This document shows positions 1 through 64,000 of a stretch of DNA of 64,000 nucleotides, piece by piece. The stretch's first letter is position 1. Each line of letters begins with the position of its first letter. Below the pieces are notes generated by a model. That model did not search any database, was not told the origin of the DNA, and saw only the letters and a program-made list of their open reading frames with translations. The position numbers and the translations under genes were made by a program. The stretch is from Bacillota bacterium (lineage in GTDB: Bacteria; Bacillota; Clostridia; Oscillospirales; Acutalibacteraceae), in assembly GCA_021769885.1 (NCBI GenBank), contig JAETSA010000001.1, positions 39,963 to 103,962 on the forward strand, in the 5' to 3' direction.

Positions 1-1504
1 CCTTGAAGGCTTTCAAATCTGTATGCAGCTTTTGCATAAATTGATCGTAGATTTTCCAGTCATCTGCGCTTTGCGGATATTCCCAGTCAATATCTACACC
101 GTCAAAATCATATTTTTCAGCAAAGGCAACAATTTGATCCGCGATAGATGACCAGTACTTTGCCATATACGCGTTGACGCCGTTGTGCTCATCACCCCAA
201 GTGCCGTCTGCCAGTGCGGTGACAATCAATTTAACCTTGTGCGATTGATTGGAGCGATACGAAATGATTTCTTTTAAAGCGTTGATTTCCTGCGCAAATT
301 TTTCTTCACCCATTTCGCCAAAGTGCATTTGTCCCTGTGTATCCCAATGCACGGCGGCAAAGACAATGACAGTGCTGTATACATCGTAATACCGCGCATA
401 ATTACGGACGTATTCTGTACCCTTTGCAAGAATTTCGGAAGGTACATCGCCATCCAATCGCTGGTATACCGTGACTTCAAAATCTTTCGCATCGCGTTTC
501 GGCTCATTATAAAGCTTCAGGGATTTGATATTTACAGGTGTTTCATTATCTCGGAATTTGTCTATGGAAAGTCTGACGCGGTCTGTTTTGACGGTATCAA
601 AACTGCAAAGTCGCATAGATTGGATTTTTTCACTTTGATATACAGTCATCCATTCGCCGTCCACAAGCGCCTGCAAACGGAAATACTGCGCTTGATTGCC
701 GACTTCTTCAATGACTGCGGTGTTGATTTCGGATTCTTTGGCGAGCTGTAATTCTACATAGCTATTGTTTGCATCTGCATAGCCTTCGGCAGGTGTGCGG
801 TTCGGCGCTTGCGCTGTCCAGCATTTGTTGCTGTCCGTCAATAAATTGGCGGCATCCGCTTTTTCACCTTCTTTTAAGCTTTCAAATGTAATTTTTGCGC
901 CCTCTGCAACATTTTCAGACTGTAAAGTAATTTCGGGCAGATTCTCATTGCCGCTTGCCGTATTCGCTACTGTGCCGAAATATGTCATAGACAGAACCAA
1001 ACAGCATACAATCAAAACGGAAAGAAGTGCCTGAAATGCTTTTTTCATATCTTCGCAGAATACGAATACAAGTCCGAGCCCGAGCGCGAGTCCGATATAA
1101 AGGAGATATTCCGAAAGTGCCTGCAGTCCACGCGAAAATCCCACAGCGGAAATCCCGCTGTCCAGACCGAATACCAAAACAGCCGTATAGACAAATGCAA
1201 TCACGCCCAGCACAGCGCATACGGCGTAAATGATACGGATGACGCGAATGCCTTTCATATTCGGTTTTCTTGTGCCTGCAAATGCCGATATAACTAAATA
1301 TAAAAAAATAACGGCGATGCATACACCGATGATGCCTGACAGCGTCGGCACAAAATGACTGCCTAACGGATATAACGCCGCAATCCAGCCATACGTCCAT
1401 TCAGCACTTTTTAAAAAGAACAGTGCACAAACCGAAAGGACAAAAAATACATAGGCACTGCCGCGTGTTTGCAACGTGTGCCCGACCTTTTTTAAAGTTT
1501 TCAT
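1..1504 (-). CDS. Membrane-anchored glycoside hydrolase family 18 protein (chitinase / endo-beta-N-acetylglucosaminidase-like); C-terminus runs off the window
   Basis: Absent from the ORF track because it has no stop codon in the window. The minus-strand ATG is at 1504..1502, preceded by AAGGAG (1516..1511). My hand translation stays open to position 1. The N-terminus has about 5 hydrophobic helices, followed by a discoidin/F5-8-type-C-like segment. DFDGVDIDWEYP (74..109) matches the GH18 DxxDxDxE catalytic motif. Confidence 0.8.
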   Translation of the reverse strand, partial: MKTLKKVGHTLQTRGSAYVFFVLSVCALFFLKSAEWTYGWIAALYPLGSHFVPTLSGIIGVCIAVIFLYLVISAFAGTRKPNMKGIRVIRIIYAVCAVLGVIAFVYTAVLVFGLDSGISAVGFSRGLQALSEYLLYIGLALGLGLVFVFCEDMKKAFQALLSVLIVCCLVLSMTYFGTVANTASGNENLPEITLQSENVAEGAKITFESLKEGEKADAANLLTDSNKCWTAQAPNRTPAEGYADANNSYVELQLAKESEINTAVIEEVGNQAQYFRLQALVDGEWMTVYQSEKIQSMRLCSFDTVKTDRVRLSIDKFRDNETPVNIKSLKLYNEPKRDAKDFEVTVYQRLDGDVPSEILAKGTEYVRNYARYYDVYSTVIVFAAVHWDTQGQMHFGEMGEEKFAQEINALKEIISYRSNQSHKVKLIVTALADGTWGDEHNGVNAYMAKYWSSIADQIVAFAEKYDFDGVDIDWEYPQSADDWKIYDQFMQKLHTDLKAFK

Positions 1505-1691
1505 ATTTCGCTCCTTACCGTCGCCGATTGGGAAAGCCCGTGGGCGAGCAGTTTATTTCACGGACAGTATAGCATATTTTTCCTGCTTTGCAAAGGGACA
1601 GAGCAGCGAGTTTGTTCAGCAATGTAAAGATGCATACAATTTGCACCGCCCTTAAGCAGATAAACATTTTTTGATTTTTTTTAATTAGTCA

Positions 1692-1720
1692 TTGACAATT
1701 CAGCGGTTCTTTGATAAAAT
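1692..1720 (+). promoter_or_regulatory. Sigma-A type promoter for tRNA-Gly
   Basis: TTGACA (1692..1697), a 17 nt spacer, then TAAAAT (1715..1720), about 15 nt upstream of the tRNA 5' end. Confidence 0.6.
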
Positions 1721-1735
1721 TTATTCCGTTGTTAC

Positions 1736-1810
1736 GCGGGTGTAGTTCAATGGCTAGAATTCCAGCCTTCCAAGCTGGCTGTGTGGGTTCGATTCCCATC
1801 ACCCGCTCCA
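1736..1810 (+). tRNA. tRNA-Gly (anticodon UCC), CCA encoded
   Basis: The sequence folds as a cloverleaf. The acceptor stem is GCGGGTG/CACCCGC. The anticodon arm is CCAGC-CTTCCAA-GCTGG with TCC at 1769..1771. The T-arm is GTGGG-TTCGATT-CCCAT, and the 3' end is TCCA. Confidence 0.93.
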
Positions 1811-1833
1811 AGAATATGCGGTTATTACCGCAG

Positions 1834-1870
1834 AAACCGCAGCCTAAATCGGTTTGCGGTTTTTCTTTTT
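1834..1870 (+). terminator. Rho-independent terminator after tRNA-Gly
   Basis: ACCGCA (1836..1841) pairs with TGCGGT (1855..1860), followed by TTTTCTTTTT. Confidence 0.55.
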
Positions 1871-1908
1871 ATGATATTTGAATTTATAAAATACTGAGGG
1901 TGACCATT

Positions 1909-4614
1909 ATGCAAAAAATAAAATCTGTAATGCCCCTGTGGGGACCTTATTCTAAAAAATACAGCGGAATTTCCCGTATTGTTGAGCACGCCGGTGAACA
2001 GGGGGTACGGTTTGACTTAGTCGTCAGTCCGGCTGTATCCAACACCAATACGTGTCCGCCGAATGTGACGATTCCCGTCGGTGTACATCCTTGGACGGCA
2101 AAAAGTGACTACACACACTATGCCTACCGTTGCGATTTAGAGTGGAAAGACGTTATTTACGCAGATGTTTCTTTCACAAAGCTGACAGAAGAAAGCGTGC
2201 TTGTGCGTACGGAAATATTCAATCATTCCGATTTAATGCAGAACTGCCTGGTCAATTTCTTTTCTGCCTTGGAATTTCCGACGCGTTATGAGACAATCGC
2301 GGAGCTGCCCGAAAATTGTGTGTACAAAAAAGCGTTGGATTATGAAAGCTATTCTTATCATACGCCGCGTCCGTGGGATGCACAAACGATGGATGCTATG
2401 AAAAAAGGCGAGTTCTTTGATGATGCATTTACGGAGCATCGCGGCTTGGGCGACCGTGACAACAATCGTTATATTCTGCCGAAATTTCCGAAATTCGGTG
2501 AAGAGGCAGGGGACAGCGTCAAATATGTATTTACGCTCGAAAAAGCATTTAAAACGCCGGTGCTTTGCATTCGCTATCAAACCACGGACGGGAAAGACAG
2601 CGAATTTACTTTAAACGGTGAAAAAATCGTTTTCAAAAAGACGGACGGAGAATTGCAAATCGCTGAATTTCCGTTTTCTGCATCGGAAGCGGGTGCGTGT
2701 TCTTTCGAATTTATCGCACTTGGCACAGGTGGAATTGAATTGGATTTCTTAGCTGTTTGCGAGCAGGCGGATGCGAAGAATATTCAGTGTCACAAAGCAC
2801 CGCACGATTTTATGCCGCAAATTGAAACGGTGAACTCGGAAGACGGTGCAAAGGCAGTTTACCACTATAACGGTATCGAAAAACCGTTTGTGATTCGAAC
2901 CTTTAACGAAGATACGCGGTTTCGTGCGTTTCCAAGCGGCTCGTTGGAGGACAGTCCCACCTCTCGTATTACTCAGCCGGACGAGAGTTTCGGCGATATG
3001 ATGGAGCAGTTTTCAGGCTCGTTTTCAGAGAAGCACAGTGATGACGGCTTCTATCATAATGCGGTGGTGCATACCATTTTTATTGCCCCCGGCGAAAGCA
3101 AAACGGAATATGCAGTCATTTCCTACGGTGACACTGTTTATGAAACACCTGAGGCTTATGAGCGGATATACAAAAAAGCGGTGATGGGACTCGAGCCGCT
3201 CGAATATACTGCGGCGGGCAAAAAATATGCCTTTTCCAATCAACTGTTGCGCGCGGCAATGTTCCAAAACGTGGTGTATCCGTTATATTGCCATGGTGAC
3301 TATGTGATGCATCACACACCGGGCAAACGCTGGGACTCTTTTTATACGTGGGATTCCGGATTTATCGGTTTGGATATGGCAATGTTTGCACCGAAAATCG
3401 CAGACAGCATTTTGGATATGTACTTCAGCACGGCTGACAATCCGGATTATGCATTTTTACTGCACGGTTCACCTGTGCCTGTGCATTTGTATCAGTATTT
3501 TGAAATGCTGAATCATACAAACGACAAAGCTGCGCTGTATGCATACTACAGCCGCGCGAAGCTGTTTTATGACTTTCTCGCGGGAAAAATCAACGGGTCA
3601 ACAACCGCGAAATTCAAGAGCGGTATGACAACCACTTTTGACTATTTCTATAATTGCAGCGGGATGGATGATTTGCCGCCGCAAAAAGCAATGTATCAAA
3701 AGAATATGCAAAAATTCTGTGCGCCTGTAATCTCTTCATCGCAGGTGATTCGTACCGCAAAGCTTTTGAAAATCATCGCAGAACAGCTGGGCAAAACGCA
3801 GGATGTTGCGGCATATGCATCGGATATACAGCGCTTAACGAATGCCTTGCAAACCTATTCCTGGGATGAGGCAAGCGGATATTTCTCCTATGTCGTTCAC
3901 GATGCAGACGGCGTACCCGTCGGACATTTCCTTTCGGACGACGGAGAAAATTTCAACAAGACGATGGACGGTATTTATCCGATTATCGCAGGTGCAGTAA
4001 CGGAATCGCAAAAGGAACGCATTCTTGCGCATTTGAAAAACCCGCAGGAGATGTTTACGCCTGTCGGTATCAGCGCGGTGGACAGAACCGCAGGCTATTA
4101 TGTGACCAATGGGTATTGGAACGGCAATGTGTGGCTGTCGCATCAGTGGTTTGTTTGGAAAACAATGTTGGATCTCGGTGAAACGGACTTTGCTTGGCAG
4201 ATTGCCGAAACCGCCTTAAAAGCTTGGAAAAGAGAGGTAGAGTACTCTTACTATACCTTTGAAATGTTCAGCATTGAAACGGGGCGCGGCGGCTGGTTTC
4301 ATAATTTCGGCGGACTGTCTGCGCCTGTCAATCTGTGGGCGGCGGCATACTTTACACCGGGTACATATCAAAGCGGATTTGATACATTCTGTAAATCTGC
4401 GCAGTTTAACGCGGAGCATACCGAGTTTTCAGGCATATTTCACAACTACGGCGATGCAAACGGTGCTTTACTGGTGGTTATGAACGATCAGAAGCACTAT
4501 CGTGTGCTGTTAAACGGCGCACCTACAGACTTTTATACCCGATTTGACGGTATGCTTGAAATAACCCTGCCGGTGTGCACGGAGGATTTGCACATTTCCG
4601 TTCAGCTTGTGTAA
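1909..4614 (+). CDS. Six-hairpin (alpha/alpha)6 glycoside hydrolase, GH63 / MGH1-like
   Basis: ORF 1900..4614. I prefer the ATG at 1909 behind GAGGG. Motifs CSGMDDLPP (compare ESGMDNSP) and GYWNGNVWLSHQWF (compare GYWRGPVW) are typical of GH63 / mannosylglycerate-hydrolase-like enzymes. No signal peptide is visible. Confidence 0.6.
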   Translation: MQKIKSVMPLWGPYSKKYSGISRIVEHAGEQGVRFDLVVSPAVSNTNTCPPNVTIPVGVHPWTAKSDYTHYAYRCDLEWKDVIYADVSFTKLTEESVLVRTEIFNHSDLMQNCLVNFFSALEFPTRYETIAELPENCVYKKALDYESYSYHTPRPWDAQTMDAMKKGEFFDDAFTEHRGLGDRDNNRYILPKFPKFGEEAGDSVKYVFTLEKAFKTPVLCIRYQTTDGKDSEFTLNGEKIVFKKTDGELQIAEFPFSASEAGACSFEFIALGTGGIELDFLAVCEQADAKNIQCHKAPHDFMPQIETVNSEDGAKAVYHYNGIEKPFVIRTFNEDTRFRAFPSGSLEDSPTSRITQPDESFGDMMEQFSGSFSEKHSDDGFYHNAVVHTIFIAPGESKTEYAVISYGDTVYETPEAYERIYKKAVMGLEPLEYTAAGKKYAFSNQLLRAAMFQNVVYPLYCHGDYVMHHTPGKRWDSFYTWDSGFIGLDMAMFAPKIADSILDMYFSTADNPDYAFLLHGSPVPVHLYQYFEMLNHTNDKAALYAYYSRAKLFYDFLAGKINGSTTAKFKSGMTTTFDYFYNCSGMDDLPPQKAMYQKNMQKFCAPVISSSQVIRTAKLLKIIAEQLGKTQDVAAYASDIQRLTNALQTYSWDEASGYFSYVVHDADGVPVGHFLSDDGENFNKTMDGIYPIIAGAVTESQKERILAHLKNPQEMFTPVGISAVDRTAGYYVTNGYWNGNVWLSHQWFVWKTMLDLGETDFAWQIAETALKAWKREVEYSYYTFEMFSIETGRGGWFHNFGGLSAPVNLWAAAYFTPGTYQSGFDTFCKSAQFNAEHTEFSGIFHNYGDANGALLVVMNDQKHYRVLLNGAPTDFYTRFDGMLEITLPVCTEDLHISVQLV

Positions 4615-4931
4615 TCTTCAATGATTTTTTGTATTTCGGCATCGGTTTCGGCGCATATGCCTGCAGCGATTAAGCTTCTCTCCTCGGCAGGCAGAGAATC
4701 CAAGTACACATCAAAAATTTCAACGGGCATTGCGTAACCGCGTTCATATAGTGCCAGCCTGCCTTGATACTGTGAAAACGTATACTGTGCCTCTGGTTTT
4801 TGTACGGCGGTGGTGGGTTGCACGGCGTTTTCACCTGCATTGAGTGACAAATAGCCGGCCAAAGCGATGACCAACAGCCCGCAAATAGAAATCACGATGC
4901 ATTTTTGTAATGTTTTTTGCATTTTACGCAC
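4602..4931 (-). CDS. Small N-terminally membrane-anchored protein, possibly BofC C-terminal-like
   Basis: 109 aa ORF with one N-terminal hydrophobic helix (CIVISICGLLVIALAGYL). The C-terminal pattern YQGRLALYERG..P..I.D......LP..E...L..GI......E....IEDY resembles small clostridial BofC_C-like proteins from memory. Its 3' end overlaps the convergent glycosidase gene by 13 nt. Confidence 0.5.
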   Translation of the reverse strand: MRKMQKTLQKCIVISICGLLVIALAGYLSLNAGENAVQPTTAVQKPEAQYTFSQYQGRLALYERGYAMPVEIFDVYLDSLPAEERSLIAAGICAETDAEIQKIIEDYTS

Positions 4932-5079
4932 TTCCTTTAGTTATATTTTTGGCAAAGTTTTGCTTTTTTATTAAAATTGCGTGAAATTTGGAAATTTTTA
5001 ATGAAATACAAGCAAAAATATGTTACAATACCATTGTCTGCCAAAAGATGTGCAGTATTTATACTGACGGAGGATTTTT

Positions 5080-7380
5080 ATGGCTACCAATCGAAGCAAA
5101 CAAAATACGCAAAAGCATAAAAAGCCGATGACAAAAAAACGTCGTATTACGATAACGGCGTTGCTTGCACTTGCACTTACGGCAATACTGACCATATCTA
5201 CGGTCGGTATATATGTGCTGTCGTTTATGGTTTCTTACGTAAACGGCGAGCCCCAAGTGAATTTGGAGGAATATAAAGAAAATCAGGACCAAACTACATT
5301 CATTTATGCTTACGACGCAAATAACGAAGTTACGGAGATTGCCCGTCTGCACGGCGAACAAAACCGAATTTGGGTGACCTACCGAGAAAATCCCGATGAG
5401 AGTGTGATTCCGCAGGATCTTGCCAATGCATATATCGCATTGGAGGACAAGCGCTTTTACGACCACAAGGGTGTGGACTGGTTTAGAACCTTATCTGCCG
5501 TTGTAAAAGATAGGGGCAAAACAGGCGGATCTACCTTAACACAACAGTTGATTAAAAACTTGACAGGTGAAAACAAGCGCACTTTAAACCGTAAATTCTA
5601 CGAGATTTTAATGGCGTTGAACCTTGAGAAAAATGTATCCAAGGAAACCGTTTTAGAAGCTTATATGAATACCGTTTATATGAGCCATGGCTGTTACGGC
5701 GTGCAGACGGCGTCCGAAAAGTATTTCGGCAAAAATGTGCAGGATTTGAATTTGGCGGAATGTGCGTCCTTGGCGGCGATTACACAAGCACCGTCCGCGA
5801 ACGACCCGCTTCTGCATCCCGATAAAAACCGTAAACGTCAGATGACCTGCTTAGAGAATATGAAAGAGCAAGGAAAAATTACGCAGGAACAGTACGATGA
5901 AGCTGTGGCGTACGAAATGGTTTTCACGAACAGCGAAAATTATGTGCAGTCTGAGGAGCTTGCTTCTAAACAGGCAAAAAGCGAAAATGCCGTATGGAGC
6001 TATTATGTGGATTATGTGATTCAAAGCGTGCGTGACGATTTGATGAATCAATACGGCTACTCGAAATCTCAAGCGTCTTCTATGATTTATTCGGGCGGAC
6101 TTCGTATTTACTGTGCAGTCGATTTGCGTGTGCAGGAAGCGATGGAATCCGTGTATGTCAACCGTACCTCTTTCCCGAAATACAACAAAAATATTGATGA
6201 CGCGCAGTCTGCAATGACGATTATGGATTACAGCGGACGCATTGTCGGGATGGTTGGCGGCGCAGGGGAAAAGACGCAAAACCGTGGGTTGAACCGTGCG
6301 GCGAACTCACCTCGACAGCCGGGTTCGTCCATTAAGCCGATTTCAATTTATGCGCCTGCCGTAAATGAGAAATACGTTACTTGGAGCAGTATGATTACCA
6401 ACTACGGTATTCCGCATTATTACAGTGACGGCGGTTACGGCCCCGTAAACTACGGCAATGATCCCGGTTCTCCCGATTCCAAGGTCAATGTGCAAAAGGC
6501 AATTTGTAAATCCTACAATACCGTGCCCGCACAGATTTTGAAGAAAATGGGCTTCGAAACAAGTTTTTCATACACAACGCAAAAATTCCATTTGGGTTAT
6601 ATTGTTGATCCGACTGATAAGAATACTTCTTCCTTGGCTGTCGGCGGTACTTATAAGGGTGCAACGACGTTGGAAATGGCATCGGCGTATGCTGCATTTG
6701 GCAACGGCGGTAAGTATTTTGAACCCTACTGCTATTATAAGGTTACCAACAGCAACGGTTCTAAGGTACTGTTACAGCACGAAGAATCAGCAGGTGAGCA
6801 AATCATATCTCCCGAAACCGCTGATATTATGAACGAACTCTTACAAACCGTTGTTACGGATGCGGCAGGACAGGCGACCGCGCGGAATTACGGTCTGAAA
6901 AACTCTGTGTTATTCGCCAAAACAGGTACAACCACAGAAGATAAAGACCGTTGGTTCGTCGGCGGTACACCGTATTATGTTGCGGCGGTTTGGTTCGGTT
7001 GCGATGAACCGAAGCAGATATCCAATTATGTTACCGGCAACCCTTCAGGCGCGATTTTTGATGCGGTTATGAATGCTGTGCACAAAGGCTTGGAATCCAA
7101 ATCGTTTACGAAGTTTTCACCGATTGTCGAGCAGCATGCTTATTGCACTGCGACAGGGCTGTTGGCAAGCGACAGCTGTCCAAGCAAAGCTATGGGGTGG
7201 TACTCTAAAGAAAATTTGCCGGGACGCTGCACTTCCTGCACAGGGGCTGTGCCGGAAGCTCCCGAAGAGCCTGTGGCAACCGAGCCGCAGTCCAGTGCAT
7301 CGCCCGAGCCGACCACTGAGGCTGCAACGAGCAATGCGGGAGAGCCTGCAACAAACGGCGCAACAGATGCAACGCCTTAA
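5080..7380 (+). CDS. Class A penicillin-binding protein (bifunctional glycosyltransferase/transpeptidase, PBP1A-like)
   Basis: N-terminal TM anchor. GT51 motifs EDKRFYDHKGVD and GGSTLTQQL are present. Transpeptidase motifs SSIKP (SxxK) and KTGTT are present. The C-terminal tail is rich in P/E/T/A. Confidence 0.92.
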   Translation: MATNRSKQNTQKHKKPMTKKRRITITALLALALTAILTISTVGIYVLSFMVSYVNGEPQVNLEEYKENQDQTTFIYAYDANNEVTEIARLHGEQNRIWVTYRENPDESVIPQDLANAYIALEDKRFYDHKGVDWFRTLSAVVKDRGKTGGSTLTQQLIKNLTGENKRTLNRKFYEILMALNLEKNVSKETVLEAYMNTVYMSHGCYGVQTASEKYFGKNVQDLNLAECASLAAITQAPSANDPLLHPDKNRKRQMTCLENMKEQGKITQEQYDEAVAYEMVFTNSENYVQSEELASKQAKSENAVWSYYVDYVIQSVRDDLMNQYGYSKSQASSMIYSGGLRIYCAVDLRVQEAMESVYVNRTSFPKYNKNIDDAQSAMTIMDYSGRIVGMVGGAGEKTQNRGLNRAANSPRQPGSSIKPISIYAPAVNEKYVTWSSMITNYGIPHYYSDGGYGPVNYGNDPGSPDSKVNVQKAICKSYNTVPAQILKKMGFETSFSYTTQKFHLGYIVDPTDKNTSSLAVGGTYKGATTLEMASAYAAFGNGGKYFEPYCYYKVTNSNGSKVLLQHEESAGEQIISPETADIMNELLQTVVTDAAGQATARNYGLKNSVLFAKTGTTTEDKDRWFVGGTPYYVAAVWFGCDEPKQISNYVTGNPSGAIFDAVMNAVHKGLESKSFTKFSPIVEQHAYCTATGLLASDSCPSKAMGWYSKENLPGRCTSCTGAVPEAPEEPVATEPQSSASPEPTTEAATSNAGEPATNGATDATP

Positions 7381-7389
7381 GGAGATGCT

Positions 7390-8685
7390 ATGGCCGATAT
7401 ACTGTTTACCAATGCACGGGTGATTGACCCGTCACAAAATGTCGATTGTGTGTGCGATATGCTTTGCAAGAACGGAAAAATCGCACAGATGGACAAAAAT
7501 ATTATTTGCGAGGGTGCACAACAAATTGATGCTTCGGGGCTGATTTTAGCCCCGGGGCTCATTGACATTCATACCCATTTGCGTGACCCCGGCTTCACAC
7601 AGAAAGAAGATATCCTGACAGGCTGTGCGGCAGCGGCGGCAGGCGGCGTAACGACCCTATGTGCGATGCCCAATACAAATCCGACTTGTGATACGCCCGA
7701 AACCATCCAATATATTTTAGAAAAAGCAAAAGGCGCAAAAGCGCGTGTATTGCCTGTGGCTGCAATCACAAAAGGCTTGCAGGGGGAAGTCCTCTCTGAT
7801 ATGGAAGCCCTGGCGGCGGCGGGCGCGTGTGCATTTTCGGATGACGGTGTTCCGGTCGCGACAGCGGATTTGATGCGCCGAGCTATGGAAAAGGCGGCAG
7901 AATTGCATTTGCCGATTTTAGCACATACGGAGGATAAATCTCTTTCGGTCAAAGGGATTATGAATCAGTGCGCACTTGCCGACAAGCTTTCGGCGGCAGG
8001 CATCCCGAACAGCGCGGAGGATGTCGGAACGGCGCGTGAAATCGCACTGTTGATGAGTGCGCCGAAGGATACGCATTTACACATTTGTCACGTGAGCACG
8101 GCAGGGAGTGCCGCATTGATTGCCGATGCCAAAAAGCGCGGCTTAGCTATCACGGCGGAAACTTGTCCGCACTATTTTATGTTTACAGATGAAAAACTGG
8201 CGGCGCAGGATGCAGATTACCGTATGAATCCGCCATTGCGTTCCGAATGTGACCGAAAGGCAATCTTTGAGGCGGTATTGAACGGCACGTTGGATGCAAT
8301 TGCAACTGACCACGCACCGCACACCGCCGCAGAAAAGAGTGATTTTTACAGAGCACCGAACGGTGTAATCGGTATGGAAACTTCCTTTGCCGCAAGCTAT
8401 ACCGCCCTTGTCAAGAGCGGTGCAATGACCGTTTCGGAGCTTTTGCGCAGAATGTCCTGTGCGCCCGCGCAGATTTTGGGCATCGACGCAGGTACACTTC
8501 GCATCGGTGCACGTGCCGATTTGATTTTGATTGATGAAAATGCGTCGTGGACAGTTGATGTGCACGCATTGCATGGCAAATCCAAAAATTGCGTGTTTAA
8601 AAACTGCACATTGCAATCTAAGGTGAAAATGACCGTTTTAAACGGTGAAATTGTATATGATGAACTTACAAAGGGGAATGAATAA
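7390..8685 (+). CDS. pyrC: Dihydroorotase
   Basis: Metal-binding motifs DIHTHLRDPG and ATDHAPH. 431 aa. Starts 9 nt after the PBP stop codon, behind GGAG. Confidence 0.9.
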   Translation: MADILFTNARVIDPSQNVDCVCDMLCKNGKIAQMDKNIICEGAQQIDASGLILAPGLIDIHTHLRDPGFTQKEDILTGCAAAAAGGVTTLCAMPNTNPTCDTPETIQYILEKAKGAKARVLPVAAITKGLQGEVLSDMEALAAAGACAFSDDGVPVATADLMRRAMEKAAELHLPILAHTEDKSLSVKGIMNQCALADKLSAAGIPNSAEDVGTAREIALLMSAPKDTHLHICHVSTAGSAALIADAKKRGLAITAETCPHYFMFTDEKLAAQDADYRMNPPLRSECDRKAIFEAVLNGTLDAIATDHAPHTAAEKSDFYRAPNGVIGMETSFAASYTALVKSGAMTVSELLRRMSCAPAQILGIDAGTLRIGARADLILIDENASWTVDVHALHGKSKNCVFKNCTLQSKVKMTVLNGEIVYDELTKGNE

Positions 8686-8686
8686 A

Positions 8687-9604
8687 ATGGGCTTTGACAG
8701 ACTTTGCGAGGCAATTCTCGAAAAAAAGAATCCGACAGTAGCGGGTTTAGACCCGAAGCTTGCTTTCGTGCCGAATTTTATTAAAGAGGAATCCTTTAAA
8801 AAATTTGGAAACACTTTAGAGGGCGCTGCTGATGCACTTTTGACCTTTAACAAGGGCTTAATCGATGCGCTTTGTGATATTGTACCTGCTGTAAAACCGC
8901 AGTGCGCGTATTATGAAATGTACGGCTGGCAAGGCGTAAAAGCATTGCACGATACAATTGCATACGCAAAGGAAAAGGGACTTTTTGTGATTACCGACGG
9001 AAAACGCAACGACATCGGCACAACAATGGAAGCCTATGCGGCGGCACATCTCGGCGAAGTCGAGGTGGACGATGCAGCATTCGCACCGTTCGGCGGGGAT
9101 GCGCTGACTGTGAACGGCTATCTCGGCAGTGACGGCATCCATCCGCTTTTGCCGATCTGCAAGGAAAAGGACAAAGGCATTTTTGTACTTGTGAAGACTT
9201 CGAATCCTTCTTCGGGGGAATTGCAGGATAAAATGATTGCGGAGGAGACTGTTTACAGAACGATGGGCGATATGTGCGAGCAGTGGGGCGAGGACACGCG
9301 CGGTGCGTACGGCTATTCCGCTGTCGGCGCAGTTGTCGGCGCAACCTATCCCGCACAGCTCGGTGAGCTTCGCAAAGCTTTGCCGCACACGCTGTTCTTG
9401 GTTCCCGGTTACGGCGCACAGGGCGGCGGCGCACAGGATGTCGTACCCGCTTTTGATGCACGTGGATTGGGCGCAATTGTCAATTCTTCCCGTGCGATTA
9501 TGTGTGCTTATAAAAAAGGAGATTGGCAAGAGGAAGATTATGCAAAAGCGGCACGTGCGGAAGCAATTCGTATGCGCGATGAAATTGCGGCGGCTTTAAA
9601 ATAA
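8687..9604 (+). CDS. pyrF: Orotidine 5'-phosphate decarboxylase (long, type 2 form)
   Basis: ORF 8645..9604. I prefer the ATG at 8687 (MGFDRL...), directly after the pyrC stop and behind AAGGGGA. Motifs GLDPK, KPQCAYYE and DGKRNDIGTT are present. Confidence 0.85.
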   Translation: MGFDRLCEAILEKKNPTVAGLDPKLAFVPNFIKEESFKKFGNTLEGAADALLTFNKGLIDALCDIVPAVKPQCAYYEMYGWQGVKALHDTIAYAKEKGLFVITDGKRNDIGTTMEAYAAAHLGEVEVDDAAFAPFGGDALTVNGYLGSDGIHPLLPICKEKDKGIFVLVKTSNPSSGELQDKMIAEETVYRTMGDMCEQWGEDTRGAYGYSAVGAVVGATYPAQLGELRKALPHTLFLVPGYGAQGGGAQDVVPAFDARGLGAIVNSSRAIMCAYKKGDWQEEDYAKAARAEAIRMRDEIAAALK

Positions 9605-9623
9605 GAAAAAGGAGCAAATCCTT

Positions 9624-10703
9624 ATGGCGGAACATATGAAGAAAGCATATTTGCTGTTAGAGGACGGCACGGTTTTTGTTGGAAATTCGATGGGCAAAGT
9701 CGGCACGGCGATTGGTGAGGTCGTGTTTAATACCTGCACAGCTTCCTATGAAGAATTGTTGGCAGACCCGACTTATTACGGTCAAATCGTTGCGCAAACC
9801 TATCCGTTGGTCGGCAACCGCGGTGTAGCAGGTGAAAACCGTGACTCGGATATAATGTCAAACGGCTATATTGTGCGCGAATGGTGTAAAGTTCCCGCAG
9901 GCGGTGTTTCTCTGCATGAATATCTTCTCGGGCGCGGGATTGTCGGTCTGAGTGGGATTGACACACGGCGCTTGACGCGTATTTTGCGGGATAAAGGCTA
10001 TATGAAAGGCGCGATTACCGATTCGTTGGAAAATCAAGCGGATTTGCTTCGCGAAATCCGTGCATACACGATTTCGGGTGCGGTAGAAGCGGTTACTGTG
10101 AAAGCACCGCAGCATCTGTCGGCTGAAAACGAGAAATACAGAGTTGCTGTATTGGATTACGGCTTTCCGCGAAAAATTTTAGAAGCCTTGCTTTCCCGAG
10201 GCTGTTCTGTAGATATTTTTCCTGCCTCTTATACGGCAGAGCAAGTGGCGGCAGGAAAGCCGGACGGAATCTTCTTGTCGGACGGACCTGCTGACCCCGA
10301 TGACAATCCTGTTTTTATTCAAAATATTGCAGAAATTGTGAAATTAGGCGTGCCCGTATTTGCTGTCGGGCTTGGACATCAGATGTTAGCCCTGGCAAAG
10401 CAGGCGGAAATTGTAAAAATGCCGCAGGGGCATCGCGGTTCGAATCAGCCTGTTTTGGTTTTGGAATCTGAAACACTGATGGTGACAGAGCAGAATCACG
10501 GCTACACAGTAAATCAAGAGAGCTTTCCGGCGAATGTGGCGGAAGTTTCTATGATTAATATCAATGACGGCTCTGTGGAAGGTCTTTATTATCCGTCCGT
10601 TCCTGCGCTCAGTGTGCAGTTTACGCCCGACGGCAATCCTGACAGCAGTACCTCGTGGATATTTGACCGTTTTGTTGAAATGTTAGGGGAGGCGCACGTA
10701 TGA
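9624..10703 (+). CDS. carA: Carbamoyl-phosphate synthase small (glutaminase) subunit homolog with its catalytic triad replaced
   Basis: Clear CarA fold signature: GEVVFNT, YPLVGN, GIDTRRLTR, GHRGSNQPV, QNHGY. At the nucleophile motif FGICLGHQ this protein reads FAVGLGHQ, with Gly at 10368..10370. At VQYHPE it reads VQFTPD (10614..10631). Confidence 0.85.
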   Translation: MAEHMKKAYLLLEDGTVFVGNSMGKVGTAIGEVVFNTCTASYEELLADPTYYGQIVAQTYPLVGNRGVAGENRDSDIMSNGYIVREWCKVPAGGVSLHEYLLGRGIVGLSGIDTRRLTRILRDKGYMKGAITDSLENQADLLREIRAYTISGAVEAVTVKAPQHLSAENEKYRVAVLDYGFPRKILEALLSRGCSVDIFPASYTAEQVAAGKPDGIFLSDGPADPDDNPVFIQNIAEIVKLGVPVFAVGLGHQMLALAKQAEIVKMPQGHRGSNQPVLVLESETLMVTEQNHGYTVNQESFPANVAEVSMININDGSVEGLYYPSVPALSVQFTPDGNPDSSTSWIFDRFVEMLGEAHV

Positions 10704-13696
10704 AACAGCAGTTTAGGAAGATTTTAGTGGTCGGCGCAGGCCCTGTTGTGATCGGTCAGTCTGCGGAATACGATTATGCAGGTACGCAGATGTGCCGCGT
10801 ATTAAAGCAGGAGGGTATAGAAGTTGTTTCCGTAAACTCCAATCCGACAACCGTAATGACTGACCGCCGCTTAGCGGATTCCGTATATATTGAGCCGTTA
10901 AACAGTGAAACAATCAAAAAAATCATTGAAACGGAAAAGCCTGACGCAGTGCTTGCAACGGCGGGCGGTAAAACAGGCTTGGAAATTTGTTTGGAGCTTG
11001 CGCAAAACGGCTACTTGGAAGAGCATCACGCAGTTTTACTCGGCGCACAGCCTGAGGTAATCAAAAGCGTTCGCAACGAGCAGGCACTGCAAACGATGCT
11101 GCAAGCGGCAAAGGAACCGTATTTGCCGAGTGCTATTGTCAGTTCCGAAACCGAGACCTTGCAGTTCGCAGAAGCGGTTGGGTATCCTGTTTCCTGTAAA
11201 TCTGCATTTTCGGCAGAAGGCGGTGCTTTCATACGTTGCGATACAGAGGAAGCTTTGATTGCCTGCTTTACACAAAGCGTGCAAAAATCCCTTGTCGGGC
11301 AAGCTATGCTGACGAAATGCGTAGAGGGCTATAAAGAAATTGAATTTGCCTGCATTCGCGATACAGACGGTAACTGCATCAGTGTTTGCAGTACAGAAAA
11401 TATTGACGCGGTCGGCGTACACACAGGAGACAGCATTGCTGTCCTGCCTGCGCAGACTTTAACAGATTCCGAAACTGCGATGCTGCGCCGCGCGGCACGA
11501 AAAATTGCCCGCCATTTGAAAATTGAAGGTGTATGCTTAGTTCGATTTGCGCTCCATCCGGATTCGGGCGAATACTTTGTTTTGGGTGCTGAACCGCAGC
11601 TGAACCGTACAACGGCACTGATTTCCAAAGTAACAGGCTATCCGATTGCGGCAGTTTGCGCAAAAATTGCACTCGGATACCGTCTGTATGAAATTGCAAA
11701 CGAAATCACAGGCAAAACAACGGCGGCAAACGAGCCCGCAATCGACTATTGTGCGGTGAAAATCCCGAAATGGTCATTTGAAAATTTTGACGATGCTACC
11801 CGTAAACTCGACGAAACTATGAAAGCAACCGGCGAAGCCTTTGCAATCGGTACGGGGTTTGAATTGGCATTCTTAAAAGCGGTCCGCTCCGTGAATCCGA
11901 AAACCGAGCATATTTCCTTGCCGAAGCTTCGATTGAAATCTGATACGGAAATCAGAGATTTGCTGGCATCTCGGGACAATGAGCGTGTGTTTGTCATTTA
12001 CGAAGCAATTAAGCGCGGATTTTCTTTGCAGGATATTCACGCGCAAACGAGCATTGATATGTTCTTCCTGTCGAAGTTTAGAAATATTGCAGATGCGGAA
12101 CTTTCGCTGTGTGCGGACTTGAATGAAGAAACCTATCTGTATGCGAAATCCATCGGATTCTTGGATTCTGTGATTTTAAAGCTGACCGATAATGAATCTT
12201 TGCATTTTAAGGCGCGTTCCTCATATAATACTGTGGACACCTGCGCCGCAGAATACGACGTGCAGAAACCGTATTTTTATTCTGCGTGGGATGAGGAAAA
12301 TGAAGCGGAGATGTTCTTAAAGGCAAATCCCGCAAAGAAGAAAAAAATCTTAGTGGTCGGCTCGGGTCCCACCTCTGTTGGGCTTGGAACGGATCGCGAT
12401 TATGCGGCATATCAGGCGCTTTATACCTTGCGGGATTTCGGCTATGAAACGGTTATGCTCAACAACAATCCTGCGGCGAACACAACGGATTTTGCCGCAG
12501 CTGACAAGCTGTATGTAGATCCGATTACCGAAGAAGATATCGAGAGCGTTGTGCTGACCGAAAAGCCGGACGGTGCTATTTTGGTGTTCGGCGGCGGCGA
12601 AGCGTTGCGGAAATCCGAGATTTTACGCACAATGGGCGTTACGGTTTACGGCGCGGATGCATCGGTACACAGAGCACTCAAAAACAAAATTGAGTTTTTC
12701 GATATCTTAGATAAACTGAATATCCGCCATACAGGCAGTCGCAAAGTCTTGGTCGGCAAGGGTGTCGAAGTAGATGTACTGACGGACGGTGAAGATTTCT
12801 TAATTCCCGGGATTTGTGAGCATATTGAAAAAGCACAGGTGCACTCAGGGGATTCGATTTCGGTTTATCCGACGGTATCTTTGTCAGATTCCGTTAAACA
12901 GGCGGTCGTGGAATATACCGGGCGTTTGGTGCGTGAATTGGGACTTCGCGGACTTTTGAATATTCAATTTGTCGTGTATGACAACGAAGTTTATGTCACA
13001 AGCGCAAGCGCAGTGGCAACACGGAATATTCCCTTTATGACGAAAGCTTCTGCTTTGCCGATTGTGGAATTTGCTACGCGCCTAATGCTCGGCGAGTCCA
13101 TTCGGGATATCGGTGTCGGTACAGGACTTTACAAGGAATCCAATCGGTATTTTGTTCGTGTTCCAGTGTTTAGTTTTGAACAGCTGGAGGGTACGGATGT
13201 CCGACTCGGCGCGGAAATGAAATCTACCGGCGAGGTTATGGGCGTGGCTGACAATTTTGCAGAGGCACTGCTCAAGGGGTTCATCGCTTCGGGTATGCGT
13301 ATGAAACGCACAGGCGGCGTGCTGATTTCCGTTGCGGATTCCGATAAACAAGCTGCCGTGCCGCTCGGCGATGCATTCCTAAATCAGAATTTCAAGGTTT
13401 ATGCAACCTCAAATACGGCAAAATTACTGAATGCAAATCATGTCGCGGCAAATGCGGTCCGTAAAATTCACGAGGGAGAGCCGAATACGTTGACGCTGAT
13501 TTTGAAAAATCGCTTGTCTTATTTGGTATCTACTGCACAAAGCGGACCAAAAACGAACTCAGACGATGTGCGCATCCGCCGTACGGCACTTTTGCGTCGC
13601 ATTCCGGTTTTACCGTCCGTAGAAACAGCTGTAGCACTGTCAAAATGTTTGGCAGAAAACGATACGGTTGAAGAAATTCGTGTGCAAAAATTATAA
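10700..13696 (+). CDS. carB: Carbamoyl-phosphate synthase large subunit homolog, shortened, with degenerate ATP-grasp active sites
   Basis: 998 aa and collinear with CarB: GAGPVVIGQSAEYDYAGTQ, GVHTGDSI, MKATGE, EMKSTGEVMG, and an MGS-like C-terminus. EMNPRVSRSS reads GAEPQLNRTT (11585..11611). EVNPR(A/S)(A/S)RT reads TSASAVATRN (12995..13024). The Gly-rich loop reads AEGGAFI. The second RPSYVLGGR subdomain is missing near 12727..12775. The 4 nt start/stop overlap with carA is ATGA. Confidence 0.85.
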   Translation: MKQQFRKILVVGAGPVVIGQSAEYDYAGTQMCRVLKQEGIEVVSVNSNPTTVMTDRRLADSVYIEPLNSETIKKIIETEKPDAVLATAGGKTGLEICLELAQNGYLEEHHAVLLGAQPEVIKSVRNEQALQTMLQAAKEPYLPSAIVSSETETLQFAEAVGYPVSCKSAFSAEGGAFIRCDTEEALIACFTQSVQKSLVGQAMLTKCVEGYKEIEFACIRDTDGNCISVCSTENIDAVGVHTGDSIAVLPAQTLTDSETAMLRRAARKIARHLKIEGVCLVRFALHPDSGEYFVLGAEPQLNRTTALISKVTGYPIAAVCAKIALGYRLYEIANEITGKTTAANEPAIDYCAVKIPKWSFENFDDATRKLDETMKATGEAFAIGTGFELAFLKAVRSVNPKTEHISLPKLRLKSDTEIRDLLASRDNERVFVIYEAIKRGFSLQDIHAQTSIDMFFLSKFRNIADAELSLCADLNEETYLYAKSIGFLDSVILKLTDNESLHFKARSSYNTVDTCAAEYDVQKPYFYSAWDEENEAEMFLKANPAKKKKILVVGSGPTSVGLGTDRDYAAYQALYTLRDFGYETVMLNNNPAANTTDFAAADKLYVDPITEEDIESVVLTEKPDGAILVFGGGEALRKSEILRTMGVTVYGADASVHRALKNKIEFFDILDKLNIRHTGSRKVLVGKGVEVDVLTDGEDFLIPGICEHIEKAQVHSGDSISVYPTVSLSDSVKQAVVEYTGRLVRELGLRGLLNIQFVVYDNEVYVTSASAVATRNIPFMTKASALPIVEFATRLMLGESIRDIGVGTGLYKESNRYFVRVPVFSFEQLEGTDVRLGAEMKSTGEVMGVADNFAEALLKGFIASGMRMKRTGGVLISVADSDKQAAVPLGDAFLNQNFKVYATSNTAKLLNANHVAANAVRKIHEGEPNTLTLILKNRLSYLVSTAQSGPKTNSDDVRIRRTALLRRIPVLPSVETAVALSKCLAENDTVEEIRVQKL

Positions 13697-13728
13697 TACT
13701 GTGCATAAATTCATAAGAAAGGAACGGT

Positions 13729-14532
13729 ATGGATAATAGGTATCCATATCGTAAGGGCTTTTTGATGTTTCAATCCGAATACAAAATTCAATCGATAACG
13801 CAACTGAATCCGACAACCTACAGCTTGGTTTTGGAGTGCGCCGAATTGGCTGCCGAAAGTTGGTGCGGTCGATTTGTAAATATTCGTTGCGGTGAAAAAC
13901 CTTTACGCAGACCGATTTCAATTAGTGAAATTGATAAAGAGAACGGCACGATTACCTTAGTGTTTGAGGTGCGCGGAGAGGGTACAGAGTGGCTTTCTAC
14001 ACGCAGAGCGGGAGAAAAATTGGACGTTTTGGGCCCGCTTGGCAACGGATTTTTCCCGGATTCGGCAAAACGCGCAATTTTTATCGGCGGCGGTATCGGT
14101 TGCCCGCCTATGCTCGGTGCGGCGCAGGAGTACGGTGAGAATGCAGAAGCGATTTTAGGTTTTCGTTCCGCTGCGCAAATTATTTTGTTAGATAAATTCA
14201 AAGCCTGCTGTCAATCGGTAGACGTGACCACGAATGACGGTTCTTTCGGTGTAAGGGGCTTTGTCACTGATGTTTTAGCGGACAAGCTTTCCGAGAATAA
14301 AGATTGCGTAGTGTATGCCTGCGGTCCGATGCCGATGCTCAAAGGCGTCGCACAAATGTGTGCACAAAATGACGTGCAGTGCTTTGTTTCTTTGGAACAG
14401 CGTATGGGCTGCGGCGTCGGGGCGTGCTTGGTTTGCGCGTGCAAAACACACGAGGCAGACGGCGAGCATATGCGCCATGTTTGCAAAAACGGTCCTGTGT
14501 TTGATGCAAAGGAGGTCGATTTCGGTGGCTGA
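13729..14532 (+). CDS. pyrK: Dihydroorotate dehydrogenase (class 1B) electron-transfer subunit
   Basis: FAD/NAD-binding ferredoxin-reductase-like fold plus a C-terminal 2Fe-2S motif, CGVGACLVCACK. Lies directly upstream of pyrD. Confidence 0.85.
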   Translation: MDNRYPYRKGFLMFQSEYKIQSITQLNPTTYSLVLECAELAAESWCGRFVNIRCGEKPLRRPISISEIDKENGTITLVFEVRGEGTEWLSTRRAGEKLDVLGPLGNGFFPDSAKRAIFIGGGIGCPPMLGAAQEYGENAEAILGFRSAAQIILLDKFKACCQSVDVTTNDGSFGVRGFVTDVLADKLSENKDCVVYACGPMPMLKGVAQMCAQNDVQCFVSLEQRMGCGVGACLVCACKTHEADGEHMRHVCKNGPVFDAKEVDFGG

Positions 14533-15436
14533 TTTAAGGGTGAATATTGCAGGTGTTGCATTTAAAAATCCTGTGATTACCGCGAGCGGTACATTTGGGT
14601 TCGGACAGGAGTATGCCAGGCTTTACGACATTTCAAAGCTTGGCGGAATTTCCTGCAAAGGCACGACTTTAGAACCGCGTATGGGTAATCTGTCGCCGCG
14701 CATAGCCGAAACACCGTCAGGCATTCTCAACAGTGTCGGATTGCAAAATCCGGGTGTAGAAGGCTTTTTAAAAAACGATTTACCTCTTCTTGAAAATACA
14801 GATACAGTGGTTATTGCCAATATTGCAGGCAGTCAAATAGAGGATTACATCGAAACCGTGCGCCGTTTGCAGGGCTCGTCTGTAGATATGATTGAAATGA
14901 ATATTTCGTGCCCGAACGTCAAAGAAGGCGGCGTTTCCTTCGGTACATCGCCTGAGAGCGTGGAGCGTATTACGAAGCAGGTTAAAGCCGTGGCTGAACA
15001 GCCTTTAATCGTTAAGCTAACACCGAATGTCACGGACATTGCCGAGATTGCCGCGGCTGCAGAAGCCGGCGGTGCAGACGCAATTTCCTTAATCAATACG
15101 CTGACTGGCATGAAAATCGATATTGAAACCCGCCGCCCGTTGCTGAAAAATAACACAGGCGGTATGTCGGGTGCGGCGGTATTCCCTGTGGCGCTGCGTA
15201 TGGTTTGGCAGGCGGCAAACCGCGTGCAGATTCCTGTAATCGGCTTGGGTGGCATCACAAAATGGCAGGACGCAGTCGAAATGCTTTTGGCAGGTGCTAC
15301 CGCAGTGCAAATCGGTACGGCGAATTTTACCGATGCCTACACGCCGCTTAAGGTGATTGAAGGCTTGGACGCCTATTTGGACGCACACGGCGAAAAATCC
15401 GTGATGGATATCGTCGGCAAGGTGCAGGTATGGTAA
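14525..15436 (+). CDS. pyrD: Dihydroorotate dehydrogenase (class 1B) catalytic subunit
   Basis: The ORF track extends this frame back to 14315, inside pyrK. The homologous N-terminus (LRVNIAGVAFKNPVITASGTFG) starts at GTG 14525, behind AAGGAGG (14508..14514). The active-site motif NISCPN is present. Confidence 0.88.
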   Translation: MADLRVNIAGVAFKNPVITASGTFGFGQEYARLYDISKLGGISCKGTTLEPRMGNLSPRIAETPSGILNSVGLQNPGVEGFLKNDLPLLENTDTVVIANIAGSQIEDYIETVRRLQGSSVDMIEMNISCPNVKEGGVSFGTSPESVERITKQVKAVAEQPLIVKLTPNVTDIAEIAAAAEAGGADAISLINTLTGMKIDIETRRPLLKNNTGGMSGAAVFPVALRMVWQAANRVQIPVIGLGGITKWQDAVEMLLAGATAVQIGTANFTDAYTPLKVIEGLDAYLDAHGEKSVMDIVGKVQVW

Positions 15437-15843
15437 TTTTATCTGTAGATTACGGGGATGCTCGAACGGGAATCGCCGTTTGCGATAAGCTCGAATTGAT
15501 GGCCTCTCCCGTGACGGTGATTCACGAGCGCGAAAATGACCGTCTGGTGGCATGCATTGCAGAAATTGCGAAAGAAAAGCGTGCGGAGAAAATCGTCTTG
15601 GGACTTCCGAAAAATATGGACGGCTCTGAAGGCTTTCGCGCTGAAGCCTGCCGGGCTTTTGGCGCAGCACTCTCAGAAGCTGCAAATCTGCCTGTGGATT
15701 TTCAAGATGAGCGCTTAACAACCGTTTCTGCGCACCAAATGCTGAATGCTACGGATACACGCGGCAAAAAGCGAAAGGAGCTTGTGGATGCGGTGTCCGC
15801 TGTGATTATCTTAGAAGATTATTTGCGCAAAATGAAAAATTAA
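15430..15843 (+). CDS. ruvX: Holliday-junction resolvase-like / pre-16S rRNA nuclease YqgF (RuvX)
   Basis: 137 aa. The N-terminus ILSVDYGDARTGIAVCD is typical of YqgF. It overlaps the pyrD stop codon (ATGGTAA). Confidence 0.85.
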   Translation: MVILSVDYGDARTGIAVCDKLELMASPVTVIHERENDRLVACIAEIAKEKRAEKIVLGLPKNMDGSEGFRAEACRAFGAALSEAANLPVDFQDERLTTVSAHQMLNATDTRGKKRKELVDAVSAVIILEDYLRKMKN

Positions 15844-15870
15844 ATCTACCCACAATACGACAAAATTTCA

Positions 15871-15908
15871 AATCCGATACCGATATAATATGGGTATCGG
15901 ATTTTTTA
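15871..15908 (+). terminator. Rho-independent terminator ending the pyr-ruvX transcription unit
   Basis: TCCGATACC (15873..15881) pairs perfectly with GGTATCGGA (15893..15901), followed by TTTTTT. Confidence 0.75.
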
Positions 15909-15934
15909 CGCTTTTGGCGAAAGCAGGTGAGGGA

Positions 15935-16879
15935 TTGGTTGTTTATGCGGATGTTTTAATGGTTACCAATCTGTTTATCAACTATTTTTTGCTGTCTGCG
16001 GTAAAACTTTTGTTGCGCGTATCGGTTTCGAGAAAGCGAATTATACTTGGCGCACTGATTGGCAGTGTTTACGCCTTGACTATATTCTTACCGAAATTGC
16101 CGACAGCCGTGTCTGCACTTATGAATCTGAGTGCGTCTGCACTTATGGTTTTTGCCGCGTTTCCTTTACAAAGCAAAAAATTGTTTTTTAAAGCTTTTTT
16201 AGCCTTTTTCGCGATAAACTTTGCGTTTGCAGGTACAATGCTCGCTTTGTGGCTGTTTTTTCGGCCGAACGGTATGATTTATCAAAACGGAACGGTATAT
16301 TTTAATATTGACATTAAAATCCTAATCGGAACAACGGTTTTATGTTATATATTACTGACGTGTTTCAGCCGCATACTTCGAAAGCGTGCGCCTGACAACG
16401 CACTGTACGACGTTGAAATTACAAATGCAGGCAAAACCGTGTGCACAAAAGCATTGTTAGATACCGGGCACGCGCTGACGGACGGCTTTTCCGATACACC
16501 TGTATTGGTCGTTTCCCACCGCCTTGCCAAAGCACTGGCACCACCAAATCTGCAATCATTTTTGGATTCGGATATACCGCCTTACAACGTAAAGGACTTG
16601 CGGTTGATTCCGTATACCAGCGTGAGCGGGAAAGGGGTATTGAAAGCGTTTTGTGCACAAAGTATTTGTGTGCCGCAAAAGGAAAATTACACATTAAATC
16701 ACATACTGTTGGCACAAAGCAAAACCGATTTTACAAGCACAGAATATGAAGTCCTGCTATGCAGTGATTTTTTTGAACGGGGAGGTACACAAAATGTGTA
16801 TTCAAAAGCTGAAAACACTTCTGCAAAAAATATGTCTTTATTTTCGTTGGGAAGACATCCACTACATAAACGGTCCTGA
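15935..16879 (+). CDS. spoIIGA: Sigma-E processing aspartic peptidase SpoIIGA
   Basis: Polytopic N-terminus beginning (L)[19 protein letters not shown]. The aspartic protease motif [10 protein letters not shown] is present. The track's ATG at 15890 lies in the loop of the upstream terminator. I therefore prefer TTG 15935, behind AGGTGAGGG. Confidence 0.85.
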
Positions 16880-17501
16880 AACATTGCCTGAGCCGTTAAC
16901 AAGAGCAGATGAGGAAATATTGCTCAAGAGACTCTCAGCAGGTGAAACAAACGTCCGTGAGGATTTAATCGTACACAATTTACGATTGGTGGTTTATATC
17001 GCAAAGAAATTTGAAAACTCAGGTGTAAATGTTGAGGATTTAATATCTATCGGCACGATTGGCCTGATTAAAGCAGTCAACACCTTTCGTCCTGAAAAAA
17101 ATATAAAACTTGCAACCTATGCTTCACGCTGTATCGAGAATGAAATATTAATGTATTTGCGTAAAACAGGCTCTCATAAAGCAGATGTTTCCATTGATGA
17201 GCCTCTGAATGTAGACTGGGACGGCAATGAACTGTTACTTTCAGATGTTTTGGGCAGTTCTCCGGACGAAATACACGAAAACTTAGAATATGACGATGAA
17301 AAGAAACTGTTGCTTGAAAGTGTAGGGATGCTGTCTGAACGGGATCAAATGATTATGCATATGCGCTTCGGACTTGCGGGACAAAAGGAGCATACACAAA
17401 AAGATGTGGCCGAAATCCTCGGGATTTCCCAAAGCTATATTTCCCGTTTGGAAAAACGGATTATTGAACGATTACGAAAGGAAATGGAGCAAGCAGTATA
17501 A
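16794..17501 (+). CDS. sigE: Sporulation sigma factor pro-sigma-E
   Basis: Nearly collinear with B. subtilis SigE: [72 protein letters not shown]. The ATG at 16794 behind GGGGAGG gives a pro-sequence of normal length. It overlaps the spoIIGA 3' end by 86 nt. Confidence 0.92.
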
Positions 17502-17577
17502 AAAGTAAATATACATCATTTTATTGGTTTTATTTGTCGTTTTTTTAACAAAAAGACTATGAATTTTATGAGTTTTG

Positions 17578-17586
17578 TGCTATAAT
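17578..17586 (+). promoter_or_regulatory. Extended -10 promoter element upstream of the MBOAT gene
   Basis: TGC-TATAAT at 17578..17586, in an AT-rich gap about 35 nt upstream of the start. I did not identify a good -35. Confidence 0.4.
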
Positions 17587-17618
17587 ACTTCTGTTTTAAG
17601 TTGTTGTTTTGAGAGTGA

Positions 17619-19031
17619 TTGCGTTTGGTCTTTTCAAGTCTGACCTTTTTATACATCTTTTTGCCTTTGTGTTTAGTTGCGTACTTTTTGACGAGTAAAA
17701 TAAAAGTGCGCAATTTTATACTTTTATTGTTCTCTCTTGTATTTTACGCTTGGGGGGAACCGAAATATATTTTGCTGATGCTCGCGGCGACGGCCGTGGA
17801 TTATGCGGCAGGATTGCTGATTGAAAAATTTCGCGGGAATTGGAAAGCAAAACTGTTTTTGATTTTGGCGGTTGTCCTGACGCTTTCAGTGCTCGGTGTG
17901 TTCAAATATGCCGACTTTTTCGCGAACAGCGTGGGCAGTATCTTTCATTTGCAAATTCCGTTGCTTGGTCTTTCTCTTCCAATCGGGATTTCTTTTTTCA
18001 CGTTTCAGGCACTTACTTATGTTGTGGATGTTTACCGTGACCGCGTGCCTGTGCAGCCATATTATTATAAATTGCTTTTATATGTGTCGATGTTTCCGCA
18101 GCTGATTGCAGGACCGATTGTGCGCTACAGCGATGTTTGTGTGCAAATTGATAACCGTGTCTGCACTTGGCAAAAAGCTTCCAAAGGCGTCCTTCGATTT
18201 TGCATCGGACTTTTGAAAAAAGCGATTGTCGCCAATTTTGCAGGGGAATTGACAGAAAAACTGCTCGGCGGTGATTTGTCTGCCTTGTCTTTGGTGGGGG
18301 CTTGGGCTGGCATTTTTGCTTATGCCATTCAAATTTATTTTGACTTTTCGGGTTATTCCGATATGGCAATCGGTTTGGGACATATTTTCGGTTTCGATTT
18401 CCCTGAAAATTTCCGTTATCCCTATGCCGCGCATTCGATTAATGATTTTTGGCGGCGTTGGCATATCACACTTAGCTCTTTCTTCCGCGATTATGTGTAT
18501 ATTCCGCTCGGCGGCAATCGCAAGCGTTGGGCGTTGAATATGTTAGTCGTTTGGCTCTTAACAGGTCTTTGGCACGGTGCGTCGTGGAATTTTGTGCTGT
18601 GGGGGCTTTACTACTTTTTCTTCTTGATGCTCGAAAAGCTGTATTTGGGGAAGTTTTTAGAAAAACTTCCGCGTGTGGTACAACATATTTATGCAGTGGC
18701 TGTTATTTTGATTGGCTGGGTGTTTTTCTATTTTGAAGATTTATCCGCAATTAAAGCCTTCTTTACAGCGGCATTCGGCGGGAATAGCTTCTCCGATATG
18801 ACACAAAATGCCTTGATAACCAATTATGTTGTCGTATTGCTGGTGGGCGCAGTGTTTTCTATGCCTGTGCTTTCGCGTATTTTGTCCTTTGGCGGTTGGC
18901 TGTGCGAGCGAAAAGGCGGTAAACTGCTTGTCAATGCTTCTTGCATAGTATTTGTCTTTGCGGCTTTGTGGATATCCACTGCCGCTTTAGTCGGTTCAAG
19001 CTACAACCCGTTTTTATATTTCCGATTCTAA
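17619..19031 (+). CDS. MBOAT family membrane-bound O-acyltransferase (AlgI/DltB-like)
   Basis: Polytopic 470 aa protein with the MBOAT motifs FWRRWHITLSSFFRDYVYIPLGGNR and GLWHGASWNFVLWG. The start is non-ATG (TTG 17619 or 17625). Confidence 0.88.
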   Translation: MRLVFSSLTFLYIFLPLCLVAYFLTSKIKVRNFILLLFSLVFYAWGEPKYILLMLAATAVDYAAGLLIEKFRGNWKAKLFLILAVVLTLSVLGVFKYADFFANSVGSIFHLQIPLLGLSLPIGISFFTFQALTYVVDVYRDRVPVQPYYYKLLLYVSMFPQLIAGPIVRYSDVCVQIDNRVCTWQKASKGVLRFCIGLLKKAIVANFAGELTEKLLGGDLSALSLVGAWAGIFAYAIQIYFDFSGYSDMAIGLGHIFGFDFPENFRYPYAAHSINDFWRRWHITLSSFFRDYVYIPLGGNRKRWALNMLVVWLLTGLWHGASWNFVLWGLYYFFFLMLEKLYLGKFLEKLPRVVQHIYAVAVILIGWVFFYFEDLSAIKAFFTAAFGGNSFSDMTQNALITNYVVVLLVGAVFSMPVLSRILSFGGWLCERKGGKLLVNASCIVFVFAALWISTAALVGSSYNPFLYFRF

Positions 19032-19042
19032 TAGGTTTTGAT

Positions 19043-19450
19043 ATGGTTTATTTAAAACATTTAAAAAAAATTGCGCAAAATAAAGAAAGATTCTCTTGTC
19101 CGGTATTGCACGGCGTAGCCGCCGCGTTGGTCGTTCTGTTGTTTTGCGGTACACTTTTCGGTTTGTTTTTGCATAGTGCTTTTGATACGGACGCGACCGT
19201 TTCCGAGAGCGAAAACCGCACATTGGCAGAAATGCCGCGTGTTTCGCTGAAAACCTTATCAGACGGTTCGTTTATGACGGACTTTGAAGCATATTATGCG
19301 GATACCTTTCCGAGACGGGAGTATTTTTTAACATTGAATCAGAAAATTTCCGCGATTTTTTCGGGCGTACACGGTAAAGATGATGTCGTGCTTGTGGCAA
19401 AAACAGAAAAAGATGATTTTGCCGGACAGGATATCGATTATGATGAATAA
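19043..19450 (+). CDS. N-terminal fragment of a DHHW/AlgJ-like acyltransferase partner protein (truncated)
   Basis: 135 aa with a TM anchor followed by ENRTLAEMP...GSFMTDFEAYYADTFPRREYF. That is the typical N-terminus of the ~370-400 aa proteins that follow MBOAT genes. The ORF ends 20 nt before the next gene, so the catalytic part is absent. Confidence 0.55.
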   Translation: MVYLKHLKKIAQNKERFSCPVLHGVAAALVVLLFCGTLFGLFLHSAFDTDATVSESENRTLAEMPRVSLKTLSDGSFMTDFEAYYADTFPRREYFLTLNQKISAIFSGVHGKDDVVLVAKTEKDDFAGQDIDYDE

Positions 19451-19470
19451 TTTTTTTATGGGGTGAAGTT

Positions 19471-20901
19471 ATGAAATACGATGTAGTGGTGATCGGTGCA
19501 GGCGTTGTTGGCGCACTGATTACCCGAGAGCTTTCCAAGCTCAATGTCCGTGTGGCTATGGCTGACAAGTTTAACGACGTTGCCATGGGCACAACCAAAG
19601 CCAACAGCGCGATTGTGCACGGTGGCTTTGATGCGGCAAACGGCACTTTGAAAGCAAAGCTGAACGTTCGCGGCACTGAGCTGATGCCGCAGATTTGCAA
19701 GGCGCTTTCTGTACCGTATCGCAACAACGGTTCCTTGGTTTTGGCATTTTCCGAGAAAGAAATGGAGCACGTCCATACGCTTTATGCGCGCGGCGTGAAA
19801 AACGGTGTTCCCCGTCTTTCTGTTGTGGACAAGGAAACCGTTTTGAAAATGGAACCGCATGTGAGCGAAGAGGTGGTCGGGGCGTTGCTTTCTGAATCCG
19901 CTGGTATCGTTTGCCCGTACGAATTGACGATTGCGGCGGCGGAGAATGCAGTTACAAACGGCGCGGAATTTTTGCGTAACTGTGAAGTGCAGGCAATCCG
20001 CGAAGAAAACGGAGAGTTCGTTTTAGAAACCTCTCTCGGCGAAATCACAGCACAATATGTTGTCAATGCCGCAGGCATTCACTCCGATGATATCGCGCGT
20101 ATGATTGGGGATGATTCCATTTCTTTGGTCGCGCGCAAAGGCGAGTATTATCTTTTGGATAAGTCCTTCGGCTATATGGCGGATCACACAATTTTCCAAT
20201 GCCCCAATGAGATGGGTAAGGGCGTTTTGGTTACACCGACTGTAGATGGCAACTTACTGATTGGACCTTCTGCGTTGGATGTGGATGACAAAGAAGATGT
20301 CGATACTACACCCGAGGGCTTGGAGTTTATTGTAGAAAAGGCGAAAAAATCTGTACCGACCTTGAATGTGCGCGGCGCGATTACTTCCTTTGCAGGAATG
20401 CGTGCACATCCCGTCACGGATGATTTCATTATTGCATTTTCCGAAAAGAATGACCGCTTCTTGAATGTGGCAGGTATTGAATCTCCCGGTCTTTCGGCGG
20501 CACCTGCAATCGCAGAAATGGTTGCGGGTATGTTCAAAGAAAAAGCAGAGCTTACCGAAAAATCCGAATATACAGAAACACGCGAAGCACCCGTTCGTTT
20601 CCGTCATATGACGAAGTCGGAGCGCGAAGCCTTAATCGCGAAAAATAAAGCATACGGCAGAATCATTTGCCGTTGTGAAACTATCACTGAGGGCGAAATC
20701 GTGGATGCGATTCACGCGCCCGCAGGCGCACGCGATGTAGACGGTGTTAAGCGCCGCACACGCGCGGGTATGGGCAGATGCCAAGGCGGATTTTGCGGTT
20801 CGAAAGTGGTTGAGATTCTCGCACGTGAACTGAATGTTCCGATGAATGAAATTACAAAATTCGGCGGCGAATCGAAAATTCTGTTTGAGAAAACAAAGTG
20901 A
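19471..20901 (+). CDS. FAD-dependent glycerol-3-phosphate dehydrogenase-like oxidoreductase (GlpA-like) with a BFD-like [2Fe-2S] domain
   Basis: N-terminal Rossmann motif DVVVIGAGVVGA. The C-terminal region CRCETITEGEIVDAI....GMGRCQGGFC is a BFD-like Cys motif. Confidence 0.8.
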   Translation: MKYDVVVIGAGVVGALITRELSKLNVRVAMADKFNDVAMGTTKANSAIVHGGFDAANGTLKAKLNVRGTELMPQICKALSVPYRNNGSLVLAFSEKEMEHVHTLYARGVKNGVPRLSVVDKETVLKMEPHVSEEVVGALLSESAGIVCPYELTIAAAENAVTNGAEFLRNCEVQAIREENGEFVLETSLGEITAQYVVNAAGIHSDDIARMIGDDSISLVARKGEYYLLDKSFGYMADHTIFQCPNEMGKGVLVTPTVDGNLLIGPSALDVDDKEDVDTTPEGLEFIVEKAKKSVPTLNVRGAITSFAGMRAHPVTDDFIIAFSEKNDRFLNVAGIESPGLSAAPAIAEMVAGMFKEKAELTEKSEYTETREAPVRFRHMTKSEREALIAKNKAYGRIICRCETITEGEIVDAIHAPAGARDVDGVKRRTRAGMGRCQGGFCGSKVVEILARELNVPMNEITKFGGESKILFEKTK

Positions 20902-20912
20902 GGTGTGAAGAA

Positions 20913-22169
20913 ATGCTGAATTATGATTTGGTCGTGGTCGGCGGCGGCCCTGCGGGTATGGCGGCGGCGTTGCAGGCACACGAAGAAGGTATTGAAAAAA
21001 TCATTATCTTAGAGCGTGCGGACACGCTCGGCGGTATCTTAGAGCAGTGTATTCACACGGGCTTCGGTCTGCACTATTTCGGCGAGGAGCTTTCGGGTCC
21101 CGAATATGCGGGCAGATTTATTGAACAGGTTTACAATACAGATATTGACGTAAAAGTCGATACGATGGTATTGGATATTTCTGCGGACAATGTGGTTACG
21201 GCTGTAAATAATTTTGACGGGCTTTTGACCATTCAGGCAAAGGCAATCGTATTGGCTATGGGTTGCCGTGAGCGTCCGAGAGGTGCACTGTCCATCGCGG
21301 GCAGCCGTGCAGCGGGCATTATGACCGCAGGCACAGCACAGAAATACGTGAATATGGACGGCTATATGCCGGGCAAAACGGTCGTTATTTTAGGTTCGGG
21401 CGATATCGGTCTGATTATGGCGCGCCGTATGACCTTAGAGGGCGCAAAGGTGAAAGCCGTTTGCGAGCTGATGCCGTATTCGGGCGGTCTGACCCGTAAT
21501 ATCGTTCAGTGCTTGGAGGATTTCGGTATTCCGTTGCGTCTTTCCTGCACGGTTGTGGCAACACACGGTAAAGAGCGCTTAGAAGGTGTTACGGTTGCAA
21601 ATGTTGACGAGCATCTGAAGCCGATTCCCGGTACGGAAGAATATATCCCGTGTGATACCTTGATGCTTTCTGTCGGCTTGATTCCCGAAAATGAGCTTTC
21701 TAAGAATGCGGGTATCACATTAGACCCCGTGACCAACGGTCCTGTGGTCGATGAATACCGCGAAACTACGCATAAAGGCGTGTTTGCCTGCGGTAACGTT
21801 CTGCAAGTACACGATTTGGTGGACTTCGTAACTGAAGAAAGCAAGCTTGCAGGATCAGGTGCGGCAAAGTTTATCAAAGGCGAAAAAGCGGAAGACGGTG
21901 TGGTACATACCAAAGGCGAAAACGGTGTGCGCTATATCGTTCCGCAGAACATCAGCCGTGCAACGGACAAGGATGTAAAGCTGTATTTCCGTGTTGGGCG
22001 CGTGCTTGAAAATGTTACATTAACCGTCACTTGCGGTGATGAGGTTCTGCTTTCTAAGAAAAAACGGAAAATGACGCCCGGTGAAATGGAATATGTCACT
22101 TTAAAAGCGGAAGTTGTAAAACAGCTGCCGGTAGACAGCACAATCGTCGTCAGCACGAAGGAGGCGTAA
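20913..22169 (+). CDS. NAD(P)/FAD-dependent pyridine-nucleotide-disulfide-type oxidoreductase (second subunit of the glp trio)
   Basis: Two dinucleotide-binding motifs, DLVVVGGGPAGMAAA and VVILGSGDIGLIMA. The ATG at 20913 sits behind GAGGTG. Confidence 0.75.
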   Translation: MLNYDLVVVGGGPAGMAAALQAHEEGIEKIIILERADTLGGILEQCIHTGFGLHYFGEELSGPEYAGRFIEQVYNTDIDVKVDTMVLDISADNVVTAVNNFDGLLTIQAKAIVLAMGCRERPRGALSIAGSRAAGIMTAGTAQKYVNMDGYMPGKTVVILGSGDIGLIMARRMTLEGAKVKAVCELMPYSGGLTRNIVQCLEDFGIPLRLSCTVVATHGKERLEGVTVANVDEHLKPIPGTEEYIPCDTLMLSVGLIPENELSKNAGITLDPVTNGPVVDEYRETTHKGVFACGNVLQVHDLVDFVTEESKLAGSGAAKFIKGEKAEDGVVHTKGENGVRYIVPQNISRATDKDVKLYFRVGRVLENVTLTVTCGDEVLLSKKKRKMTPGEMEYVTLKAEVVKQLPVDSTIVVSTKEA

Positions 22170-22173
22170 CGCA

Positions 22174-22533
22174 ATGGAAAAAAGAGATTTAATTTGTGTA
22201 TCGTGCCCCATCGGCTGTGCAATTACTGTGGAGCTGGACGATAACGGGCAAGTTACTTCGGTCACAGGCAATACTTGTAAGCGCGGGGACAGTTATGCAC
22301 GGCAGGAATGTACGCATCCCGAACGGATGCTGACTTCCACCGTCAAGGTTACGGGCGGCAGACTGCCGGTTGTGCCTGTCAAATCCGCAAAACCGATTCC
22401 GAAGGAATTTCTGTTTGACTGTATGACAGAAATCAATAAGGTCACTTTGACTGCGCCTGTAAAAATCGGCGATGTAGTACTCAAGAATATCTTGAATACA
22501 GGGGTAGACATCGTCGCAACAAACGAGGCGTAA
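22174..22533 (+). CDS. DUF1667 domain protein (Cys-rich small subunit of the trio)
   Basis: 119 aa with the N-terminal CxxCPxGC...TGNxCxRG pattern (CVSCPIGC...TGNTCKRG). Confidence 0.75.
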   Translation: MEKRDLICVSCPIGCAITVELDDNGQVTSVTGNTCKRGDSYARQECTHPERMLTSTVKVTGGRLPVVPVKSAKPIPKEFLFDCMTEINKVTLTAPVKIGDVVLKNILNTGVDIVATNEA

Positions 22534-22550
22534 GGCTTTTTGAGAAATGA

Positions 22551-22595
22551 AAAACGGGGAGAAGATCACCTTTGGTGGTCTTTTCTCCGTTTTTT
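22551..22595 (+). terminator. Rho-independent terminator
   Basis: About 20 bp stem (22551..22570 with 22574..22593, including 3 G-U pairs), ending in a T-run. Confidence 0.7.
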
Positions 22596-22618
22596 GATTG
22601 CAGAACAGGAGAATGACT

Positions 22619-23560
22619 ATGGAAAAAAAGAAAATCCGCCGTATGCGTGTTGCGGTATCTGTTTTATCTGTGCTGTTAATTATTTGCATAGGCGTATTGA
22701 GTGTTACGGTATATAAGTTGAACAGTGTGAATTTGTTTTCTAAGAATATTGTATTAAGCAACGCCGCGTTTATCGGCGCAAAGGATGCAGAGGAGCAGGT
22801 AGCGGAACTGCCGAATCTGCCAATGGAGACAGCCACGGAAGCGTATGCATTTGAGGATTATTATAGGCTTTATTCTGCACTTTATTCCGCGCAAAGTGAT
22901 TTAAGCGCAAGGCAAAAAGAAATAAATCATGCCATTGCAGATATCCGATTTAAAACAATACTTTCTGTACCGCATTTACAGCAGGGCGATGCGCTTCCGA
23001 ATGGCTGTGAGGCGGTTTGTGCGGCAACTTTATTGCAATATTGCGGATTTACAATTTCCGCAGAGGAGTTCGTTGACGCCTATTTGCCGTGTGAACCCGT
23101 AAAACTGCGCTGGGGCTGTCGCTACGGTCCTGACCCATCCAAAGCATATGCGGGGAATCCAAGACAGCACCGTGGCGGATTTGGCTGTTTTGCGCCCGTG
23201 ATTGCTTCTGCATTAAAAAATTATTTGCCACAGTCATACGTTGTTACAGACTTAACCGGAAAAAGCTTAAGTGAGTTGGCGATTACATACATCGGCGTCG
23301 GCGTTCCGATTGCTGTTTGGGTGACACAGGATATGCAGCCAATTGAAAAGGCGTATCAGTGGCAGTCCTATGACAAAACCGAAACCTTTTTGTATCCTGT
23401 AAATCAGCATTGTATGGTTTTGTGCGGGTTTGATACGGAATGCTATTATTTCTCCGACCCGCTGTCTTCGGAAGCAATTGTATCCTATCCGCGCGAGACC
23501 GTTGAAAACTGTTACCGTTCTATGGGAATGCAGGCTGTGGCAATTTTCAGCGCAGAATAA
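22619..23560 (+). CDS. Membrane-anchored C39-like cysteine peptidase family protein
   Basis: N-terminal TM helix. The segment VPHLQQGDALPNGCEAVCAATLLQY resembles the Peptidase_C39-like (papain-fold) nucleophile region. I prefer the ATG at 22619, behind AGGAG (22607..22611). Confidence 0.55.
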   Translation: MEKKKIRRMRVAVSVLSVLLIICIGVLSVTVYKLNSVNLFSKNIVLSNAAFIGAKDAEEQVAELPNLPMETATEAYAFEDYYRLYSALYSAQSDLSARQKEINHAIADIRFKTILSVPHLQQGDALPNGCEAVCAATLLQYCGFTISAEEFVDAYLPCEPVKLRWGCRYGPDPSKAYAGNPRQHRGGFGCFAPVIASALKNYLPQSYVVTDLTGKSLSELAITYIGVGVPIAVWVTQDMQPIEKAYQWQSYDKTETFLYPVNQHCMVLCGFDTECYYFSDPLSSEAIVSYPRETVENCYRSMGMQAVAIFSAE

Positions 23561-23588
23561 AACGAAGTATTTTAATTTTTAAATACAG

Positions 23589-23617
23589 TTGACAAACCAT
23601 ATACCTTGTGTTACAAT
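23589..23617 (+). promoter_or_regulatory. Sigma-A promoter of the PadR operon
   Basis: TTGACA (23589..23594), a 17 nt spacer, then TACAAT (23612..23617) with a TGT extension. Confidence 0.65.
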
Positions 23618-23632
23618 GCATATACATTGTAA
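23611..23632 (+). promoter_or_regulatory. Palindromic candidate PadR operator overlapping the -10 element
   Basis: TTACAATG-CATATA-CATTGTAA: perfect 8 bp arms with a 6 nt spacer, overlapping the -10 hexamer. Confidence 0.5.
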
Positions 23633-23647
23633 TACGAGGTGTTTTTT

Positions 23648-23974
23648 ATGAAGTACAGTAAAGAATTGTTGAAGGGGAGTACATCCCTCTTGGTTTTAAG
23701 CATTTTAAAGCGCGCTGACCTGTACGGTTACCGTATTATCCGTGAATTAGAAATGGCGAGCGAGAATGCCTTTTCTATGACCGAGGGGACGCTCTATCCG
23801 ATTTTACACGCACTGGAGAAAGAGAATTACTTAGAATCCTATTGGCGTGAGTTTGACGGCAGAAACCGCAAGTATTATCACATTACCCGTAAAGGGCTTC
23901 GTGCCTTAGAGGAGAAAAAGCAGGAATGGGAATCTTTTTCTGCAAGCGTCACAAAGGTACTGAATTATGCGTGA
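23648..23974 (+). CDS. PadR family transcriptional regulator
   Basis: 108 aa winged-HTH protein with LLVLSIL....LYGYRIIREL.......EGTLYPILHALEKENYLESYW. Confidence 0.88.
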   Translation: MKYSKELLKGSTSLLVLSILKRADLYGYRIIRELEMASENAFSMTEGTLYPILHALEKENYLESYWREFDGRNRKYYHITRKGLRALEEKKQEWESFSASVTKVLNYA

Positions 23975-25220
23975 CAATGAGAATAAAAAGCGATATTTGA
24001 ACGGTGTTGCAGAAAAAATCAGCGATAATAAGATGAAATCAGAAATTGCTGTTGAATTAGATACGCACATCGACGAGCGCGCACAGTTCTATGAAGAAAT
24101 CGGCTATTCCGAGGAAGAAGCCTTTGAAAAAGCCGTAGAGCAAATGGGTGACCCCGATGCCGTCGGCACTTCGCTTTCAAGATTGCATCCGCAGGGGAGA
24201 AAGTCGGTTTCAGTTATGCTTTCGGTTTTGCTGTTTGTCTTGCTTATTTTAGCATGGGACTTCTGCTTTTTGTTTACAGTACCAAACGGTACGGTCGGTT
24301 CTGCACTTTGTGAAAATATACTTTTACTATGTTTTGTTGGTATTTCCTGGTTCGGGTATAGAAGCAGCAATGTTTTTTTTAGCTGCCTCTCGCCGATTGC
24401 ATTTTTTCTGACATACGGATTATACGTGTGGTTTTTCTATCGTAGTAATATGCAATATACCGAATTTGCTACGCTGTGCTCACCGAGTGTTTTGTCCATT
24501 TTCTATGTGTGTACAGGGGATTTTTCGAACTTGCAGCTTATACCGTATGTGGGCGGCGTAACCGTATCACCATGGTTGACATATGTGTCAGTTATATATT
24601 ATATACTGATTTTAATACTATTGATTGCAGTATCTTGCTCAACCTCTACCTTAGAGGCTCCGCCGTACAGCCTATCGGATAAAAGACGAGGGAAACGGTT
24701 GTTTTACATTGAAAAATCGTTTTGCGTATTATTTACTTTTATGATAATTGCTTCAGTTGCTATATGGAAAGGCGAAGACTGCAAAATTGCACAAAACACA
24801 GCGAAATTTAACTATGTAGTCATTCTGCAAAGCGATACGCCCGGCTCTGTAGAAGATTTGAACAGCGAGGACTGTTCGTTCTTTTCTGTACGCTACCATT
24901 TGCTCGGAGATTACATTCCGAATTGGGATGCCTATTCTCAAGAAGAGGACAAAACGCATACGGATTCAAAATTGCTTACGGTTTTTTGTAATACAAGTGT
25001 GCGGTATCAAGTAAAAAAAGCTACTTTGGAATGTTCGGTGGATAAGCCGTATGTTTCTGTAATGTTTATCAATGCAACCAGCCGTATTAATGATTTTGAC
25101 TACGTTAGAAAATTTTTCCCGGAGACATTAGACTGGCAGGAAAGTGCATCCGTTGGAACAATTTCGGAATCAGTCGATGCATACAACTGCGTAGATGTGG
25201 TTATAAACACAGAAGCGTAA
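23967..25220 (+). CDS. Polytopic membrane protein with a PadR-associated N-terminal 'permease prefix'/DUF1700-like domain
   Basis: Overlaps the padR stop by 8 nt. The N-terminus (YLNGVAEKI......EIAVELDTHIDER......GYSEEEAFEKAVEQMGDPDAVG) is typical of PadR-coupled membrane partners. Several TM helices follow, then a ~150 aa C-terminal domain. Confidence 0.6.
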   Translation: MRDNENKKRYLNGVAEKISDNKMKSEIAVELDTHIDERAQFYEEIGYSEEEAFEKAVEQMGDPDAVGTSLSRLHPQGRKSVSVMLSVLLFVLLILAWDFCFLFTVPNGTVGSALCENILLLCFVGISWFGYRSSNVFFSCLSPIAFFLTYGLYVWFFYRSNMQYTEFATLCSPSVLSIFYVCTGDFSNLQLIPYVGGVTVSPWLTYVSVIYYILILILLIAVSCSTSTLEAPPYSLSDKRRGKRLFYIEKSFCVLFTFMIIASVAIWKGEDCKIAQNTAKFNYVVILQSDTPGSVEDLNSEDCSFFSVRYHLLGDYIPNWDAYSQEEDKTHTDSKLLTVFCNTSVRYQVKKATLECSVDKPYVSVMFINATSRINDFDYVRKFFPETLDWQESASVGTISESVDAYNCVDVVINTEA

Positions 25221-25230
25221 ACCCATAAGT

Positions 25231-25270
25231 AAAGAAGCACGGTAGGATTTTAACCCTATCGTGCTTCTTT
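25231..25270. terminator. Bidirectional terminator hairpin between convergent genes
   Basis: AAAGAAGCACG (25231..25241) pairs with CGTGCTTCTTT (25260..25270). A-rich and T-rich flanks allow it to work on both strands. Confidence 0.6.
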
Positions 25271-25288
25271 TAAATGCTATCTAACCTT

Positions 25289-27292
25289 TTAAATTTCTTC
25301 CGCCCGTTTCCGCTTTTGCGCATACACCGTGAATACGCCGACCAATGTAATCGGAGCAAGCATAAACGGCAGTGCGCTCGGCTTTTGTCCTTCGGTTTTC
25401 GGAATATCCTTATCAGCGGGCGGTGCAGGTTCCGTCGGCTCGGCAGTTGTCGGTTCGTCCGTAGGCTTTTCCGTGTTGGTTGCCTTTTCGGGGCGTCCCA
25501 AATCTGTAATCTCTGCCGAAATCGGTGCGGCAGTAATCAAATAGCTGTATTGTGCAGCATCTGCGGCGGATAGGGGCGTGAACGTAAAGGTTTTGCTCTT
25601 TAACTGTGCTTGATTATTATACAGAGTATATACCACCGTAATATCAAAGGGATTGGTGCAGTCTGCAAGCAGATGCTCGGGCAGGGTAATGTAGCCTGTT
25701 TCACCTGCCGCAATACGTTTCTTTACGGTCGGTTTTAACTCAAACTTCGCACCACCGACTTGGATATACCAAACACTGATTTCATATTCTTTGGAAAGAT
25801 TGCGAATCAACAGCTTGGTATCCGCCGCACTGTGGTAACCGGGGGAAGTACTGTCAAACCGCAGATAAATGCTGTCCACGGGATTTTGCGCAGAATTGAA
25901 CTGCGGGAATTTTTTATCGGAAAATACGTTTTGAATGGCATCTGTAAAGAAGAACGTCTTTACAAAATCTTCCGTGTATGGGTCGAAAATATACATCCCG
26001 TGGAACTGCCCGTTGATAAACCACGTGTTGTCGGGTAAATAAGCAGCCGTTGCGTCTATATTGCGTTCGGGTGAAATGTGCAAATGTGTTTTATCATTGC
26101 AATTTGTGCCCTTTGCGGTATAATTTTCAGCAAAGCAACTGTCAAACGGTGCGCAGAATGCACCTGATGAGGTTGTCGTATCAATAATATAATCGGAGTT
26201 CTTATTACTGCCTGTTACATTTTCGTGACCGTAATTTGTCAGAATGGCAACATTGGTACCCGCCTTTTGTGCACGTTCCAATCCTTTATGCATATTACGC
26301 AGTGCATCATAGTGGAATGCATCGGAAGCCGCAATAATTTCTGCGTTTTCAATTGGGTCGAGACGTTTTACTTTCGCTTCATCGTAGACTGCGAGTGGGC
26401 AGAAATCCCATATACTCGGAATATTTTTCACGATATCGATGATATAACGTTCGCACAAATCGGAAAGAACGGCATTCAAATTGTTAAAGCCGATATATTT
26501 GATCAGCCATTCGAACTCTTCCTCTGTGCCGAGTCCCAATTCCACAAACTTCAAAATTTTAGCATAATCCAAATTCAACGGATTGCCGAGCAGCGGGTCG
26601 CCGACCATCGTCGTACCGCCGATAGCAGGCGCGTCTAAAATAACCTTGCGCGCATCGCCTTTCCAGCCGAAATAATACAGATAAGAAGCGCCGCACTGCC
26701 CGCCGTGGCTTAAGCCAAAAATATCCACTTGCTTCGCACCGGTCAGGGATTTGACTTCCTGAATAAATTCGTCAATCGCTTTGGCGTAGGCAACCTGCCC
26801 TTTGCGCCAATCATAATGAAATACGAAAATATTGTCTGCGCCGCGTTCCTTTTCCATAATCTCTACAAGATGTGTTTCGGCAATCAGATTTTCTTCGCCG
26901 TTTGCACGAAGTGTGGATACGCGCGAATGTGCTGCTGAGGTGATATGCGGCACAACATTGTATTTTGAAGTGCCGTCAGGATTGCAGAGAATCGGTTCCA
27001 TCGTTTCCTGCAGTACACCGCCGAGAATATCCACAAGCTGTGTTGTGTTTCCCTGGAAAACGTCACCTGCCGTACCGGCGATATCCGGCAGTGCGGCAAC
27101 AATGCGATCCTTGACTTTCGAAAAATCCAAGCCCCAGACCTGTTCACCCGTGTCGGCGTTGTCCAAACGCGGACCGCTGTAGCCCTGCAAAATAACCAAC
27201 GGCGTTTGGTCTTTTTCGGCCGCAAATGCACTGAGCGGCACAATAGAGAAGAGGAGAAGCACGGCCAATAAAATCGATAAGAACCTTTTCAT
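25289..27292 (-). CDS. Secreted, C-terminally anchored alpha/beta-hydrolase lipase/acyltransferase (LCAT-like)
   Basis: Signal peptide MKRFLSILLAVLLLFSIVPLSAFA. HYDWRKGQ plus the nucleophile elbow FGLSHGG match the LCAT/PLA2G15-type spacing. A P/T/E linker follows, then a hydrophobic helix and a KRKRAEEI tail. Confidence 0.6.
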   Translation of the reverse strand: MKRFLSILLAVLLLFSIVPLSAFAAEKDQTPLVILQGYSGPRLDNADTGEQVWGLDFSKVKDRIVAALPDIAGTAGDVFQGNTTQLVDILGGVLQETMEPILCNPDGTSKYNVVPHITSAAHSRVSTLRANGEENLIAETHLVEIMEKERGADNIFVFHYDWRKGQVAYAKAIDEFIQEVKSLTGAKQVDIFGLSHGGQCGASYLYYFGWKGDARKVILDAPAIGGTTMVGDPLLGNPLNLDYAKILKFVELGLGTEEEFEWLIKYIGFNNLNAVLSDLCERYIIDIVKNIPSIWDFCPLAVYDEAKVKRLDPIENAEIIAASDAFHYDALRNMHKGLERAQKAGTNVAILTNYGHENVTGSNKNSDYIIDTTTSSGAFCAPFDSCFAENYTAKGTNCNDKTHLHISPERNIDATAAYLPDNTWFINGQFHGMYIFDPYTEDFVKTFFFTDAIQNVFSDKKFPQFNSAQNPVDSIYLRFDSTSPGYHSAADTKLLIRNLSKEYEISVWYIQVGGAKFELKPTVKKRIAAGETGYITLPEHLLADCTNPFDITVVYTLYNNQAQLKSKTFTFTPLSAADAAQYSYLITAAPISAEITDLGRPEKATNTEKPTDEPTTAEPTEPAPPADKDIPKTEGQKPSALPFMLAPITLVGVFTVYAQKRKRAEEI

Positions 27293-27472
27293 AAAAATGC
27301 CCCTTTGTAAAAAATAAATAAAATATTTGCCGTTGCCAAAGAAATATAATTAAATTCTACCATATTTGTTTATAATTTGTCAATCGACAACTAACACCTA
27401 TCTGTTCATTTGTATTTTTTAAGAGAATGTGTTATACTGATGATAACTGTAGAAGACAGAAGAGGAGCTTTT

Positions 27473-28906
27473 ATGAAAGAAAGTTATCAAATTGCGGCGG
27501 AGGTAACCCCATCCGAACGCCAGCTCAAATGGCAGGAGCTGGAATTTTATGCGTTTTGTCATTTTGGTATGACTACATTTACAGGACAGGAATGGGGTGA
27601 CGGCAAAACGCCTCCCGAAGTATTTAATCCGACCGATTTCGATGCTGAACAGTGGGCGAAAGCAATTAAATCCGCAGGAATGCGAGGTTTAATTCTGACT
27701 TGTAAGCACCACGACGGATTTTGTCTGTGGCCGAGTGCTTACACGGAATATTCCGTAAAAAACAGTCCGTTTCGCGAGGGACAGGGAGATGTTGTACGTG
27801 AAGTTTCAGATGCCTGCAAAAAGTACGGTTTAAAATTCGGGGTATATTTATCTCCGTGGGATCGTCACGAGCAGACTTACGGGCAAGGGGAAGCCTATAA
27901 TACATATTATAAGAATCAGCTGCGCGAGCTTTTATCGAACTACGGCGAACTGTTTTGTGTTTGGTTGGACGGTGCTTGCGGCGAGGGCAAAAATGGAAAA
28001 GTGCAAAAATATGACTGGCAGGGATATTATGCGGTAATGCGGGAATTACAGCCGAATGCCGTCATCAGTATCAGCGGCCCGGATGTGCGTTGGATCGGCA
28101 ATGAGGCAGGTGTGTGCAGAAAAGCGGAATGGAGCGTCGTGCCGTCTTGGCTTGCGATTAACGAATATGTCGCCGAAAAATCTCAAAAGACGGATGATAG
28201 GAAGTTTGCGAAAAAGCACAATTCGATGACTTTGGATTTAGGCTCCCGAAAAGCTATCAAGGGCGAAACGGATTTGATTTGGTATCCTGCAGAAGTGGAT
28301 GTTTCCATCCGTCCGGGTTGGTTTTATCACGCAAAAGAGGACAGCAAGGTAAAATCTTTGGATAAGCTGTTCAAAATCTATTTAAATTCTGTCGGCGGAA
28401 ACGCTTCGTTGCTTTTGAATATTCCGCCGGATAAAACAGGGCGGCTTGCGCAAGTTGATGCCTTGACGTTGGATTCATTCGGCAGAATGCTGCAAAGGGA
28501 ATTTCCTGTTGATTTGTTGCAGGGGGCACGTGCAAGCGCAACAAGCGAAGTGGATAATGAACACGGTGCAGGAAATGTCTTAGCGGACGATGACGGCTTC
28601 TGGCAATCTGCACAGGATGAAGAGGAACCGGAACTGATTTTAGATTTTGGCAACCAAACAGCGTTCGACAGTCTGATTTTACAGGAAAATATTCGTACCG
28701 GACAGCAGATAGAAGAATTTGATGTCGCCGTGCAGAAGGGAAATCATTGGAAAAAAATCGGAAAATACACCATTATCGGGTATAAACGTATTTGCCGATT
28801 TAAAAAGACATATAAAACGCGTAAAATTCGGATTCGAATCCGCAGCCATCGTGGAAAGGCAACCTTGCGTCGAGTTTGTGCGTATAAACGAAACGAACTG
28901 GTTTAG
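27473..28906 (+). CDS. Alpha-L-fucosidase (GH29) with a C-terminal discoidin (F5/8 type C)-like domain
   Basis: GH29 signature LILTCKHHDGFCLWPS and WLDGA. ATG at 27473 behind GAGGAG. No signal peptide is visible. Confidence 0.85.
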   Translation: MKESYQIAAEVTPSERQLKWQELEFYAFCHFGMTTFTGQEWGDGKTPPEVFNPTDFDAEQWAKAIKSAGMRGLILTCKHHDGFCLWPSAYTEYSVKNSPFREGQGDVVREVSDACKKYGLKFGVYLSPWDRHEQTYGQGEAYNTYYKNQLRELLSNYGELFCVWLDGACGEGKNGKVQKYDWQGYYAVMRELQPNAVISISGPDVRWIGNEAGVCRKAEWSVVPSWLAINEYVAEKSQKTDDRKFAKKHNSMTLDLGSRKAIKGETDLIWYPAEVDVSIRPGWFYHAKEDSKVKSLDKLFKIYLNSVGGNASLLLNIPPDKTGRLAQVDALTLDSFGRMLQREFPVDLLQGARASATSEVDNEHGAGNVLADDDGFWQSAQDEEEPELILDFGNQTAFDSLILQENIRTGQQIEEFDVAVQKGNHWKKIGKYTIIGYKRICRFKKTYKTRKIRIRIRSHRGKATLRRVCAYKRNELV

Positions 28907-28989
28907 AGCTTTACAATATTCAAATTTTAACTTGAAATGAAGCTTGTCTTGCAAGGAAAATCGGCTGTAAAGCTAAGTGGCTTCACAAA

Positions 28990-29035
28990 ACGCGTCTCAC
29001 TCGTAAAGCAAATTCGCTTTACGGGCGAGACGCGT
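28990..29035. terminator. Long hairpin (probable terminator shared by convergent fucosidase and ttcA-like genes)
   Basis: ACGCGTCTCACTCGTAAAGC (28990..29009), loop AAATTC, GCTTTACGGGCGAGACGCGT (29016..29035). The 20 bp stem has 1 mismatch and 1 G-U pair. CAAAA precedes it, which reads UUUUG on the minus strand. Confidence 0.5.
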
Positions 29036-29221
29036 AAAATTAACCCTAAAAACCCTTAAAAATCAAAGTTTTTAACATTATGAACAGAGTTTTGAACATT
29101 TTCTTCGTTAAAAAGATTTCTATCTCAAATCGGAAAAGTTGAACCAAAATCCTTTTTATTGTGTATGATTTGCTCCGATTTTTGAATTATTTTGAATATT
29201 GCCCTGCAAAATGAACATCCT

Positions 29222-29932
29222 TTACCAACCGTCAATTTCACCGCGTTCCAGCGCGCCGACAATTTTCTTTTGAATGGCGGGGTAGTCTTTTTCCAATGTT
29301 TTGAGTAAATTTTTTACGGTTTGCCGCTCAGTTTCCTTGTCGGCGGGGCATTTGCTTTTCGTGATTGGCAGATTCAGTCGCTTGGCCGCCGATGTCACTT
29401 CGCTTTCGCGGGCAAATATCAGTGGTCGAATCAAATATAATTCTTTATTGGATAGATAAGAAATAGGGGAAAAGCAGCCGATTCTTCCGCCGGAAAACAG
29501 ATTCATTGTAAATGTTTCGGCGGCGTCATCCAAATGATGCCCCAGCGCAACCTTGTTACAGCCGTTTGCTTTGGCTGTGTCGTGTAAAATGCCGCGGCGC
29601 ATTTTGGCACACAAGCTACACGGATTTTTTTCCTGACGTGTTTCAAAAATGACTTCCCAAAGATTGGTGCGTTTGATAATATATTCTATATTTAATTGTT
29701 TGCAAAGTGCTTCAATTTCCGAAAAATCACCGCATTTGCCGCCGAACTGATAATCTAATGTGACGGCAACAATTTCGAATTGCACAGGATAGAACGACCG
29801 CAGGCGGGCTAATGCATATAGCAGTACAAGCGAATCCTTACCGCCGGACACACCGACGGCAATGCGATCGCCCGCAGAAATCATATCGTATTTATCCACT
29901 GCCGCGCGGCAAAGACTCAAAATACGTTTCAA
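29222..29932 (-). CDS. PP-loop ATPase, tRNA 2-thiocytidine synthase TtcA-like
   Basis: PP-loop motif GVSGGKDSLVL and Cys motif PCSLCAKMRRG. The track ORF extends to 29998. I prefer TTG at 29932/29935, behind GGAGG (29941..29945), which gives the usual N-terminal length. Confidence 0.8.
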   Translation of the reverse strand: MKRILSLCRAAVDKYDMISAGDRIAVGVSGGKDSLVLLYALARLRSFYPVQFEIVAVTLDYQFGGKCGDFSEIEALCKQLNIEYIIKRTNLWEVIFETRQEKNPCSLCAKMRRGILHDTAKANGCNKVALGHHLDDAAETFTMNLFSGGRIGCFSPISYLSNKELYLIRPLIFARESEVTSAAKRLNLPITKSKCPADKETERQTVKNLLKTLEKDYPAIQKKIVGALERGEIDGW

Positions 29933-30108
29933 CAAAAACGCCTCCAATTGCGTAACAAAGCTTGATTTTGTGTAATATTTTAGCGTAATATAAAGCATAA
30001 GTAAATATTTTTTGAAAAATAATCTTTTAGAAAATTATATGAAAAATAGAGAATTTAAGAGAAAATCAGAGAAAACATATTTCCTCGTTAAAATTTTTAA
30101 AAAAGTTG

Positions 30109-30137
30109 TTGACGAATCGGAAAAGGCGTGGTAAGAT
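30109..30137 (+). promoter_or_regulatory. Sigma-A promoter of rplM-rpsI
   Basis: TTGACG (30109..30114), a 17 nt spacer, then TAAGAT (30132..30137) with an upstream TGG extension. An A/T-rich UP-like tract lies upstream. Confidence 0.65.
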
Positions 30138-30185
30138 ATTCAAGCATTTTAAGAATGAAACGTATAGAAAACGGAGGTTACGTCT

Positions 30186-30614
30186 ATGTCAACTTATATG
30201 CCTAAAGCCGGCGACATCAGCCGCGATTGGTATGTGCTTGATGCAAACGGCAGAACACTCGGTGAAGTTGCTGTTGAAGCGGCTACGCTTCTTCGCGGCA
30301 AACATAAACCGACTTTTGCACCCCACGCAGACTGCGGTGACAATGTCATCATCATCAATGCGGAAAAGGTCGTTCTGACCGGCAACAAGCTTGAGCAGAA
30401 AATGTATTATCATCACACGGGCTACATCGGCAATATGAAAGAGGTTCAATATAAGACCCTTATGGCTGAAAAACCCGAATTTGCCGTCAAAAAGGCTGTT
30501 AAGGGAATGCTTCCCGCAAACACCATCGGCAGAAAATCGCTTACCAGACTGCACATTTACAAGGGCGCTGAGCATGCACATCAGGCACAGAAGCCCGTTG
30601 TAAGAGAATTCTAA
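30186..30614 (+). CDS. rplM: 50S ribosomal protein L13
   Basis: 142 aa with the conserved N-terminus WYVLDA.G..LG..A...A..LRGKHKP.F.PH.D.GD.VI. Confidence 0.95.
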
Positions 30615-30633
30615 GAAAGGGAGGCAAATTATT

Positions 30634-31032
30634 ATGTACGAAACCACACCTTATTTCTACGGTACGGGCAGAAGAAAAAAATCTGTTGCTCGTGTCCGCG
30701 TTTATGCGGGTACAGGTAAGATTACCGTGAATGACAGAGATATTGATGATTATTTCGGTCTTGAAACCTTGAAGTTGATTGTACGTCAGCCTCTCGCACT
30801 TACCGGGACTGCCGACAAGTTTGACATTGTCTGCAAAGTTGCAGGCGGCGGTGTTACCGGTCAGGCAGGTGCAATCCGCCACGGTCTTTCCCGTGCGCTT
30901 TTGCAGTATGACGAAAATCTTCGTGCCGAGCTCAAAAAAGCAGGCTTCCTGACACGTGACCCGAGAATGAAAGAAAGAAAGAAATACGGTCTCAAAGGCG
31001 CTCGCCGTGCACCGCAGTTCTCCAAGAGATAA
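30634..31032 (+). CDS. rpsI: 30S ribosomal protein S9
   Basis: 132 aa with GTGRRK...ARV and a C-terminal [17 protein letters not shown]. Confidence 0.95.
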
Positions 31033-31066
31033 CTTCTTTCCGTTTACAAAAAAAATATATATTTTT

Positions 31067-31098
31067 ATCCCCTGCGATTTCTCGCAGGGGATTTTTTT
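31067..31098 (+). terminator. Rho-independent terminator of rplM-rpsI
   Basis: ATCCCCTGCGA (31067..31077) pairs with TCGCAGGGGAT (31082..31092), followed by TTTTTTT. Confidence 0.85.
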
Positions 31099-31115
31099 GC
31101 TTTATAGTTTTTTCG

Positions 31116-31164
31116 AAAATAAAAATGTCCCCGCCGAACAGTCAATCACTGTATCGGTGGGGAC
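31116..31164 (-). terminator. Rho-independent terminator of the alpha-galactosidase gene
   Basis: GTCCCCGCCGA (31127..31137) pairs with TCGGTGGGGAC (31154..31164). The plus-strand A-run at 31116..31126 forms the minus-strand U-tail. Confidence 0.65.
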
Positions 31165-31175
31165 TGAAGTTTTGT

Positions 31176-32888
31176 TTATAAAATTTTTCCGTGCTCTAAG
31201 TCGAATTTGAATTGATTCGGCTCGCCGTTTTCAAGATATTGTATATCTAAGGCGCGTCGGTCATTCGACAGAAACTCTGCCTTTTGTATTTGAATATCGT
31301 CCTTTTGGAATGTTTTGAGCAGTGTTTGCATTTGCAGCTGATTGTAATCATCGACATTGTCTGAAGTGAACAAAACGCTGCCAAACAGCTTGTTGACTGT
31401 CGAAATGATTTTGCGTTGCTCAAAGTTGCATTTCATATTATTTTCACGGAGAAGGAACACGTCCGGGTCATTGCGGAATGCTCTGCCGTCGAGCTGACGA
31501 CGGAAAATAGTATTACCGAGTGTATTGATGGTAGAAACATTTTCGCGGTGCGTAAAGGTAATGCAATTCCAGGTAAGTCCCATATCTGCACCGATGCGGC
31601 AGTAGTCAACTTTTCCGAAGGCGGGGAACAAGGGAACACCGCAGCCGAGAATTTGTTTTTCGCCCACGCACTCACGAAGGAAATCCATAGCCTCGCACAT
31701 CAACTGACCGCGGGTTTTGCCGTGATTCGGAATGATTGCCGCAGCATACAGGAAATCAAGCTTCACAAGGTCATAGCCCCAATCATTCAGCACGACATCA
31801 AAAACGTGACGGATATATTCACGCGCCTCAGGGTTTTCAATATCCAAGGCATAAAAGCCGCCCCAATTCAGTCCGCAGCGAACAGGTTTACCTTTTTTGT
31901 CACGAATAATCCAATCAGGATGCGCTTTCGCAACCTCGGAGACATATTGCGCACCGAAAGGCGCAAGCCACAGTCCTGCCGCCATACCCTTTTGATGAAT
32001 TTTATCTGCGATGACTTTCATCCCGCAGGGGAATTTTTTGGAATCGACCGAAAGCCAATCGCCGACATTGGTCTGATAGCCGTCATCAATTTGGAAAATA
32101 TCGATATCGGCCTCCACCTTTGAAAGGGCTTCTAAATCGTCTGAAACGATTTTCTCATTGATATTCGGATAATAATTATACCAGGTTGTATAGCCGTTCT
32201 TCACGGGTGCAGTCGCTTTCGGAATGCCGAGAAGAGTGAACCACTTGTCAAATACGGCATCTTCTGTTCCGTTCAAATGCACAATGTCCAGCACATCGTA
32301 TTCGCCGTCGATGGCAATACCGTCTAAATCTTTTTCAACCGTAATGGTGTTTTGGTTACAGTCAAATCGGAAAATAGTGTAGCCGGTTCTCTCGTTTAAT
32401 GAGGCGAACAAATCATAGCTTTCTCCGCGGCGAACGTATCCGTAAGAGAAGCCGTGAAACATACCCGGTTTTTTGTCATAAGAAACAAAGGTATAATCGC
32501 CGGAGGAACGGAACGAGGTTCCCATAATACCCAAACTGCAAATCGGGTCCAAATAAGAGGGTTTATCGTCTACAAACCATTCGCGGCAATCCGTCCAAGA
32601 CTGATAGCCGTTTAAAAAAACGCGGTCATCCGCAGAAAAGGTATAGGGAATGGTAATTGTCAGTTTTTTTATGCGTACAGGTGCAGGTGTTTGCATCCGC
32701 ATAGTGATGTGATCCTGAAACGCTTTGTAGTGCATACGGAAATGCTCCGTTTCAAACTGATTGGTGACGTATGCGGTTTTCCCGAAATTGTATTCAAGGT
32801 GCAGTTTGAATTTTTCCATAACGATAATATCCTCCGATATATGTTCAATATTTTCTTTAGTATACCATATATCTAAGAAATCGTGCAT
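31176..32888 (-). CDS. Alpha-galactosidase (melibiase-type, GH36/GH27 clan)
   Basis: Motifs IFQIDDGYQTNVGDW, KGMAAGLWLAPF, WGYDLVKLDFLY and RNDPDVF are typical of clan GH-D alpha-galactosidases. Confidence 0.75.
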   Translation of the reverse strand: MHDFLDIWYTKENIEHISEDIIVMEKFKLHLEYNFGKTAYVTNQFETEHFRMHYKAFQDHITMRMQTPAPVRIKKLTITIPYTFSADDRVFLNGYQSWTDCREWFVDDKPSYLDPICSLGIMGTSFRSSGDYTFVSYDKKPGMFHGFSYGYVRRGESYDLFASLNERTGYTIFRFDCNQNTITVEKDLDGIAIDGEYDVLDIVHLNGTEDAVFDKWFTLLGIPKATAPVKNGYTTWYNYYPNINEKIVSDDLEALSKVEADIDIFQIDDGYQTNVGDWLSVDSKKFPCGMKVIADKIHQKGMAAGLWLAPFGAQYVSEVAKAHPDWIIRDKKGKPVRCGLNWGGFYALDIENPEAREYIRHVFDVVLNDWGYDLVKLDFLYAAAIIPNHGKTRGQLMCEAMDFLRECVGEKQILGCGVPLFPAFGKVDYCRIGADMGLTWNCITFTHRENVSTINTLGNTIFRRQLDGRAFRNDPDVFLLRENNMKCNFEQRKIISTVNKLFGSVLFTSDNVDDYNQLQMQTLLKTFQKDDIQIQKAEFLSNDRRALDIQYLENGEPNQFKFDLEHGKIL

Positions 32889-32911
32889 CCAAATTTATTT
32901 ATCTTTTTTTG

Positions 32912-32940
32912 TTGATTTTGATGTCGGATTGCAGTAAAAT
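32912..32940 (+). promoter_or_regulatory. Sigma-A promoter of the phosphoglucomutase gene
   Basis: TTGATT (32912..32917), a 17 nt spacer, then TAAAAT (32935..32940). Confidence 0.5.
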
Positions 32941-32976
32941 AACAAAAAATGCGTTCGGTAAAGAGGTGCATAGCAT

Positions 32977-34617
32977 ATGCAATATACACAGCGTATGAAA
33001 GAGTGGCTTTTGTTTGATGAGGAAACGAAGCAGGAGCTGTTAAAAATTACGGATGAAAAAGAACTGGAAGACCGTTTTTATAAGGATTTGCAGTTCGGCA
33101 CGGGCGGACTGCGCGGGATTATGGGGGCAGGTCCGAACCGTATGAATAAATATACCGTCGGCAAGGCAACTTTAGGACTTGCAAATTATTTGCTTGAAAA
33201 TTTCAGCGGCGAAAAACGTGTTGTGATTGCCTATGATTCTCGCAATCATTCGTCGGAATTTGCAAAGGATGCGGCACAAGTGCTTGCCGCAAAGGGCATT
33301 ACGGTTTATCTGTTTACGCAGATTATGCCTACACCTGTTCTTTCCTTTTCGGTAAAACATTTGCAGTGCACGGCGGGAATTGTAATCACGGCAAGCCACA
33401 ATCCGAAAGAGTACAACGGCTATAAGGTTTACGATCAAAACGGCTGTCAGCTCGTGCCGAAATATGCAGATCAGGTGATTGCATATATCAATCGGATTAC
33501 CGATGTTCGGGCTGTGCCCCGTTTGGATTTTGAGGTTGCCAAATGCAGTGGACTTGTCCAAGAAGTCGGTGAAGAGGTTTTAGAAGCATTTCTTGCGGCT
33601 GTACGCACACAAAGCTTATATAGTGCCCCTTCTGATTTGAAAGTTGTATATACACCTTTGCACGGTACGGGAAATATTCCGGTGCGCCGCATCCTGTCGG
33701 CATATGATGTTTCTGTCGTATCGGCGCAGGAATTGCCTGATGGAAACTTTTCGACCGTGCGCTCTCCGAATCCCGAAGAAAAAGATGCACTGACGCTCGC
33801 AATCGAGCAGGCGCGGCAGGCGCAGGCGGATTTGGTGCTTGGTACCGACCCCGACTGCGACCGTGTCGGGATTGCTGTTCGGCATAAAGACGACTATGTT
33901 TTAATGAGCGGCAATCAGGTAGGCGCATTGCTTGTGGATTTTGCATTGCGCTTCAAAAAAGATACCGTAAATGAAAAATCGACGCTTGTTAAGACGATTG
34001 TAACCAATGACCTTGGGGCACAAATCGGCAGAAAATACGGGTTGCAGGTCGTTGAAACCTTAACCGGTTTTAAGTATATCGGGGACTGTATCAACCGCTA
34101 CGAGCAAGGCGGTAACAACGAATTTGTGATTGGTTACGAAGAAAGCTACGGTTATTTGGTTGGCACGCACGCACGTGATAAGGATGCGGTCGTTGCCTCG
34201 ATGCTGATTTGTGAAGCGGCGGCATATCATAAAGCGCACGGAAAAACCTTGGTTGACGCATTGACGGAGTTGTATCGGGAATACGGGTTCTATCGTGACG
34301 CGTTGGATTCCTTTACCTTAAAGGGCAAAGACGGCGCAGAGCGGATTCGAGACATTATGTCTGCTTTTCGCACTGCCGGTATTTCGGCGTTCCCGCAGGT
34401 GGCGCAGGTAATAGACTATGCGGAGGGCATAGGGAATTTGCCGAAAGAGAATGTTTTGAAATTTGTATTCGAAAGCGGAAGCTGGCTTGCGATTCGTCCT
34501 TCCGGCACAGAGCCGAAGCTGAAAGTTTATTATTCTGTGCGCGGCAAAAATGAAGCGGAAGCCGATGCCGATTTGGAAGCACTTCGAGAAAATATCCGTA
34601 AGACTTTAGGGGAGTAA
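32977..34617 (+). CDS. Phosphoglucomutase/phosphomannomutase (alpha-D-phosphohexomutase, PgcA-like)
   Basis: Phosphoserine loop ITASHNPKEYNGYKV, metal loop GTDPDCDRVG and sugar loop GYEESYG. Confidence 0.9.
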   Translation: MQYTQRMKEWLLFDEETKQELLKITDEKELEDRFYKDLQFGTGGLRGIMGAGPNRMNKYTVGKATLGLANYLLENFSGEKRVVIAYDSRNHSSEFAKDAAQVLAAKGITVYLFTQIMPTPVLSFSVKHLQCTAGIVITASHNPKEYNGYKVYDQNGCQLVPKYADQVIAYINRITDVRAVPRLDFEVAKCSGLVQEVGEEVLEAFLAAVRTQSLYSAPSDLKVVYTPLHGTGNIPVRRILSAYDVSVVSAQELPDGNFSTVRSPNPEEKDALTLAIEQARQAQADLVLGTDPDCDRVGIAVRHKDDYVLMSGNQVGALLVDFALRFKKDTVNEKSTLVKTIVTNDLGAQIGRKYGLQVVETLTGFKYIGDCINRYEQGGNNEFVIGYEESYGYLVGTHARDKDAVVASMLICEAAAYHKAHGKTLVDALTELYREYGFYRDALDSFTLKGKDGAERIRDIMSAFRTAGISAFPQVAQVIDYAEGIGNLPKENVLKFVFESGSWLAIRPSGTEPKLKVYYSVRGKNEAEADADLEALRENIRKTLGE

Positions 34618-34622
34618 GAGTA

Positions 34623-34856
34623 ATGGAAGACTATATAAATACAACGATTCGTCCGAAGATTCAGGGAGACGGCGGCGAAGTCACATTTCAAAGCTTGGAA
34701 GAGGATGTTTTGACGCTTATCTTCCAAGGGGAATGTTCTAAATGCTTGATTTTAGACCGCTGTACCGCGTGGATTGCGCAGGAAATTGAAAAAGATTTAG
34801 GGAAACGTGTGCACGTGTGCGCAATTCGTAAAAAGCCGTTCTTTTGGGATACATAA
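34623..34856 (+). CDS. NifU-like (Nfu C-terminal domain) Fe-S cluster protein
   Basis: 77 aa with IRP.IQGDGG.V and a CxxC motif (GECSKC). Confidence 0.7.
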   Translation: MEDYINTTIRPKIQGDGGEVTFQSLEEDVLTLIFQGECSKCLILDRCTAWIAQEIEKDLGKRVHVCAIRKKPFFWDT

Positions 34857-34887
34857 TTCGGATTCTTTATAAAAGGTAGGAGATACT

Positions 34888-37848
34888 ATGGCACATATCA
34901 AAGTAGTTCGCCGCAGTATGCGTCCCGAGGAATGGACCGCACTGCGTTTCGGATGGCTCAAACGTCACATATATAATAAAACTTATGAAATCAAGACTTT
35001 ACAAATCCGCGATGCGCGGCAAGTGTCCGAAATGGAATATGAATTTTATTCGGATGATTATCGACCGCTTATCAAAGGGGATATGTATTTTACCCCTGAC
35101 GGTACAGCGTTTATTCGCGGGGATATTGTGATTCCCGATGCATTACGCGGGGAAGAAATGTGGTTTGCGTTAAAAACAGCGGCAGAAATTATTGTTAAGG
35201 TAAACGGTACCTACGTCGGCGGTGTTGACCCGAACCGTGAGCGTATTTTATTGACGCCCTATCTCTCAGAGAATACGGAAAAACTGCATTTTGAAATGCA
35301 GGGCTATAACCGCTCCAAACCCGACGACGAGCGCAATCCCGAGTCTCTGTCTGTGCGTGGCTGCCGTCAGATTTTTGAGGGTGCATATCTTGCTACGGTC
35401 AATCACGATGTGCTGGACTTAGTGTATGACTTGGAACTGCTTTCCGATATTGCAAACAGTGATTTGTTTTCTGGGGATTACCGCGCGTTTCTGCATCGGG
35501 AAATGAGCAGGGCGCTTGACTTGATTGATTTTGAGGACGAATTACTTCCGGGGCTGAGCGAAGCAAAGCATTATGTGGACGAGGTTATTTATAAAAACGA
35601 TGATTACAAGGGCAGCGGTGATGTGGCACTGATTGCGCACTCCCATTTGGATATTGCGTATTATTGGCGCAGAATCCACGCGGTGCAAAAAAACTTGCGC
35701 ACAATTTTAATTCAGCTTCGCTTGATGGACAGATACCCTGAGTTTAAATATACTCACACCCAAAGCTATACCTATGAATCGCTTGAAAAATATTATCCTG
35801 AGGTATTTGAAGAACTGAAAACAAAAATTGCCGCGGGACAGTTTGAGCCTGTCGGTGCAATGTTTGTAGAGCCTGACTGCAATATCCCGGCGGCGGAAAG
35901 CTTGATTCGGCAGTGCCTTTACGGTCAGCATTATTTCCGCGAAAAATTCGGCAAAACCGTCAACAACTGCTGGTTGCCTGATGTGTTCGGCAACAGTTGG
36001 ATTTTGCCGCAGATTCTCAAAAAAAGTGGTGTGGAATACTTTGTTTCCAATAAAATGTCCACTTGGAACGATACCAACCGTTTCCCGCACAATAACTTTA
36101 TTTGGAAAGGCTTAGACGGCAGTGAGGTCTACGCCTGCGTGCCGCCGACGCATTTTATCACTTGGAATATGCCGAGCCAAATCCAAGAGAACTGGGAAGC
36201 GTATCAGGATAAAAACACCGGCGGGCAGACAATGTCTATGTTCGGTTACGGTGACGGCGGCAGCGGCGTGACGGAAGAAATGCTGGAACTGATGAAACGG
36301 TTCAAAAAGCTGTCAATTATGCCGAAAACAGAGCATATCAGTGCCGCAGAGTTTTTAGAGAAGAATCTCAAAGATAATCCGAATCTCGAAAAGTGGGACG
36401 GTGAGCTGTACTTAGAAATGCACCGCGGTACATTTACGACTAAGGCAAATTTGAAAAAATGGAATCGCAAATTGGAGTATAAACTGCGCGAGGCGGAAAT
36501 CATTTCTACACTGCGTATGCTCGGCGGCGCTTTATATCCGCAGGAGGAGTTACGTGCGTGCTACAAAAAGCTTTTGCTCAATCAGTTTCACGACATTTTG
36601 CCGGGTAGTCATATCACACCCGTTTATCGGGACGCTATCGCGGATTATGTGTGGATGGACAGTCAGCTCGACAAAATCATCGGCACAGGGGAGAAATATT
36701 TTAATTCTCTGAACTTCGAAAGAACTGCCTTGACCTTCATAGAAAATCCGCACGGTGACAGCACGCGTTGCGGAAAGCGGGGGTATTGGTGTATTCCACA
36801 TCTTCCGCCGCTCGCACACGGGGAAATCAAGCGAAGTGTCGGCACAGCGAATGAATGGTGCTATGTCGGTGAAACGGTGGAAACACCTTATTATAAAGTG
36901 CAGTTTGCCGATGACGGTAGTATTTCATCCCTGTACGACAAAGAACTGTCCCGCGAATGGGTAGACGGTGATTTTAATCAGTTGAAGATTTATGAAGACA
37001 AGCCCGGTGTGTATGATGCGTGGGATATTTTGCCGAATTACAAAAATAAGCAGTATTCGCTTGAGATTGCCGAACCGTTGCATTTGACCGAAAAAAATGA
37101 TGAGGTCGCAGTATTTGAAACAGAATTGAAAACAGGGAACAGCACTTGGCGTCGTTTGATTCGTTTGTTCCGTCAGTCACGCGGAATTGAAGTGGAAAAC
37201 CAAGTGGATTGGCGTGAAAAGCACCGCCTTGCTAAGGTCGAGTTTGACTGCAATGTGCTGACGCGTGAGGGTGTGTGTGATCTTGGAGCGGGATTTATCA
37301 AGCGTGACACACACAGAAACACCTCTTGGCAGCAAGCGCGCTTCGAGGTCTGCCACCATAAGTGGTGCGATCTGTCGGAAACGGACGGCGGTGTGGTGAT
37401 TATCAATGATTGCAAATATGGGGTCGGATTTGATGAAAATAAAATCTCCCTGAGCCTGTTACGTGCAACTGTTCGTCCCGATCCGACAAGCGATATGGGT
37501 CAACATAGTTTTTGTTATTTGATTTTACCGCACGCGGCAGATGCTGTGACAGCGGGGGTCAACAAAACTGCACTTGAATACAATATTCCGCTGGTAAAGG
37601 CAGATGTTTCCTGTCAAAATACCTTTGACGGCTTATTCCTGCAGGCGATGAAGCTTTCCGAGGACGGAAAAATGATTGTAGTGCGTTTATCGGAATGCGA
37701 CGGTCGTCGAGGAGTTATGCACCTGCCTAAAAAAGTAAAGCTTTTGAATATGCTCGAAGATGTGGAAGGGGAATCGGATACTTTGTCCTATACACCTTTC
37801 GAGATTTTGACGGTCGGCATTCCCTTGACGGATGAAACCGAGCAATAA
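34888..37848 (+). CDS. Alpha-mannosidase (GH38)
   Basis: 986 aa. The GH38 N-terminal metal-site motif LIAHSHLDIAYYW is present, along with QFHDILPGS. Confidence 0.88.
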   Translation: MAHIKVVRRSMRPEEWTALRFGWLKRHIYNKTYEIKTLQIRDARQVSEMEYEFYSDDYRPLIKGDMYFTPDGTAFIRGDIVIPDALRGEEMWFALKTAAEIIVKVNGTYVGGVDPNRERILLTPYLSENTEKLHFEMQGYNRSKPDDERNPESLSVRGCRQIFEGAYLATVNHDVLDLVYDLELLSDIANSDLFSGDYRAFLHREMSRALDLIDFEDELLPGLSEAKHYVDEVIYKNDDYKGSGDVALIAHSHLDIAYYWRRIHAVQKNLRTILIQLRLMDRYPEFKYTHTQSYTYESLEKYYPEVFEELKTKIAAGQFEPVGAMFVEPDCNIPAAESLIRQCLYGQHYFREKFGKTVNNCWLPDVFGNSWILPQILKKSGVEYFVSNKMSTWNDTNRFPHNNFIWKGLDGSEVYACVPPTHFITWNMPSQIQENWEAYQDKNTGGQTMSMFGYGDGGSGVTEEMLELMKRFKKLSIMPKTEHISAAEFLEKNLKDNPNLEKWDGELYLEMHRGTFTTKANLKKWNRKLEYKLREAEIISTLRMLGGALYPQEELRACYKKLLLNQFHDILPGSHITPVYRDAIADYVWMDSQLDKIIGTGEKYFNSLNFERTALTFIENPHGDSTRCGKRGYWCIPHLPPLAHGEIKRSVGTANEWCYVGETVETPYYKVQFADDGSISSLYDKELSREWVDGDFNQLKIYEDKPGVYDAWDILPNYKNKQYSLEIAEPLHLTEKNDEVAVFETELKTGNSTWRRLIRLFRQSRGIEVENQVDWREKHRLAKVEFDCNVLTREGVCDLGAGFIKRDTHRNTSWQQARFEVCHHKWCDLSETDGGVVIINDCKYGVGFDENKISLSLLRATVRPDPTSDMGQHSFCYLILPHAADAVTAGVNKTALEYNIPLVKADVSCQNTFDGLFLQAMKLSEDGKMIVVRLSECDGRRGVMHLPKKVKLLNMLEDVEGESDTLSYTPFEILTVGIPLTDETEQ

Positions 37849-37853
37849 TCCCT

Positions 37854-37891
37854 TAAATCCCTGTGTCGTTTCAGCACGGGGATTTGATTTT
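37854..37891 (+). terminator. Rho-independent terminator of the mannosidase gene
   Basis: AAATCCCTGTG (37854..37864) pairs with CACGGGGATTT (37874..37884, one G-U pair), followed by GATTTTT. Confidence 0.7.
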
Positions 37892-37932
37892 TGAAAAAAA
37901 AAATATAATTCCGTGATTTTCACACTTTTTTA

Positions 37933-37961
37933 TTGAAAATTTTGTCAGAATATTGTATACT
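37933..37961 (+). promoter_or_regulatory. Sigma-A promoter of the xpt / nucleoside-transporter operon
   Basis: TTGAAA (37933..37938), a 17 nt spacer, then TATACT (37956..37961) with a TG extension. Confidence 0.6.
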
Positions 37962-38063
37962 TGTCCATAGACTTGAACCCAATGCAGAAAAATGTACAAA
38001 TCGGTGCCTTTTTACATATTCGCAGTTCAGGTTTATTTTAATTTTTGCTCGTGGGGAAATGAA

Positions 38064-38645
38064 ATGAAACTGTTGGAAGAGCGGATTCAAAAGGACGGCA
38101 TTGTTAAAGCGGGTAACGTTTTGAAGGTCGATTCTTTTTTGAATCATCAAATGGATATAGCGCTGTTCAATGCAATGGGCGAAGAGTTTAAACGCCTGTT
38201 TGCGAATGCGGACGTTAATAAGATTATGACAATCGAGGCGTCGGGCATCGGGATTGCTTGTGTAGCGGCGCAGTATTTCAATGTGCCCGTTGTATTTGCC
38301 AAAAAATCGCAAAGCGTGAATATTGACGGTGATGTGTATTCGACCGAAATTGAGTCTTTTACGCATAAGCGCGTGTATAATGTAATCGTTTCCAAAAAGT
38401 ATTTGTCCCCAAATGACAGGGTCTTGATTATTGATGACTTTCTGGCGAACGGGTGTGCAATGAACGGGCTTTTAGACATCGTAGCTGCGGCAGGCGCGTC
38501 GGTTGCAGGCATCGGTATTGCAATTGAAAAAGGCTTTCAACAAGGCGGTGCATTGCTTCGGGCGCGCGGCTATCATTTGGAATCCCTCGCTATTGTAGAC
38601 GCTATGAATGCTCAAACGGGCGAAATTACATTCCGTGCGCAGTGA
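38064..38645 (+). CDS. xpt: Xanthine phosphoribosyltransferase
   Basis: [13 protein letters not shown]....[13 protein letters not shown] is the classic Xpt N-terminus. The PRPP motif [11 protein letters not shown] is present. The ATG at 38064 lies within track ORF 37992..38645. Confidence 0.9.
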
Positions 38646-38710
38646 GTTTTTTTGTATGATTCGGCAATTCCTGCCGTTCATAATATTTTATTTTTTTAGG
38701 AGGAAATGTC

Positions 38711-39955
38711 ATGAAAAAAGTTCTCAGCATTTTATTGGCTCTTGTTATGGTCGTGCTTTGCTTCGCGGCTTGCGGCAAGAAAGATGATGCAAAAACGGAC
38801 GAGCCTAAGAGCGATTTCTTAGTCGGTGCAGTTTACATCAACAGCCAAAACGACACTGCAGGCTACACGTTTGCGCATCACAACGGCATCACCAAGGCAA
38901 TGGAGCAACTCGGTCTTCCGAAGGAAAACCTCAGAATTGTGGATAACATCCCGGAAGATACTCAGCAGGTTTCCGAAGCAATTGATAAATTAGCCAATCA
39001 AGGCTGTAAAATCATTTTCGGCATCAGCTTCGGTTATATCGAGGCTTTTGCAGAAGCGGCGGAGAAGCCTGAATATGCAGATATCATCTTCTCCCATGCA
39101 ACAGGCTATAAGTCTAACGACAAAAACTTCAACAATTACTTCGGCAGAATCTATCAGGCACGTTACCTCGCAGGTATTGCCGCAGGTCTGAAATCCCTTG
39201 AGCTTGGCAATAACAACCTCGGTTATGTTGCGGCTTGGGGCACGGAATATGCGGAAACCTGCTCCGGCATCAACGCATTCGCAATGGGCGCACAGGCTGT
39301 AAACCCCAATGCGGTTGTTCACGTAAATAAAATCAGCACTTGGGGCGATGAAGCAAAAGAAAAAGCAGCGGCAGAAGCGCTTATCAGCACTTACAAATGC
39401 TGTGTGATTGCCCAGCATTGCGACAGTGCGCAGCCTCAGCTTGCGGCGGCGGACGGTAAGGTATTCGGCTGTGGTTACAACTCTGATATGACCGCGCAAG
39501 CTCCGTCTGCACACTTGACCGCGCCGATTTGGCATTGGGATGTTTACTACAAGCTTGCAATTGAAACGGCTATGAACGATCCGGCAAACTTTATGAGTAC
39601 GGTCGGCATTTACTACGGCGGCTTGAAAGAGGGCTTTGTAGATATTTCTCCGCTTTCCGAAAACTGCACTGCAGAAACCAAAGCGATTGTTGATAAGGTT
39701 AAGGCTATGATGGTCAACGGCGAATGGGATGTTTTCACAAATGAAAAGCTTTCCATCGCGAAAGACGGTACAATCACCAAGACCACTGCCGCACTGAAAG
39801 ACAACAAAGGTGCAGAAGTCATTTCGGCAGATGGTAATACCTATTTCACCTATAACGACGGTGTTCTTACCGCAGTTGACGGCGGCAAAGATGCTTGTGA
39901 CGGTGTTATTAAGGGCTCTATGAACTACTATGTTGCAGGCGTTGAAGAGGGCTAA
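38711..39955 (+). CDS. BMP-family (PnrA/Med-like) nucleoside-binding lipoprotein of an ABC transporter
   Basis: Lipobox LCFAAC with Cys after the signal peptide. Overall similarity to basic membrane protein family substrate-binding proteins. Lies directly upstream of the cognate ATPase and two permeases. Confidence 0.8.
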   Translation: MKKVLSILLALVMVVLCFAACGKKDDAKTDEPKSDFLVGAVYINSQNDTAGYTFAHHNGITKAMEQLGLPKENLRIVDNIPEDTQQVSEAIDKLANQGCKIIFGISFGYIEAFAEAAEKPEYADIIFSHATGYKSNDKNFNNYFGRIYQARYLAGIAAGLKSLELGNNNLGYVAAWGTEYAETCSGINAFAMGAQAVNPNAVVHVNKISTWGDEAKEKAAAEALISTYKCCVIAQHCDSAQPQLAAADGKVFGCGYNSDMTAQAPSAHLTAPIWHWDVYYKLAIETAMNDPANFMSTVGIYYGGLKEGFVDISPLSENCTAETKAIVDKVKAMMVNGEWDVFTNEKLSIAKDGTITKTTAALKDNKGAEVISADGNTYFTYNDGVLTAVDGGKDACDGVIKGSMNYYVAGVEEG

Positions 39956-40001
39956 ACGGATTATTAATCGTTTTTAAAATTCAAATTAAGGGAGATTTAT
40001 T

Positions 40002-41606
40002 GTGGCGGCAGAATATGCTATTGAATTGCGAAATATTAATAAGTCTTTTGGTAGTGTAGCTGCCAATAAAAATATCAACCTTAAAGTTCGGCAGGGCGAG
40101 ATTCTCGCCCTGCTGGGCGAAAACGGTTCCGGCAAAACAACATTGATGAATATGCTGTCGGGCATTTATAAGCCGGACAGCGGTGAGATTTTAGTGGACG
40201 GAAACGCAGTTTCCATCAATTCTCCTGAGGATGCCAAAAAACTCGGCATCGGTATGGTGCATCAGCATTTCAAGCTGGTGGATATTTTTTCTGCAGCCGA
40301 CAACATTTGGCTCGGCGCAGAGCAAAAAGAGGACAGCTCTGCAAAGACTAAGCTGTCTAAAGTTTTTTTACGCAAAGATCGTTTTTCTGAAATTGAAAAA
40401 ACCGCCGAGCAATTCGGCTTTCAAATAGATGCAAAGAAACTCGTAAAAAATATGGCTGTCAGTGAAAAGCAGACCTTGGAAATCATTAAGGTGCTGTATT
40501 ACGGTGCCAAAACGATTATATTAGATGAGCCTACCGCTGTGCTTACCGTGCAGGAAATCGAAAAGCTTTTCGAAATTTTGCGTAAAATGAAGGCACAGGG
40601 GCATTCCATTATTATCATCAGCCATAAACTGAATGAAGTGCTGGATATCAGCGACCGCGTGGCAATTTTGCGGAAAGGCGAATATATCGGTACGGTCAAT
40701 ACTTCTGAAACCGATGAATTGCAGTTGACGGAATTGATGATGGGTAAAAAGGCGGATTTAAATATTCGCCGTAGTAAAATCGAAAAGAAACAACCGCTTT
40801 TGGAAATCCGTGATTTGACTGTCAAAAATGACGAAGGTGCTGTCGCCATTGATCACGTGAATTTTTATGTGCGCGGTGGGGAAATGCTCGGTGTAGCGGG
40901 CATTGCAGGTTGCGGTCAAAAAGAGCTTTGCGAAGCAATGGCGGGGCTTCGCAAAATCGAAAGCGGTATGATGATTCACGAAGGGGAAAGCATCGTAGGA
41001 TTGCCACCGCAGAAAATTATTGAAAAAGGTATTTCAATGAGCTTTATTCCCGAAGACAGACTCGGTATGGGGCTTGCGCCGTCTTTGTCGATTACGGATA
41101 ATATGATTCTGAAGAAATATAAGCAAAATCGCTTTAATCCGTTTATTGACCGAAAAACCGCCAAAAAGGACGCTCAGGAAATCATCAAGGAATTGGAGGT
41201 TGTCACACCGTCCACAGAGATTCCCGTTCGCAGACTGTCGGGCGGCAACGTCCAAAAGGTTTTGCTCGGGCGTGAGATTAAAGCAAAACCGAATGTGTTG
41301 ATTACGGCATATCCGGTTCGCGGCTTGGATATTCATTCTTCTTATACGATTTATAATATTTTAGATGATTTGAAGCAAAAAGGCGTCGGAATCCTGTTCG
41401 TCGGTGAAGATTTGGATGTGCTTATGGCCTTGTGCGATAAAATTATGGTGCTGTGCCACGGCAGAGTGATGGGCGTTGTGCATGCCAACAAAACCACTAA
41501 AGAGCAGTTGGGACTGATGATGACCGGTGCGCTCGACTTGACTGCGGCAGAGGGAAAGGCAGTCGGCATCGCGAAAGATTCTAACATTAAGGAGGATGTA
41601 CAGTGA
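40002..41606 (+). CDS. ABC transporter ATP-binding protein with duplicated ATPase domains
   Basis: Walker A GENGSGKTT. Signature motifs (LSGGN..KV) and Walker B (IILDEPT) are present in the two halves. GTG start behind AGGGAG. Confidence 0.88.
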   Translation: MAAEYAIELRNINKSFGSVAANKNINLKVRQGEILALLGENGSGKTTLMNMLSGIYKPDSGEILVDGNAVSINSPEDAKKLGIGMVHQHFKLVDIFSAADNIWLGAEQKEDSSAKTKLSKVFLRKDRFSEIEKTAEQFGFQIDAKKLVKNMAVSEKQTLEIIKVLYYGAKTIILDEPTAVLTVQEIEKLFEILRKMKAQGHSIIIISHKLNEVLDISDRVAILRKGEYIGTVNTSETDELQLTELMMGKKADLNIRRSKIEKKQPLLEIRDLTVKNDEGAVAIDHVNFYVRGGEMLGVAGIAGCGQKELCEAMAGLRKIESGMMIHEGESIVGLPPQKIIEKGISMSFIPEDRLGMGLAPSLSITDNMILKKYKQNRFNPFIDRKTAKKDAQEIIKELEVVTPSTEIPVRRLSGGNVQKVLLGREIKAKPNVLITAYPVRGLDIHSSYTIYNILDDLKQKGVGILFVGEDLDVLMALCDKIMVLCHGRVMGVVHANKTTKEQLGLMMTGALDLTAAEGKAVGIAKDSNIKEDVQ

Positions 41607-42739
41607 ACAAAACAAAAGCTCCGTTTATTCGCGTTGTAAAACGGGATAAAATTCATCCTCTTTTAAAAGTAGCCTTTTATTTGATTGCTATCTTGGCGGC
41701 GTTGACTGTTGGCGGTGTTTTGCTGATTTCTATCGGCGTCAATCCGTTTGTGCTTTATAAGGATATGTTTACCATCGGTATGCTTGGCAGCCGATTTGCT
41801 TATAAGAGTATTGAGGGACTGATTACGGTGTTTGTACCGCTGTTAATCACTTCACTCGCCCTGTCTCTGTCTTTTAAAATGCGATTTTGGAATATCGGCG
41901 GTGAAGGACAGTTTATCATCGGTGCTTTAGCGGCGGCAACTGTCGCGCTGAAGTTTGGCGATTCGATGTCCTCTTTTCCGCTGTTGTTGCTTATGTTTGT
42001 ATCAGCAATGCTTGCGGCAGGTGTATTCGGTGGATTTGTTGCGCTTTTAAACGTTCGGTTTAAAACCAATGAAACGCTGATGACGCTGATGCTCAATTAT
42101 ATTGCTTTGTATTTATTGCGGTTTTTCGGTGAGACGCAAGCACCTTGGAATTTCTATTTGAGTGATGAGTCTGTGCGCCCTGTATTCCGCAAATTTTCAG
42201 AGGCGGCGTTTATGCCGACCATTACAATCGGCAAATTTTCTTTGAATATCTCATTGCTGTTTGCAGTGGCGATTTGTGTCGGCGTATATTTCTATTTAAA
42301 GAAGACCAAACACGGCTATGAGATTTCTGTTGTCGGGGACAGCGCAAATACGGCACGATATGCCGGTATGAATGTCAAAAAAATTATTCTTAGAACGATG
42401 TTCCTTTCTGCGGCACTGATTGGGCTTGCCGGCGGATTCTATGTATCCGGTGCAAAGGTGCTCTCGACTTCTATCACAAACAATGTCGGTTGGACGGGTA
42501 TCATTGTAGCTTGGCTTTCCAAGCTGAATACCTTTGCGATTTTCGGTGTATCTCTGTTAATTAGTATTATGCAGTACGGTGCACAGGCGGCAAGCACGCA
42601 ATTTCCGAGCATTGATTCGAATTTTGCGGATTTGTTGCAAGGCATCATCTTGTTCTTTGTTTTAGCGGCAGATTTCTTCATACGTTTTAAATTGGTGTTT
42701 CGGAAGTCGGCAGAGAAGCAAGGAGGGGAAGCAGAATGA
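41603..42739 (+). CDS. ABC transporter permease (BMP/nucleoside-type)
   Basis: Polytopic 378 aa protein with a 4 nt overlap with the ATPase gene. Confidence 0.8.
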   Translation: MNKTKAPFIRVVKRDKIHPLLKVAFYLIAILAALTVGGVLLISIGVNPFVLYKDMFTIGMLGSRFAYKSIEGLITVFVPLLITSLALSLSFKMRFWNIGGEGQFIIGALAAATVALKFGDSMSSFPLLLLMFVSAMLAAGVFGGFVALLNVRFKTNETLMTLMLNYIALYLLRFFGETQAPWNFYLSDESVRPVFRKFSEAAFMPTITIGKFSLNISLLFAVAICVGVYFYLKKTKHGYEISVVGDSANTARYAGMNVKKIILRTMFLSAALIGLAGGFYVSGAKVLSTSITNNVGWTGIIVAWLSKLNTFAIFGVSLLISIMQYGAQAASTQFPSIDSNFADLLQGIILFFVLAADFFIRFKLVFRKSAEKQGGEAE

Positions 42740-43731
42740 ATCAGATGGAAGTCTTTACGCTTTTCCTTTTCAATATTGTGGTCTACAATATCCCGCTTTT
42801 ATACGGTACGGTAGGCGAAATTATTATTGAAAAATCAGGCAGTTTGAACCTCGGTGTGGAAGGTATTATGGCGGTTGGCGCAATCTTCGGATATTTGATT
42901 GGCTGTTCCGCGAACAGTTTGACGGTTGGCATTTTAGCGTCTTTCTTGTGCGCAGGTCTGTTTGGTATTATTTTTGCAGTGCTTACTGTAACAATGCAAG
43001 CGAATCAAAATGTAACAGGTCTGACGATGACCACCTTCGGCGTCGGTTTGTTTTTCTTCATTGGGAAGGGCTTGAGCGGCTCGTGGCCGATGATGACCGC
43101 GTATTCCAATATCAACGACGGCTTTAAAAACGCGTTGGAGATTCCGTTGCTGTCAAAAATCCCGATAGTTGGTAAGGCGTTTTTTTCACACAATATTTTG
43201 GTGTATCTCGGGATTGTTATTGCGATAGCGGTTTGGTTTTATTTAAACAAAACAAAAACCGGGCTTCGCTTGCGCGCTGTCGGTGAAAACCCCGGTGCGG
43301 CGGATTCCTTGGGTATCAACATTACGCTGTATAAATATGTTCATATTATTCTCGGCTCCGGTATTATGGGTATCGGCGGGTATTATATGGGATTGAATCT
43401 CGGCGGCAGCTTTGAGGGCAGTAATTGTTGGATTAACGGCTACGGTTGGATTGCGGTTGCTTTGGTAATTTTCGCGAATTGGAGTACAGCGAAAGCCATT
43501 CTCGGCACTTTGGTATTTGGTTTTTTCAACACGCTTCAAATTTACAGCGGACCGCTTGCGAATGCATTTCCGGATTCCTTGGGCTTCTTGGCGAAAATCC
43601 CGCCGCAGCTTTATCAGGCACTACCGTTTATAATCACTGCGCTTGTGTTGATTTTTGCTTCCGTCAACAAAAAGAAAAAAATGGCACAGCCTGCAGCTTT
43701 GGGTCTGAATTATTTCCGCGAAGAAAGATAA
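42736..43731 (+). CDS. ABC transporter permease (BMP/nucleoside-type, second subunit)
   Basis: Polytopic 331 aa protein with a 4 nt overlap with the preceding permease gene. Confidence 0.8.
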   Translation: MNQMEVFTLFLFNIVVYNIPLLYGTVGEIIIEKSGSLNLGVEGIMAVGAIFGYLIGCSANSLTVGILASFLCAGLFGIIFAVLTVTMQANQNVTGLTMTTFGVGLFFFIGKGLSGSWPMMTAYSNINDGFKNALEIPLLSKIPIVGKAFFSHNILVYLGIVIAIAVWFYLNKTKTGLRLRAVGENPGAADSLGINITLYKYVHIILGSGIMGIGGYYMGLNLGGSFEGSNCWINGYGWIAVALVIFANWSTAKAILGTLVFGFFNTLQIYSGPLANAFPDSLGFLAKIPPQLYQALPFIITALVLIFASVNKKKKMAQPAALGLNYFREER

Positions 43732-43755
43732 TATAAACACGAACATATTCTTCCG

Positions 43756-43791
43756 AACACATCTTCGACAAAGGTCGAAGGTGTGTTTTTT
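43756..43791 (+). terminator. Rho-independent terminator of the xpt-ABC operon
   Basis: AACACATCTTCGAC (43756..43769) pairs with GTCGAAGGTGTGTT (43774..43787), followed by TTTT. Confidence 0.8.
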
Positions 43792-43793
43792 AT

Positions 43794-43826
43794 GTAAAAA
43801 TTCCCGCTGTGGTTGCACAGCGGGAA
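43794..43826 (-). terminator. Rho-independent terminator of the minus-strand five-gene operon
   Basis: TTCCCGCTGTG (43801..43811) pairs with CACAGCGGGAA (43816..43826). The plus-strand A-run at 43794..43800 gives the minus-strand U-tail. Confidence 0.75.
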
Positions 43827-43865
43827 ACAGGAGAAAAAACAGCGAAACATCACTGCTAAAAAAGG

Positions 43866-45617
43866 TTAACGGTAGTCTTTGCGCTCGTTCAGGAATTTCT
43901 TCTCTTCCGGCAGTAAATCCAAACCGATTGTGCCGCCCGGATTCATCAGATAATCGGGGTCAAAATAGTTTTTCAATACTTTGAATACGCCGTATTCTTT
44001 CTCACCGATATAGCCTTCCAACCACGGTGCAAACATTTTGCCGACACCGTGATGGTGTGAGATTGCCGCACCCGATTTTTGAATCGCATCCAAAATCGTG
44101 GTGTGATAGCGCTTAAACTCGTCTGCATCATTCATTTTTGTGATGAAAATGAAATAGAGATTTGCACCCTGCGGATAGCAGTGGGACATATGGGTTGTCA
44201 CAACAGTATTTGGTAAAGCGTGGCATACCTTGCGTACATCTCGGTGTACCTGTGCCATATTGGACCAGTTCACAGTGCATTCAAGGGTATCTGTAATAAT
44301 ACTGAAATCCATCAGCGTGTCACGCAGATACGGGTCGTTAAATCGACCTTTTTCCCAACTTTTGGTAACATACCCTGTCATAGGCATGGCACCGTATTTT
44401 AATGCGATTTTTGCAATGTTCTTAGCAACATTTTTTGAAAATCCTTTTTCACCGTCTGTGAAGCCTAAGAACATACAGCGTTCCATATCCTTATAACCGC
44501 ATTTGTCCAAAATCGGCGCAAGAGGCGTTTCATCTACATTGTAGAGCTTGAGCATCAAGTGGGTTTCTTCAGGGTCGGAAAGACGGAAAACGGAGGAATA
44601 TCCGCATTCACACTGCATCATCTCGCGTGCCGCTTCCATCGCAATTTCCCAGTTTTTAAACATATAGGAGAAGCGCTTGCGGTTTTCGGGCATCCAGCGG
44701 AACACACGGAGGGTAACTTCGGTAAGTACGCCGAATGTGCCTTCCGAACCCATCATAATTTGATTCAGGTTCGGACCGGTTGCTTCACGCGGATAATGGC
44801 TTGTGACGATGCGACCGATGGGTGTTGCATATTTTTGTGACAGCACAATGTCGGTAATGCATCCGTAATAGGTGCTGTTCTGTCCTGCGCCGCGTGTGAC
44901 TGTCCAACCGCCGACGCTACTGTATTCAAAGGACTGCGGGAAATGACCGCAGGTGTAAGCGCGTTTTGCACCAAACAGCTCCGGTGCATTTTGCAGTGTT
45001 TCTTCCAGCTTTGGACCGGACATACCTGCCTGCACGGTAATCGTTTGGTCGGTTTCATTAAAGCTGATGACTTTATTGAATCGCTTGCGCATATCCAAAG
45101 TCATACCGCCCTTGACCGCTTCCATACCGCGTGTAACGGAGCTGCCGCCGCCGTAAACATACAGCGGGATTTTATTTTCGATTGCATACGCAACCAGCTG
45201 CTCTACTTGTTCCGTCGTGTCGGGGTAGACAACAACATCCGGAATATTTTCAATCTGCTTATGACGCAGGCGGAGCAAATCGTAGCCGGTGCATCCGTAA
45301 GCAACGGCCAGACGGGGATAATCCTCGGTTGTAACGAATTCAGCGCCGACAATCTTTTTCAAAGCCTCTATATGCTTCTTGGCGATTTTAGACGGATAGG
45401 CAGACAAGTCGACCTTGTCAAACCCAATATCATCCGTATAATCCTTGAAGTCATCGTCGGTCATTTTGAAGGTTTCTTTCATCAGCTTATAAAGAGATTC
45501 CTTCGGATATTTAAAGAATTCTGGATCGCCCCAGCGAAAGATGGAACGATAGCTTCCCTCGGGCGCGGGGGTCAGTACCCATTTCGGTTCAAATCCTTTA
45601 TACGGTTTGTTGCTCAT
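43866..45617 (-). CDS. FAD-linked oxidase (PCMH-type FAD_binding_4 domain), alkyl-DHAP-synthase/GlcD-like
   Basis: 583 aa. The FAD-binding segment is PDVVVYPDTTEQVEQLVAYAIENKIPLYVYGGGSSVTRG. The long N-terminal extension (SIFRWGDPEF) resembles bacterial AGPS-like proteins. 4 nt overlap with the kinase gene. Confidence 0.7.
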   Translation of the reverse strand: MSNKPYKGFEPKWVLTPAPEGSYRSIFRWGDPEFFKYPKESLYKLMKETFKMTDDDFKDYTDDIGFDKVDLSAYPSKIAKKHIEALKKIVGAEFVTTEDYPRLAVAYGCTGYDLLRLRHKQIENIPDVVVYPDTTEQVEQLVAYAIENKIPLYVYGGGSSVTRGMEAVKGGMTLDMRKRFNKVISFNETDQTITVQAGMSGPKLEETLQNAPELFGAKRAYTCGHFPQSFEYSSVGGWTVTRGAGQNSTYYGCITDIVLSQKYATPIGRIVTSHYPREATGPNLNQIMMGSEGTFGVLTEVTLRVFRWMPENRKRFSYMFKNWEIAMEAAREMMQCECGYSSVFRLSDPEETHLMLKLYNVDETPLAPILDKCGYKDMERCMFLGFTDGEKGFSKNVAKNIAKIALKYGAMPMTGYVTKSWEKGRFNDPYLRDTLMDFSIITDTLECTVNWSNMAQVHRDVRKVCHALPNTVVTTHMSHCYPQGANLYFIFITKMNDADEFKRYHTTILDAIQKSGAAISHHHGVGKMFAPWLEGYIGEKEYGVFKVLKNYFDPDYLMNPGGTIGLDLLPEEKKFLNERKDYR

Positions 45618-47173
45618 AAAATATCTCTCCTTTTGGTGATTTTAATAATTCTTTTATAAATCGGCTCTAATCTGCCGAAAATTTTACGGTATGCGCCTGT
45701 GTACAAATCCATATAGGTTTCATGTACATCCGGTCTCGGTAAAAAAACGCTTGTTTCGTGTACCATATGGCTGATGGCATCATCATAGTCTTTGAATATC
45801 CCTTTGGAGATGAAAGCGACCATGGATGCGCCGACGGAACAGGCTTCGTGCGTTTGAATCCGTTTAATCGGAAGGCCGAAAACATCTGCGGTGATCTGGC
45901 AGACGATGTCGCTTCTCGCACCGCCGCCGCCGACATATACTTCTTCAATTTTGAGTCCGGACCGCTTTTCCATAATCTTCAGAGAATGGTATAGTTCAAA
46001 TGCAATACCCTCGATAATGGCACGATAAAAATGAATATGCGTATGATAATCCGCAAACCCAACAACCGCACCACGCGAGGTCGGATTGATGACCCCGGGG
46101 GTCCAGTAAGGCTGGAGCAGCAGTCCCTCACAGCCGGGAGGCAGCTTTTCTATGTATTTGTCTAAGATCTGTTCGGGTGCGCAGCCGAGCACGCTTGCTT
46201 CCTGACGCTCCTCTGCACCGAATTCCTTTACAAACCAAGATACCAACCAAAAACCGCGATATATTTCAATTTCCGGATTAAACATATCGTTTGGAACGGC
46301 AGGGTAGGCAGGCATAAATTTCTGTGGCTCAAAATACTTTTTGACTGCCATTTGAATGGTTGCGGTTGTGCCAAAGGATATTGCGGCTTTGGTAGGCTTA
46401 GTGACAGAGAGACCGAGCGTTTCACAACCTTTGTCGGAACCGGTTGCAATCAGCGGAAGCCCTTCGGGAACACCACTTTGTTCGGAAAATTCTTTTGTGA
46501 CTGTACCGAGGATTTCTCCTGATTTTACAAGTCTGCAAAGCTTTTCCTGCGGCACATCGCAGATGCACTTCGTCAAAGAGGAATCTTTTTTCCACACGCG
46601 TTTTTCGTACTCAAACGGAATGTGCCCAATCATATTGGCTTCGGAATCCACTAAATTGCCTGTTATTTTGTAATTTAGATAGGTCGGAAGCATCACATAC
46701 TTAGCCGTTTTTTTCCAAATATCGGGTTGGTATTGACGAATCCAGTTAGAGGCAGTCGCACGATACAAAATTTTAGTCGCTTCCGCCATACCGGCGATTT
46801 TGAAAATCAGGTTTTTGTACAGCGGGAACGGATTGTTAAAATCAGCCTGCCGCTTGTCGAGCCATAAAATAATATCCCGCAACGGCACATGATTTTCATC
46901 TAAGCAAAGTACGGTATCACGAATGACGGTCAGCGTAACCGCGATTATACGTTGTATTTTTTCTGCGTTGCGTTCGCAAAGCACTTTGCTGATTTCGCAG
47001 ATGCGATCATAGTAAAAATCAGGACGTTGTTCAGCCCATCCGGGATTTCTGGAATAATACGGTTCATCGTATTTTACCTGATAAATGTCCTCAAAAGTGC
47101 CGTCAGGCGCGACTAGCAGACCCCTTGCGCTTTGTGTTCCGATATCAAAAGTCAGAACCAATGGTGCATCCAT
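45614..47173 (-). CDS. FGGY-family carbohydrate/polyol kinase (not a canonical GlpK)
   Basis: 519 aa. N-terminal phosphate-1 motif LTFDIGTQSARG. C-terminal GGGARS and ADVFGLPI motifs are present. ATG behind AGGGAGG. Confidence 0.8.
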   Translation of the reverse strand: MDAPLVLTFDIGTQSARGLLVAPDGTFEDIYQVKYDEPYYSRNPGWAEQRPDFYYDRICEISKVLCERNAEKIQRIIAVTLTVIRDTVLCLDENHVPLRDIILWLDKRQADFNNPFPLYKNLIFKIAGMAEATKILYRATASNWIRQYQPDIWKKTAKYVMLPTYLNYKITGNLVDSEANMIGHIPFEYEKRVWKKDSSLTKCICDVPQEKLCRLVKSGEILGTVTKEFSEQSGVPEGLPLIATGSDKGCETLGLSVTKPTKAAISFGTTATIQMAVKKYFEPQKFMPAYPAVPNDMFNPEIEIYRGFWLVSWFVKEFGAEERQEASVLGCAPEQILDKYIEKLPPGCEGLLLQPYWTPGVINPTSRGAVVGFADYHTHIHFYRAIIEGIAFELYHSLKIMEKRSGLKIEEVYVGGGGARSDIVCQITADVFGLPIKRIQTHEACSVGASMVAFISKGIFKDYDDAISHMVHETSVFLPRPDVHETYMDLYTGAYRKIFGRLEPIYKRIIKITKRRDIL

Positions 47174-47188
47174 TAACAGGTACCTCCC

Positions 47189-47554
47189 TTATTTCTCAAC
47201 TTGCCGAAGTAAATCGGAAGTTGCAATGATATCTGCGCCAAGATTTAACACATCTTTCAAGAGGACATCACCGCGGCGAACAGGATTTTTGACGATAATA
47301 GAATTGATTTCGCGCATCACGTCAAAAATTTTGTCTTTCGGGATTTCGGCCGATACACGAACGGGGAGTACCGGCGCTTGCGAAAAGACAGTGCGCACGG
47401 TTGTGCAGATGGTGCGTTTCGGCTCGGTCATTTCGGAAATGGCAAACTGCGCACCGCGTTTACAGGTATTTCCGCTTACCTTGTATGCACCGTTTTCCTG
47501 TTCAATGTGCATCGTACAGCCTTTGGGGCAGACGATACAAACAAGTTCATTCAT
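47189..47554 (-). CDS. DUF1667 domain protein (paralog of 22174..22533)
   Basis: CIVCPKGC...SGNTCKRG, the same Cys pattern and length as the first copy. Confidence 0.75.
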   Translation of the reverse strand: MNELVCIVCPKGCTMHIEQENGAYKVSGNTCKRGAQFAISEMTEPKRTICTTVRTVFSQAPVLPVRVSAEIPKDKIFDVMREINSIIVKNPVRRGDVLLKDVLNLGADIIATSDLLRQVEK

Positions 47555-48806
47555 CGGATTTCACCTCAATATCCAATTGAATTTCAGAATTCTCTGATAG
47601 TTGATACTGTGAAAAATCAATCTGTAGTTTTTCCATTTCGGGTGGACGCAGGAAAGGATATTTTTTTGAAAAAACCGTTTTCCCATCCACCGTAATTTTG
47701 AAGGTACAGCCGTTTAAGATATCCCGACTGCGGAAATACAAAACCGTTTTTTGATTATCACTGTTCAAATCCAACTTTTGCGGGACGGCATACAGTAAGC
47801 GTGAACCGGCTTTTACGGGGATTTCTTTTCTTTCTGCTTTTACATATTTTGCCGCATTTTCGCCCGCAATTTCGCCGCTTTCAGAAACATAGTCAACAAG
47901 GTCGTTTACGTGTAATGCGTTTCCGCAAGAGAAAATACCGCTGACAGAGGTCATCAGCTGTGCGTTGCAAACAGGACCTTTGGTTTTGGGGTCGAGTTGA
48001 ACGTCTAATGTTTCGGCAAGCTCGTTTTCAGGAATCAATCCAACAGAAAGAATTAATGCATCACATTCCAGAATTTGCTCCGTTCCCGAAATCGGTTGCA
48101 TTTTATCGTCCACTTCGGCAATTTCAACAGCGGTTAAACGGTCTGCGCCGAATACACGGGTAACGGTATGTGACAGATATAGGGGAATATCATAATCATG
48201 CAAGCACTGATGAATATTGCGCGTCAGTCCTGACGGTGTGGATTTCGCTTCATACACGCCAAGCACCTTTGCCCCCTCTAAGGTTAAGCGGCGCGCCATA
48301 ATTAAGCCGATGTCACCACTGCCGAGAATGACACATTTTTTTGTGGGCAATTCACCTAACAGATTTGTAAAATGCTGTGCAGTGCCTGCGGTGAATACGC
48401 CTGCGGGGCGTGTACCGTGAATGTTGACCTGCTTTGCCGTGCGTTCGCGGCAGCCTGTGGCTAAAATCAGCGCTTTTGCCGTAACGGTTTCCACACCGTC
48501 GCGATTGACAAGCACAGCGGAAAAACCGCTTGCATTTTTTTCAAGTCTGGTCACAAACGTCAGCGTTTTTGCTTCCAAATTTAGCTTGTGAAATTCATCT
48601 ATAAAACGTTCGGCATATTCGGGACCAGAGAGCTTTTCCTGAAAACGTACCAACCCGAAGCCGTCATGAATACACTGCTTTAAAATGCCGCCGAGCCGTG
48701 CTTCTCGCTCAACAAGTAAAGTCTTTGCACCATTTTTATGTGCGGCAATGGCGGCCGCAAGTCCGGCGGGACCGCCGCCGATGACCAGTACATCATAGTT
48801 CTGCAT
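47547..48806 (-). CDS. NAD(P)/FAD-dependent oxidoreductase (paralog of 20913..22169)
   Basis: DVLVIGGGPAGLAAA and CVILGSGDIGLIMA. Collinear with the first copy. ATG at 48806 behind AAGGAGG. Confidence 0.75.
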   Translation of the reverse strand: MQNYDVLVIGGGPAGLAAAIAAHKNGAKTLLVEREARLGGILKQCIHDGFGLVRFQEKLSGPEYAERFIDEFHKLNLEAKTLTFVTRLEKNASGFSAVLVNRDGVETVTAKALILATGCRERTAKQVNIHGTRPAGVFTAGTAQHFTNLLGELPTKKCVILGSGDIGLIMARRLTLEGAKVLGVYEAKSTPSGLTRNIHQCLHDYDIPLYLSHTVTRVFGADRLTAVEIAEVDDKMQPISGTEQILECDALILSVGLIPENELAETLDVQLDPKTKGPVCNAQLMTSVSGIFSCGNALHVNDLVDYVSESGEIAGENAAKYVKAERKEIPVKAGSRLLYAVPQKLDLNSDNQKTVLYFRSRDILNGCTFKITVDGKTVFSKKYPFLRPPEMEKLQIDFSQYQLSENSEIQLDIEVKSDE

Positions 48807-48830
48807 AAATATTCCTCCTTTCAAACGCCG

Positions 48831-50534
48831 TTATTTAGTTCTGCCGAATGTAATTGCAGAGTCCGCAGAGGATTTTTTGACTTCCGACAGCGGAACGCCC
48901 AAAAAATCAGCAATGATTTGCGTAACAAGCGGAGAGCAAAACCCGCCTTGGCATCTGCCCATTCCGGGACGGATACGTTTCTTAATGCCATCTACGGTCG
49001 GTACGCAGATGGGCGAACGCAGTGCATCGAGAATTTCACCTTTGCTGATTTCTTCACAACGGCAAACGATAACGCCGTAATCGGGATTTTTTCGAATCAT
49101 TTCCGCGCGTTGTTTGTCATTCATATCCTTGAGTACGGGGACTCCGTGACGAATCGGCGAAAAATTTGGATTCTTTTCCACGGTTTGTACCCGACGCAGC
49201 ATTTGCACCGCCATTTTTTCAATATCCAGCGCAACAGCGGGAGCAGTTGTAAGGCCTGGGGACTGTATACCCGCACAGTGAATCAGATTTTTGGTCTTTC
49301 GTCCGCTTTCAATAATGAAATCCTCTTCAAAGGTGGGTGCGCGAACGCCTGTAAAATAGGTGATGATGTCCCGCTCGGAAAGCTTTGGCATAGTTCGTTT
49401 TTGCTTGCTGAATACAGCTTCAATGCTTTCCTTGTGTGTTTCGGTATTTTCTTTTTCGTAGGTTTCTACTGCATCCGGTCCGATGAGCAGATTGTTATGT
49501 ACCGTGTGTAAAATGCCGCCACCCTTGGAATGCGTTTTGGAAACTGTCAAGTCTTTTACCGATGCAATAGAGTGCATATATGCACCGGCCTTTTTGTCGA
49601 GAATTGAATTTGTACCGCGCCTCGGGTGAATCGAGAAAAATCTGTCATTTGCCATTTTGGCAATATCCTCGGCAAATACGCCGGCGGCGCTAATCACAAG
49701 CTTCGGGTAAACGACACCGCGGTTGGTCTTGACACTTTTGATTTCCCCGTTTTCGACTTCCATATCCAATACAGCGGTGTTCAGTGCAATTTCCACACCG
49801 TTCTGTACGGCATTTTCCGCATAGGCGATGGTCAATCCGTAAGGGCAAACACAGCCCGAGGAGGGGTTGGAAATAGCGAATTTGAATTCCTCGGCAAAAT
49901 TCGGCTCAATTCTCTTTAATTCCGTGCCCGAAATCAGCTTTGTATCGGAAATTCCGCTGTGCTTTTTCCGATATAAGCAATACAGATATACAAGCGGCTT
50001 TGCAAAGCCCTTGTTAAAACAGACGTATTGTCCGACACGGCGGAACGGTACATCCAGTTCGCGGCAAATCTCATCGAACATCGCATTGCCTTTTCGGATG
50101 TAATAATGTTTTTTAGAGCCCTTTGAGAGGTCAATACCAGGGTGAACTTCGCCGTCATTTCTGCCCGAGGCCTGCAAGGCGAGGTCGGCTTCCTTTTCCA
50201 CAAGAAGAATATCCAACTTCCATTTGGAAAGCTCTCTTGCAATGGAAACGCCGGAAATACCGCCGCCGATAATCAAAATATCAGGCTTTCTGCCGTCCAA
50301 AGCACTGTCCTGCAATTTTGGTGTCCGCATCGGGAGGGATTTGACTTCCCGGCACACAATATCGTTCACTACGTGCGTGGAACTGTATTTGGTAGCCGCC
50401 AGCTGACAGGCTTCCACGGTGTCCTGCCAGGTCGGCAGTTCACCGCTGAGAATGATACAGCCGCCCGATAGTTTTGCGCGAACCGCCCCGTGGAAACGAG
50501 CATTCAATTTTTTGTTGATTTGATTTAAATTCAT
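48831..50534 (-). CDS. GlpA-like FAD-dependent dehydrogenase with a BFD-like [2Fe-2S] domain and an extra N-terminal BON-like domain
   Basis: The core is collinear with 19471..20901 (DILIIGGGISG; CRCEEISKGEILDAL...GMGRCQGGFC). It carries about 90 extra N-terminal residues, including GGCIILSGELPTWQDTVEACQLAA......HVVNDIV. I prefer the ATG at 50534. Confidence 0.75.
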   Translation of the reverse strand: MNLNQINKKLNARFHGAVRAKLSGGCIILSGELPTWQDTVEACQLAATKYSSTHVVNDIVCREVKSLPMRTPKLQDSALDGRKPDILIIGGGISGVSIARELSKWKLDILLVEKEADLALQASGRNDGEVHPGIDLSKGSKKHYYIRKGNAMFDEICRELDVPFRRVGQYVCFNKGFAKPLVYLYCLYRKKHSGISDTKLISGTELKRIEPNFAEEFKFAISNPSSGCVCPYGLTIAYAENAVQNGVEIALNTAVLDMEVENGEIKSVKTNRGVVYPKLVISAAGVFAEDIAKMANDRFFSIHPRRGTNSILDKKAGAYMHSIASVKDLTVSKTHSKGGGILHTVHNNLLIGPDAVETYEKENTETHKESIEAVFSKQKRTMPKLSERDIITYFTGVRAPTFEEDFIIESGRKTKNLIHCAGIQSPGLTTAPAVALDIEKMAVQMLRRVQTVEKNPNFSPIRHGVPVLKDMNDKQRAEMIRKNPDYGVIVCRCEEISKGEILDALRSPICVPTVDGIKKRIRPGMGRCQGGFCSPLVTQIIADFLGVPLSEVKKSSADSAITFGRTK

Positions 50535-50754
50535 TTTCAACACCTTCTCAAGAAAGTCGGCTGAATGACCGACTGTTTCTATAGTGAATCATACTACGGC
50601 GCGCCGAATTTGTCAATAGTATATAAAATAATTAATTTTTAATGGAGGTTTTTATAAAAACCATTGATATTTTTTTCACAAAAGCGTATAAAGCTGTAGA
50701 CAACTTTACAGTTCTGTGATACTATATTGACACAATGAATAACGGAGTGGATAT

Positions 50755-51318
50755 ATGGCGGCACCGAGAAAAGAAAACATTAAAGAGGTTATTCTGAACG
50801 CAACCTGTGCACTTTTGGAAACACAGGCGCTTGCGGATATTTCCTTGGCACAGATTGCTGAAACAGCGGGTGTGTCAAAAGGGACTTTGTATTATCATTA
50901 TAAGACGAAGGGCGAAATTTTTTTTGATATTACCGACCGCTATCTGAACGAGCAGATGGAGGATTTTGTGCGTTGGACGGAAAACAAGGAAAAGGATACT
51001 TCTATTCAGCGTCTGGTCAAGTATGTTGTAGAGCGCAACACTTCCTCTGCGGGACTGCGTATGCATTTATTCTATGAAGCACAGCTCGGGGATACGGCTC
51101 TGCAAGGCAAGCTGCAGGAAAGATACAGTGCCTTTCACCAAAGCATCAGCCAAAAAATCGCCGAACGTACAGATTTCCCTGCAGATTTTCTGACGTGGCT
51201 GATTTTGTTGGCTTCGGACGGAATTATTGTACAGGAAGCAATAAAAAATGAAAGCTTTGATACCAATGCGTTTATTCAGCAAGGCGCAAAGCTTTTAGAA
51301 GTGCTCGGAAAAGAATGA
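50755..51318 (+). CDS. TetR/AcrR family transcriptional regulator
   Basis: 187 aa with the N-terminal HTH segment SLAQIAETAGVSKGTLYYHYKTKGEI. Divergent from the five-gene operon. Confidence 0.88.
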   Translation: MAAPRKENIKEVILNATCALLETQALADISLAQIAETAGVSKGTLYYHYKTKGEIFFDITDRYLNEQMEDFVRWTENKEKDTSIQRLVKYVVERNTSSAGLRMHLFYEAQLGDTALQGKLQERYSAFHQSISQKIAERTDFPADFLTWLILLASDGIIVQEAIKNESFDTNAFIQQGAKLLEVLGKE

Positions 51319-51361
51319 GTCGAACCAATAGAATGACCTAGCTATTAAAAAATATTTGTAG

Positions 51362-51412
51362 AAACAGCCAAAAATACCGCAACGTAATGCAGCGGTGCTT
51401 TTGGCTGTTTTT
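51362..51412 (+). terminator. Rho-independent terminator after the TetR gene
   Basis: AAACAGCCAAAA..ACCGC pairs with GCGGT..TTTTGGCTGTTT (with a 2 nt internal mismatch), followed by a T-run. Confidence 0.7.
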
Positions 51413-51463
51413 AACGAAATTTACGCACGGCTTTTATAATCTTTCATAAAAATTATTTCATTA

Positions 51464-51493
51464 TTGCAGATTTTGTGTCGTTTGTGCTATAAT
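51464..51493 (+). promoter_or_regulatory. Promoter of the transporter-LRR operon
   Basis: TTGCAG (51464..51469), an 18 nt spacer, then TGC-TATAAT (extended -10; TATAAT at 51488..51493). Confidence 0.55.
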
Positions 51494-51526
51494 CAAATAT
51501 AACGCTCAATCTTCGGGAGGAATTAT

Positions 51527-53938
51527 ATGCATTTTGTTGAAAAGGTCAAGTTTGCTGAAAAAGTCAAGGAGGGCGTTTCCAAGGTCGGAACGTACTGGAA
51601 AACACCGCCTTTGGGCAAATATGTTACTTATAAGGAAATGATTGCCTACGGTGTCGGCGGTATGGGCGTGCAATTTGTTATATACTTTGCCGGACTGATT
51701 GCTCTGTCAGCAACGAGCTTTTTGGTCGGCAATACCATCGGCATCAAGCCGATGCATTTGCAGTATATGGCGGTTATTTCGACCTTAATCGGTTTTCTGA
51801 TTACAATTGTCCGTTCCTATATTATTGATAATTCCCGTTTGAAAGCGGGCAAATTCCGCCCGTGGCTTGCCATTATGGGCATTCCGACGGTGATTTTGTC
51901 CGTGATATTCGTTTGGCTGCCGTATGAAACAATGTCCTATATGCAAAAAGCGGCGGCTGTCTTTATTTTCTATAACCTTTTGCAGTGCTTCTATCCGTTT
52001 TTCCAAAATTCTTATACGGATTTGGCAAATGTTATTTCTCCCAACTCCCACGAACGAACCGATATTGTTTCGGTTTCTTCCATTATTTATTCGATGGCGC
52101 CGTCCTTAACCGGTCTGTTTGTTCCGATGCTTGCAGGTCTTACGGGCGGTCTTAACAACATCAGGACCTATCGAATTATCCACCCGATTGTTGCCGTTAT
52201 CGGCATTGCGCTGACGTATATCGCGGTGCTCGGTACAAAAGAGCGTATTGTTGTTGCAAAAACACATATTTCGCATTTCAAATTTTCCGACGCGTTCCGC
52301 TCGGTTGCGAAAAATAAATATTTCTGGATTACCTCGCTTGCAGGCTGGTTGGGCTTTTTGGAGGGCGCGGTCAGCGTGATTATCGGCTGGACATTTATTT
52401 ATGCCTATCCCGAACGCACAGGACTGTACGGTGTTGTTTCCACGCTTATCGGGAATGCGGCGCTTTGGGCGATGATTATTTGCCCGTTCGCCATTCGTAC
52501 CATCGGCAAGCGAAATTTGCTGATTTGGTGTAATTTTGCCAATATCTTTTTAATCGGGCTTTTATACCCGCTGTATGACCAACTGTGGGCGTTGATAATT
52601 CTGTATTATTTGAATGGCTTTGTGAATTCGTTTGCCATTGTTTATAACCCCGGGATTAACGCCGATATGCGCGACTATCAGCAGTATTACACCGGCGAGC
52701 GTATTGACGGTATGTTCGGCGCGGTCGGCATTATCGGCAGCTTTATCGGTATGTTCACCGGTATGGTTTTACCGCTTATTTACCAAAACCTCGGTCTTCA
52801 AGACAACTACAATGTTTTGGAGGTCACCTCGTTCCGCGAGGATATGTTTGAGGTCTTAATTATTGCGGCGGTTATCGGCGCATTTATGAATATGGTGCCG
52901 TATTTCTTCTACGACTTGACCGAGGTCAAACAGCGCGGCATTGTCAAGGTTTTGAAAATCCGCGCGATGTTTGAGGATTACGGCAACGGCGCGCTCAAAG
53001 ACGAAGACTTGGTCGAGGCGATTGATTTAATTGATGAGGCAAACCGTTTGTACGCGGACCGTGTACATATGACCACCAAAGACGATATTCAAAAAGCTAA
53101 GCGTCTGCCGTCGAGAACGCCGGAAGAAAAAGCATTCCGCAAGTCGGAAATTGCACGACTGCAAAAAGCATACAAAGCTTGTGAACAAGAGCGCAAACAA
53201 AAAATTCACGACACAAAAGCGCGTGCAAAGGCATTGCCGAAGGGTACGCCCGAAGAAAAAGCAGCGCGCAAAGCGGCAATGAAAACGGCGCGCAAAGAGG
53301 TTCGTGCCTATAAGCGTTTGAATGAGGATATTTCCGTTTGTGATTTCGTCATTGACGAAATGAACAAGTACAGTACTGTGCGCACACAAATGCAGTACAA
53401 CCGTTATACCGCGCTCAAGGCGGCGGGATTTGAAGCGATTCGCAACGCCGATAAATCTCTTTTGAAAGAGGCAAAGGCAATGCCGAAATCCACGCACGAG
53501 GAACGCGAATGCCGCAGCGACGCGATGGCGTATGCACGTCAGATGATGACCTGCCGCAAAAATATGGAAAAATACTTTAAAAACCGAGAGGTTATCGTGC
53601 CTGACGAGCACGTGCTGGAGGCGGCGGAAGCGATGCCCGAAGACACCTTACAGCAGCGCATTCAAAAGAAAAAAGCCATTAAGACTTTTATTAATGAAAA
53701 ATCGCGGTATGTGCGTGCCGTCAAGATTATGCTGGATGCGGAACGTATGATTACCGAGCGGAAAAACTTTACGCATTTGGATGAAATCCGTGAAAAGTAC
53801 GTGGAAGCCAAAGAACGTGCCGACGAAGCCTTTGCGGCAAAGAAAGCAGAGGTTGAACGCTTGGAAGCCGAGCGTAAAACTGATACGGAACGTCGTAAGC
53901 AAGAACGCCTTGCGAAGAAAGGGGGCAGTCAAAAATGA
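51527..53938 (+). CDS. GPH/MFS-type transporter fused to a ~340 aa charged, repeat-containing C-terminal domain
   Basis: 803 aa. Residues ~1-460 form about 12 TM helices with a GPH-like N-terminus (YWKTPPLGKYVTYKEMIAYGVGGMG) and DMRDYQQYYTGERIDGMF. From about 52915 onward the sequence is K/E/A/R-rich and lacks hydrophobic segments. It contains four A-[KE]-x-[LM]-P-x-x-T-x-[EQ]-[EQ]-[KR] repeats. Confidence 0.75.
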   Translation: MHFVEKVKFAEKVKEGVSKVGTYWKTPPLGKYVTYKEMIAYGVGGMGVQFVIYFAGLIALSATSFLVGNTIGIKPMHLQYMAVISTLIGFLITIVRSYIIDNSRLKAGKFRPWLAIMGIPTVILSVIFVWLPYETMSYMQKAAAVFIFYNLLQCFYPFFQNSYTDLANVISPNSHERTDIVSVSSIIYSMAPSLTGLFVPMLAGLTGGLNNIRTYRIIHPIVAVIGIALTYIAVLGTKERIVVAKTHISHFKFSDAFRSVAKNKYFWITSLAGWLGFLEGAVSVIIGWTFIYAYPERTGLYGVVSTLIGNAALWAMIICPFAIRTIGKRNLLIWCNFANIFLIGLLYPLYDQLWALIILYYLNGFVNSFAIVYNPGINADMRDYQQYYTGERIDGMFGAVGIIGSFIGMFTGMVLPLIYQNLGLQDNYNVLEVTSFREDMFEVLIIAAVIGAFMNMVPYFFYDLTEVKQRGIVKVLKIRAMFEDYGNGALKDEDLVEAIDLIDEANRLYADRVHMTTKDDIQKAKRLPSRTPEEKAFRKSEIARLQKAYKACEQERKQKIHDTKARAKALPKGTPEEKAARKAAMKTARKEVRAYKRLNEDISVCDFVIDEMNKYSTVRTQMQYNRYTALKAAGFEAIRNADKSLLKEAKAMPKSTHEERECRSDAMAYARQMMTCRKNMEKYFKNREVIVPDEHVLEAAEAMPEDTLQQRIQKKKAIKTFINEKSRYVRAVKIMLDAERMITERKNFTHLDEIREKYVEAKERADEAFAAKKAEVERLEAERKTDTERRKQERLAKKGGSQK

Positions 53939-55032
53939 AAAAAAGAGTAACATCTGTCTTGCTTGTGTTGATGCTTTGCCTGTCTGTTGTATTCTGTGGC
54001 TGTAGTAAAGAGGACGTTTTGCACGCCCTCGCCATTGACACCGATACATATGACCCTGCGCTCGAAATGGTTTCCACGGTGCTCGGTAAGACGGTGAAAG
54101 AAGAAGGGCTTACAAGCGGCGACTTTACCTATCTTGTATTTGAAGATGGCACTGCTGCAATTACTGCGTGGCACAATGACATCGTTCCGCCCGAAAAAAA
54201 CGAAGAGTCAGAGAAAACTGACCCCTTTGTGTTGGTCCTTGAAATCCCCGAAACATTGGACGGTCACACCGTGGTTGCCCTTGAAAATAAATCCCTTTAC
54301 AAAGCGCATATGACTGAGCTCATTCTGCCCGATACCATAGAAGTCGTCGGGAACTTTGCCGCGATGTATTGCACCGAGCTTCAAAAGGTTACTTTCGGCA
54401 AAAATATCCGCAACATCGGTGTAAGTGCCTTTGAGAGCGAGGGTGACAATACCAAAAGTGAGGGCAAGGGCAAATTGACAACCCTTGTGTGGAACGGTGC
54501 GCCTGAAATTATACGCGAAAAGGCGTTTTGCTATGATGATAAGATTGCGGAAATCGTGTTGCCGACAGGCGTAAAAACAATTGAAAATTGGGCATTTGCA
54601 AAATGCTATGCTGCTGATAAAATTATTTTGGGCGAAGGGTTGGAAACCATCGGTGACCATGCATTCTTAAAATGTACGTCGGCAAAGGAAATTGTGATTC
54701 CCAATACATGTAAAACCGTAGAAACCAGTGCGTTTTACCGTTGTTCTGCCGCTGAAACGCTGATTATCGGCGAGGGTGTGGAAACCTTGCAAAAGGGCGC
54801 ATTCGAAGAGTGCGCATCACTGAAATCCGTTGTCGTACCTGACAGTGTTAAAACGATGGAGCCGTATATTTTCTATAATTGCACTGCGCTGGAATCTTGT
54901 AAGATGGGTTCTCCCGAAATTATGGAAAAGGATATTTTCACAGGTGCGGAGCAGGTCGTTGTGACTGCACCGTCCGGCAGTACAGCAGAAGAATATGCGC
55001 ACGCAAATCAAATACAGTTTGTGACTGCTTAA
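53935..55032 (+). CDS. BspA-type leucine-rich-repeat (LRR_5) surface lipoprotein
   Basis: Lipobox VVFCGC. Repeating I..(N/H)AF..C..L..I.(I/L)P..V..I units are present (for example IENWAFAKCYAADKIILGEGLETIGDHAFLKCTSAKEIVIPNTCKTVETSAFYRC). ATGA overlap with the upstream transporter gene. Confidence 0.8.
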   Translation: MKKRVTSVLLVLMLCLSVVFCGCSKEDVLHALAIDTDTYDPALEMVSTVLGKTVKEEGLTSGDFTYLVFEDGTAAITAWHNDIVPPEKNEESEKTDPFVLVLEIPETLDGHTVVALENKSLYKAHMTELILPDTIEVVGNFAAMYCTELQKVTFGKNIRNIGVSAFESEGDNTKSEGKGKLTTLVWNGAPEIIREKAFCYDDKIAEIVLPTGVKTIENWAFAKCYAADKIILGEGLETIGDHAFLKCTSAKEIVIPNTCKTVETSAFYRCSAAETLIIGEGVETLQKGAFEECASLKSVVVPDSVKTMEPYIFYNCTALESCKMGSPEIMEKDIFTGAEQVVVTAPSGSTAEEYAHANQIQFVTA

Positions 55033-55048
55033 ACTTGATGAAACAGAG

Positions 55049-55083
55049 CAAACCGTTGCGTTTTACGCAGCGGTTTGTTTTTG
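55049..55083 (+). terminator. Rho-independent terminator
   Basis: CAAACCGTTGCG (55049..55060) pairs with CGCAGCGGTTTG (55066..55077), followed by TTTTT. Confidence 0.75.
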
Positions 55084-55202
55084 TGTGTAGTTCTTTTTCA
55101 AAAAGTCAATGCTTGATTCGCTGAATTTTGAAAGGCTTTTTTGTCTATATTCACGAATATTTGATTTTTGTCTGCAACTACTGAAAAAGTGTAGATTTTT
55201 TG

Positions 55203-55231
55203 TTGAAGAAAATTAGGCTTTATGTTAAAAT
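55203..55231 (+). promoter_or_regulatory. Promoter of the second transporter gene
   Basis: TTGAAG (55203..55208), a 17 nt spacer, then TAAAAT (55226..55231) with a TGT extension. Confidence 0.55.
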
Positions 55232-55264
55232 TATTAAGCTGTATAAAAATTTGGGAGGCAGACT

Positions 55265-57796
55265 ATGAACATTGCGCAAAAAGCACAGGAAGGTGTTTCC
55301 AAGGTTCGTACATATTGGAAAACACCTATGGCGGGGCGTCATATGACATTCCGCGAAATTGCCGCATATTCAGGCGGCGGTATCGGTGCATATATGATTA
55401 TTACACTTGGTACTGCATGCTTGTTGGCGACGGGCAACACATTAATTTCCAGTACATTGGGTGTCGACGCAACCGATATGTACATTATGTATGTCATTGC
55501 AGTGTTGGCAAATATACCGTTGACAGGTATTCGTGCAAACATTATTGACAATACGCGTAACAAGGCAGGTAAATACCGTCCTTATATCGTATCCATGGCG
55601 ATTCCGACTGCCCTTATTTGTATTTTGATGGTTTGGTTTCCGTACAATAAGCTGGAAGCCATTGTCGGTACGGGTATGCTGTTCGGTGAAACGCGTGCAT
55701 ACGTTGCCAAATGTGCAATTATTATGCTGCTCAACCTGATTTTGCACTTCTTCTATTACTTTTTCTATGACGCATATGAAAACTTGATTCACGTGCTTTC
55801 TCCGAATACACAGGAGCGCGCGGATGTTGCCTCTGTAAAAAGCATTGTTTATTCCTTTGCACCTACGGTTGTCAATTTGTTCACTCCGATTATCGCACGG
55901 AATCTTTTCCACTCTAACACAACCGATATTCGTGTTTATCGTTTACTTTACCCGATTCTCGGCGTACTTGGTATTTTGCTTTGCATCGTTGTTTACAAAT
56001 ATACCGAGGAAAAAATTGTGCAGGCGAGAACACACGTTGTGCAGATTAAATTTATGGATGCACTGCGTGAGGTTGCGAAAAACAAGTACTTTTGGATTAT
56101 TTCTTTGGCAGGCTGGATTGGATTCTTAGAGTCCTCTTATGCAAATATTCTGAATTGGCTTTACAATTACGGCGGTGCATGCAACGGAAATGTGTACGGA
56201 CTGATTGTTACCTTATACGGTAACTCCTCCCTTTGGGGTATGCTTTTGGCACCATTCTGTATTCGGCGTTGGGGCAAGAAGGCTGTTTTGGTTGTGACCA
56301 ACATCTTCAACATTGTTTTTATTTTGATGATGTTGCCGTTTACCAATAAAATTGATAATTTAACAATTTGGCTGGTTATGGGTTGCTTGTATATGAATGG
56401 CTTTATGGGTGCATTCGCACATATTTTGAACCCTGCTATTCAAGCGGATATTCGCGATTATCAGCAGTACAGAACTGGTGAACGTATCGATGGTATGTTC
56501 TCTGCGGTTGCCACAATCGGTACGGTTATTGCGTTGGGAACTTCCTCTGTTTTGCCGATTATCTATGAAAAGGGTGGTATTACCAAGGCAAACGCTACGA
56601 TTGTTACTTCCAATCCGGAAGTGCTGAACCGTATGCTCGGTGACGAACAAACCGTTGGGCAGATTTTACAAGCGCAAATGGAAAATGGACAGGACAACTA
56701 CACCAATGCGTTTTCCGCTTTGTATGACCCGAATATTTTAACAAGCCTGTTGCACGTGTTAATTATCGTGTCTGCTGTCGGCGCACTGATGAATGTTATT
56801 CCGTATTTTTGGTATGACTTTAACGAGAAAAAGCAAAAATCTGTTGTTCGCGTCTTAAAAGTTCGCGCTTTGTTTGAGGATTACGGCAATGGTGCTTTGA
56901 AAGACGATCAGTTGGTTGAAGCGATTGATTTGATTCGCTATGCAAGAACAACAGCAGCACTTTTGCCGAAAGAAGTCAGCAAAAAAGATTATAAATCCAT
57001 CAAAGACAAAGCAGAACGGAAGCTTGCCAAAAAGGCATATCGCGCCGCTTTGGAACAAAACGAAGAAATTGAAATTTCTCAATTTGTCTGCGACGAGATG
57101 GATAAATTCTCAACGGATTTAGTGCGTGAGCAGCTTTCCGCCTATAGACAAGTATATGCTACAGGTTTGCATGGACTTTGGAATCTGTCTATGGAGGATA
57201 TCCGTGCAGAGCTTGCGGCTGCAAAAGCGATGCCGGCAACCAATGCACATGAGAAAGAACTTCGCAAATTTGCGATTGAGATTGCGAAAAAGAAAAAGAG
57301 CTCTCGCAAAGCAATTGATAAGTATTTCAAGGACGATGTGTCCGCATTCAAAAAGCCTGAATTTGCAGTTTTGGAAGGCTATTTTAACGATGAAGACGCT
57401 TGTGACGACCGCTTGAAGGTGTTGTATGCAGAACTTCATACTGCGAAAAAATCGGGCGACAGAGAACAAGCGAAATCACTGAAAAATGAGATTTCCGCTG
57501 TACAAATTAAGCGTAAACAGGCGCGTCTGAATTCCAAGAAGGAAATGGATCGCCATGCATACTTTAACCGTGCGGCAAAGGTTTATCTTGATGCTGAAAA
57601 GCTGATTAAGCAAGAAGAAAATTACGGTCGCTTTGAAGAAATCGCTGCAATGTATGATGACGCAAAACTCCGTGACGAACAGGCGAAAGCAGAGGCTGCG
57701 GCTGCTGCCGAGCGTTTGAAGCAGGAAGAAGAAGCGTTGACTGCAAAACTGAAAGCAGAGAAAGCGGCAAAAAAAGCAGCAAAGAAAAATAAATAA
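55265..57796 (+). CDS. Paralogous GPH/MFS-type transporter fused to a ~330 aa charged C-terminal domain
   Basis: 843 aa. Motifs shared with 51527..53938 are EGVSKV.TYWKTP, DIRDYQQYRTGERIDGMF, VLKVRALFEDYGNGALKDDQLVEAIDLI, CDEMDKFST, AKAMP and LDAEKLI. The K/E/A-rich tail ends AEKAAKKAAKKNK. Confidence 0.75.
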   Translation: MNIAQKAQEGVSKVRTYWKTPMAGRHMTFREIAAYSGGGIGAYMIITLGTACLLATGNTLISSTLGVDATDMYIMYVIAVLANIPLTGIRANIIDNTRNKAGKYRPYIVSMAIPTALICILMVWFPYNKLEAIVGTGMLFGETRAYVAKCAIIMLLNLILHFFYYFFYDAYENLIHVLSPNTQERADVASVKSIVYSFAPTVVNLFTPIIARNLFHSNTTDIRVYRLLYPILGVLGILLCIVVYKYTEEKIVQARTHVVQIKFMDALREVAKNKYFWIISLAGWIGFLESSYANILNWLYNYGGACNGNVYGLIVTLYGNSSLWGMLLAPFCIRRWGKKAVLVVTNIFNIVFILMMLPFTNKIDNLTIWLVMGCLYMNGFMGAFAHILNPAIQADIRDYQQYRTGERIDGMFSAVATIGTVIALGTSSVLPIIYEKGGITKANATIVTSNPEVLNRMLGDEQTVGQILQAQMENGQDNYTNAFSALYDPNILTSLLHVLIIVSAVGALMNVIPYFWYDFNEKKQKSVVRVLKVRALFEDYGNGALKDDQLVEAIDLIRYARTTAALLPKEVSKKDYKSIKDKAERKLAKKAYRAALEQNEEIEISQFVCDEMDKFSTDLVREQLSAYRQVYATGLHGLWNLSMEDIRAELAAAKAMPATNAHEKELRKFAIEIAKKKKSSRKAIDKYFKDDVSAFKKPEFAVLEGYFNDEDACDDRLKVLYAELHTAKKSGDREQAKSLKNEISAVQIKRKQARLNSKKEMDRHAYFNRAAKVYLDAEKLIKQEENYGRFEEIAAMYDDAKLRDEQAKAEAAAAAERLKQEEEALTAKLKAEKAAKKAAKKNK

Positions 57797-57806
57797 TCAG
57801 TAGAAT

Positions 57807-57844
57807 AAAACGAGTATGCGGTGTGCGTACTCGTTTTATCTTTT
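57807..57844 (+). terminator. Rho-independent terminator of the second transporter gene
   Basis: AAAACGAGTA (57807..57816) pairs with TACTCGTTTT (57828..57837), followed by a T-rich tail. Confidence 0.7.
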
Positions 57845-57887
57845 ATATGCAATTCCGCCCACACCTATATGCAATTCCGCCCACACC
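57844..57887 (+). repeat. Perfect 22 bp tandem direct repeat (2 copies)
   Basis: TATATGCAATTCCGCCCACACC occurs at 57844..57865 and again at 57866..57887. The second copy ends 6 nt upstream of the -35 element of the AraC-gene promoter. Confidence 0.9.
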
Positions 57888-57893
57888 CAAAAC

Positions 57894-57922
57894 TTGAAAA
57901 AAGTTTGAAAATATGGTATTAT
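57894..57922 (+). promoter_or_regulatory. Promoter of the AraC-family regulator gene
   Basis: TTGAAA (57894..57899), a 17 nt spacer, then TATTAT (57917..57922) with a TGG extension. Confidence 0.55.
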
Positions 57923-57965
57923 ACCAAAATCAGATGATTTATTTCATCAAAAGGGGGCGCAAGGC

Positions 57966-58796
57966 TTGGAAAATACGTGTGAAATTAAATTGAATAACGT
58001 GAAATTTAATGACTTCCGGCTTTGTTATTACGGTTACGAAGAATGCGAGCCGGGACATAGCTTCGGTCCGGCTGTAAAAAATCACTATGTTTTGCACTAT
58101 GTGCTCAGCGGCAAAGGGGAGTTTGCTGTCAACAACCAACACTATCGAATTTCAAAAGGTGAAGCCTTTTTGATTGAGCCTGATGTGCGTGCGTTTTACT
58201 GTGCGGATGTAGAAGAACCGTGGACGTACCTTTGGGTCGGGTTTGACGGTGACCAGGCACAAGCCTATTTGCGCGAAATGAAATTACTCGGCGGCAAAAA
58301 GCCTGTGTTTTCGATTACAAAAGGCATAGAATTAAAGCAAATTGTTTTAGAAATGCTGAAGCACAATACCCTCGGCGTTGAAAACGAATTTGCACTGCAA
58401 GGGCTTTTGTGTAAATTTTTTTCTATCGTTTCTTCTGAAGTGACGCATCGCGGTAAAAAAGCGGAGGATGACAGCAAGCAGAATTATTACATACGAAAAG
58501 CGATAGAGTTCATACGTGACAATTACTCCAATGGTGTAAATGTGTCGGATATTTCCGAATATGTGGGCTTAAACCGCAGTTATTTGTTTACGTTGTTTCA
58601 AGAACATTTGGGTATCTCACCGCAGAAGTATTTAAGTAATTTCCGCTTGGAACGAGCCTGTGAATTACTTAAGGCAACAAATTATTCGATTGAGGATATT
58701 TCCTATTCCTGCGGGTACCGTGACCCGTTGGTATTTTCAAAGGCGTTTAAAAAGCTGTACGGCGTTTCGCCCTTGAAGTACCGAAAAGATTGTTGA
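57966..58796 (+). CDS. AraC family transcriptional regulator (cupin sensor domain plus double HTH)
   Basis: 276 aa. The N-terminal cupin-like segment is HYVLHYVLSGKGEF. The C-terminal HTH_18 segment is VSDISEYVGLNRSYLFTLFQEH.GISPQKYL...R...A..LL.....SIEDISYSCGY.D...FSKAFKK.YG.SP..YR. TTG start. Confidence 0.88.
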   Translation: MENTCEIKLNNVKFNDFRLCYYGYEECEPGHSFGPAVKNHYVLHYVLSGKGEFAVNNQHYRISKGEAFLIEPDVRAFYCADVEEPWTYLWVGFDGDQAQAYLREMKLLGGKKPVFSITKGIELKQIVLEMLKHNTLGVENEFALQGLLCKFFSIVSSEVTHRGKKAEDDSKQNYYIRKAIEFIRDNYSNGVNVSDISEYVGLNRSYLFTLFQEHLGISPQKYLSNFRLERACELLKATNYSIEDISYSCGYRDPLVFSKAFKKLYGVSPLKYRKDC

Positions 58797-58804
58797 TGTA
58801 TATA

Positions 58805-58843
58805 AAAAGAACGTCTGTGAAACTTCTCACAGGCGTTCTTTTT
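58805..58843. terminator. Bidirectional terminator between convergent genes
   Basis: AAAAGAACGTCTGTGA (58805..58820) pairs with TCACAGGCGTTCTTTT (58827..58842). The flanking A-run and T-run serve both strands. Confidence 0.75.
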
Positions 58844-58845
58844 GC

Positions 58846-60492
58846 TTATAAACTATTTTGTATGGCTTGATTGATTTTCTCTCGCGTTTCTAAAAGCCAG
58901 GTTTCATTATGCGGATATTCACTGAAAGTAATTGGCGATTTACAGTCCTTTTCTAAAATTTGCAATACTTTTTCTTTGCCGATTTTGCTTTCCAAAAGCT
59001 TTAAGGCAAGCATATCCTGAAAGCCGTCGTAAAATACGTGCAACCGTAATGAATCGAGCGGGGTACCGTCCGCTTTTGGATACACAATGAAACTATCGCC
59101 CGAGGAAAAAGCACCGCCTGCATCCGTAACCTTGTAGGGATCGATTAAGCCTTTAGAATACTGCAAGAAATAGAAGTCATACCCCCAATGCAAAAATCCC
59201 TTTACATCGTATTTATAAAGCTGTGCGCCCAAAATGCGGTTGCGCAAAGAGGGCATCGAAAAGAAACGGTTTGACACATTTTTATCTGCCTGTACACAGC
59301 AGTAGTATGTCCAAAGCTCGGGAACCTTGCCTAAAAACGGCTCAATGTGGTTGTTGGCGGGAATCGGCGTTTCTATAAGACCTTTTTCATACATTTTAAA
59401 GTCTGAAAGTGCATCGATGATTTTTACGTTGGTAAAGTACTTGTGTACGATTTTGCTGGCCTTTTTATAGGTGCGAATCATTGCGCCTGCGGGTTCGTCG
59501 GAAATGTGGAATAAGCATTTTTGACGTATGCCTTTTTCATCAATATATTTTAAAACAGCATCGGCGAATTGCTCCAAAAACAGTTTGTATCTTTTACCTG
59601 CCGCACGTGTTTTCCACCCGAAAATCTGTACGGATTGACCGTCTTTCTCGGCTATAATCTTCGGCGCGTGCTTAGCACCCCATTGGGTAAACAGATGGGA
59701 CATTTCGTAATATTCAATGCCGCAACGGTCACACATTTCAATCCATTGGTCGAGACGGTCAAATCCGAAGTTGTAAGTGTTTTTACCGGTGACTGTAACA
59801 TCGACCAGTTGCACTGTCGGTCGTTCACCGCCGACTTTTGTATCCAACGGCGGTGTAAACAAAGGCGTGAGCACACAATTCATTCCGTATTCCGCCGCAC
59901 GGCGCAAGAAGTTTTCCGTAACACGCCAGTATTCATCAGAAAATGCTTCAAATCCGTAGTACTGCATCAAGCAATCTGTATGAAACCAGTTGGTATAAAT
60001 CATATCTTGCTTTGGCAAAAATGCATCGATTACAGTGCACTGCACAGTAGTTTCTGTTCGCGCTCCGTTTATTTCGGCACAGCAAAGTAAGGAATATGCA
60101 CCTGCGGGAAGCATTTCTCCAGAAAATATTTCGACCCAGAAAACATTGTACCCGTCATAGCTTGCAGAGACATCTCCGCCTACGGGTACGAGCAATTCGG
60201 GATATTCGGTTTTATCCTTCGCAATAAAATAATCGTCTGACTTTTTCGGCGCATTTGTGCCTGCAGGTATCATTTGCACATAGGAAATTGCGCAGTGCTC
60301 CGATATAGGGGATTCAATTATAACGCGAATTGTATCGCCCTTTTTTGCTTCTACTGCGATTTGAAAATGAAACCGTTCATTTCGAAGCATAGAAAAATGT
60401 GTAACAGCCTTATTTTGAACGTTGTCCTCAGGAAAAATCTTTTCTAACGATGAAATTGCAGTGATACGGTTTATTTCGGCCAATGCCGACAC
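58846..60492 (-). CDS. DUF4091 domain protein (GH123 beta-N-acetylgalactosaminidase-related family)
   Basis: 548 aa. Size, N-terminal beta-sandwich-like region and overall pattern match my recollection of DUF4091/GH123-like proteins. GTG start behind GAAAGGGG. No signal peptide is visible. Confidence 0.55.
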   Translation of the reverse strand: MSALAEINRITAISSLEKIFPEDNVQNKAVTHFSMLRNERFHFQIAVEAKKGDTIRVIIESPISEHCAISYVQMIPAGTNAPKKSDDYFIAKDKTEYPELLVPVGGDVSASYDGYNVFWVEIFSGEMLPAGAYSLLCCAEINGARTETTVQCTVIDAFLPKQDMIYTNWFHTDCLMQYYGFEAFSDEYWRVTENFLRRAAEYGMNCVLTPLFTPPLDTKVGGERPTVQLVDVTVTGKNTYNFGFDRLDQWIEMCDRCGIEYYEMSHLFTQWGAKHAPKIIAEKDGQSVQIFGWKTRAAGKRYKLFLEQFADAVLKYIDEKGIRQKCLFHISDEPAGAMIRTYKKASKIVHKYFTNVKIIDALSDFKMYEKGLIETPIPANNHIEPFLGKVPELWTYYCCVQADKNVSNRFFSMPSLRNRILGAQLYKYDVKGFLHWGYDFYFLQYSKGLIDPYKVTDAGGAFSSGDSFIVYPKADGTPLDSLRLHVFYDGFQDMLALKLLESKIGKEKVLQILEKDCKSPITFSEYPHNETWLLETREKINQAIQNSL

Positions 60493-60612
60493 CCCTTTCC
60501 CGTTTTTTAGAATATTTTACAAAAATTTTCCGCTTTTGTAAAGGCATATGTCTGTTTGTATGCTTGTAAAACGGAGAAATCAGTGGTAAAATAAGAAACT
60601 GTTATTTTATGT

Positions 60613-62448
60613 GTGAAGGTGAATCGCTTGAAGTGCAGAGAAAATCTTAGAAACATTGCAATTATTGCGCACGTCGACCACGGAAAAACGACCTTGGTGG
60701 ATGAGTTGCTGAAACAAAGCGGTATTTTCCGTCAAAATGAGGTTGTACAGGACCGTGTGATGGACTCCAATGATTTGGAACGCGAGCGCGGTATAACCAT
60801 TTTGTCCAAAAATACTTCGGTGCATTATAAAGATGTCAAAATCAATATTGTGGACACGCCCGGTCACGCGGATTTCGGTGGTGAAGTCGAGCGCATTCTG
60901 ACAATGGTTGACGGTGTGCTTTTGCTTGTAGACGCTTTTGAAGGCTGTATGCCGCAGACCCGATTCGTACTGCGCAAAGCATTAGCTCTTGACAAAAAGG
61001 TTATCGTGGTGGTCAACAAAATCGACCGCCCCGGTGCGCGCCCTGCGGAAGTTGTCGATGAAGTGTTGGACTTGTTTATTGAACTGGGCGCGAATGACGA
61101 TCAAATCGATTTCCCTGTTGTATATGCATCGGCACGTGACGGATACGCTTCGCTCGATCCTGATGTGCGCGAGGGTGATATGCGTCCGCTGTTTGATTCG
61201 ATTCTTGAAAATATCGAATCGCCCGAGGGGGAAATGGATGCACCGTTGCAGGTTCTATTTTCAAGTCTTGATTACGATGATTATATCGGACGCATCGGTA
61301 TCGGTCGTGTCGCGCGCGGCAAGATTAAGCGGAATGACAGCGTCGTTCTTTGCAAAACGGACGGGACGCAGGAGAATGTGAAGATTTCCCGTCTGTACCA
61401 ATTTGAAGGCTTAAAGCGTGCAGAGGTTGAAGAGGCCGCTGTAGGTGATTTGATTTGCGTTTCGGGTATTACGGACTTAAACATCGGTGAAACGATTTGT
61501 GCGCCTGACTGTATTGAGCCGTTGCCGTTTGTAAAAATTGACGAGCCGACACTTTCTATGAACTTTATGGTAAACGACAGTCCGTTTGCAGGGCAGGACG
61601 GCAAATATGTTACCTCCCGAAATATTCGCGACCGCTTGTTTAAAGAAGTGGAAACTAATGTCAGTATGCGTGTGGAAGAAACCGATTCGACGGATTGCTT
61701 TAAGGTTTCGGGACGCGGCGAGCTGCATCTTTCCATTTTGATTGAAACCATGCGCCGTGAAAACTATGAATTTCAGGTTTCCCGTCCGCAGGTAATAACG
61801 AAAACAGAAAACGGTCAGCTTTTAGAGCCGATAGAATTGTTGATTGTTGAAGTGCCTGAGGAATATGTCGGTGCTGTTATGCAAAAAATAGGTGCAAGAC
61901 GCGGCGAACTCGAAAATATGGGTACGCGCGACGGCGGGTCAACACATTTGGAATTTCGCATTCCTGCCCGTGGTTTAATCGGTTACCGTTCGGAGTTTAT
62001 GACCGATACAAACGGTAACGGGATTATGAATAACCTTTTTGCAGGCTACGAGCCGTTCAAGGGTGATATTCAAACGCGTGAGCGCGGTTCTATTATCGTG
62101 CACGAAACAGGTGAAACCAGCGCATACGGTCTTTTCAATACACAGGATCGCGGCAGAATGTTTGTAGGCCCCGGCGTACCGGTTTATGAAGGTATGATTG
62201 TCGGTGAATGTGCGAAAAATGAAGATATCGTTTGCAATGTCTGCAAGCAGAAGCATTTAACTAACACACGTGCTTCGGGCTCTGACGATGCACTTCGGTT
62301 GGTTCCGCACACGGTATTGAGCTTGGAACAGTCTATGGAATTTATCAAAGACGATGAGCTTGTGGAGATTACGCCGCATTCTATTCGCTTGCGTAAACGT
62401 ACGCTTTCAAAAGAACAGCGTATGAAAGAATGGGCTAAGAAAAAATAA
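60613..62448 (+). CDS. typA: Translational GTPase TypA/BipA
   Basis: G-domain motifs AHVDHGKTT, DTPGH and NKID. EF-G-like domains follow. The start may be TTG at 60628. Confidence 0.93.
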   Translation: MKVNRLKCRENLRNIAIIAHVDHGKTTLVDELLKQSGIFRQNEVVQDRVMDSNDLERERGITILSKNTSVHYKDVKINIVDTPGHADFGGEVERILTMVDGVLLLVDAFEGCMPQTRFVLRKALALDKKVIVVVNKIDRPGARPAEVVDEVLDLFIELGANDDQIDFPVVYASARDGYASLDPDVREGDMRPLFDSILENIESPEGEMDAPLQVLFSSLDYDDYIGRIGIGRVARGKIKRNDSVVLCKTDGTQENVKISRLYQFEGLKRAEVEEAAVGDLICVSGITDLNIGETICAPDCIEPLPFVKIDEPTLSMNFMVNDSPFAGQDGKYVTSRNIRDRLFKEVETNVSMRVEETDSTDCFKVSGRGELHLSILIETMRRENYEFQVSRPQVITKTENGQLLEPIELLIVEVPEEYVGAVMQKIGARRGELENMGTRDGGSTHLEFRIPARGLIGYRSEFMTDTNGNGIMNNLFAGYEPFKGDIQTRERGSIIVHETGETSAYGLFNTQDRGRMFVGPGVPVYEGMIVGECAKNEDIVCNVCKQKHLTNTRASGSDDALRLVPHTVLSLEQSMEFIKDDELVEITPHSIRLRKRTLSKEQRMKEWAKKK

Positions 62449-62460
62449 GGTGACGTTTAT

Positions 62461-63255
62461 ATGCTGATTGATTTTCATACACATGCCTTTCCGGACGCTG
62501 TGGCCGAAAAGGCAATTCCGACACTTTCAAGGTGTTCGGGCGGTGTTGTTCCGGCGTATGACGGAAAAATCAAATCTTTGAAGGCACATATGCTTGCACA
62601 CGATGTAGATTATGCAGTGGTTTTGAATATTGCGACCAATCCGCATCAGGAAAAAAAGGTGAATGATTTTGCCATCTCATTACTCGGCGATGAAATGCTT
62701 GTGCCGTTCGGCAGTGTGCATCCTGACAGCGGGGATGCGATTTCTGAATTGGAAAGACTTGCCGAGGCGGGTATTAAAGGTATAAAACTACATCCCGATT
62801 ATCAGAATTTCTTTGTGGATGAAGAACGCTTATTTCCGATTTATAAAAAGATTGCGGATTTGGGATTCATCACCGTTTTTCATGCAGGCGCGGATATCGG
62901 CTATCCGAAGCCGATACATTGTACGCCACAGCGGCTTTTAAAGGTTTTGGATTTGTTTGGGGATGCGCCGGTTGTTGCCGCGCACTTCGGCGGATATATG
63001 CTGTGGGAGGAAGTGGCAGAGGTCCTCTGCGGTACACAGGTGTATTTTGATACTGCATTTTCTTACGGAAAAATCCCGCCTGATTTCGCAAAAGAGATTA
63101 TTGCGTTACACAGCACAGATCGCATTTTATTGGGGAGCGATATGCCTTGGAGCACGCCGACAGATGAGGCACGGCTGATTCGTTCCTTGCAGTTGGATGA
63201 TGCGACTACGGACGCAATACTGTTCAATAATGCCAAAAGATTGCTTTCAATTTAG
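62461..63255 (+). CDS. Amidohydrolase-family metal-dependent hydrolase (TIM barrel)
   Basis: 264 aa with N-terminal IDFHTHAFP. Later His/Asp ligands are present (KLHPDYQ, FHAG, GSDMPW). Confidence 0.7.
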   Translation: MLIDFHTHAFPDAVAEKAIPTLSRCSGGVVPAYDGKIKSLKAHMLAHDVDYAVVLNIATNPHQEKKVNDFAISLLGDEMLVPFGSVHPDSGDAISELERLAEAGIKGIKLHPDYQNFFVDEERLFPIYKKIADLGFITVFHAGADIGYPKPIHCTPQRLLKVLDLFGDAPVVAAHFGGYMLWEEVAEVLCGTQVYFDTAFSYGKIPPDFAKEIIALHSTDRILLGSDMPWSTPTDEARLIRSLQLDDATTDAILFNNAKRLLSI

Positions 63256-63365
63256 TGCTTTTTGCCCTCTTGACCGTTTTGGGTTAAGAGGGTATAATTA
63301 TAACCAATTACTTTAACGAGCAAAAGCTTTAAAGCGACAAATCATCAAGCGGTTTGGGAGGCATT

Positions 63366-64000
63366 ATGGAAAAGGCAGTCATTTGGGGTACGATAGCGGT
63401 TTACATACTTGCTTTGGTTGTGATCGGCATCGTAACGGGAAAAAAATCAAAAAGTGTTGCTGACTTTACGGTTGGTGGCCGTAATGCGGGGGCTTGGCTT
63501 TCCGCACTATCCTATGGCACGGCGTATTTTTCGGCGGTTATGTTCGTTGGATATGCAGGCAAAACAGGACTCGGCTTTGGACTTTGGGGTGTATTGGCAG
63601 GCATCGGCAACGCCGTTTTCGGTTCGTTGCTTGCGTGGGCTGTACTTGCACGAAAAACACGCGATGTTTCTGACCGATTGAAGTTAAAAACCATGCCGGA
63701 GTTTTTCGAGAAACGCTACAACAGCACGGCGATGCGCGTTTTTTCTGCGGCGGTTATATTTATATTCCTTGTGCCGTATTCCGCATCCGTGTACAGCGGA
63801 CTTGCGAGTGTTGCGGACGTATTGCTCGGCATCAACGATACCGTATTCTTAATTATTATTGCCGTACTCGCCATTTTGCTTGTCACATTCGGTGGCTATC
63901 TTGTGCAGGCGCGCGCGGATTTTGTGCAGGGCATTGTAATGATGGTCGGTGTGGTACTGTTGCTTGTATTTGTTGTACGCTGTGATAAGGTCGGCGGTGT
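63366..64000 (+). CDS. Sodium:solute symporter family (SSF) transporter, 3' end beyond the window
   Basis: Absent from the ORF track because it has no stop in the window. ATG at 63366 behind GGGAGG. My translation is open to 64000. The N-terminus has KSVADFTVGGRNAGAWLSALSYGTAYFSAVMFVGYAG and multiple TM helices, which is typical of SSF (PutP/PanF-like) transporters. Confidence 0.75.
   Translation, partial: MEKAVIWGTIAVYILALVVIGIVTGKKSKSVADFTVGGRNAGAWLSALSYGTAYFSAVMFVGYAGKTGLGFGLWGVLAGIGNAVFGSLLAWAVLARKTRDVSDRLKLKTMPEFFEKRYNSTAMRVFSAAVIFIFLVPYSASVYSGLASVADVLLGINDTVFLIIIAVLAILLVTFGGYLVQARADFVQGIVMMVGVVLLLVFVVRCDKVGG

Follow-up and report, generated by a model that had tools for sequence, protein, structure and literature searches.

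A strongly conserved carbamoyl-phosphate synthase gene pair of uncultured gut Clostridia that looks enzymatically dead

Why would a bacterium keep, among its genes for pyrimidine synthesis, a carbamoyl-phosphate synthase (CPS) small subunit from which the residues for glutamine hydrolysis are gone? We met this question in a window (the whole stretch of DNA that was analysed, 64,000 nucleotides) in which the genes run pyrC-pyrF-carA'-carB'-pyrK-pyrD, and in which all features described below lie on the forward strand. The first gene, pyrC (7390-8685), encodes all DHOase metal ligands and is followed by pyrF (8687-9604; 305 aa); pyrK (13729-14532) and pyrD (14525-15436; 303 aa) close the series. 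Two conserved synteny anchors delimit the locus, a PBP1A-family gene upstream (5080..7380), whose stop lies 9 nt 5' of pyrC, and ruvX downstream (15430..15843).

The small subunit and its glutaminase triad

Domain and homology searches identified the product of carA' (9624..10703; 359 aa, ATG start) as a CPS small-subunit homolog, in agreement with a preliminary description of this DNA. A Shine-Dalgarno-like AGGAG (9610..9614) is visible in the sequence itself, 9 nt 5' of the ATG. The protein aligns with E. coli CarA chains over residues 5-355 (E about 5e-72), scores 325 bits against TIGR01368 (cut-off 307) and contains an N-terminal, CarB-contacting CPSase_sm_chain domain (PF00988, 130.5 bits; residues 10-131, 9651..10016) and a class-I glutamine amidotransferase-like domain (PF00117, 109.2 bits; residues 176-352, 10149..10679). 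The latter retains its fold, with AlphaFold pLDDT mostly 80-95 across the domain, and has lost its triad.

The preliminary description had reported this loss, with coordinates that proved exact. The nucleophile region of E. coli CarA, PVFGICLGHQ, aligns at high posterior probability with PVFAVGLGHQ of carA', which places Gly249 (GGG, 10368..10370) in the column of the nucleophile Cys269. The His/Glu region, SFQGHPEASPG, also aligns at high posterior probability with SVQFTPDGNPD; here, in a motif at 10614..10631, Thr334-Pro-Asp336 (10623..10631; Thr334, ACG at 10623-10625; Asp336, GAC at 10629-10631) occupies the columns of His353-Pro-Glu355. Of the flanking motifs in that description, GHRGSNQPV (10428-10454) and QNHGY (10491-10505) were found again, and profile and sequence alignments put no Cys, His or Glu of carA' in the triad columns. 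In a MAFFT alignment of 150 cluster representatives, these same columns hold C, H and E for 60 canonical CarA, and a Gly in the Cys column with no His in the His column was found in all 120 closest homologs (55-99% identity) and likewise in 80 of 80 related genome loci.

Since the exact 359-aa protein occurs in 115 assembly-collection blocks from independent runs (SRR19621105, SRR13008607, SRR22319400, SRR12338493 and SRR29185118 among them), the triad loss is not a sequencing error, and that an artefact of sequencing or assembly produced these codons is vanishingly improbable: the GGG of Gly249 lies two substitutions from any Cys codon, and the replacements recur in the 120 homologs and the 80 genomes. 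The gene is also intact, and its TGA stop overlaps the ATG start of carB' in an ATGA (10700..10703) that points to translational coupling, both as previously described. With its triad replaced and its reading frame whole, carA' is probably kept for something other than glutamine hydrolysis, as had been proposed.

The intact GLGHQ and QNHGY motifs led us to consider carA' as a glutamine-binding sensor. This reading is weakened, because S47, N240, Q273 and H353 are relaxed across 85 triad-less CarA representatives and the residues that are strongly kept look structural, though Q273 is invariant within the clade of pairs that look dead. At the nucleophile elbow, a Gly is what relaxation would be expected to leave.

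The large subunit and its ATP-grasp sites

The partner gene, carB' (10700..13696), encodes a 998-aa CPS large-subunit homolog that keeps the CPS fold and in which both ATP-grasp sites are degenerate. All large-subunit Pfam domains match, but the second half has lost its lid subdomain; against the full-length models, the protein scores 967 bits with NF003671, above the cut-off of 599, and 952 bits with TIGR01369, below the cut-off of 1027. Identity to E. coli CarB is about 35%, and an AlphaFold model (pLDDT 84.7, pTM 0.88) reaches a TM score of 0.91 to that structure (1c30_A / 1jdb_B).

In the first ATP-grasp site, SCKSAFSAEGGAF replaces IIRPSFTMGGSGGG (11192..11230), with R169K and an eroded glycine-rich phosphate loop, and the metal and phosphate ligands (11537..11611) are altered in LVRFAL (Q285R) and FVLGAEPQLNRT (E299G, N301E, R303Q; R306 kept); R129E and G175E are further departures from E. 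coli CarB. In the second site, where Q829 is kept, a deletion of about 61 residues (junction at 12719..12778) has removed the lid, that is, the B subdomain at about 694-760 in E. coli, with R715 and the glycine loop, and the ligands read YVTSASAVATRN (12992..13027; E841S, N843S, R845V; R848 kept). The lost positions are invariant in E. coli CarB and in six Clostridial CarBs of active appearance. Single substitutions at E299, N301, R303, E841, N843 or R845 abolish activity in E. coli.

The arrangement remains largely that of E. coli CarA/CarB (CPS II type; PDB 1jdb, 1a9x, 1c30): two genes, a small subunit with CPSase_sm_chain and GATase domains, and a large subunit with two ATP-grasp halves, an oligomerisation domain and an MGS-like domain with its UMP/IMP-pocket residues kept. 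Unlike the E. coli enzyme, the window pair lacks the Cys-His-Glu triad, E299/N301/R303, E841/N843/R845 and the second-site lid. The preliminary description had argued for a retained non-catalytic role of CarA'. Retention stands, but the restriction to the small subunit does not: since the coupled CarB' lacks the catalytic residues of both its sites, any such role would belong to the whole CarA'B' heterodimer. Judged by its residues, the strongly conserved carA'/carB' pair looks enzymatically dead.

Among relatives, the triad is lacking in about 60% of the 150 nearest CarA cluster representatives (50% identity). In six other lineages (L031, L064, L086, L088, L089 and L090) a triad-less CarA stands beside a fully intact CarB, in one case inside an arginine biosynthesis operon, argCJBDF-carAB; L031 and L064, whose CarA has Gly269, lie at the base of the degenerate clade. 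E. coli CPS carrying C269G or C269S retains NH3-dependent activity. The six lineages imply ammonia-dependent synthetases whose small subunit would be only structural, and these data suggest that uncultured Clostridia often have a naturally ammonia-type CPS. In standard reviews, ammonia-only CPS belongs to vertebrate mitochondria and CPS II, the glutamine type, to bacteria (PMC6022934). A full-text literature search found no description of a triad-less bacterial CarA or of a dead bacterial CPS. The window CarA' falls in the same sequence neighbourhood as the Clostridial triad-less CarA with intact CarB; like these pairs and vertebrate CPS I (PDB 5dou), it keeps the amidotransferase-like part without the nucleophile. 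In CPS I-like systems both synthetase sites are intact, whereas in the window pair both are destroyed, so the label "ammonia-type CPS" fits the relatives and not this pair.

Retention, selection and constraint

Both ORFs are intact and adjacent in 80 of 80 related species loci, down to about 50% identity, with truncations only at contig ends besides a short carB' call in L050, and nearly all of these loci show a short overlap or near-abutment of the two genes. Against orthologs, dN/dS is 0.07-0.12 for carA' and 0.04-0.08 for carB'. When the window is compared with L007 and L006, the values are 0.07 and 0.04, beside 0.05-0.06 for the PBP1A gene, 0.07 for pyrC and 0.02-0.04 for pyrD; purifying selection on the pair matches that on neighbouring essential genes.

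The pair had been placed in the pyr operon. This holds for the window, where carA' lies between pyrF and carB', but the setting is not essential: in about 32 of the 80 loci, each from a different species, the order is PBP1A-carA'-carB'-ruvX, with no pyrC, pyrF, pyrK or pyrD. Within this pyr-less type, with dS unsaturated, dN/dS is 0.07-0.08 for carA' and 0.06 for carB'. Carriers of the pair include the metagenome-assembled chromosome OZ007023.1, GCA_045545735.1 (of the pyr-less type) and the HF993136 series of Eubacterium sp. CAG:180, and genome hits number roughly 511 in all. The reverse architecture, pyrC-pyrF-pyrK-pyrD with no carAB at the position, occurs in a related lineage (L091-L093) and surfaced in a PyrF search among at least 120 matches listed, all at 75% identity or more. 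The pair is separable from the flanking pyr genes.

Neither a second CPS nor a gene for carbamate kinase, OTCase or ATCase turned up in Pfam and NCBIfam searches of all large window ORFs or when argF and an intact CarB were run by tblastn against the window and the 80 loci; none of these loci has an ATCase or OTCase gene within 10 kb. We also considered control by a PyrR attenuator or riboswitch; Rfam returned tRNAs only for the window and seven loci, and a promoter and terminator scan performed no better than on shuffled sequence.

The allosteric (MGS-like) domain of carB' (13325..13591) keeps its UMP/IMP-pocket residues: S948 and K954 (ISVADSDK), T974 and T977 (YATSNTA), K993 and H995 (VRKIHEG), and RIRR. 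Roles of S948, T977 and K993 in the allosteric pocket of E. coli CarB have been described (PMC6245113). Related CarB' proteins show little or no variation at S948, K954, T974, T977 and T1016, and the window type also retains K993 and H995. CarB' of the pyr-less subgroup lacks five residues bearing K993 and H995, so a UMP/IMP-type pocket is not universal to the family.

Comparison of domains located the constraint. Relative identity in dead CarB' versus intact CarBs (the latter only seven, and phylogenetically broader than the dead clade) is 1.02 versus 0.62 for the allosteric domain, 0.93 versus 0.76 for the oligomerisation domain, 0.83 versus 1.17 for the second-site A subdomain, and 0.72 and 0.55 versus 0.87 and 0.92 for the lids. 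In CarA' the N-domain is best conserved, with a mean pairwise identity within the clade of 0.67 versus 0.51 for the GATase-like domain; in canonical CarA the order is the opposite (0.41 versus 0.48 for its GATase domain). In this clade, constraint has left the catalytic subdomains and falls instead on the subunit interface, the oligomerisation domain and the allosteric domain.

Readings of the pair and their meaning

We consider it probable that CarA'B' is a CPS-derived complex that is no longer a synthetase and is kept for a non-catalytic regulatory or scaffolding role, a role at which we arrive by exclusion. With its catalytic residues lost and purifying selection present, the pair answers to the description of a pseudoenzyme. 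In its lineage, CarA lost Cys-His-Glu, a state that is common among uncultured Clostridia, where CarB is intact and the enzyme presumably uses free ammonia. CarB then lost the Mg-ATP ligands of both sites in gut Oscillospiraceae-like bacteria of the Fimenecus / Fimivicinus / CAG-180 clade, most of which also lack the second-site lid. Both genes have stayed intact, coupled and under purifying selection, even after loss of the flanking pyrimidine genes. Constraint now rests on the CarA N-domain and, in CarB, on the central part of the first half and the oligomerisation and allosteric domains, with the UMP/IMP pocket preserved in the window subgroup.

In its most likely role, CarA'B' would be a ligand-binding protein that uses the former allosteric pocket to sense a phosphorylated nucleotide and the former oligomerisation surfaces to act on another protein; an active CPS paralog and aspartate transcarbamoylase are candidate targets. 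Carbamoyl phosphate for the intact pyrC, pyrD and pyrF enzymes would then come from elsewhere in the genome, possibly from a second CPS, a carbamate kinase or a catabolic transcarbamylase. This reading assumes that the same organism has a second CPS, a carbamate kinase or pyrB.

Precedent for a conserved, catalytically silent member of the pathway exists. In Pseudomonas aeruginosa, pDHO/PyrC' is needed for the assembly and activity of its partner ATCase (PMC7053772), and fungal Ura2 contains an inactive DHOase-like domain (PMC6022934). Like these, the window pair is a pyrimidine-pathway homolog that has lost catalysis, is conserved and is encoded with pyr genes. Unlike pDHO/PyrC', it has a different fold, belongs to a different pathway step and represents a whole two-subunit enzyme of ~150 kDa that is dead, and pairs of its type persist in genomes without neighbouring pyr genes.

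Whether the complex goes as far as being a dedicated ~150-kDa non-catalytic sensor or regulator is doubtful, though we regard it as possible. Such a protein, retained across several dozen species of uncultured gut Clostridia at the least and perhaps across hundreds, would bind a nucleotide or another metabolite in its old pockets—the allosteric one and perhaps those for ATP and glutamine—and control another protein through the oligomerisation surfaces, independently of the adjacent pyr genes. If true, it would represent a new family of bacterial metabolic pseudoenzymes.

Selection on CarB' equals that on true enzymes; this is remarkably tight for nothing more than a scaffold and allows for an activity that has gone unrecognised. 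A neofunctionalised enzyme, in which the CPS scaffold performs different catalysis at a remodelled or new site, would account for purifying selection on the pair as strong as on bona fide enzymes, and in the first site of CarB' E215, D238, G241, H243 and R306 vary little or not at all, while a subgroup of 984-989 aa still retains R129, R169, Q285, R303 and R306. We nevertheless think this unlikely. No new conserved catalytic constellation appeared in the dead clade: only four CarB' residues (S359, R820, R867 and N937) are specific to it and near-invariant, and a corresponding search in CarA' found none. The former catalytic positions vary among CarB' subgroups, residue 129 being E, A, T, P, S or R, residue 299 G, S, D, A, E or K, and residue 841 S, K, H, E, T, A, D, G, N or R. 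Moreover, the lids, which ATP-grasp enzymes need, are least conserved in one CarB' half and deleted in the other.

A working ammonia-dependent CPS, with CarA purely structural and CarB using free NH3 for the pyr operon, is the natural reading of triad-less CarA generally, given the six lineages whose CarB bears every catalytic residue, and it would suit a pair in the classical slot between pyrF and pyrK, near intact pyrC, pyrD and pyrF. An isolated CPS half, or an archaeal CPS of 41 kDa, is able to carry out the full reaction (PMC6022934). For the window pair, this is decidedly unlikely. CarB' lacks Q285, E299, N301 and R303 in one half and E841, N843, R845 and the lid with R715 in the other, and as neither half is intact, the route by which one half is enough is closed. 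Subgroups differ at the lost positions, which is what released constraint would produce, and the pair survives where pyr genes are gone, just as pyr genes survive where the pair has disappeared.

That the genes are a decaying relic, functionless pseudogenes held only by operon position, would fit the missing catalytic residues in both proteins and the related lineage with no carAB at the position, and is very improbable: the ORFs are full length in 80 of 80 species loci, the dN/dS of 0.04-0.08 contradicts decay, the pair outlived two separate flanking deletions (pyrC-pyrF and pyrK-pyrD), and the predicted fold is confidently CPS-like.

A CPS-derived complex with a non-catalytic role, the reading we prefer, bears on how these organisms are described. 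Annotation pipelines label the pair as subunits of carbamoyl-phosphate synthase, as is seen in NCBI records of metagenome-assembled genomes (MAGs), and both NF009475 and NF003671 accept the proteins above their cut-offs; through this annotation, metabolic reconstructions would credit a common group of gut bacteria with a source of carbamoyl phosphate that is probably lacking at the locus. Such reconstructions would also assume glutamine use in many Clostridia whose CarA, to judge by its residues, probably cannot hydrolyse glutamine. The clade offers a stepwise natural series, from glutamine-type through ammonia-type and half-dead to fully dead but strongly conserved, and its reciprocal gene losses are natural "experiments" in which the complex and the pyrimidine pathway come apart. 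It is a good system for asking why large enzyme scaffolds persist after catalysis is lost.

Catalytic-site losses in carA' and carB'

Translation of the ORF at 9624..10703 (+), termed carA', yields a 359-aa homolog of the carbamoyl-phosphate synthetase (CPS) small subunit that matches the Pfam models for the CPSase small chain (PF00988, 130.5 bits) and class-I amidotransferases (PF00117, 109.2 bits) and aligns over nearly its full length with E. coli CarA chains (E ~5e-72). In this alignment, the nucleophile motif PVFGICLGHQ of E. coli CarA becomes PVFAVGLGHQ and SFQGHPE becomes SVQFTPD, such that the triad residues Cys269, His353, and Glu355 (E. coli numbering) are replaced by Gly, Thr, and Asp. 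This confirms the triad loss proposed in the preliminary description, and the codons, read from the window sequence, lie exactly where it had placed them: GGG at 10368-10370 (two substitutions from either Cys codon), ACG at 10623-10625, and GAC at 10629-10631, all on the + strand. Translational coupling to the next gene was also borne out, as the carA' stop overlaps the following start in an ATGA at 10700-10703 (+); an AGGAG lies 9 nt 5' of the carA' ATG (+). A sequencing or assembly artefact at the triad is ruled out, to a negligible residual probability: the identical 359-aa protein recurs in the assembly collection (115 blocks, derived from independent sequencing runs), and in each of the 120 closest database homologs (55–99% identity) Gly fills the Cys column and the His column lacks His. 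Residues 37–79 (window 9732-9860), the best-conserved motif block of CarA' (NTCTASY...DPTYYGQIVAQTYPLVGNRG), form the only long low-confidence stretch (pLDDT <50) in an AlphaFold model of the isolated subunit and are probably ordered only against CarB'.

The coupled large-subunit homolog, carB' (10700..13696, +; 998 aa), encodes all CarB Pfam domains, and its product aligns with E. coli CarB in two pieces separated by a gap. The first ATP-grasp carries R129E, R169K, Q285R, E299G, N301E, and R303Q (E. coli CarB numbering), and its glycine loop changes from GGSGGG to AEG-GAF; the second has lost ~61 residues (E. coli 694–760, the lid subdomain, including R715 and its glycine loop) and carries E841S, N843S, and R845V. 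E. coli and six Clostridial CarBs with all such residues present (intact CarBs) show no variation at the altered positions. Structures by Thoden, Holden, and colleagues and mutagenesis by Stapleton and colleagues and by Javid-Majd and colleagues (1996) reportedly established that Q285/E299/N301 and Q829/E841/N843 of E. coli CarB hold the metal-nucleotide and that single conservative changes at these residues abolish carbamoyl phosphate synthesis. CarB' has kept its fold and lost its chemistry: its AlphaFold model is confident (pLDDT 84.7, pTM 0.88) and superimposes on E. coli CarB with a TM of 0.91 at 35% identity. At 952 bits, CarB' falls below the TIGR01369 cut-off of 1027; it passes that of NF003671, so annotation pipelines continue to label it as a CPS large subunit.

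Distribution, selection, and genomic setting

A species scan using the family-specific peptides GEVVFNTC and DPTYYGQI, with one genome per species, recovered 511 stretches that encode query relatives; the best 80 were examined. All 80 are from uncultured gut MAGs, with the labels Candidatus Fimenecus, Fimivicinus, Onthovicinus, Eubacterium sp. CAG:180, Acutalibacteraceae, and Oscillospiraceae. Among these best 80 of 511, carA' is a complete ORF encoding Gly269 and no His353 in every case (80/80), carA' and carB' abut or overlap, the carB' ORF is uninterrupted except at contig ends and in L050 (a locus near a contig end with just a 147-aa carB' ORF called), and CarB is degenerate at all loci except L031 and L064.

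Locus type (a), PBP1A-pyrC-pyrF-carA'-carB'-pyrK-pyrD-ruvX, comprises the window and relatives with a 996–1000-aa CarB', together with lid-bearing forms of 1048–1056 aa in which E841/N843 are still dead. Type (b), PBP1A-carA'-carB'-ruvX-spoIIGA-sigE, occurs in ~32 species with a 984–989-aa CarB'; pyrC, pyrF, pyrK, and pyrD are gone. Type (c), pyrC-pyrF-pyrK-pyrD-ruvX, belongs to an abundant related lineage (L091–L093, looked up separately) and has no carAB, with pyrF and pyrK 19 nt apart; these loci (e.g., L091 8547-14753) have HisPhos between pyrD and ruvX. The carA'B' pair and the pyr genes can be separated genetically. In a neighbor-joining tree of CarA and CarB, the two intact-CarB loci are basal to the whole degenerate clade. 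The triad may have been lost first, the synthetase sites after it, and then, in different branches, either the pyr genes or the carA'B' pair, an order that is provisional because this is a quick distance tree with E. coli as sole outgroup.

Comparison of the window with the related loci L007 and L006 gave dN/dS values of 0.07 for carA', 0.04 for carB', 0.05–0.06 for PBP1A, 0.07 for pyrC, 0.05–0.06 for pyrF, and 0.02–0.04 for pyrD, all approximate since dS is saturated (>1). Within type (b), at dS of 0.6–0.85, the values are 0.07–0.08 for carA', 0.06 for carB', and 0.055–0.08 for PBP1A. These are not decaying genes, and selection on the pair persists after loss of the neighboring pyr genes; that carA'B' is a relic is very improbable.

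The window pyrC encodes the full set of dihydroorotase metal ligands, and pyrF, pyrK, and pyrD have the scores of normal enzymes. No second CPS, carbamate kinase, OTCase, or ATCase was found in the 64-kb window or at any of the 80 loci. Given functional-looking downstream pyrimidine enzymes, carbamoyl phosphate would have to be supplied from another part of the genome, and type (c) indicates that relatives manage without any CPS at the pyr locus. As alternatives to CPS, anabolic carbamate kinase and catabolic transcarbamylases are known to supply carbamoyl phosphate (PMC6022934). The pyrC start lies 9 nt past the PBP1A stop (window 7381-7389), and Rfam detected no PyrR attenuator, riboswitch, or other Rfam element at the window pyr locus; the pyr genes seem to be without the PyrR control typical of Firmicutes and could share a transcript with the cell-wall gene. 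Mechanical ORF starts were too long at 8645-8687 (pyrF) and 14315-14525 (pyrD); homolog lengths and ribosome-binding sites place them at ATG 8687 (305 aa) and GTG 14525 (303 aa), the latter overlapping the pyrK stop.

Elsewhere in the window, two paralogous gene pairs for a DAO/BFD-[2Fe-2S] oxidoreductase and a Pyr_redox_2 protein (19471-22169, +; 47547-50543, -) resemble anaerobic glycerol-3-phosphate dehydrogenase, the second adjoined by an FGGY sugar kinase (45614-47173) and an FAD-linked oxidase (43866-45617). Two MFS_2 transporter genes (51527-53938 and 55265-57796) encode proteins of 803 and 843 aa, ~2x the usual length, whose Pfam match covers only the first ~430–470 residues. The two are separated by a BspA-type leucine-rich-repeat gene (53935-55032). 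A purine/nucleoside salvage cluster (37992-43731) consists of a xanthine phosphoribosyltransferase and, after it, the genes of a Bmp/PnrA-type nucleoside ABC transporter, namely its binding protein, ATPase, and two permeases. In the stretch 1692-1807, a tRNA gene (1736-1807) has in front of it a promoter-like site close to consensus (TTGACA, 17 nt, TAAAAT, extended TG).

Triad-less CarA in other Clostridia

When homologs were clustered at 50% identity, only 60 of the best 150 representatives carried the C-H-E triad; ~90 lacked it, most of them with Gly in place of the nucleophile. Among the triad-less sequences, constraint is relaxed at S47, N240, Q273, and H353, and G241, G271, H272, Q310, H312, Q351, and P354 are retained, a pattern indicating that the flanking motifs, described beforehand as intact, mostly reflect conservation of the fold. 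The adjacent CarB was inspected in six triad-less lineages, four looked up separately (L086, L088, L089, L090) and two from the scan (L031, L064). All six retain the full catalytic set of both ATP-grasp sites (R129, R169, G175, G176, E215, H243, Q285, E299, N301, R303, R306, R715, G721, G722, E761, H788, Q829, E841, N843, R845, and R848). On a plain reading of these sequences, the six would be synthetases using free ammonia, with a structural small subunit; E. coli C269G and C269S, studied by Rubino, Lusty, and colleagues and by Mullins, Raushel, and colleagues, are said to be without glutamine-dependent activity and to keep ammonia-dependent activity. That CarA'B', with its replaced ATP-grasp residues, is itself a still-active ammonia-type CPS is quite improbable.

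Of the relatives whose CarB is fully intact, L031 and L064 (carA ~9980-11095, carB ~11070-14279) are the closest; their CarB has 1063 aa, and Gly still occupies the CarA nucleophile position. These pairs are candidates for a natural ammonia-dependent bacterial CPS and share the syntenic pyr locus. According to a 2018 review, bacteria have the glutamine-type CPS II and the ammonia-only CPS I belongs to vertebrate mitochondria (PMC6022934). In L086 (9083-13129), L089 (9071-13114), and L090 (9037-13077), the CarB C-terminus is fused to a DAP-epimerase domain (DapF, PF01678), giving proteins of 1346–1348 aa with all CarB catalytic residues intact and a triad-less partner CarA. A type III glutamine synthetase adjoins the L086 fusion gene, and the L090 operon reads argC-argJ-argB-argD-argF-carA-carB.

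Constraint and the role of CarA'B'

Catalytic positions of CarB' vary between subgroups. Only four CarB' residues hardly vary within the dead clade and do not occur in intact CarBs, CarA' has none of this kind, and these dead-clade-specific residues give no sign of a new active site; a neofunctionalised enzyme is unlikely, the least so of the alternatives. In pairs of similar overall divergence, relative conservation in the dead clade vs intact CarBs (n=7 only) was 1.02 vs 0.62 for the allosteric domain, 0.93 vs 0.76 for the oligomerisation domain, and 0.83 vs 1.17 for the second-half A subdomain, and both lids were relatively less conserved in the dead clade. The N-terminal, CarB-contacting domain of CarA' is more conserved than its amidotransferase domain (0.67 vs 0.51), the reverse of canonical CarA (0.41 vs 0.48).

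The UMP/IMP-pocket residues S948, K954, T974, T977, and T1016 show little or no variation in CarB', and K993 and H995 are present in window-type CarB'. Type (b) proteins are without the five residues carrying K993 and H995, so the pocket differs within the family; the segment missing from L029, L051, and other 984–989-aa CarB' is RKIHE in the window (13460-13474). S948, T977, and K993 are key to UMP/IMP effects, and CPS dimerizes via its allosteric domains and forms tetramers via its oligomerisation domains (PMC6245113).

CarA'B' has lost its triad and both synthetase sites and has kept its fold and pairing under strong purifying selection; we infer a non-catalytic role for the heterodimer. 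That the pair is retained for such a role, with the mechanism only loosely specified, we hold to be reasonably probable. The constraint pattern implicates subunit contact, oligomerisation, and the allosteric domain, which favors a ligand-sensing regulatory or scaffolding pseudoenzyme that would act on another protein. Within the same pathway, the closest precedent is a dihydroorotase homolog of Pseudomonas that is itself inactive but required for ATCase activity (PMC7053772). In the full-text literature searched, largely outside subscription journals, we found neither a bacterial CarA without the triad nor a dead bacterial CPS, and provisionally regard both as not previously described. Pseudoenzymes as such are already known; new here would be one derived from an entire two-subunit CPS.

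Follow-up and report, generated by a model that had tools for sequence, protein, structure and literature searches.

Can a carbamoyl-phosphate synthetase (CPSase) that has lost its active sites still be maintained by selection, and what could it then do for the cell? This question is raised by a pyrimidine operon in the 64-kb stretch of DNA analyzed here (the window), which carries adjacent genes derived from carA and carB, the genes of the small and large CPSase subunits (hereafter dcarA and dcarB, with products dCarA and dCarB). A preliminary description had regarded the pair as a conserved but non-catalytic CPSase-like complex embedded in the operon, and this account is supported by ligand loss, dN/dS and predicted fold; the absence of catalysis itself is inferred from sequence, without biochemistry. 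No description of a catalytically dead CPSase was found in the literature searched.

Organization of the locus

The genes of the locus are the following:

5080 to 7380, plus strand: class A PBP gene, 10 nt upstream of pyrC
7390 to 8685, plus strand: pyrC (dihydroorotase), catalytic motifs intact
8645 to 9604, plus strand: pyrF (OMP decarboxylase, type 2), likely start at 8687
9624 to 10703, plus strand: dcarA (CarA-derived small subunit, 359 aa), glutaminase triad degenerate
10700 to 13696, plus strand: dcarB (CarB-derived, 998 aa), both ATP sites degenerate
13729 to 14532, plus strand: pyrK (electron-transfer subunit, dihydroorotate dehydrogenase B)
14525 to 15436, plus strand: pyrD (dihydroorotate dehydrogenase 1B catalytic subunit), catalytic Cys motif NISCPN kept
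15430 to 15843, plus strand: ruvX, overlapping the end of pyrD; conserved downstream neighbor

The stop codon of dcarA and the start codon of dcarB overlap by 4 nt (ATGA), which suggests that the two genes are translationally coupled. Since the catalytic motifs of PyrC and PyrD are kept in the window, decay is confined to CarA and CarB. The order pyrC-pyrF-carA-carB-pyrK-pyrD-ruvX is shared with [Clostridium] cellulosi, where both CPSase subunits are intact, and the class A PBP gene is the upstream neighbor in all degenerate clades. Neither a separate functional carAB nor a carbamate kinase was found in the 64-kb window, and pyrB was not near the pair in any Oscillospirales locus examined.

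Family assignment and predicted fold of dCarB

The 998-aa product is collinear with CarB and shows 35% identity to the E. coli protein and 45% to intact Oscillospirales CarBs. In a phmmer alignment with 1a9x_A, residues 4-681 correspond to E. coli 6-693 and residues 689-996 to E. coli 762-1066. It scores above the cut-off of NF003671 (967 bits, cut-off 599) and below that of TIGR01369 (952 bits, cut-off 1027). The Pfam and NCBIfam searches matched only CPSase domains (PF25596 twice, PF02786 twice, PF02787 for oligomerization and PF02142 for the MGS-like domain), in the order typical of CarB (preATP-grasp, ATP-grasp, oligomerization, preATP-grasp, ATP-grasp, MGS-like) minus the lid of the second ATP-grasp. 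The motifs GVHTGDS, QVHSGDS, MKATGEAFAIG and EMKSTGEVMG are retained. According to its AlphaFold model (pLDDT 88.6, pTM 0.90), dCarB is predicted to fold still like CarB, with a Foldseek TMq of 0.92 to E. coli CarB (1ce8_A).

Degeneration of the three active sites

In dCarA the glutaminase triad is lost relative to 1t36_B, in the segments AVGLGHQ (C269G) and VQFTPD (H353T, E355D), and Cys269-His353-Glu355 is likewise replaced in all 19 CarA copies examined beside degenerate or Avimonas-type CarB. The glutaminase is predicted to be dead. The relevant features of dCarB are listed below:

11198 to 11233 (aa 167-178), plus strand: degenerate Gly-rich T-loop of ATP-grasp 1, KSAFSAEGGAFI in place of E. 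coli RPSFTMGGSGGGI, including R169K
11537 to 11614, plus strand: former metal-binding strands of ATP site 1 (LVRFA, GAEPQLNRTT)
12719 to 12778, plus strand: junction of the in-frame deletion (between nt 12748 and 12749) that removes the second ATP-grasp lid
12998 to 13027, plus strand: former metal-binding strand of ATP site 2, TSASAVATRN in place of IEVNPRAART
13292 to 13693, plus strand: allosteric MGS-like domain (about aa 865-998), UMP/IMP phosphate-pocket residues kept

At ATP site 1, which forms carboxyphosphate, alignment to E. coli CarB shows R129E, R169K and loss of the T-loop, together with Q285R in LVRFA (nt 11537-11551) and E299G, N301E and R303Q in GAEPQLNRTT (nt 11585-11614), so that the Mg-ATP ligand set is replaced by E, K, EGGA, R, G, E and Q. 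The N301E/D replacement still provides a carboxylate at this site. Within the clade of the window these positions drift: residue 129 is A, E, T or P, residue 299, which is Glu in 120/120 intact sister CarBs, is G, S, D or A, and the variable T-loop segment is the least conserved region of the degenerate clade (entropy 1.87).

At site 2, NIRHTGSRKV (nt 12719-12748) is directly followed by LVGKGVEVDV (nt 12749-12778). As MAFFT places the gap at E. coli 697-757, 61 residues are missing; they constitute the B subdomain (lid) of the carbamate-phosphorylating ATP-grasp, including RPSYVLGG and R715. The remaining strand carries E841S, N843S and R845V, and dCarB meets none of the requirements of a carbamoyl-phosphate site (R715, B subdomain, E841, N843, R845).

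The CPSase reaction would not be possible with such a pair, because the nucleophile and His of CarA are gone, the phosphate, T-loop and metal ligands of site 1 are lost, and site 2 lacks its lid and metal ligands. This prediction has the caveat that pseudoenzymes sometimes relocate catalytic residues.

Most of this had been anticipated from the letters alone. The preliminary description of a shortened CarB homolog degenerate in both ATP-grasp sites, with a dead CarA partner, holds when ligands are scored by alignment to E. coli CarAB, as do its three altered motifs in the first half, its estimate of 60-70 residues missing between the two flanking motifs, its reading of the EVNPR motif as TSASAVATRN, and its list of retained elements (oligomerization region, GDS motif, EMKSTGEVMG and MGS-like domain), recovered by motif scan and as PF02787 and PF02142. 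Its coordinates were right to within a few bases: GAEPQLNRTT ends at 11614, not 11611, and TSASAVATRN lies at 12998-13027, not 12995-13024.

An inverted conservation profile

The degenerate proteins were compared with 120 intact sister CarBs, in which the ATP ligands are invariant (120/120) except for the naturally variable Ser177, Leu210 and Leu756 and a few isolated cases at 208 and 754; most of these invariant ligand positions vary within the degenerate clade. The conservation profile is inverted relative to intact CarB, the allosteric domain being the most conserved part of the protein and the lids the least. The allosteric domain has a relative entropy of 0.77 in the degenerate clade vs. 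1.58 in the intact sisters, and the B1 lid one of 1.75 vs. 1.16. Overall, 46% of the residues invariant among intact enzymes have been preserved (72% in the oligomerization domain, 57% in the allosteric domain, and 21% and 3% in the two lids).

In the allosteric domain dCarB keeps the phosphate-pocket residues S948, K954, T974, T977, K993 and T1016 (E. coli numbering), the last five being invariant in 29/29 clade members, and the mean entropy of the pocket is below that of randomly drawn sets of residues (P=0.006); no other part of the protein is under stronger constraint. Thr977 and Lys993 have reported roles in the allosteric effector pocket (PMC6245113). By its residues (K954, T974, T977, K993) dCarB qualifies as having a nucleotide effector pocket, though no binding data exist. 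In addition, 20 fixed clade-specific replacements separate the degenerate from the intact proteins, and several of them (D674N, E676I, R689H, P690T, N843S, S847T and K891R) lie close to the deletion junction and to what was site 2.

Distribution and selection

The defects of dCarB are found in >120 protein clusters from gut Oscillospiraceae/Acutalibacteraceae-type MAGs. Its substitutions and the deletion recur in >100 independent clusters, the deletion with unchanged limits in each deletion-bearing clade that was checked (998-, 986-, 936- and 999-aa representatives); chance or assembly error was rejected because of this recurrence. All carriers of the degenerate pair are MAGs or metagenome contigs. 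A pseudogene was also rejected, since no stop codons or frameshifts were found in >120 clusters spanning about 50-98% identity and dN/dS is close to 0.04, like that of the neighboring genes. In the closest pair dN/dS of dcarB is 0.038 (NG86; dN 0.011, dS 0.28), with every domain at or below 0.13; the corresponding value for dcarA is 0.026 (range 0.026-0.078), and the flanking pyr genes range over 0.036-0.078 (pyrC 0.059, pyrF 0.066, pyrD 0.036). Synonymous sites are saturated (dS >1) in most pairs, and only W-L026/L027 (dS 0.28) and L030-L033 (dS 0.95) are informative. The pair meets the definition of a pseudoenzyme (catalytic residues lost, fold retained, purifying selection with dN/dS of 0.038-0.10); strong purifying selection on a protein pair with three destroyed active sites looks like a bacterial pseudoenzyme and not like a dying gene.

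Staged decay among relatives

In a neighbor-joining tree the degenerate proteins group into a single clade (200/200 bootstraps; long-branch attraction is possible), nested beside lineages that combine an intact CarB with a dead CarA. The sequences suggest a putative order of decay, in which the CarA triad was lost while CarB was intact, followed by ATP site 2, the lid deletion and site 1. Site 1 of the 1052-, 999- and 986-aa relatives retains R129, R169 and R303, with N301 changed to D; E299 persists in the 1052-aa and L015/L019 999-aa forms, with Gly in its place in P0099 and the 986-aa clade, and Q285 persists in the L015/L019 and 986-aa forms, with Arg in its place in P0099 and the 1052-aa clade. 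With most ligands kept, site 1 of these relatives might still bind or hydrolyze ATP.

Two subclades are informative on the context of the pair. The 986-aa subclade, a sister group, has the arrangement PBP1A-dcarA-dcarB-ruvX in 4/4 loci, having lost pyrC, pyrF, pyrK and pyrD from the locus by two separate deletions, and its pair shows dN/dS of 0.05-0.10; membership in the pyr operon is therefore not essential. The 936-aa subclade lacks dcarA and part of the oligomerization domain, so any common function does not strictly need dCarA.

Comparison with known systems

Bacterial CarAB or PyrAA-PyrAB (E. coli 1JDB and 1BXR; [Clostridium] cellulosi) resembles the pair in its two-gene arrangement, domain order, predicted fold, operon position ([Clostridium] cellulosi) and UMP/IMP pocket residues; the pair differs in its three destroyed active sites, the lid deletion, the inverted conservation and the TIGR01369 score under the cut-off. 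Ureotelic animals have an ammonia-dependent CPS I (human CPS1, 5DOU) with an inactive glutaminase-like domain; as in dCarA, the glutaminase lacks its nucleophile and the small-subunit-like module persists in a structural role. CPS I, however, is a very active enzyme that keeps both ATP sites, whereas dCarB has lost both, and a CPS I-type identity was rejected for this reason. That definition fits only the relatives L008-L014, L016-L018, L020 and L022. Intermediate relatives with dead CarA and intact CarB (loci L009-L022) resemble a bacterial counterpart of CPS I.

PyrC' of Pseudomonas ATCase and the DHOase-like domain of yeast Ura2 are non-catalytic DHOase-like proteins with a known client, ATCase. 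They, too, have lost catalysis while selection has preserved the fold of a pyrimidine-pathway enzyme, which now serves as a structural or regulatory partner; they differ from the pair in fold and in pathway step, and no client is known for dCarA-dCarB. The PRPS-associated proteins and other metabolic pseudoenzymes that regulate active paralogues are catalytically deficient homologs that keep ligand-binding and oligomerization surfaces, as the pair does. All of these, though, are paralogues found together with the active enzyme in a single complex, while by synteny dCarA-dCarB corresponds, as an orthologue, to the one CPSase of the operon, and no active partner has been demonstrated.

Possible functions of the pair

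The favored interpretation, with a rough probability of 0.63, is that the pair descends from the pyrimidine-operon CPSase, is catalytically dead but maintained by selection, and acts by binding and not by catalysis. It is hardly credible that the pair still works, either as a full CPSase or as an enzyme of a half-reaction (such as an ATP-dependent carbamate or carboxyphosphate synthase), with ligands that are non-canonical or have moved, perhaps helped by a kinase encoded elsewhere. The ATP-grasp cores are also under purifying selection, E215, H243, D238, S247, R306 and both K-loop motifs are retained, and the longer relatives and the 986-aa form keep the three site-1 arginines; but the former ligand positions differ among close relatives in the clade of the window, which means that they are under no constraint, the T-loop region is the least conserved, site 2 is without its entire lid, E841, N843 and R845, and dCarA lacks Cys269 and His353. 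The opposite extreme, a functionless relic carried in slow decay inside an essential operon, was already disfavored and retains only a marginal chance. It would fit the loss of three active sites, the mere 46% of intact-invariant positions kept and the further losses in the 936-aa form, yet it has to face the open frames in all those clusters, dN/dS of about 0.04-0.10, equal to that of essential neighbors, an allosteric domain under more constraint than in real CPSases, and a 986-aa subclade that kept the pair between its two deletions.

A new catalytic activity of the old scaffold, for instance in the MGS-like domain or in a remodeled site-2 cavity, is improbable: the unusually strong conservation of that domain and the fixed replacements around site 2 and the junction are compatible with it, but no new catalytic motif was recognized, only CPSase domains were matched in Pfam and NCBIfam, and the conserved pocket residues are the ordinary ligand-binding residues of CPSase. 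It is unlikely but conceivable that the pair is no more than a structural scaffold of a pyrimidine metabolon, holding ATCase, DHOase or DHODH together or channeling externally made carbamoyl phosphate. The pair is flanked by pyrC-pyrF and pyrK-pyrD, with genes that overlap or lie close together, the oligomerization domain has been retained best when compared with intact enzymes, and inactive DHOase-like subunits of some ATCases offer a precedent; against this stand the 986-aa subclade, which keeps the pair without any pyr gene at the locus, and the absence of pyrB nearby in the Oscillospirales loci.

As a catalytically dead complex acting by binding, the pair would most likely serve as a nucleotide-sensing regulatory or scaffolding module, a role that is inferred from conservation only, no partner having been identified. 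Such a module would use the retained UMP/IMP-type phosphate pocket and the oligomerization surfaces. Carbamoyl phosphate for the intact PyrC/PyrD/PyrF pathway would then come from another route, such as a carbamate kinase, a catabolic ornithine transcarbamylase or a second CPSase. A lineage of uncultured gut Clostridia thus keeps CarA and CarB with destroyed sites under strong purifying selection, and by inference their job is probably ligand sensing or scaffolding.

Gene Neighborhood and Host of the Degenerate Pair

The degenerate carA-like and carB-like genes of the window (carA* and carB*, with products CarA*B*) overlap by 4 nt and belong to a tightly packed string of genes (5080-15843):

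5080-7380, + strand, class A PBP
7390-8685, + strand, pyrC
about 8687-9604, + strand, pyrF
9624-10703, + strand, carA*
10700-13696, + strand, carB*
13729-14532, + strand, pyrK
14525-15436, + strand, pyrD
15430-15843, + strand, ruvX, followed by spoIIGA and sigE

pyrC begins 10 nt past the stop codon of the class A PBP gene (7380-7390), hence the pyr genes apparently share a transcript with a cell-wall synthase. No PyrR gene was found before pyrC in the window (regions 4614-5080 and 7380-7390), a position at which [Clostridium] cellulosi and the related locus L016 carry a PyrR-like gene, and no PyrR-binding leader or other riboswitch was detected at the Rfam gathering threshold across the whole 64-kb window.

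The host is a spore-forming member of the Clostridia (~45% GC), and its nearest genomes are uncultured gut MAGs assigned to 'Ruminococcaceae' UBA7212, UMGS234 and Candidatus Fimenecus. Carriers of the pair include the MAGs DKUE01 (UBA7212), UQFM01 (UMGS234) and DVGI01 (Ca. Fimenecus excrementavium). Glycan-degrading enzymes encoded in the window are consistent with a gut organism that forages on host glycans. A downstream trio of genes, also found in the related loci L030-L034, resembles an anaerobic glycerol-3-phosphate dehydrogenase-like module. These and other features are listed below.

1736-1807, + strand, tRNA gene, the sole Rfam match at the gathering threshold in the window
1900-4614, MGH1/GH63-like hydrolase
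19471-22533, trio of an FAD oxidoreductase (DAO and BFD [2Fe-2S]), a pyridine-nucleotide-disulphide oxidoreductase and a small ORF (DUF1667 by annotation in relatives)
23967-25220, + strand, ORF of 417 aa without a Pfam match at E<=1e-5
25289-27292, - strand, ORF of 667 aa without a Pfam match at E<=1e-5
27410-28906, GH29 alpha-L-fucosidase with an F5/8 type C domain
34888-37848, GH38 alpha-mannosidase

Loss of Catalytic Residues

The E. coli carAB numbering was checked against the structural literature and the ligands were then scored by MAFFT; residue numbers below are those of E. coli. In a phmmer comparison with E. coli CarB (1a9x_A), residues 4-681 of CarB* correspond to 6-693 and residues 689-996 to 762-1066. 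ATP site 1, the carboxyphosphate site, carries R129E, R169K, Q285R, E299G, N301E and R303Q, and its GGSG motif reads EGGA. At ATP site 2, the carbamoyl-phosphate site, residues 697-757 are absent, which form the lid (B subdomain of the ATP-grasp) with R715 and the RPSYVLGG motif, and the remaining ligands are changed by E841S, N843S and R845V. CarA* carries C269G, H353T and E355D; Cys269 and His353 are essential for glutaminase activity (PMC6245113). Degenerate ligands at both ATP sites, a missing second lid and a dead CarA partner had been proposed in the preliminary description; all three were borne out by the phmmer and MAFFT scoring against E. coli CarAB, and the motif coordinates proved correct to within 3 nt.

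The damage is specific to the CPSase pair, since in alignments to solved structures PyrC of the window retains its HxH, DDG, H, H and D motifs and PyrD the NISCPN cysteine. At the level of protein sequence, these comparisons establish a conserved pair devoid of the catalytic equipment for every CPSase step. As the CarB homolog fails the defining catalytic features, it is not classed as a CPSase in function.

Homologs, Selection and Predicted Fold

The best 120 protein matches to CarB* are all degenerate and comprise 28 clusters of 996-1000 aa, the length of the window's clade (64-98% identity), 82 of 984-990 aa (~50% identity), seven of 1052-1053 aa, two of 936 aa and one of 999 aa. Membership of some clusters runs from the hundreds into the thousands, with up to 3519 sequences in a single one. 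The adjacent CarA is likewise dead in the 1052-aa and 986-aa forms and in L015 and L019, two loci with the 999-aa form. An assembly or frameshift artefact behind the 61-aa gap was ruled out, because the deletion boundaries are identical across every deletion-bearing clade examined.

Between the window and its closest relative, L026, dN/dS was 0.038 for carB* and 0.026 for carA* (Nei-Gojobori, dS 0.28), next to 0.059 for pyrC, 0.066 for pyrF, 0.078 for pyrK and 0.036 for pyrD, and no domain of CarB* exceeded 0.13; more distant pairs gave similar values, but with saturated dS. A CarB* model (AlphaFold2, 45-sequence family alignment) reached a pLDDT of 88.6 and a pTM of 0.90 and matched E. coli CarB with a TMq of 0.91-0.92 (Foldseek). 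The conserved complex suspected in the preliminary description is thus upheld by its recurrence in related genomes, by purifying selection and, as a predicted structure only, by the retained CarB fold. The pair does not qualify as a pseudogene.

Parts Still under Selection

As controls, 120 full-length CarBs were collected by a search with the intact CarB of L016 (mean pairwise identity 0.77), among them those of [Clostridium] cellulosi, Youxingia and Ca. Soleaferrea. In these intact sisters the charged and metal-binding ATP ligands and the T-loop glycines of both sites are invariant (120/120), the exceptions being Ser177, Leu210 and Leu756, which are naturally variable, and isolated differences at 208 and 754. 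Most ligand positions that survive in the window's clade differ among close relatives. The conservation profile of the clade is inverted relative to the intact sisters: relative entropy (domain versus whole protein) is 0.77 versus 1.58 for the allosteric domain and 1.75 versus 1.16 for the B1 lid. The best-conserved 25-residue segments of the clade lie in the allosteric domain and the worst in the former T-loop.

The UMP/IMP pocket (K954, T974, T977, K993 and T1016) is invariant in 29/29 members of the clade, and its mean entropy is lower than that of random residue sets (P=0.006); roles in UMP inhibition and UMP binding are ascribed to Thr977 and Lys993 (PMC6245113). From 522 positions invariant in the intact enzymes the clade keeps 242, with a survival of 72% in the oligomerisation domain, 57% in the allosteric domain, 52-54% in the grasp cores, 21% in lid 1 and 3% in lid 2, which demonstrates that selection acts chiefly on the oligomerisation and the allosteric part.

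Staged Decay across Relatives

Synteny identifies carA* and carB* as orthologs of the operon CPSase, and the related lineages can be arranged in stages.

Stages of decay of the CarA-CarB pair in relatives of the window
Stage 0: [C.] cellulosi (pyrR-pyrC-pyrF-carA-carB-pyrK-pyrD-x-ruvX); CarA intact; CarB intact
Stage 1: Ca. Avimonas and allied MAGs (1063-1066 aa); CarA C269G, H353 to E or M; CarB intact
Stage 2: 1052-aa clade (Ca. Fimivicinus); CarA dead (C269G, H353T); ATP site 2 inactivated with no deletion (Q829R, E841H, N843S), ATP site 1 almost intact (Q285R, N301D)
Stage 3: 999-aa forms L015, L019 and P0099; CarA dead (scored in L015 and L019 only); lid deleted, E299 and R303 retained in L015 and L019, P0099 already E299G
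Stage 4: 986-aa clade and window's clade; CarA dead; site 1 further decayed

In a neighbor-joining tree the degenerate proteins were monophyletic in 200/200 bootstraps and the deletion-bearing set was recovered in 182/200, with the Avimonas-type group, whose CarB is intact, as sister to the degenerate proteins. Long-branch attraction is not excluded; the tree agrees with the common deletion boundaries, the common C269G and the common PBP1A-upstream synteny.

A CarB of 1063-1066 aa with all ATP ligands occurs in L008-L014, L016-L018, L020 and L022 (e.g., L016 8881-13183), and the adjacent CarA, where scorable (L009-L012, L016, L020 and L022), carries C269G with H353 replaced by E or M. Judged by its residues, the Avimonas-type pair resembles a bacterial version of an ammonia-dependent, CPS-I-like CPSase in which the glutaminase subunit is a pseudoenzyme. 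A link between PyrR loss and CarB decay was abandoned, since a PyrR-like gene is also missing from several loci with an intact CarB.

Pair without Operon and Operon without carA*

Embedding of the pair in a pyrimidine operon, as first described, holds for the window and not for the 986-aa clade, which keeps the pair without pyrC, pyrF, pyrK and pyrD at the locus. The order PBP1A-carA*-carB*-ruvX-spoIIGA-sigE was found in 4/4 loci examined, covering both subclades, with pyrC-pyrF and pyrK-pyrD removed on either side of the retained pair:

L030, 6613-13374
L032, 6578-13374
L033, 6278-13066
L034, 4604-11374

A carrier MAG of this clade is GCA_045545735.1. The clade's dN/dS values, 0.053-0.094 (carB*) and 0.059-0.10 (carA*), resemble those of PBP1A, ruvX and sigE. 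The arrangement suggests that de novo pyrimidine synthesis was lost or relocated, with auxotrophy a possibility. In the 936-aa subclade (L031 107-9585, GCA_003704445.1) carA* is gone and pyrC, pyrF, pyrK and pyrD are retained; its CarB* has a shortened oligomerisation domain, with ~60 residues missing (around E. coli 473-554).

Source of Carbamoyl Phosphate

With E. coli CarA, CarB, PyrB, PyrI, ArgI and the carbamate-kinase-like YbcF as queries, BLASTP and TBLASTN searches of the window and of 22 related loci, limited to the loci and ~10 kb on each side of the relatives, recovered nothing but carA*/carB* and, in the outgroup L021, a single pyrB. Neither the window nor the related Oscillospirales loci yielded a pyrB, an OTC, a carbamate kinase or a second carAB, whole genomes not being covered. 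It is inferred that the intact downstream enzymes receive their carbamoyl phosphate from elsewhere. Candidate sources are a carbamate kinase, cross-feeding, or arginine/citrulline via OTC, for which there is a precedent in Thermococcus lacking CPS, where carbamoyl phosphate is obtained from arginine via ornithine transcarbamylase (PMC13260591).

Proposed Role and Implications

The evolutionary signal is unusually clear and the function is uncertain. It is inferred that the pair acts via binding and not catalysis, most likely as a nucleotide-responsive regulatory or scaffolding complex. A more specific proposal, tentative at a probability of roughly 0.3, is that CarA*B* is a neofunctionalised sensor, a former CPSase that makes nothing, reads a nucleotide or PRPP via its allosteric pocket and relays this signal to a partner that takes no part in de novo pyrimidine synthesis. 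The nucleotide would be a pyrimidine or a purine one, and a partner outside the pathway would explain why the pair was kept after loss of pyrC, pyrF, pyrK and pyrD.

Among the nearest analogies are regulatory pseudoenzymes such as PRPS-associated proteins, and the inactive DHOase-like partners of some ATCases. In CPS I the glutaminase domain is dead and the ATP sites are live, whereas CarA*B* is unequipped for every catalytic step. The absence of a prior account, noted at the outset, persisted in the literature searched (full text; pseudoenzyme, inactive or ammonia-dependent CPSase, Acutalibacteraceae carB), where no description of a dead CarAB was found.

If the sensor proposal were true, this would be the first described bacterial pseudo-CPSase signaling or scaffolding complex, and the relatives would record the steps from enzyme to pseudoenzyme: glutaminase, ATP site 2, lid deletion and ATP site 1. 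The relatives provide naturally ordered intermediates between a three-active-site, tunnel-containing enzyme and a pseudoenzyme, and reveal that selection still maintains the oligomerisation domain and the allosteric pocket; those in which the glutaminase is dead and CarB intact suggest that CPS-I-like, ammonia-dependent CPSases exist in gut bacteria. The degenerate genes carry the annotation "carbamoyl-phosphate synthase large subunit", so that an abundant Clostridia lineage of the gut will be wrongly assigned carbamoyl-phosphate synthesis in metabolic reconstructions, and the clade without pyrC, pyrF, pyrK and pyrD at the locus may be a pyrimidine auxotroph.
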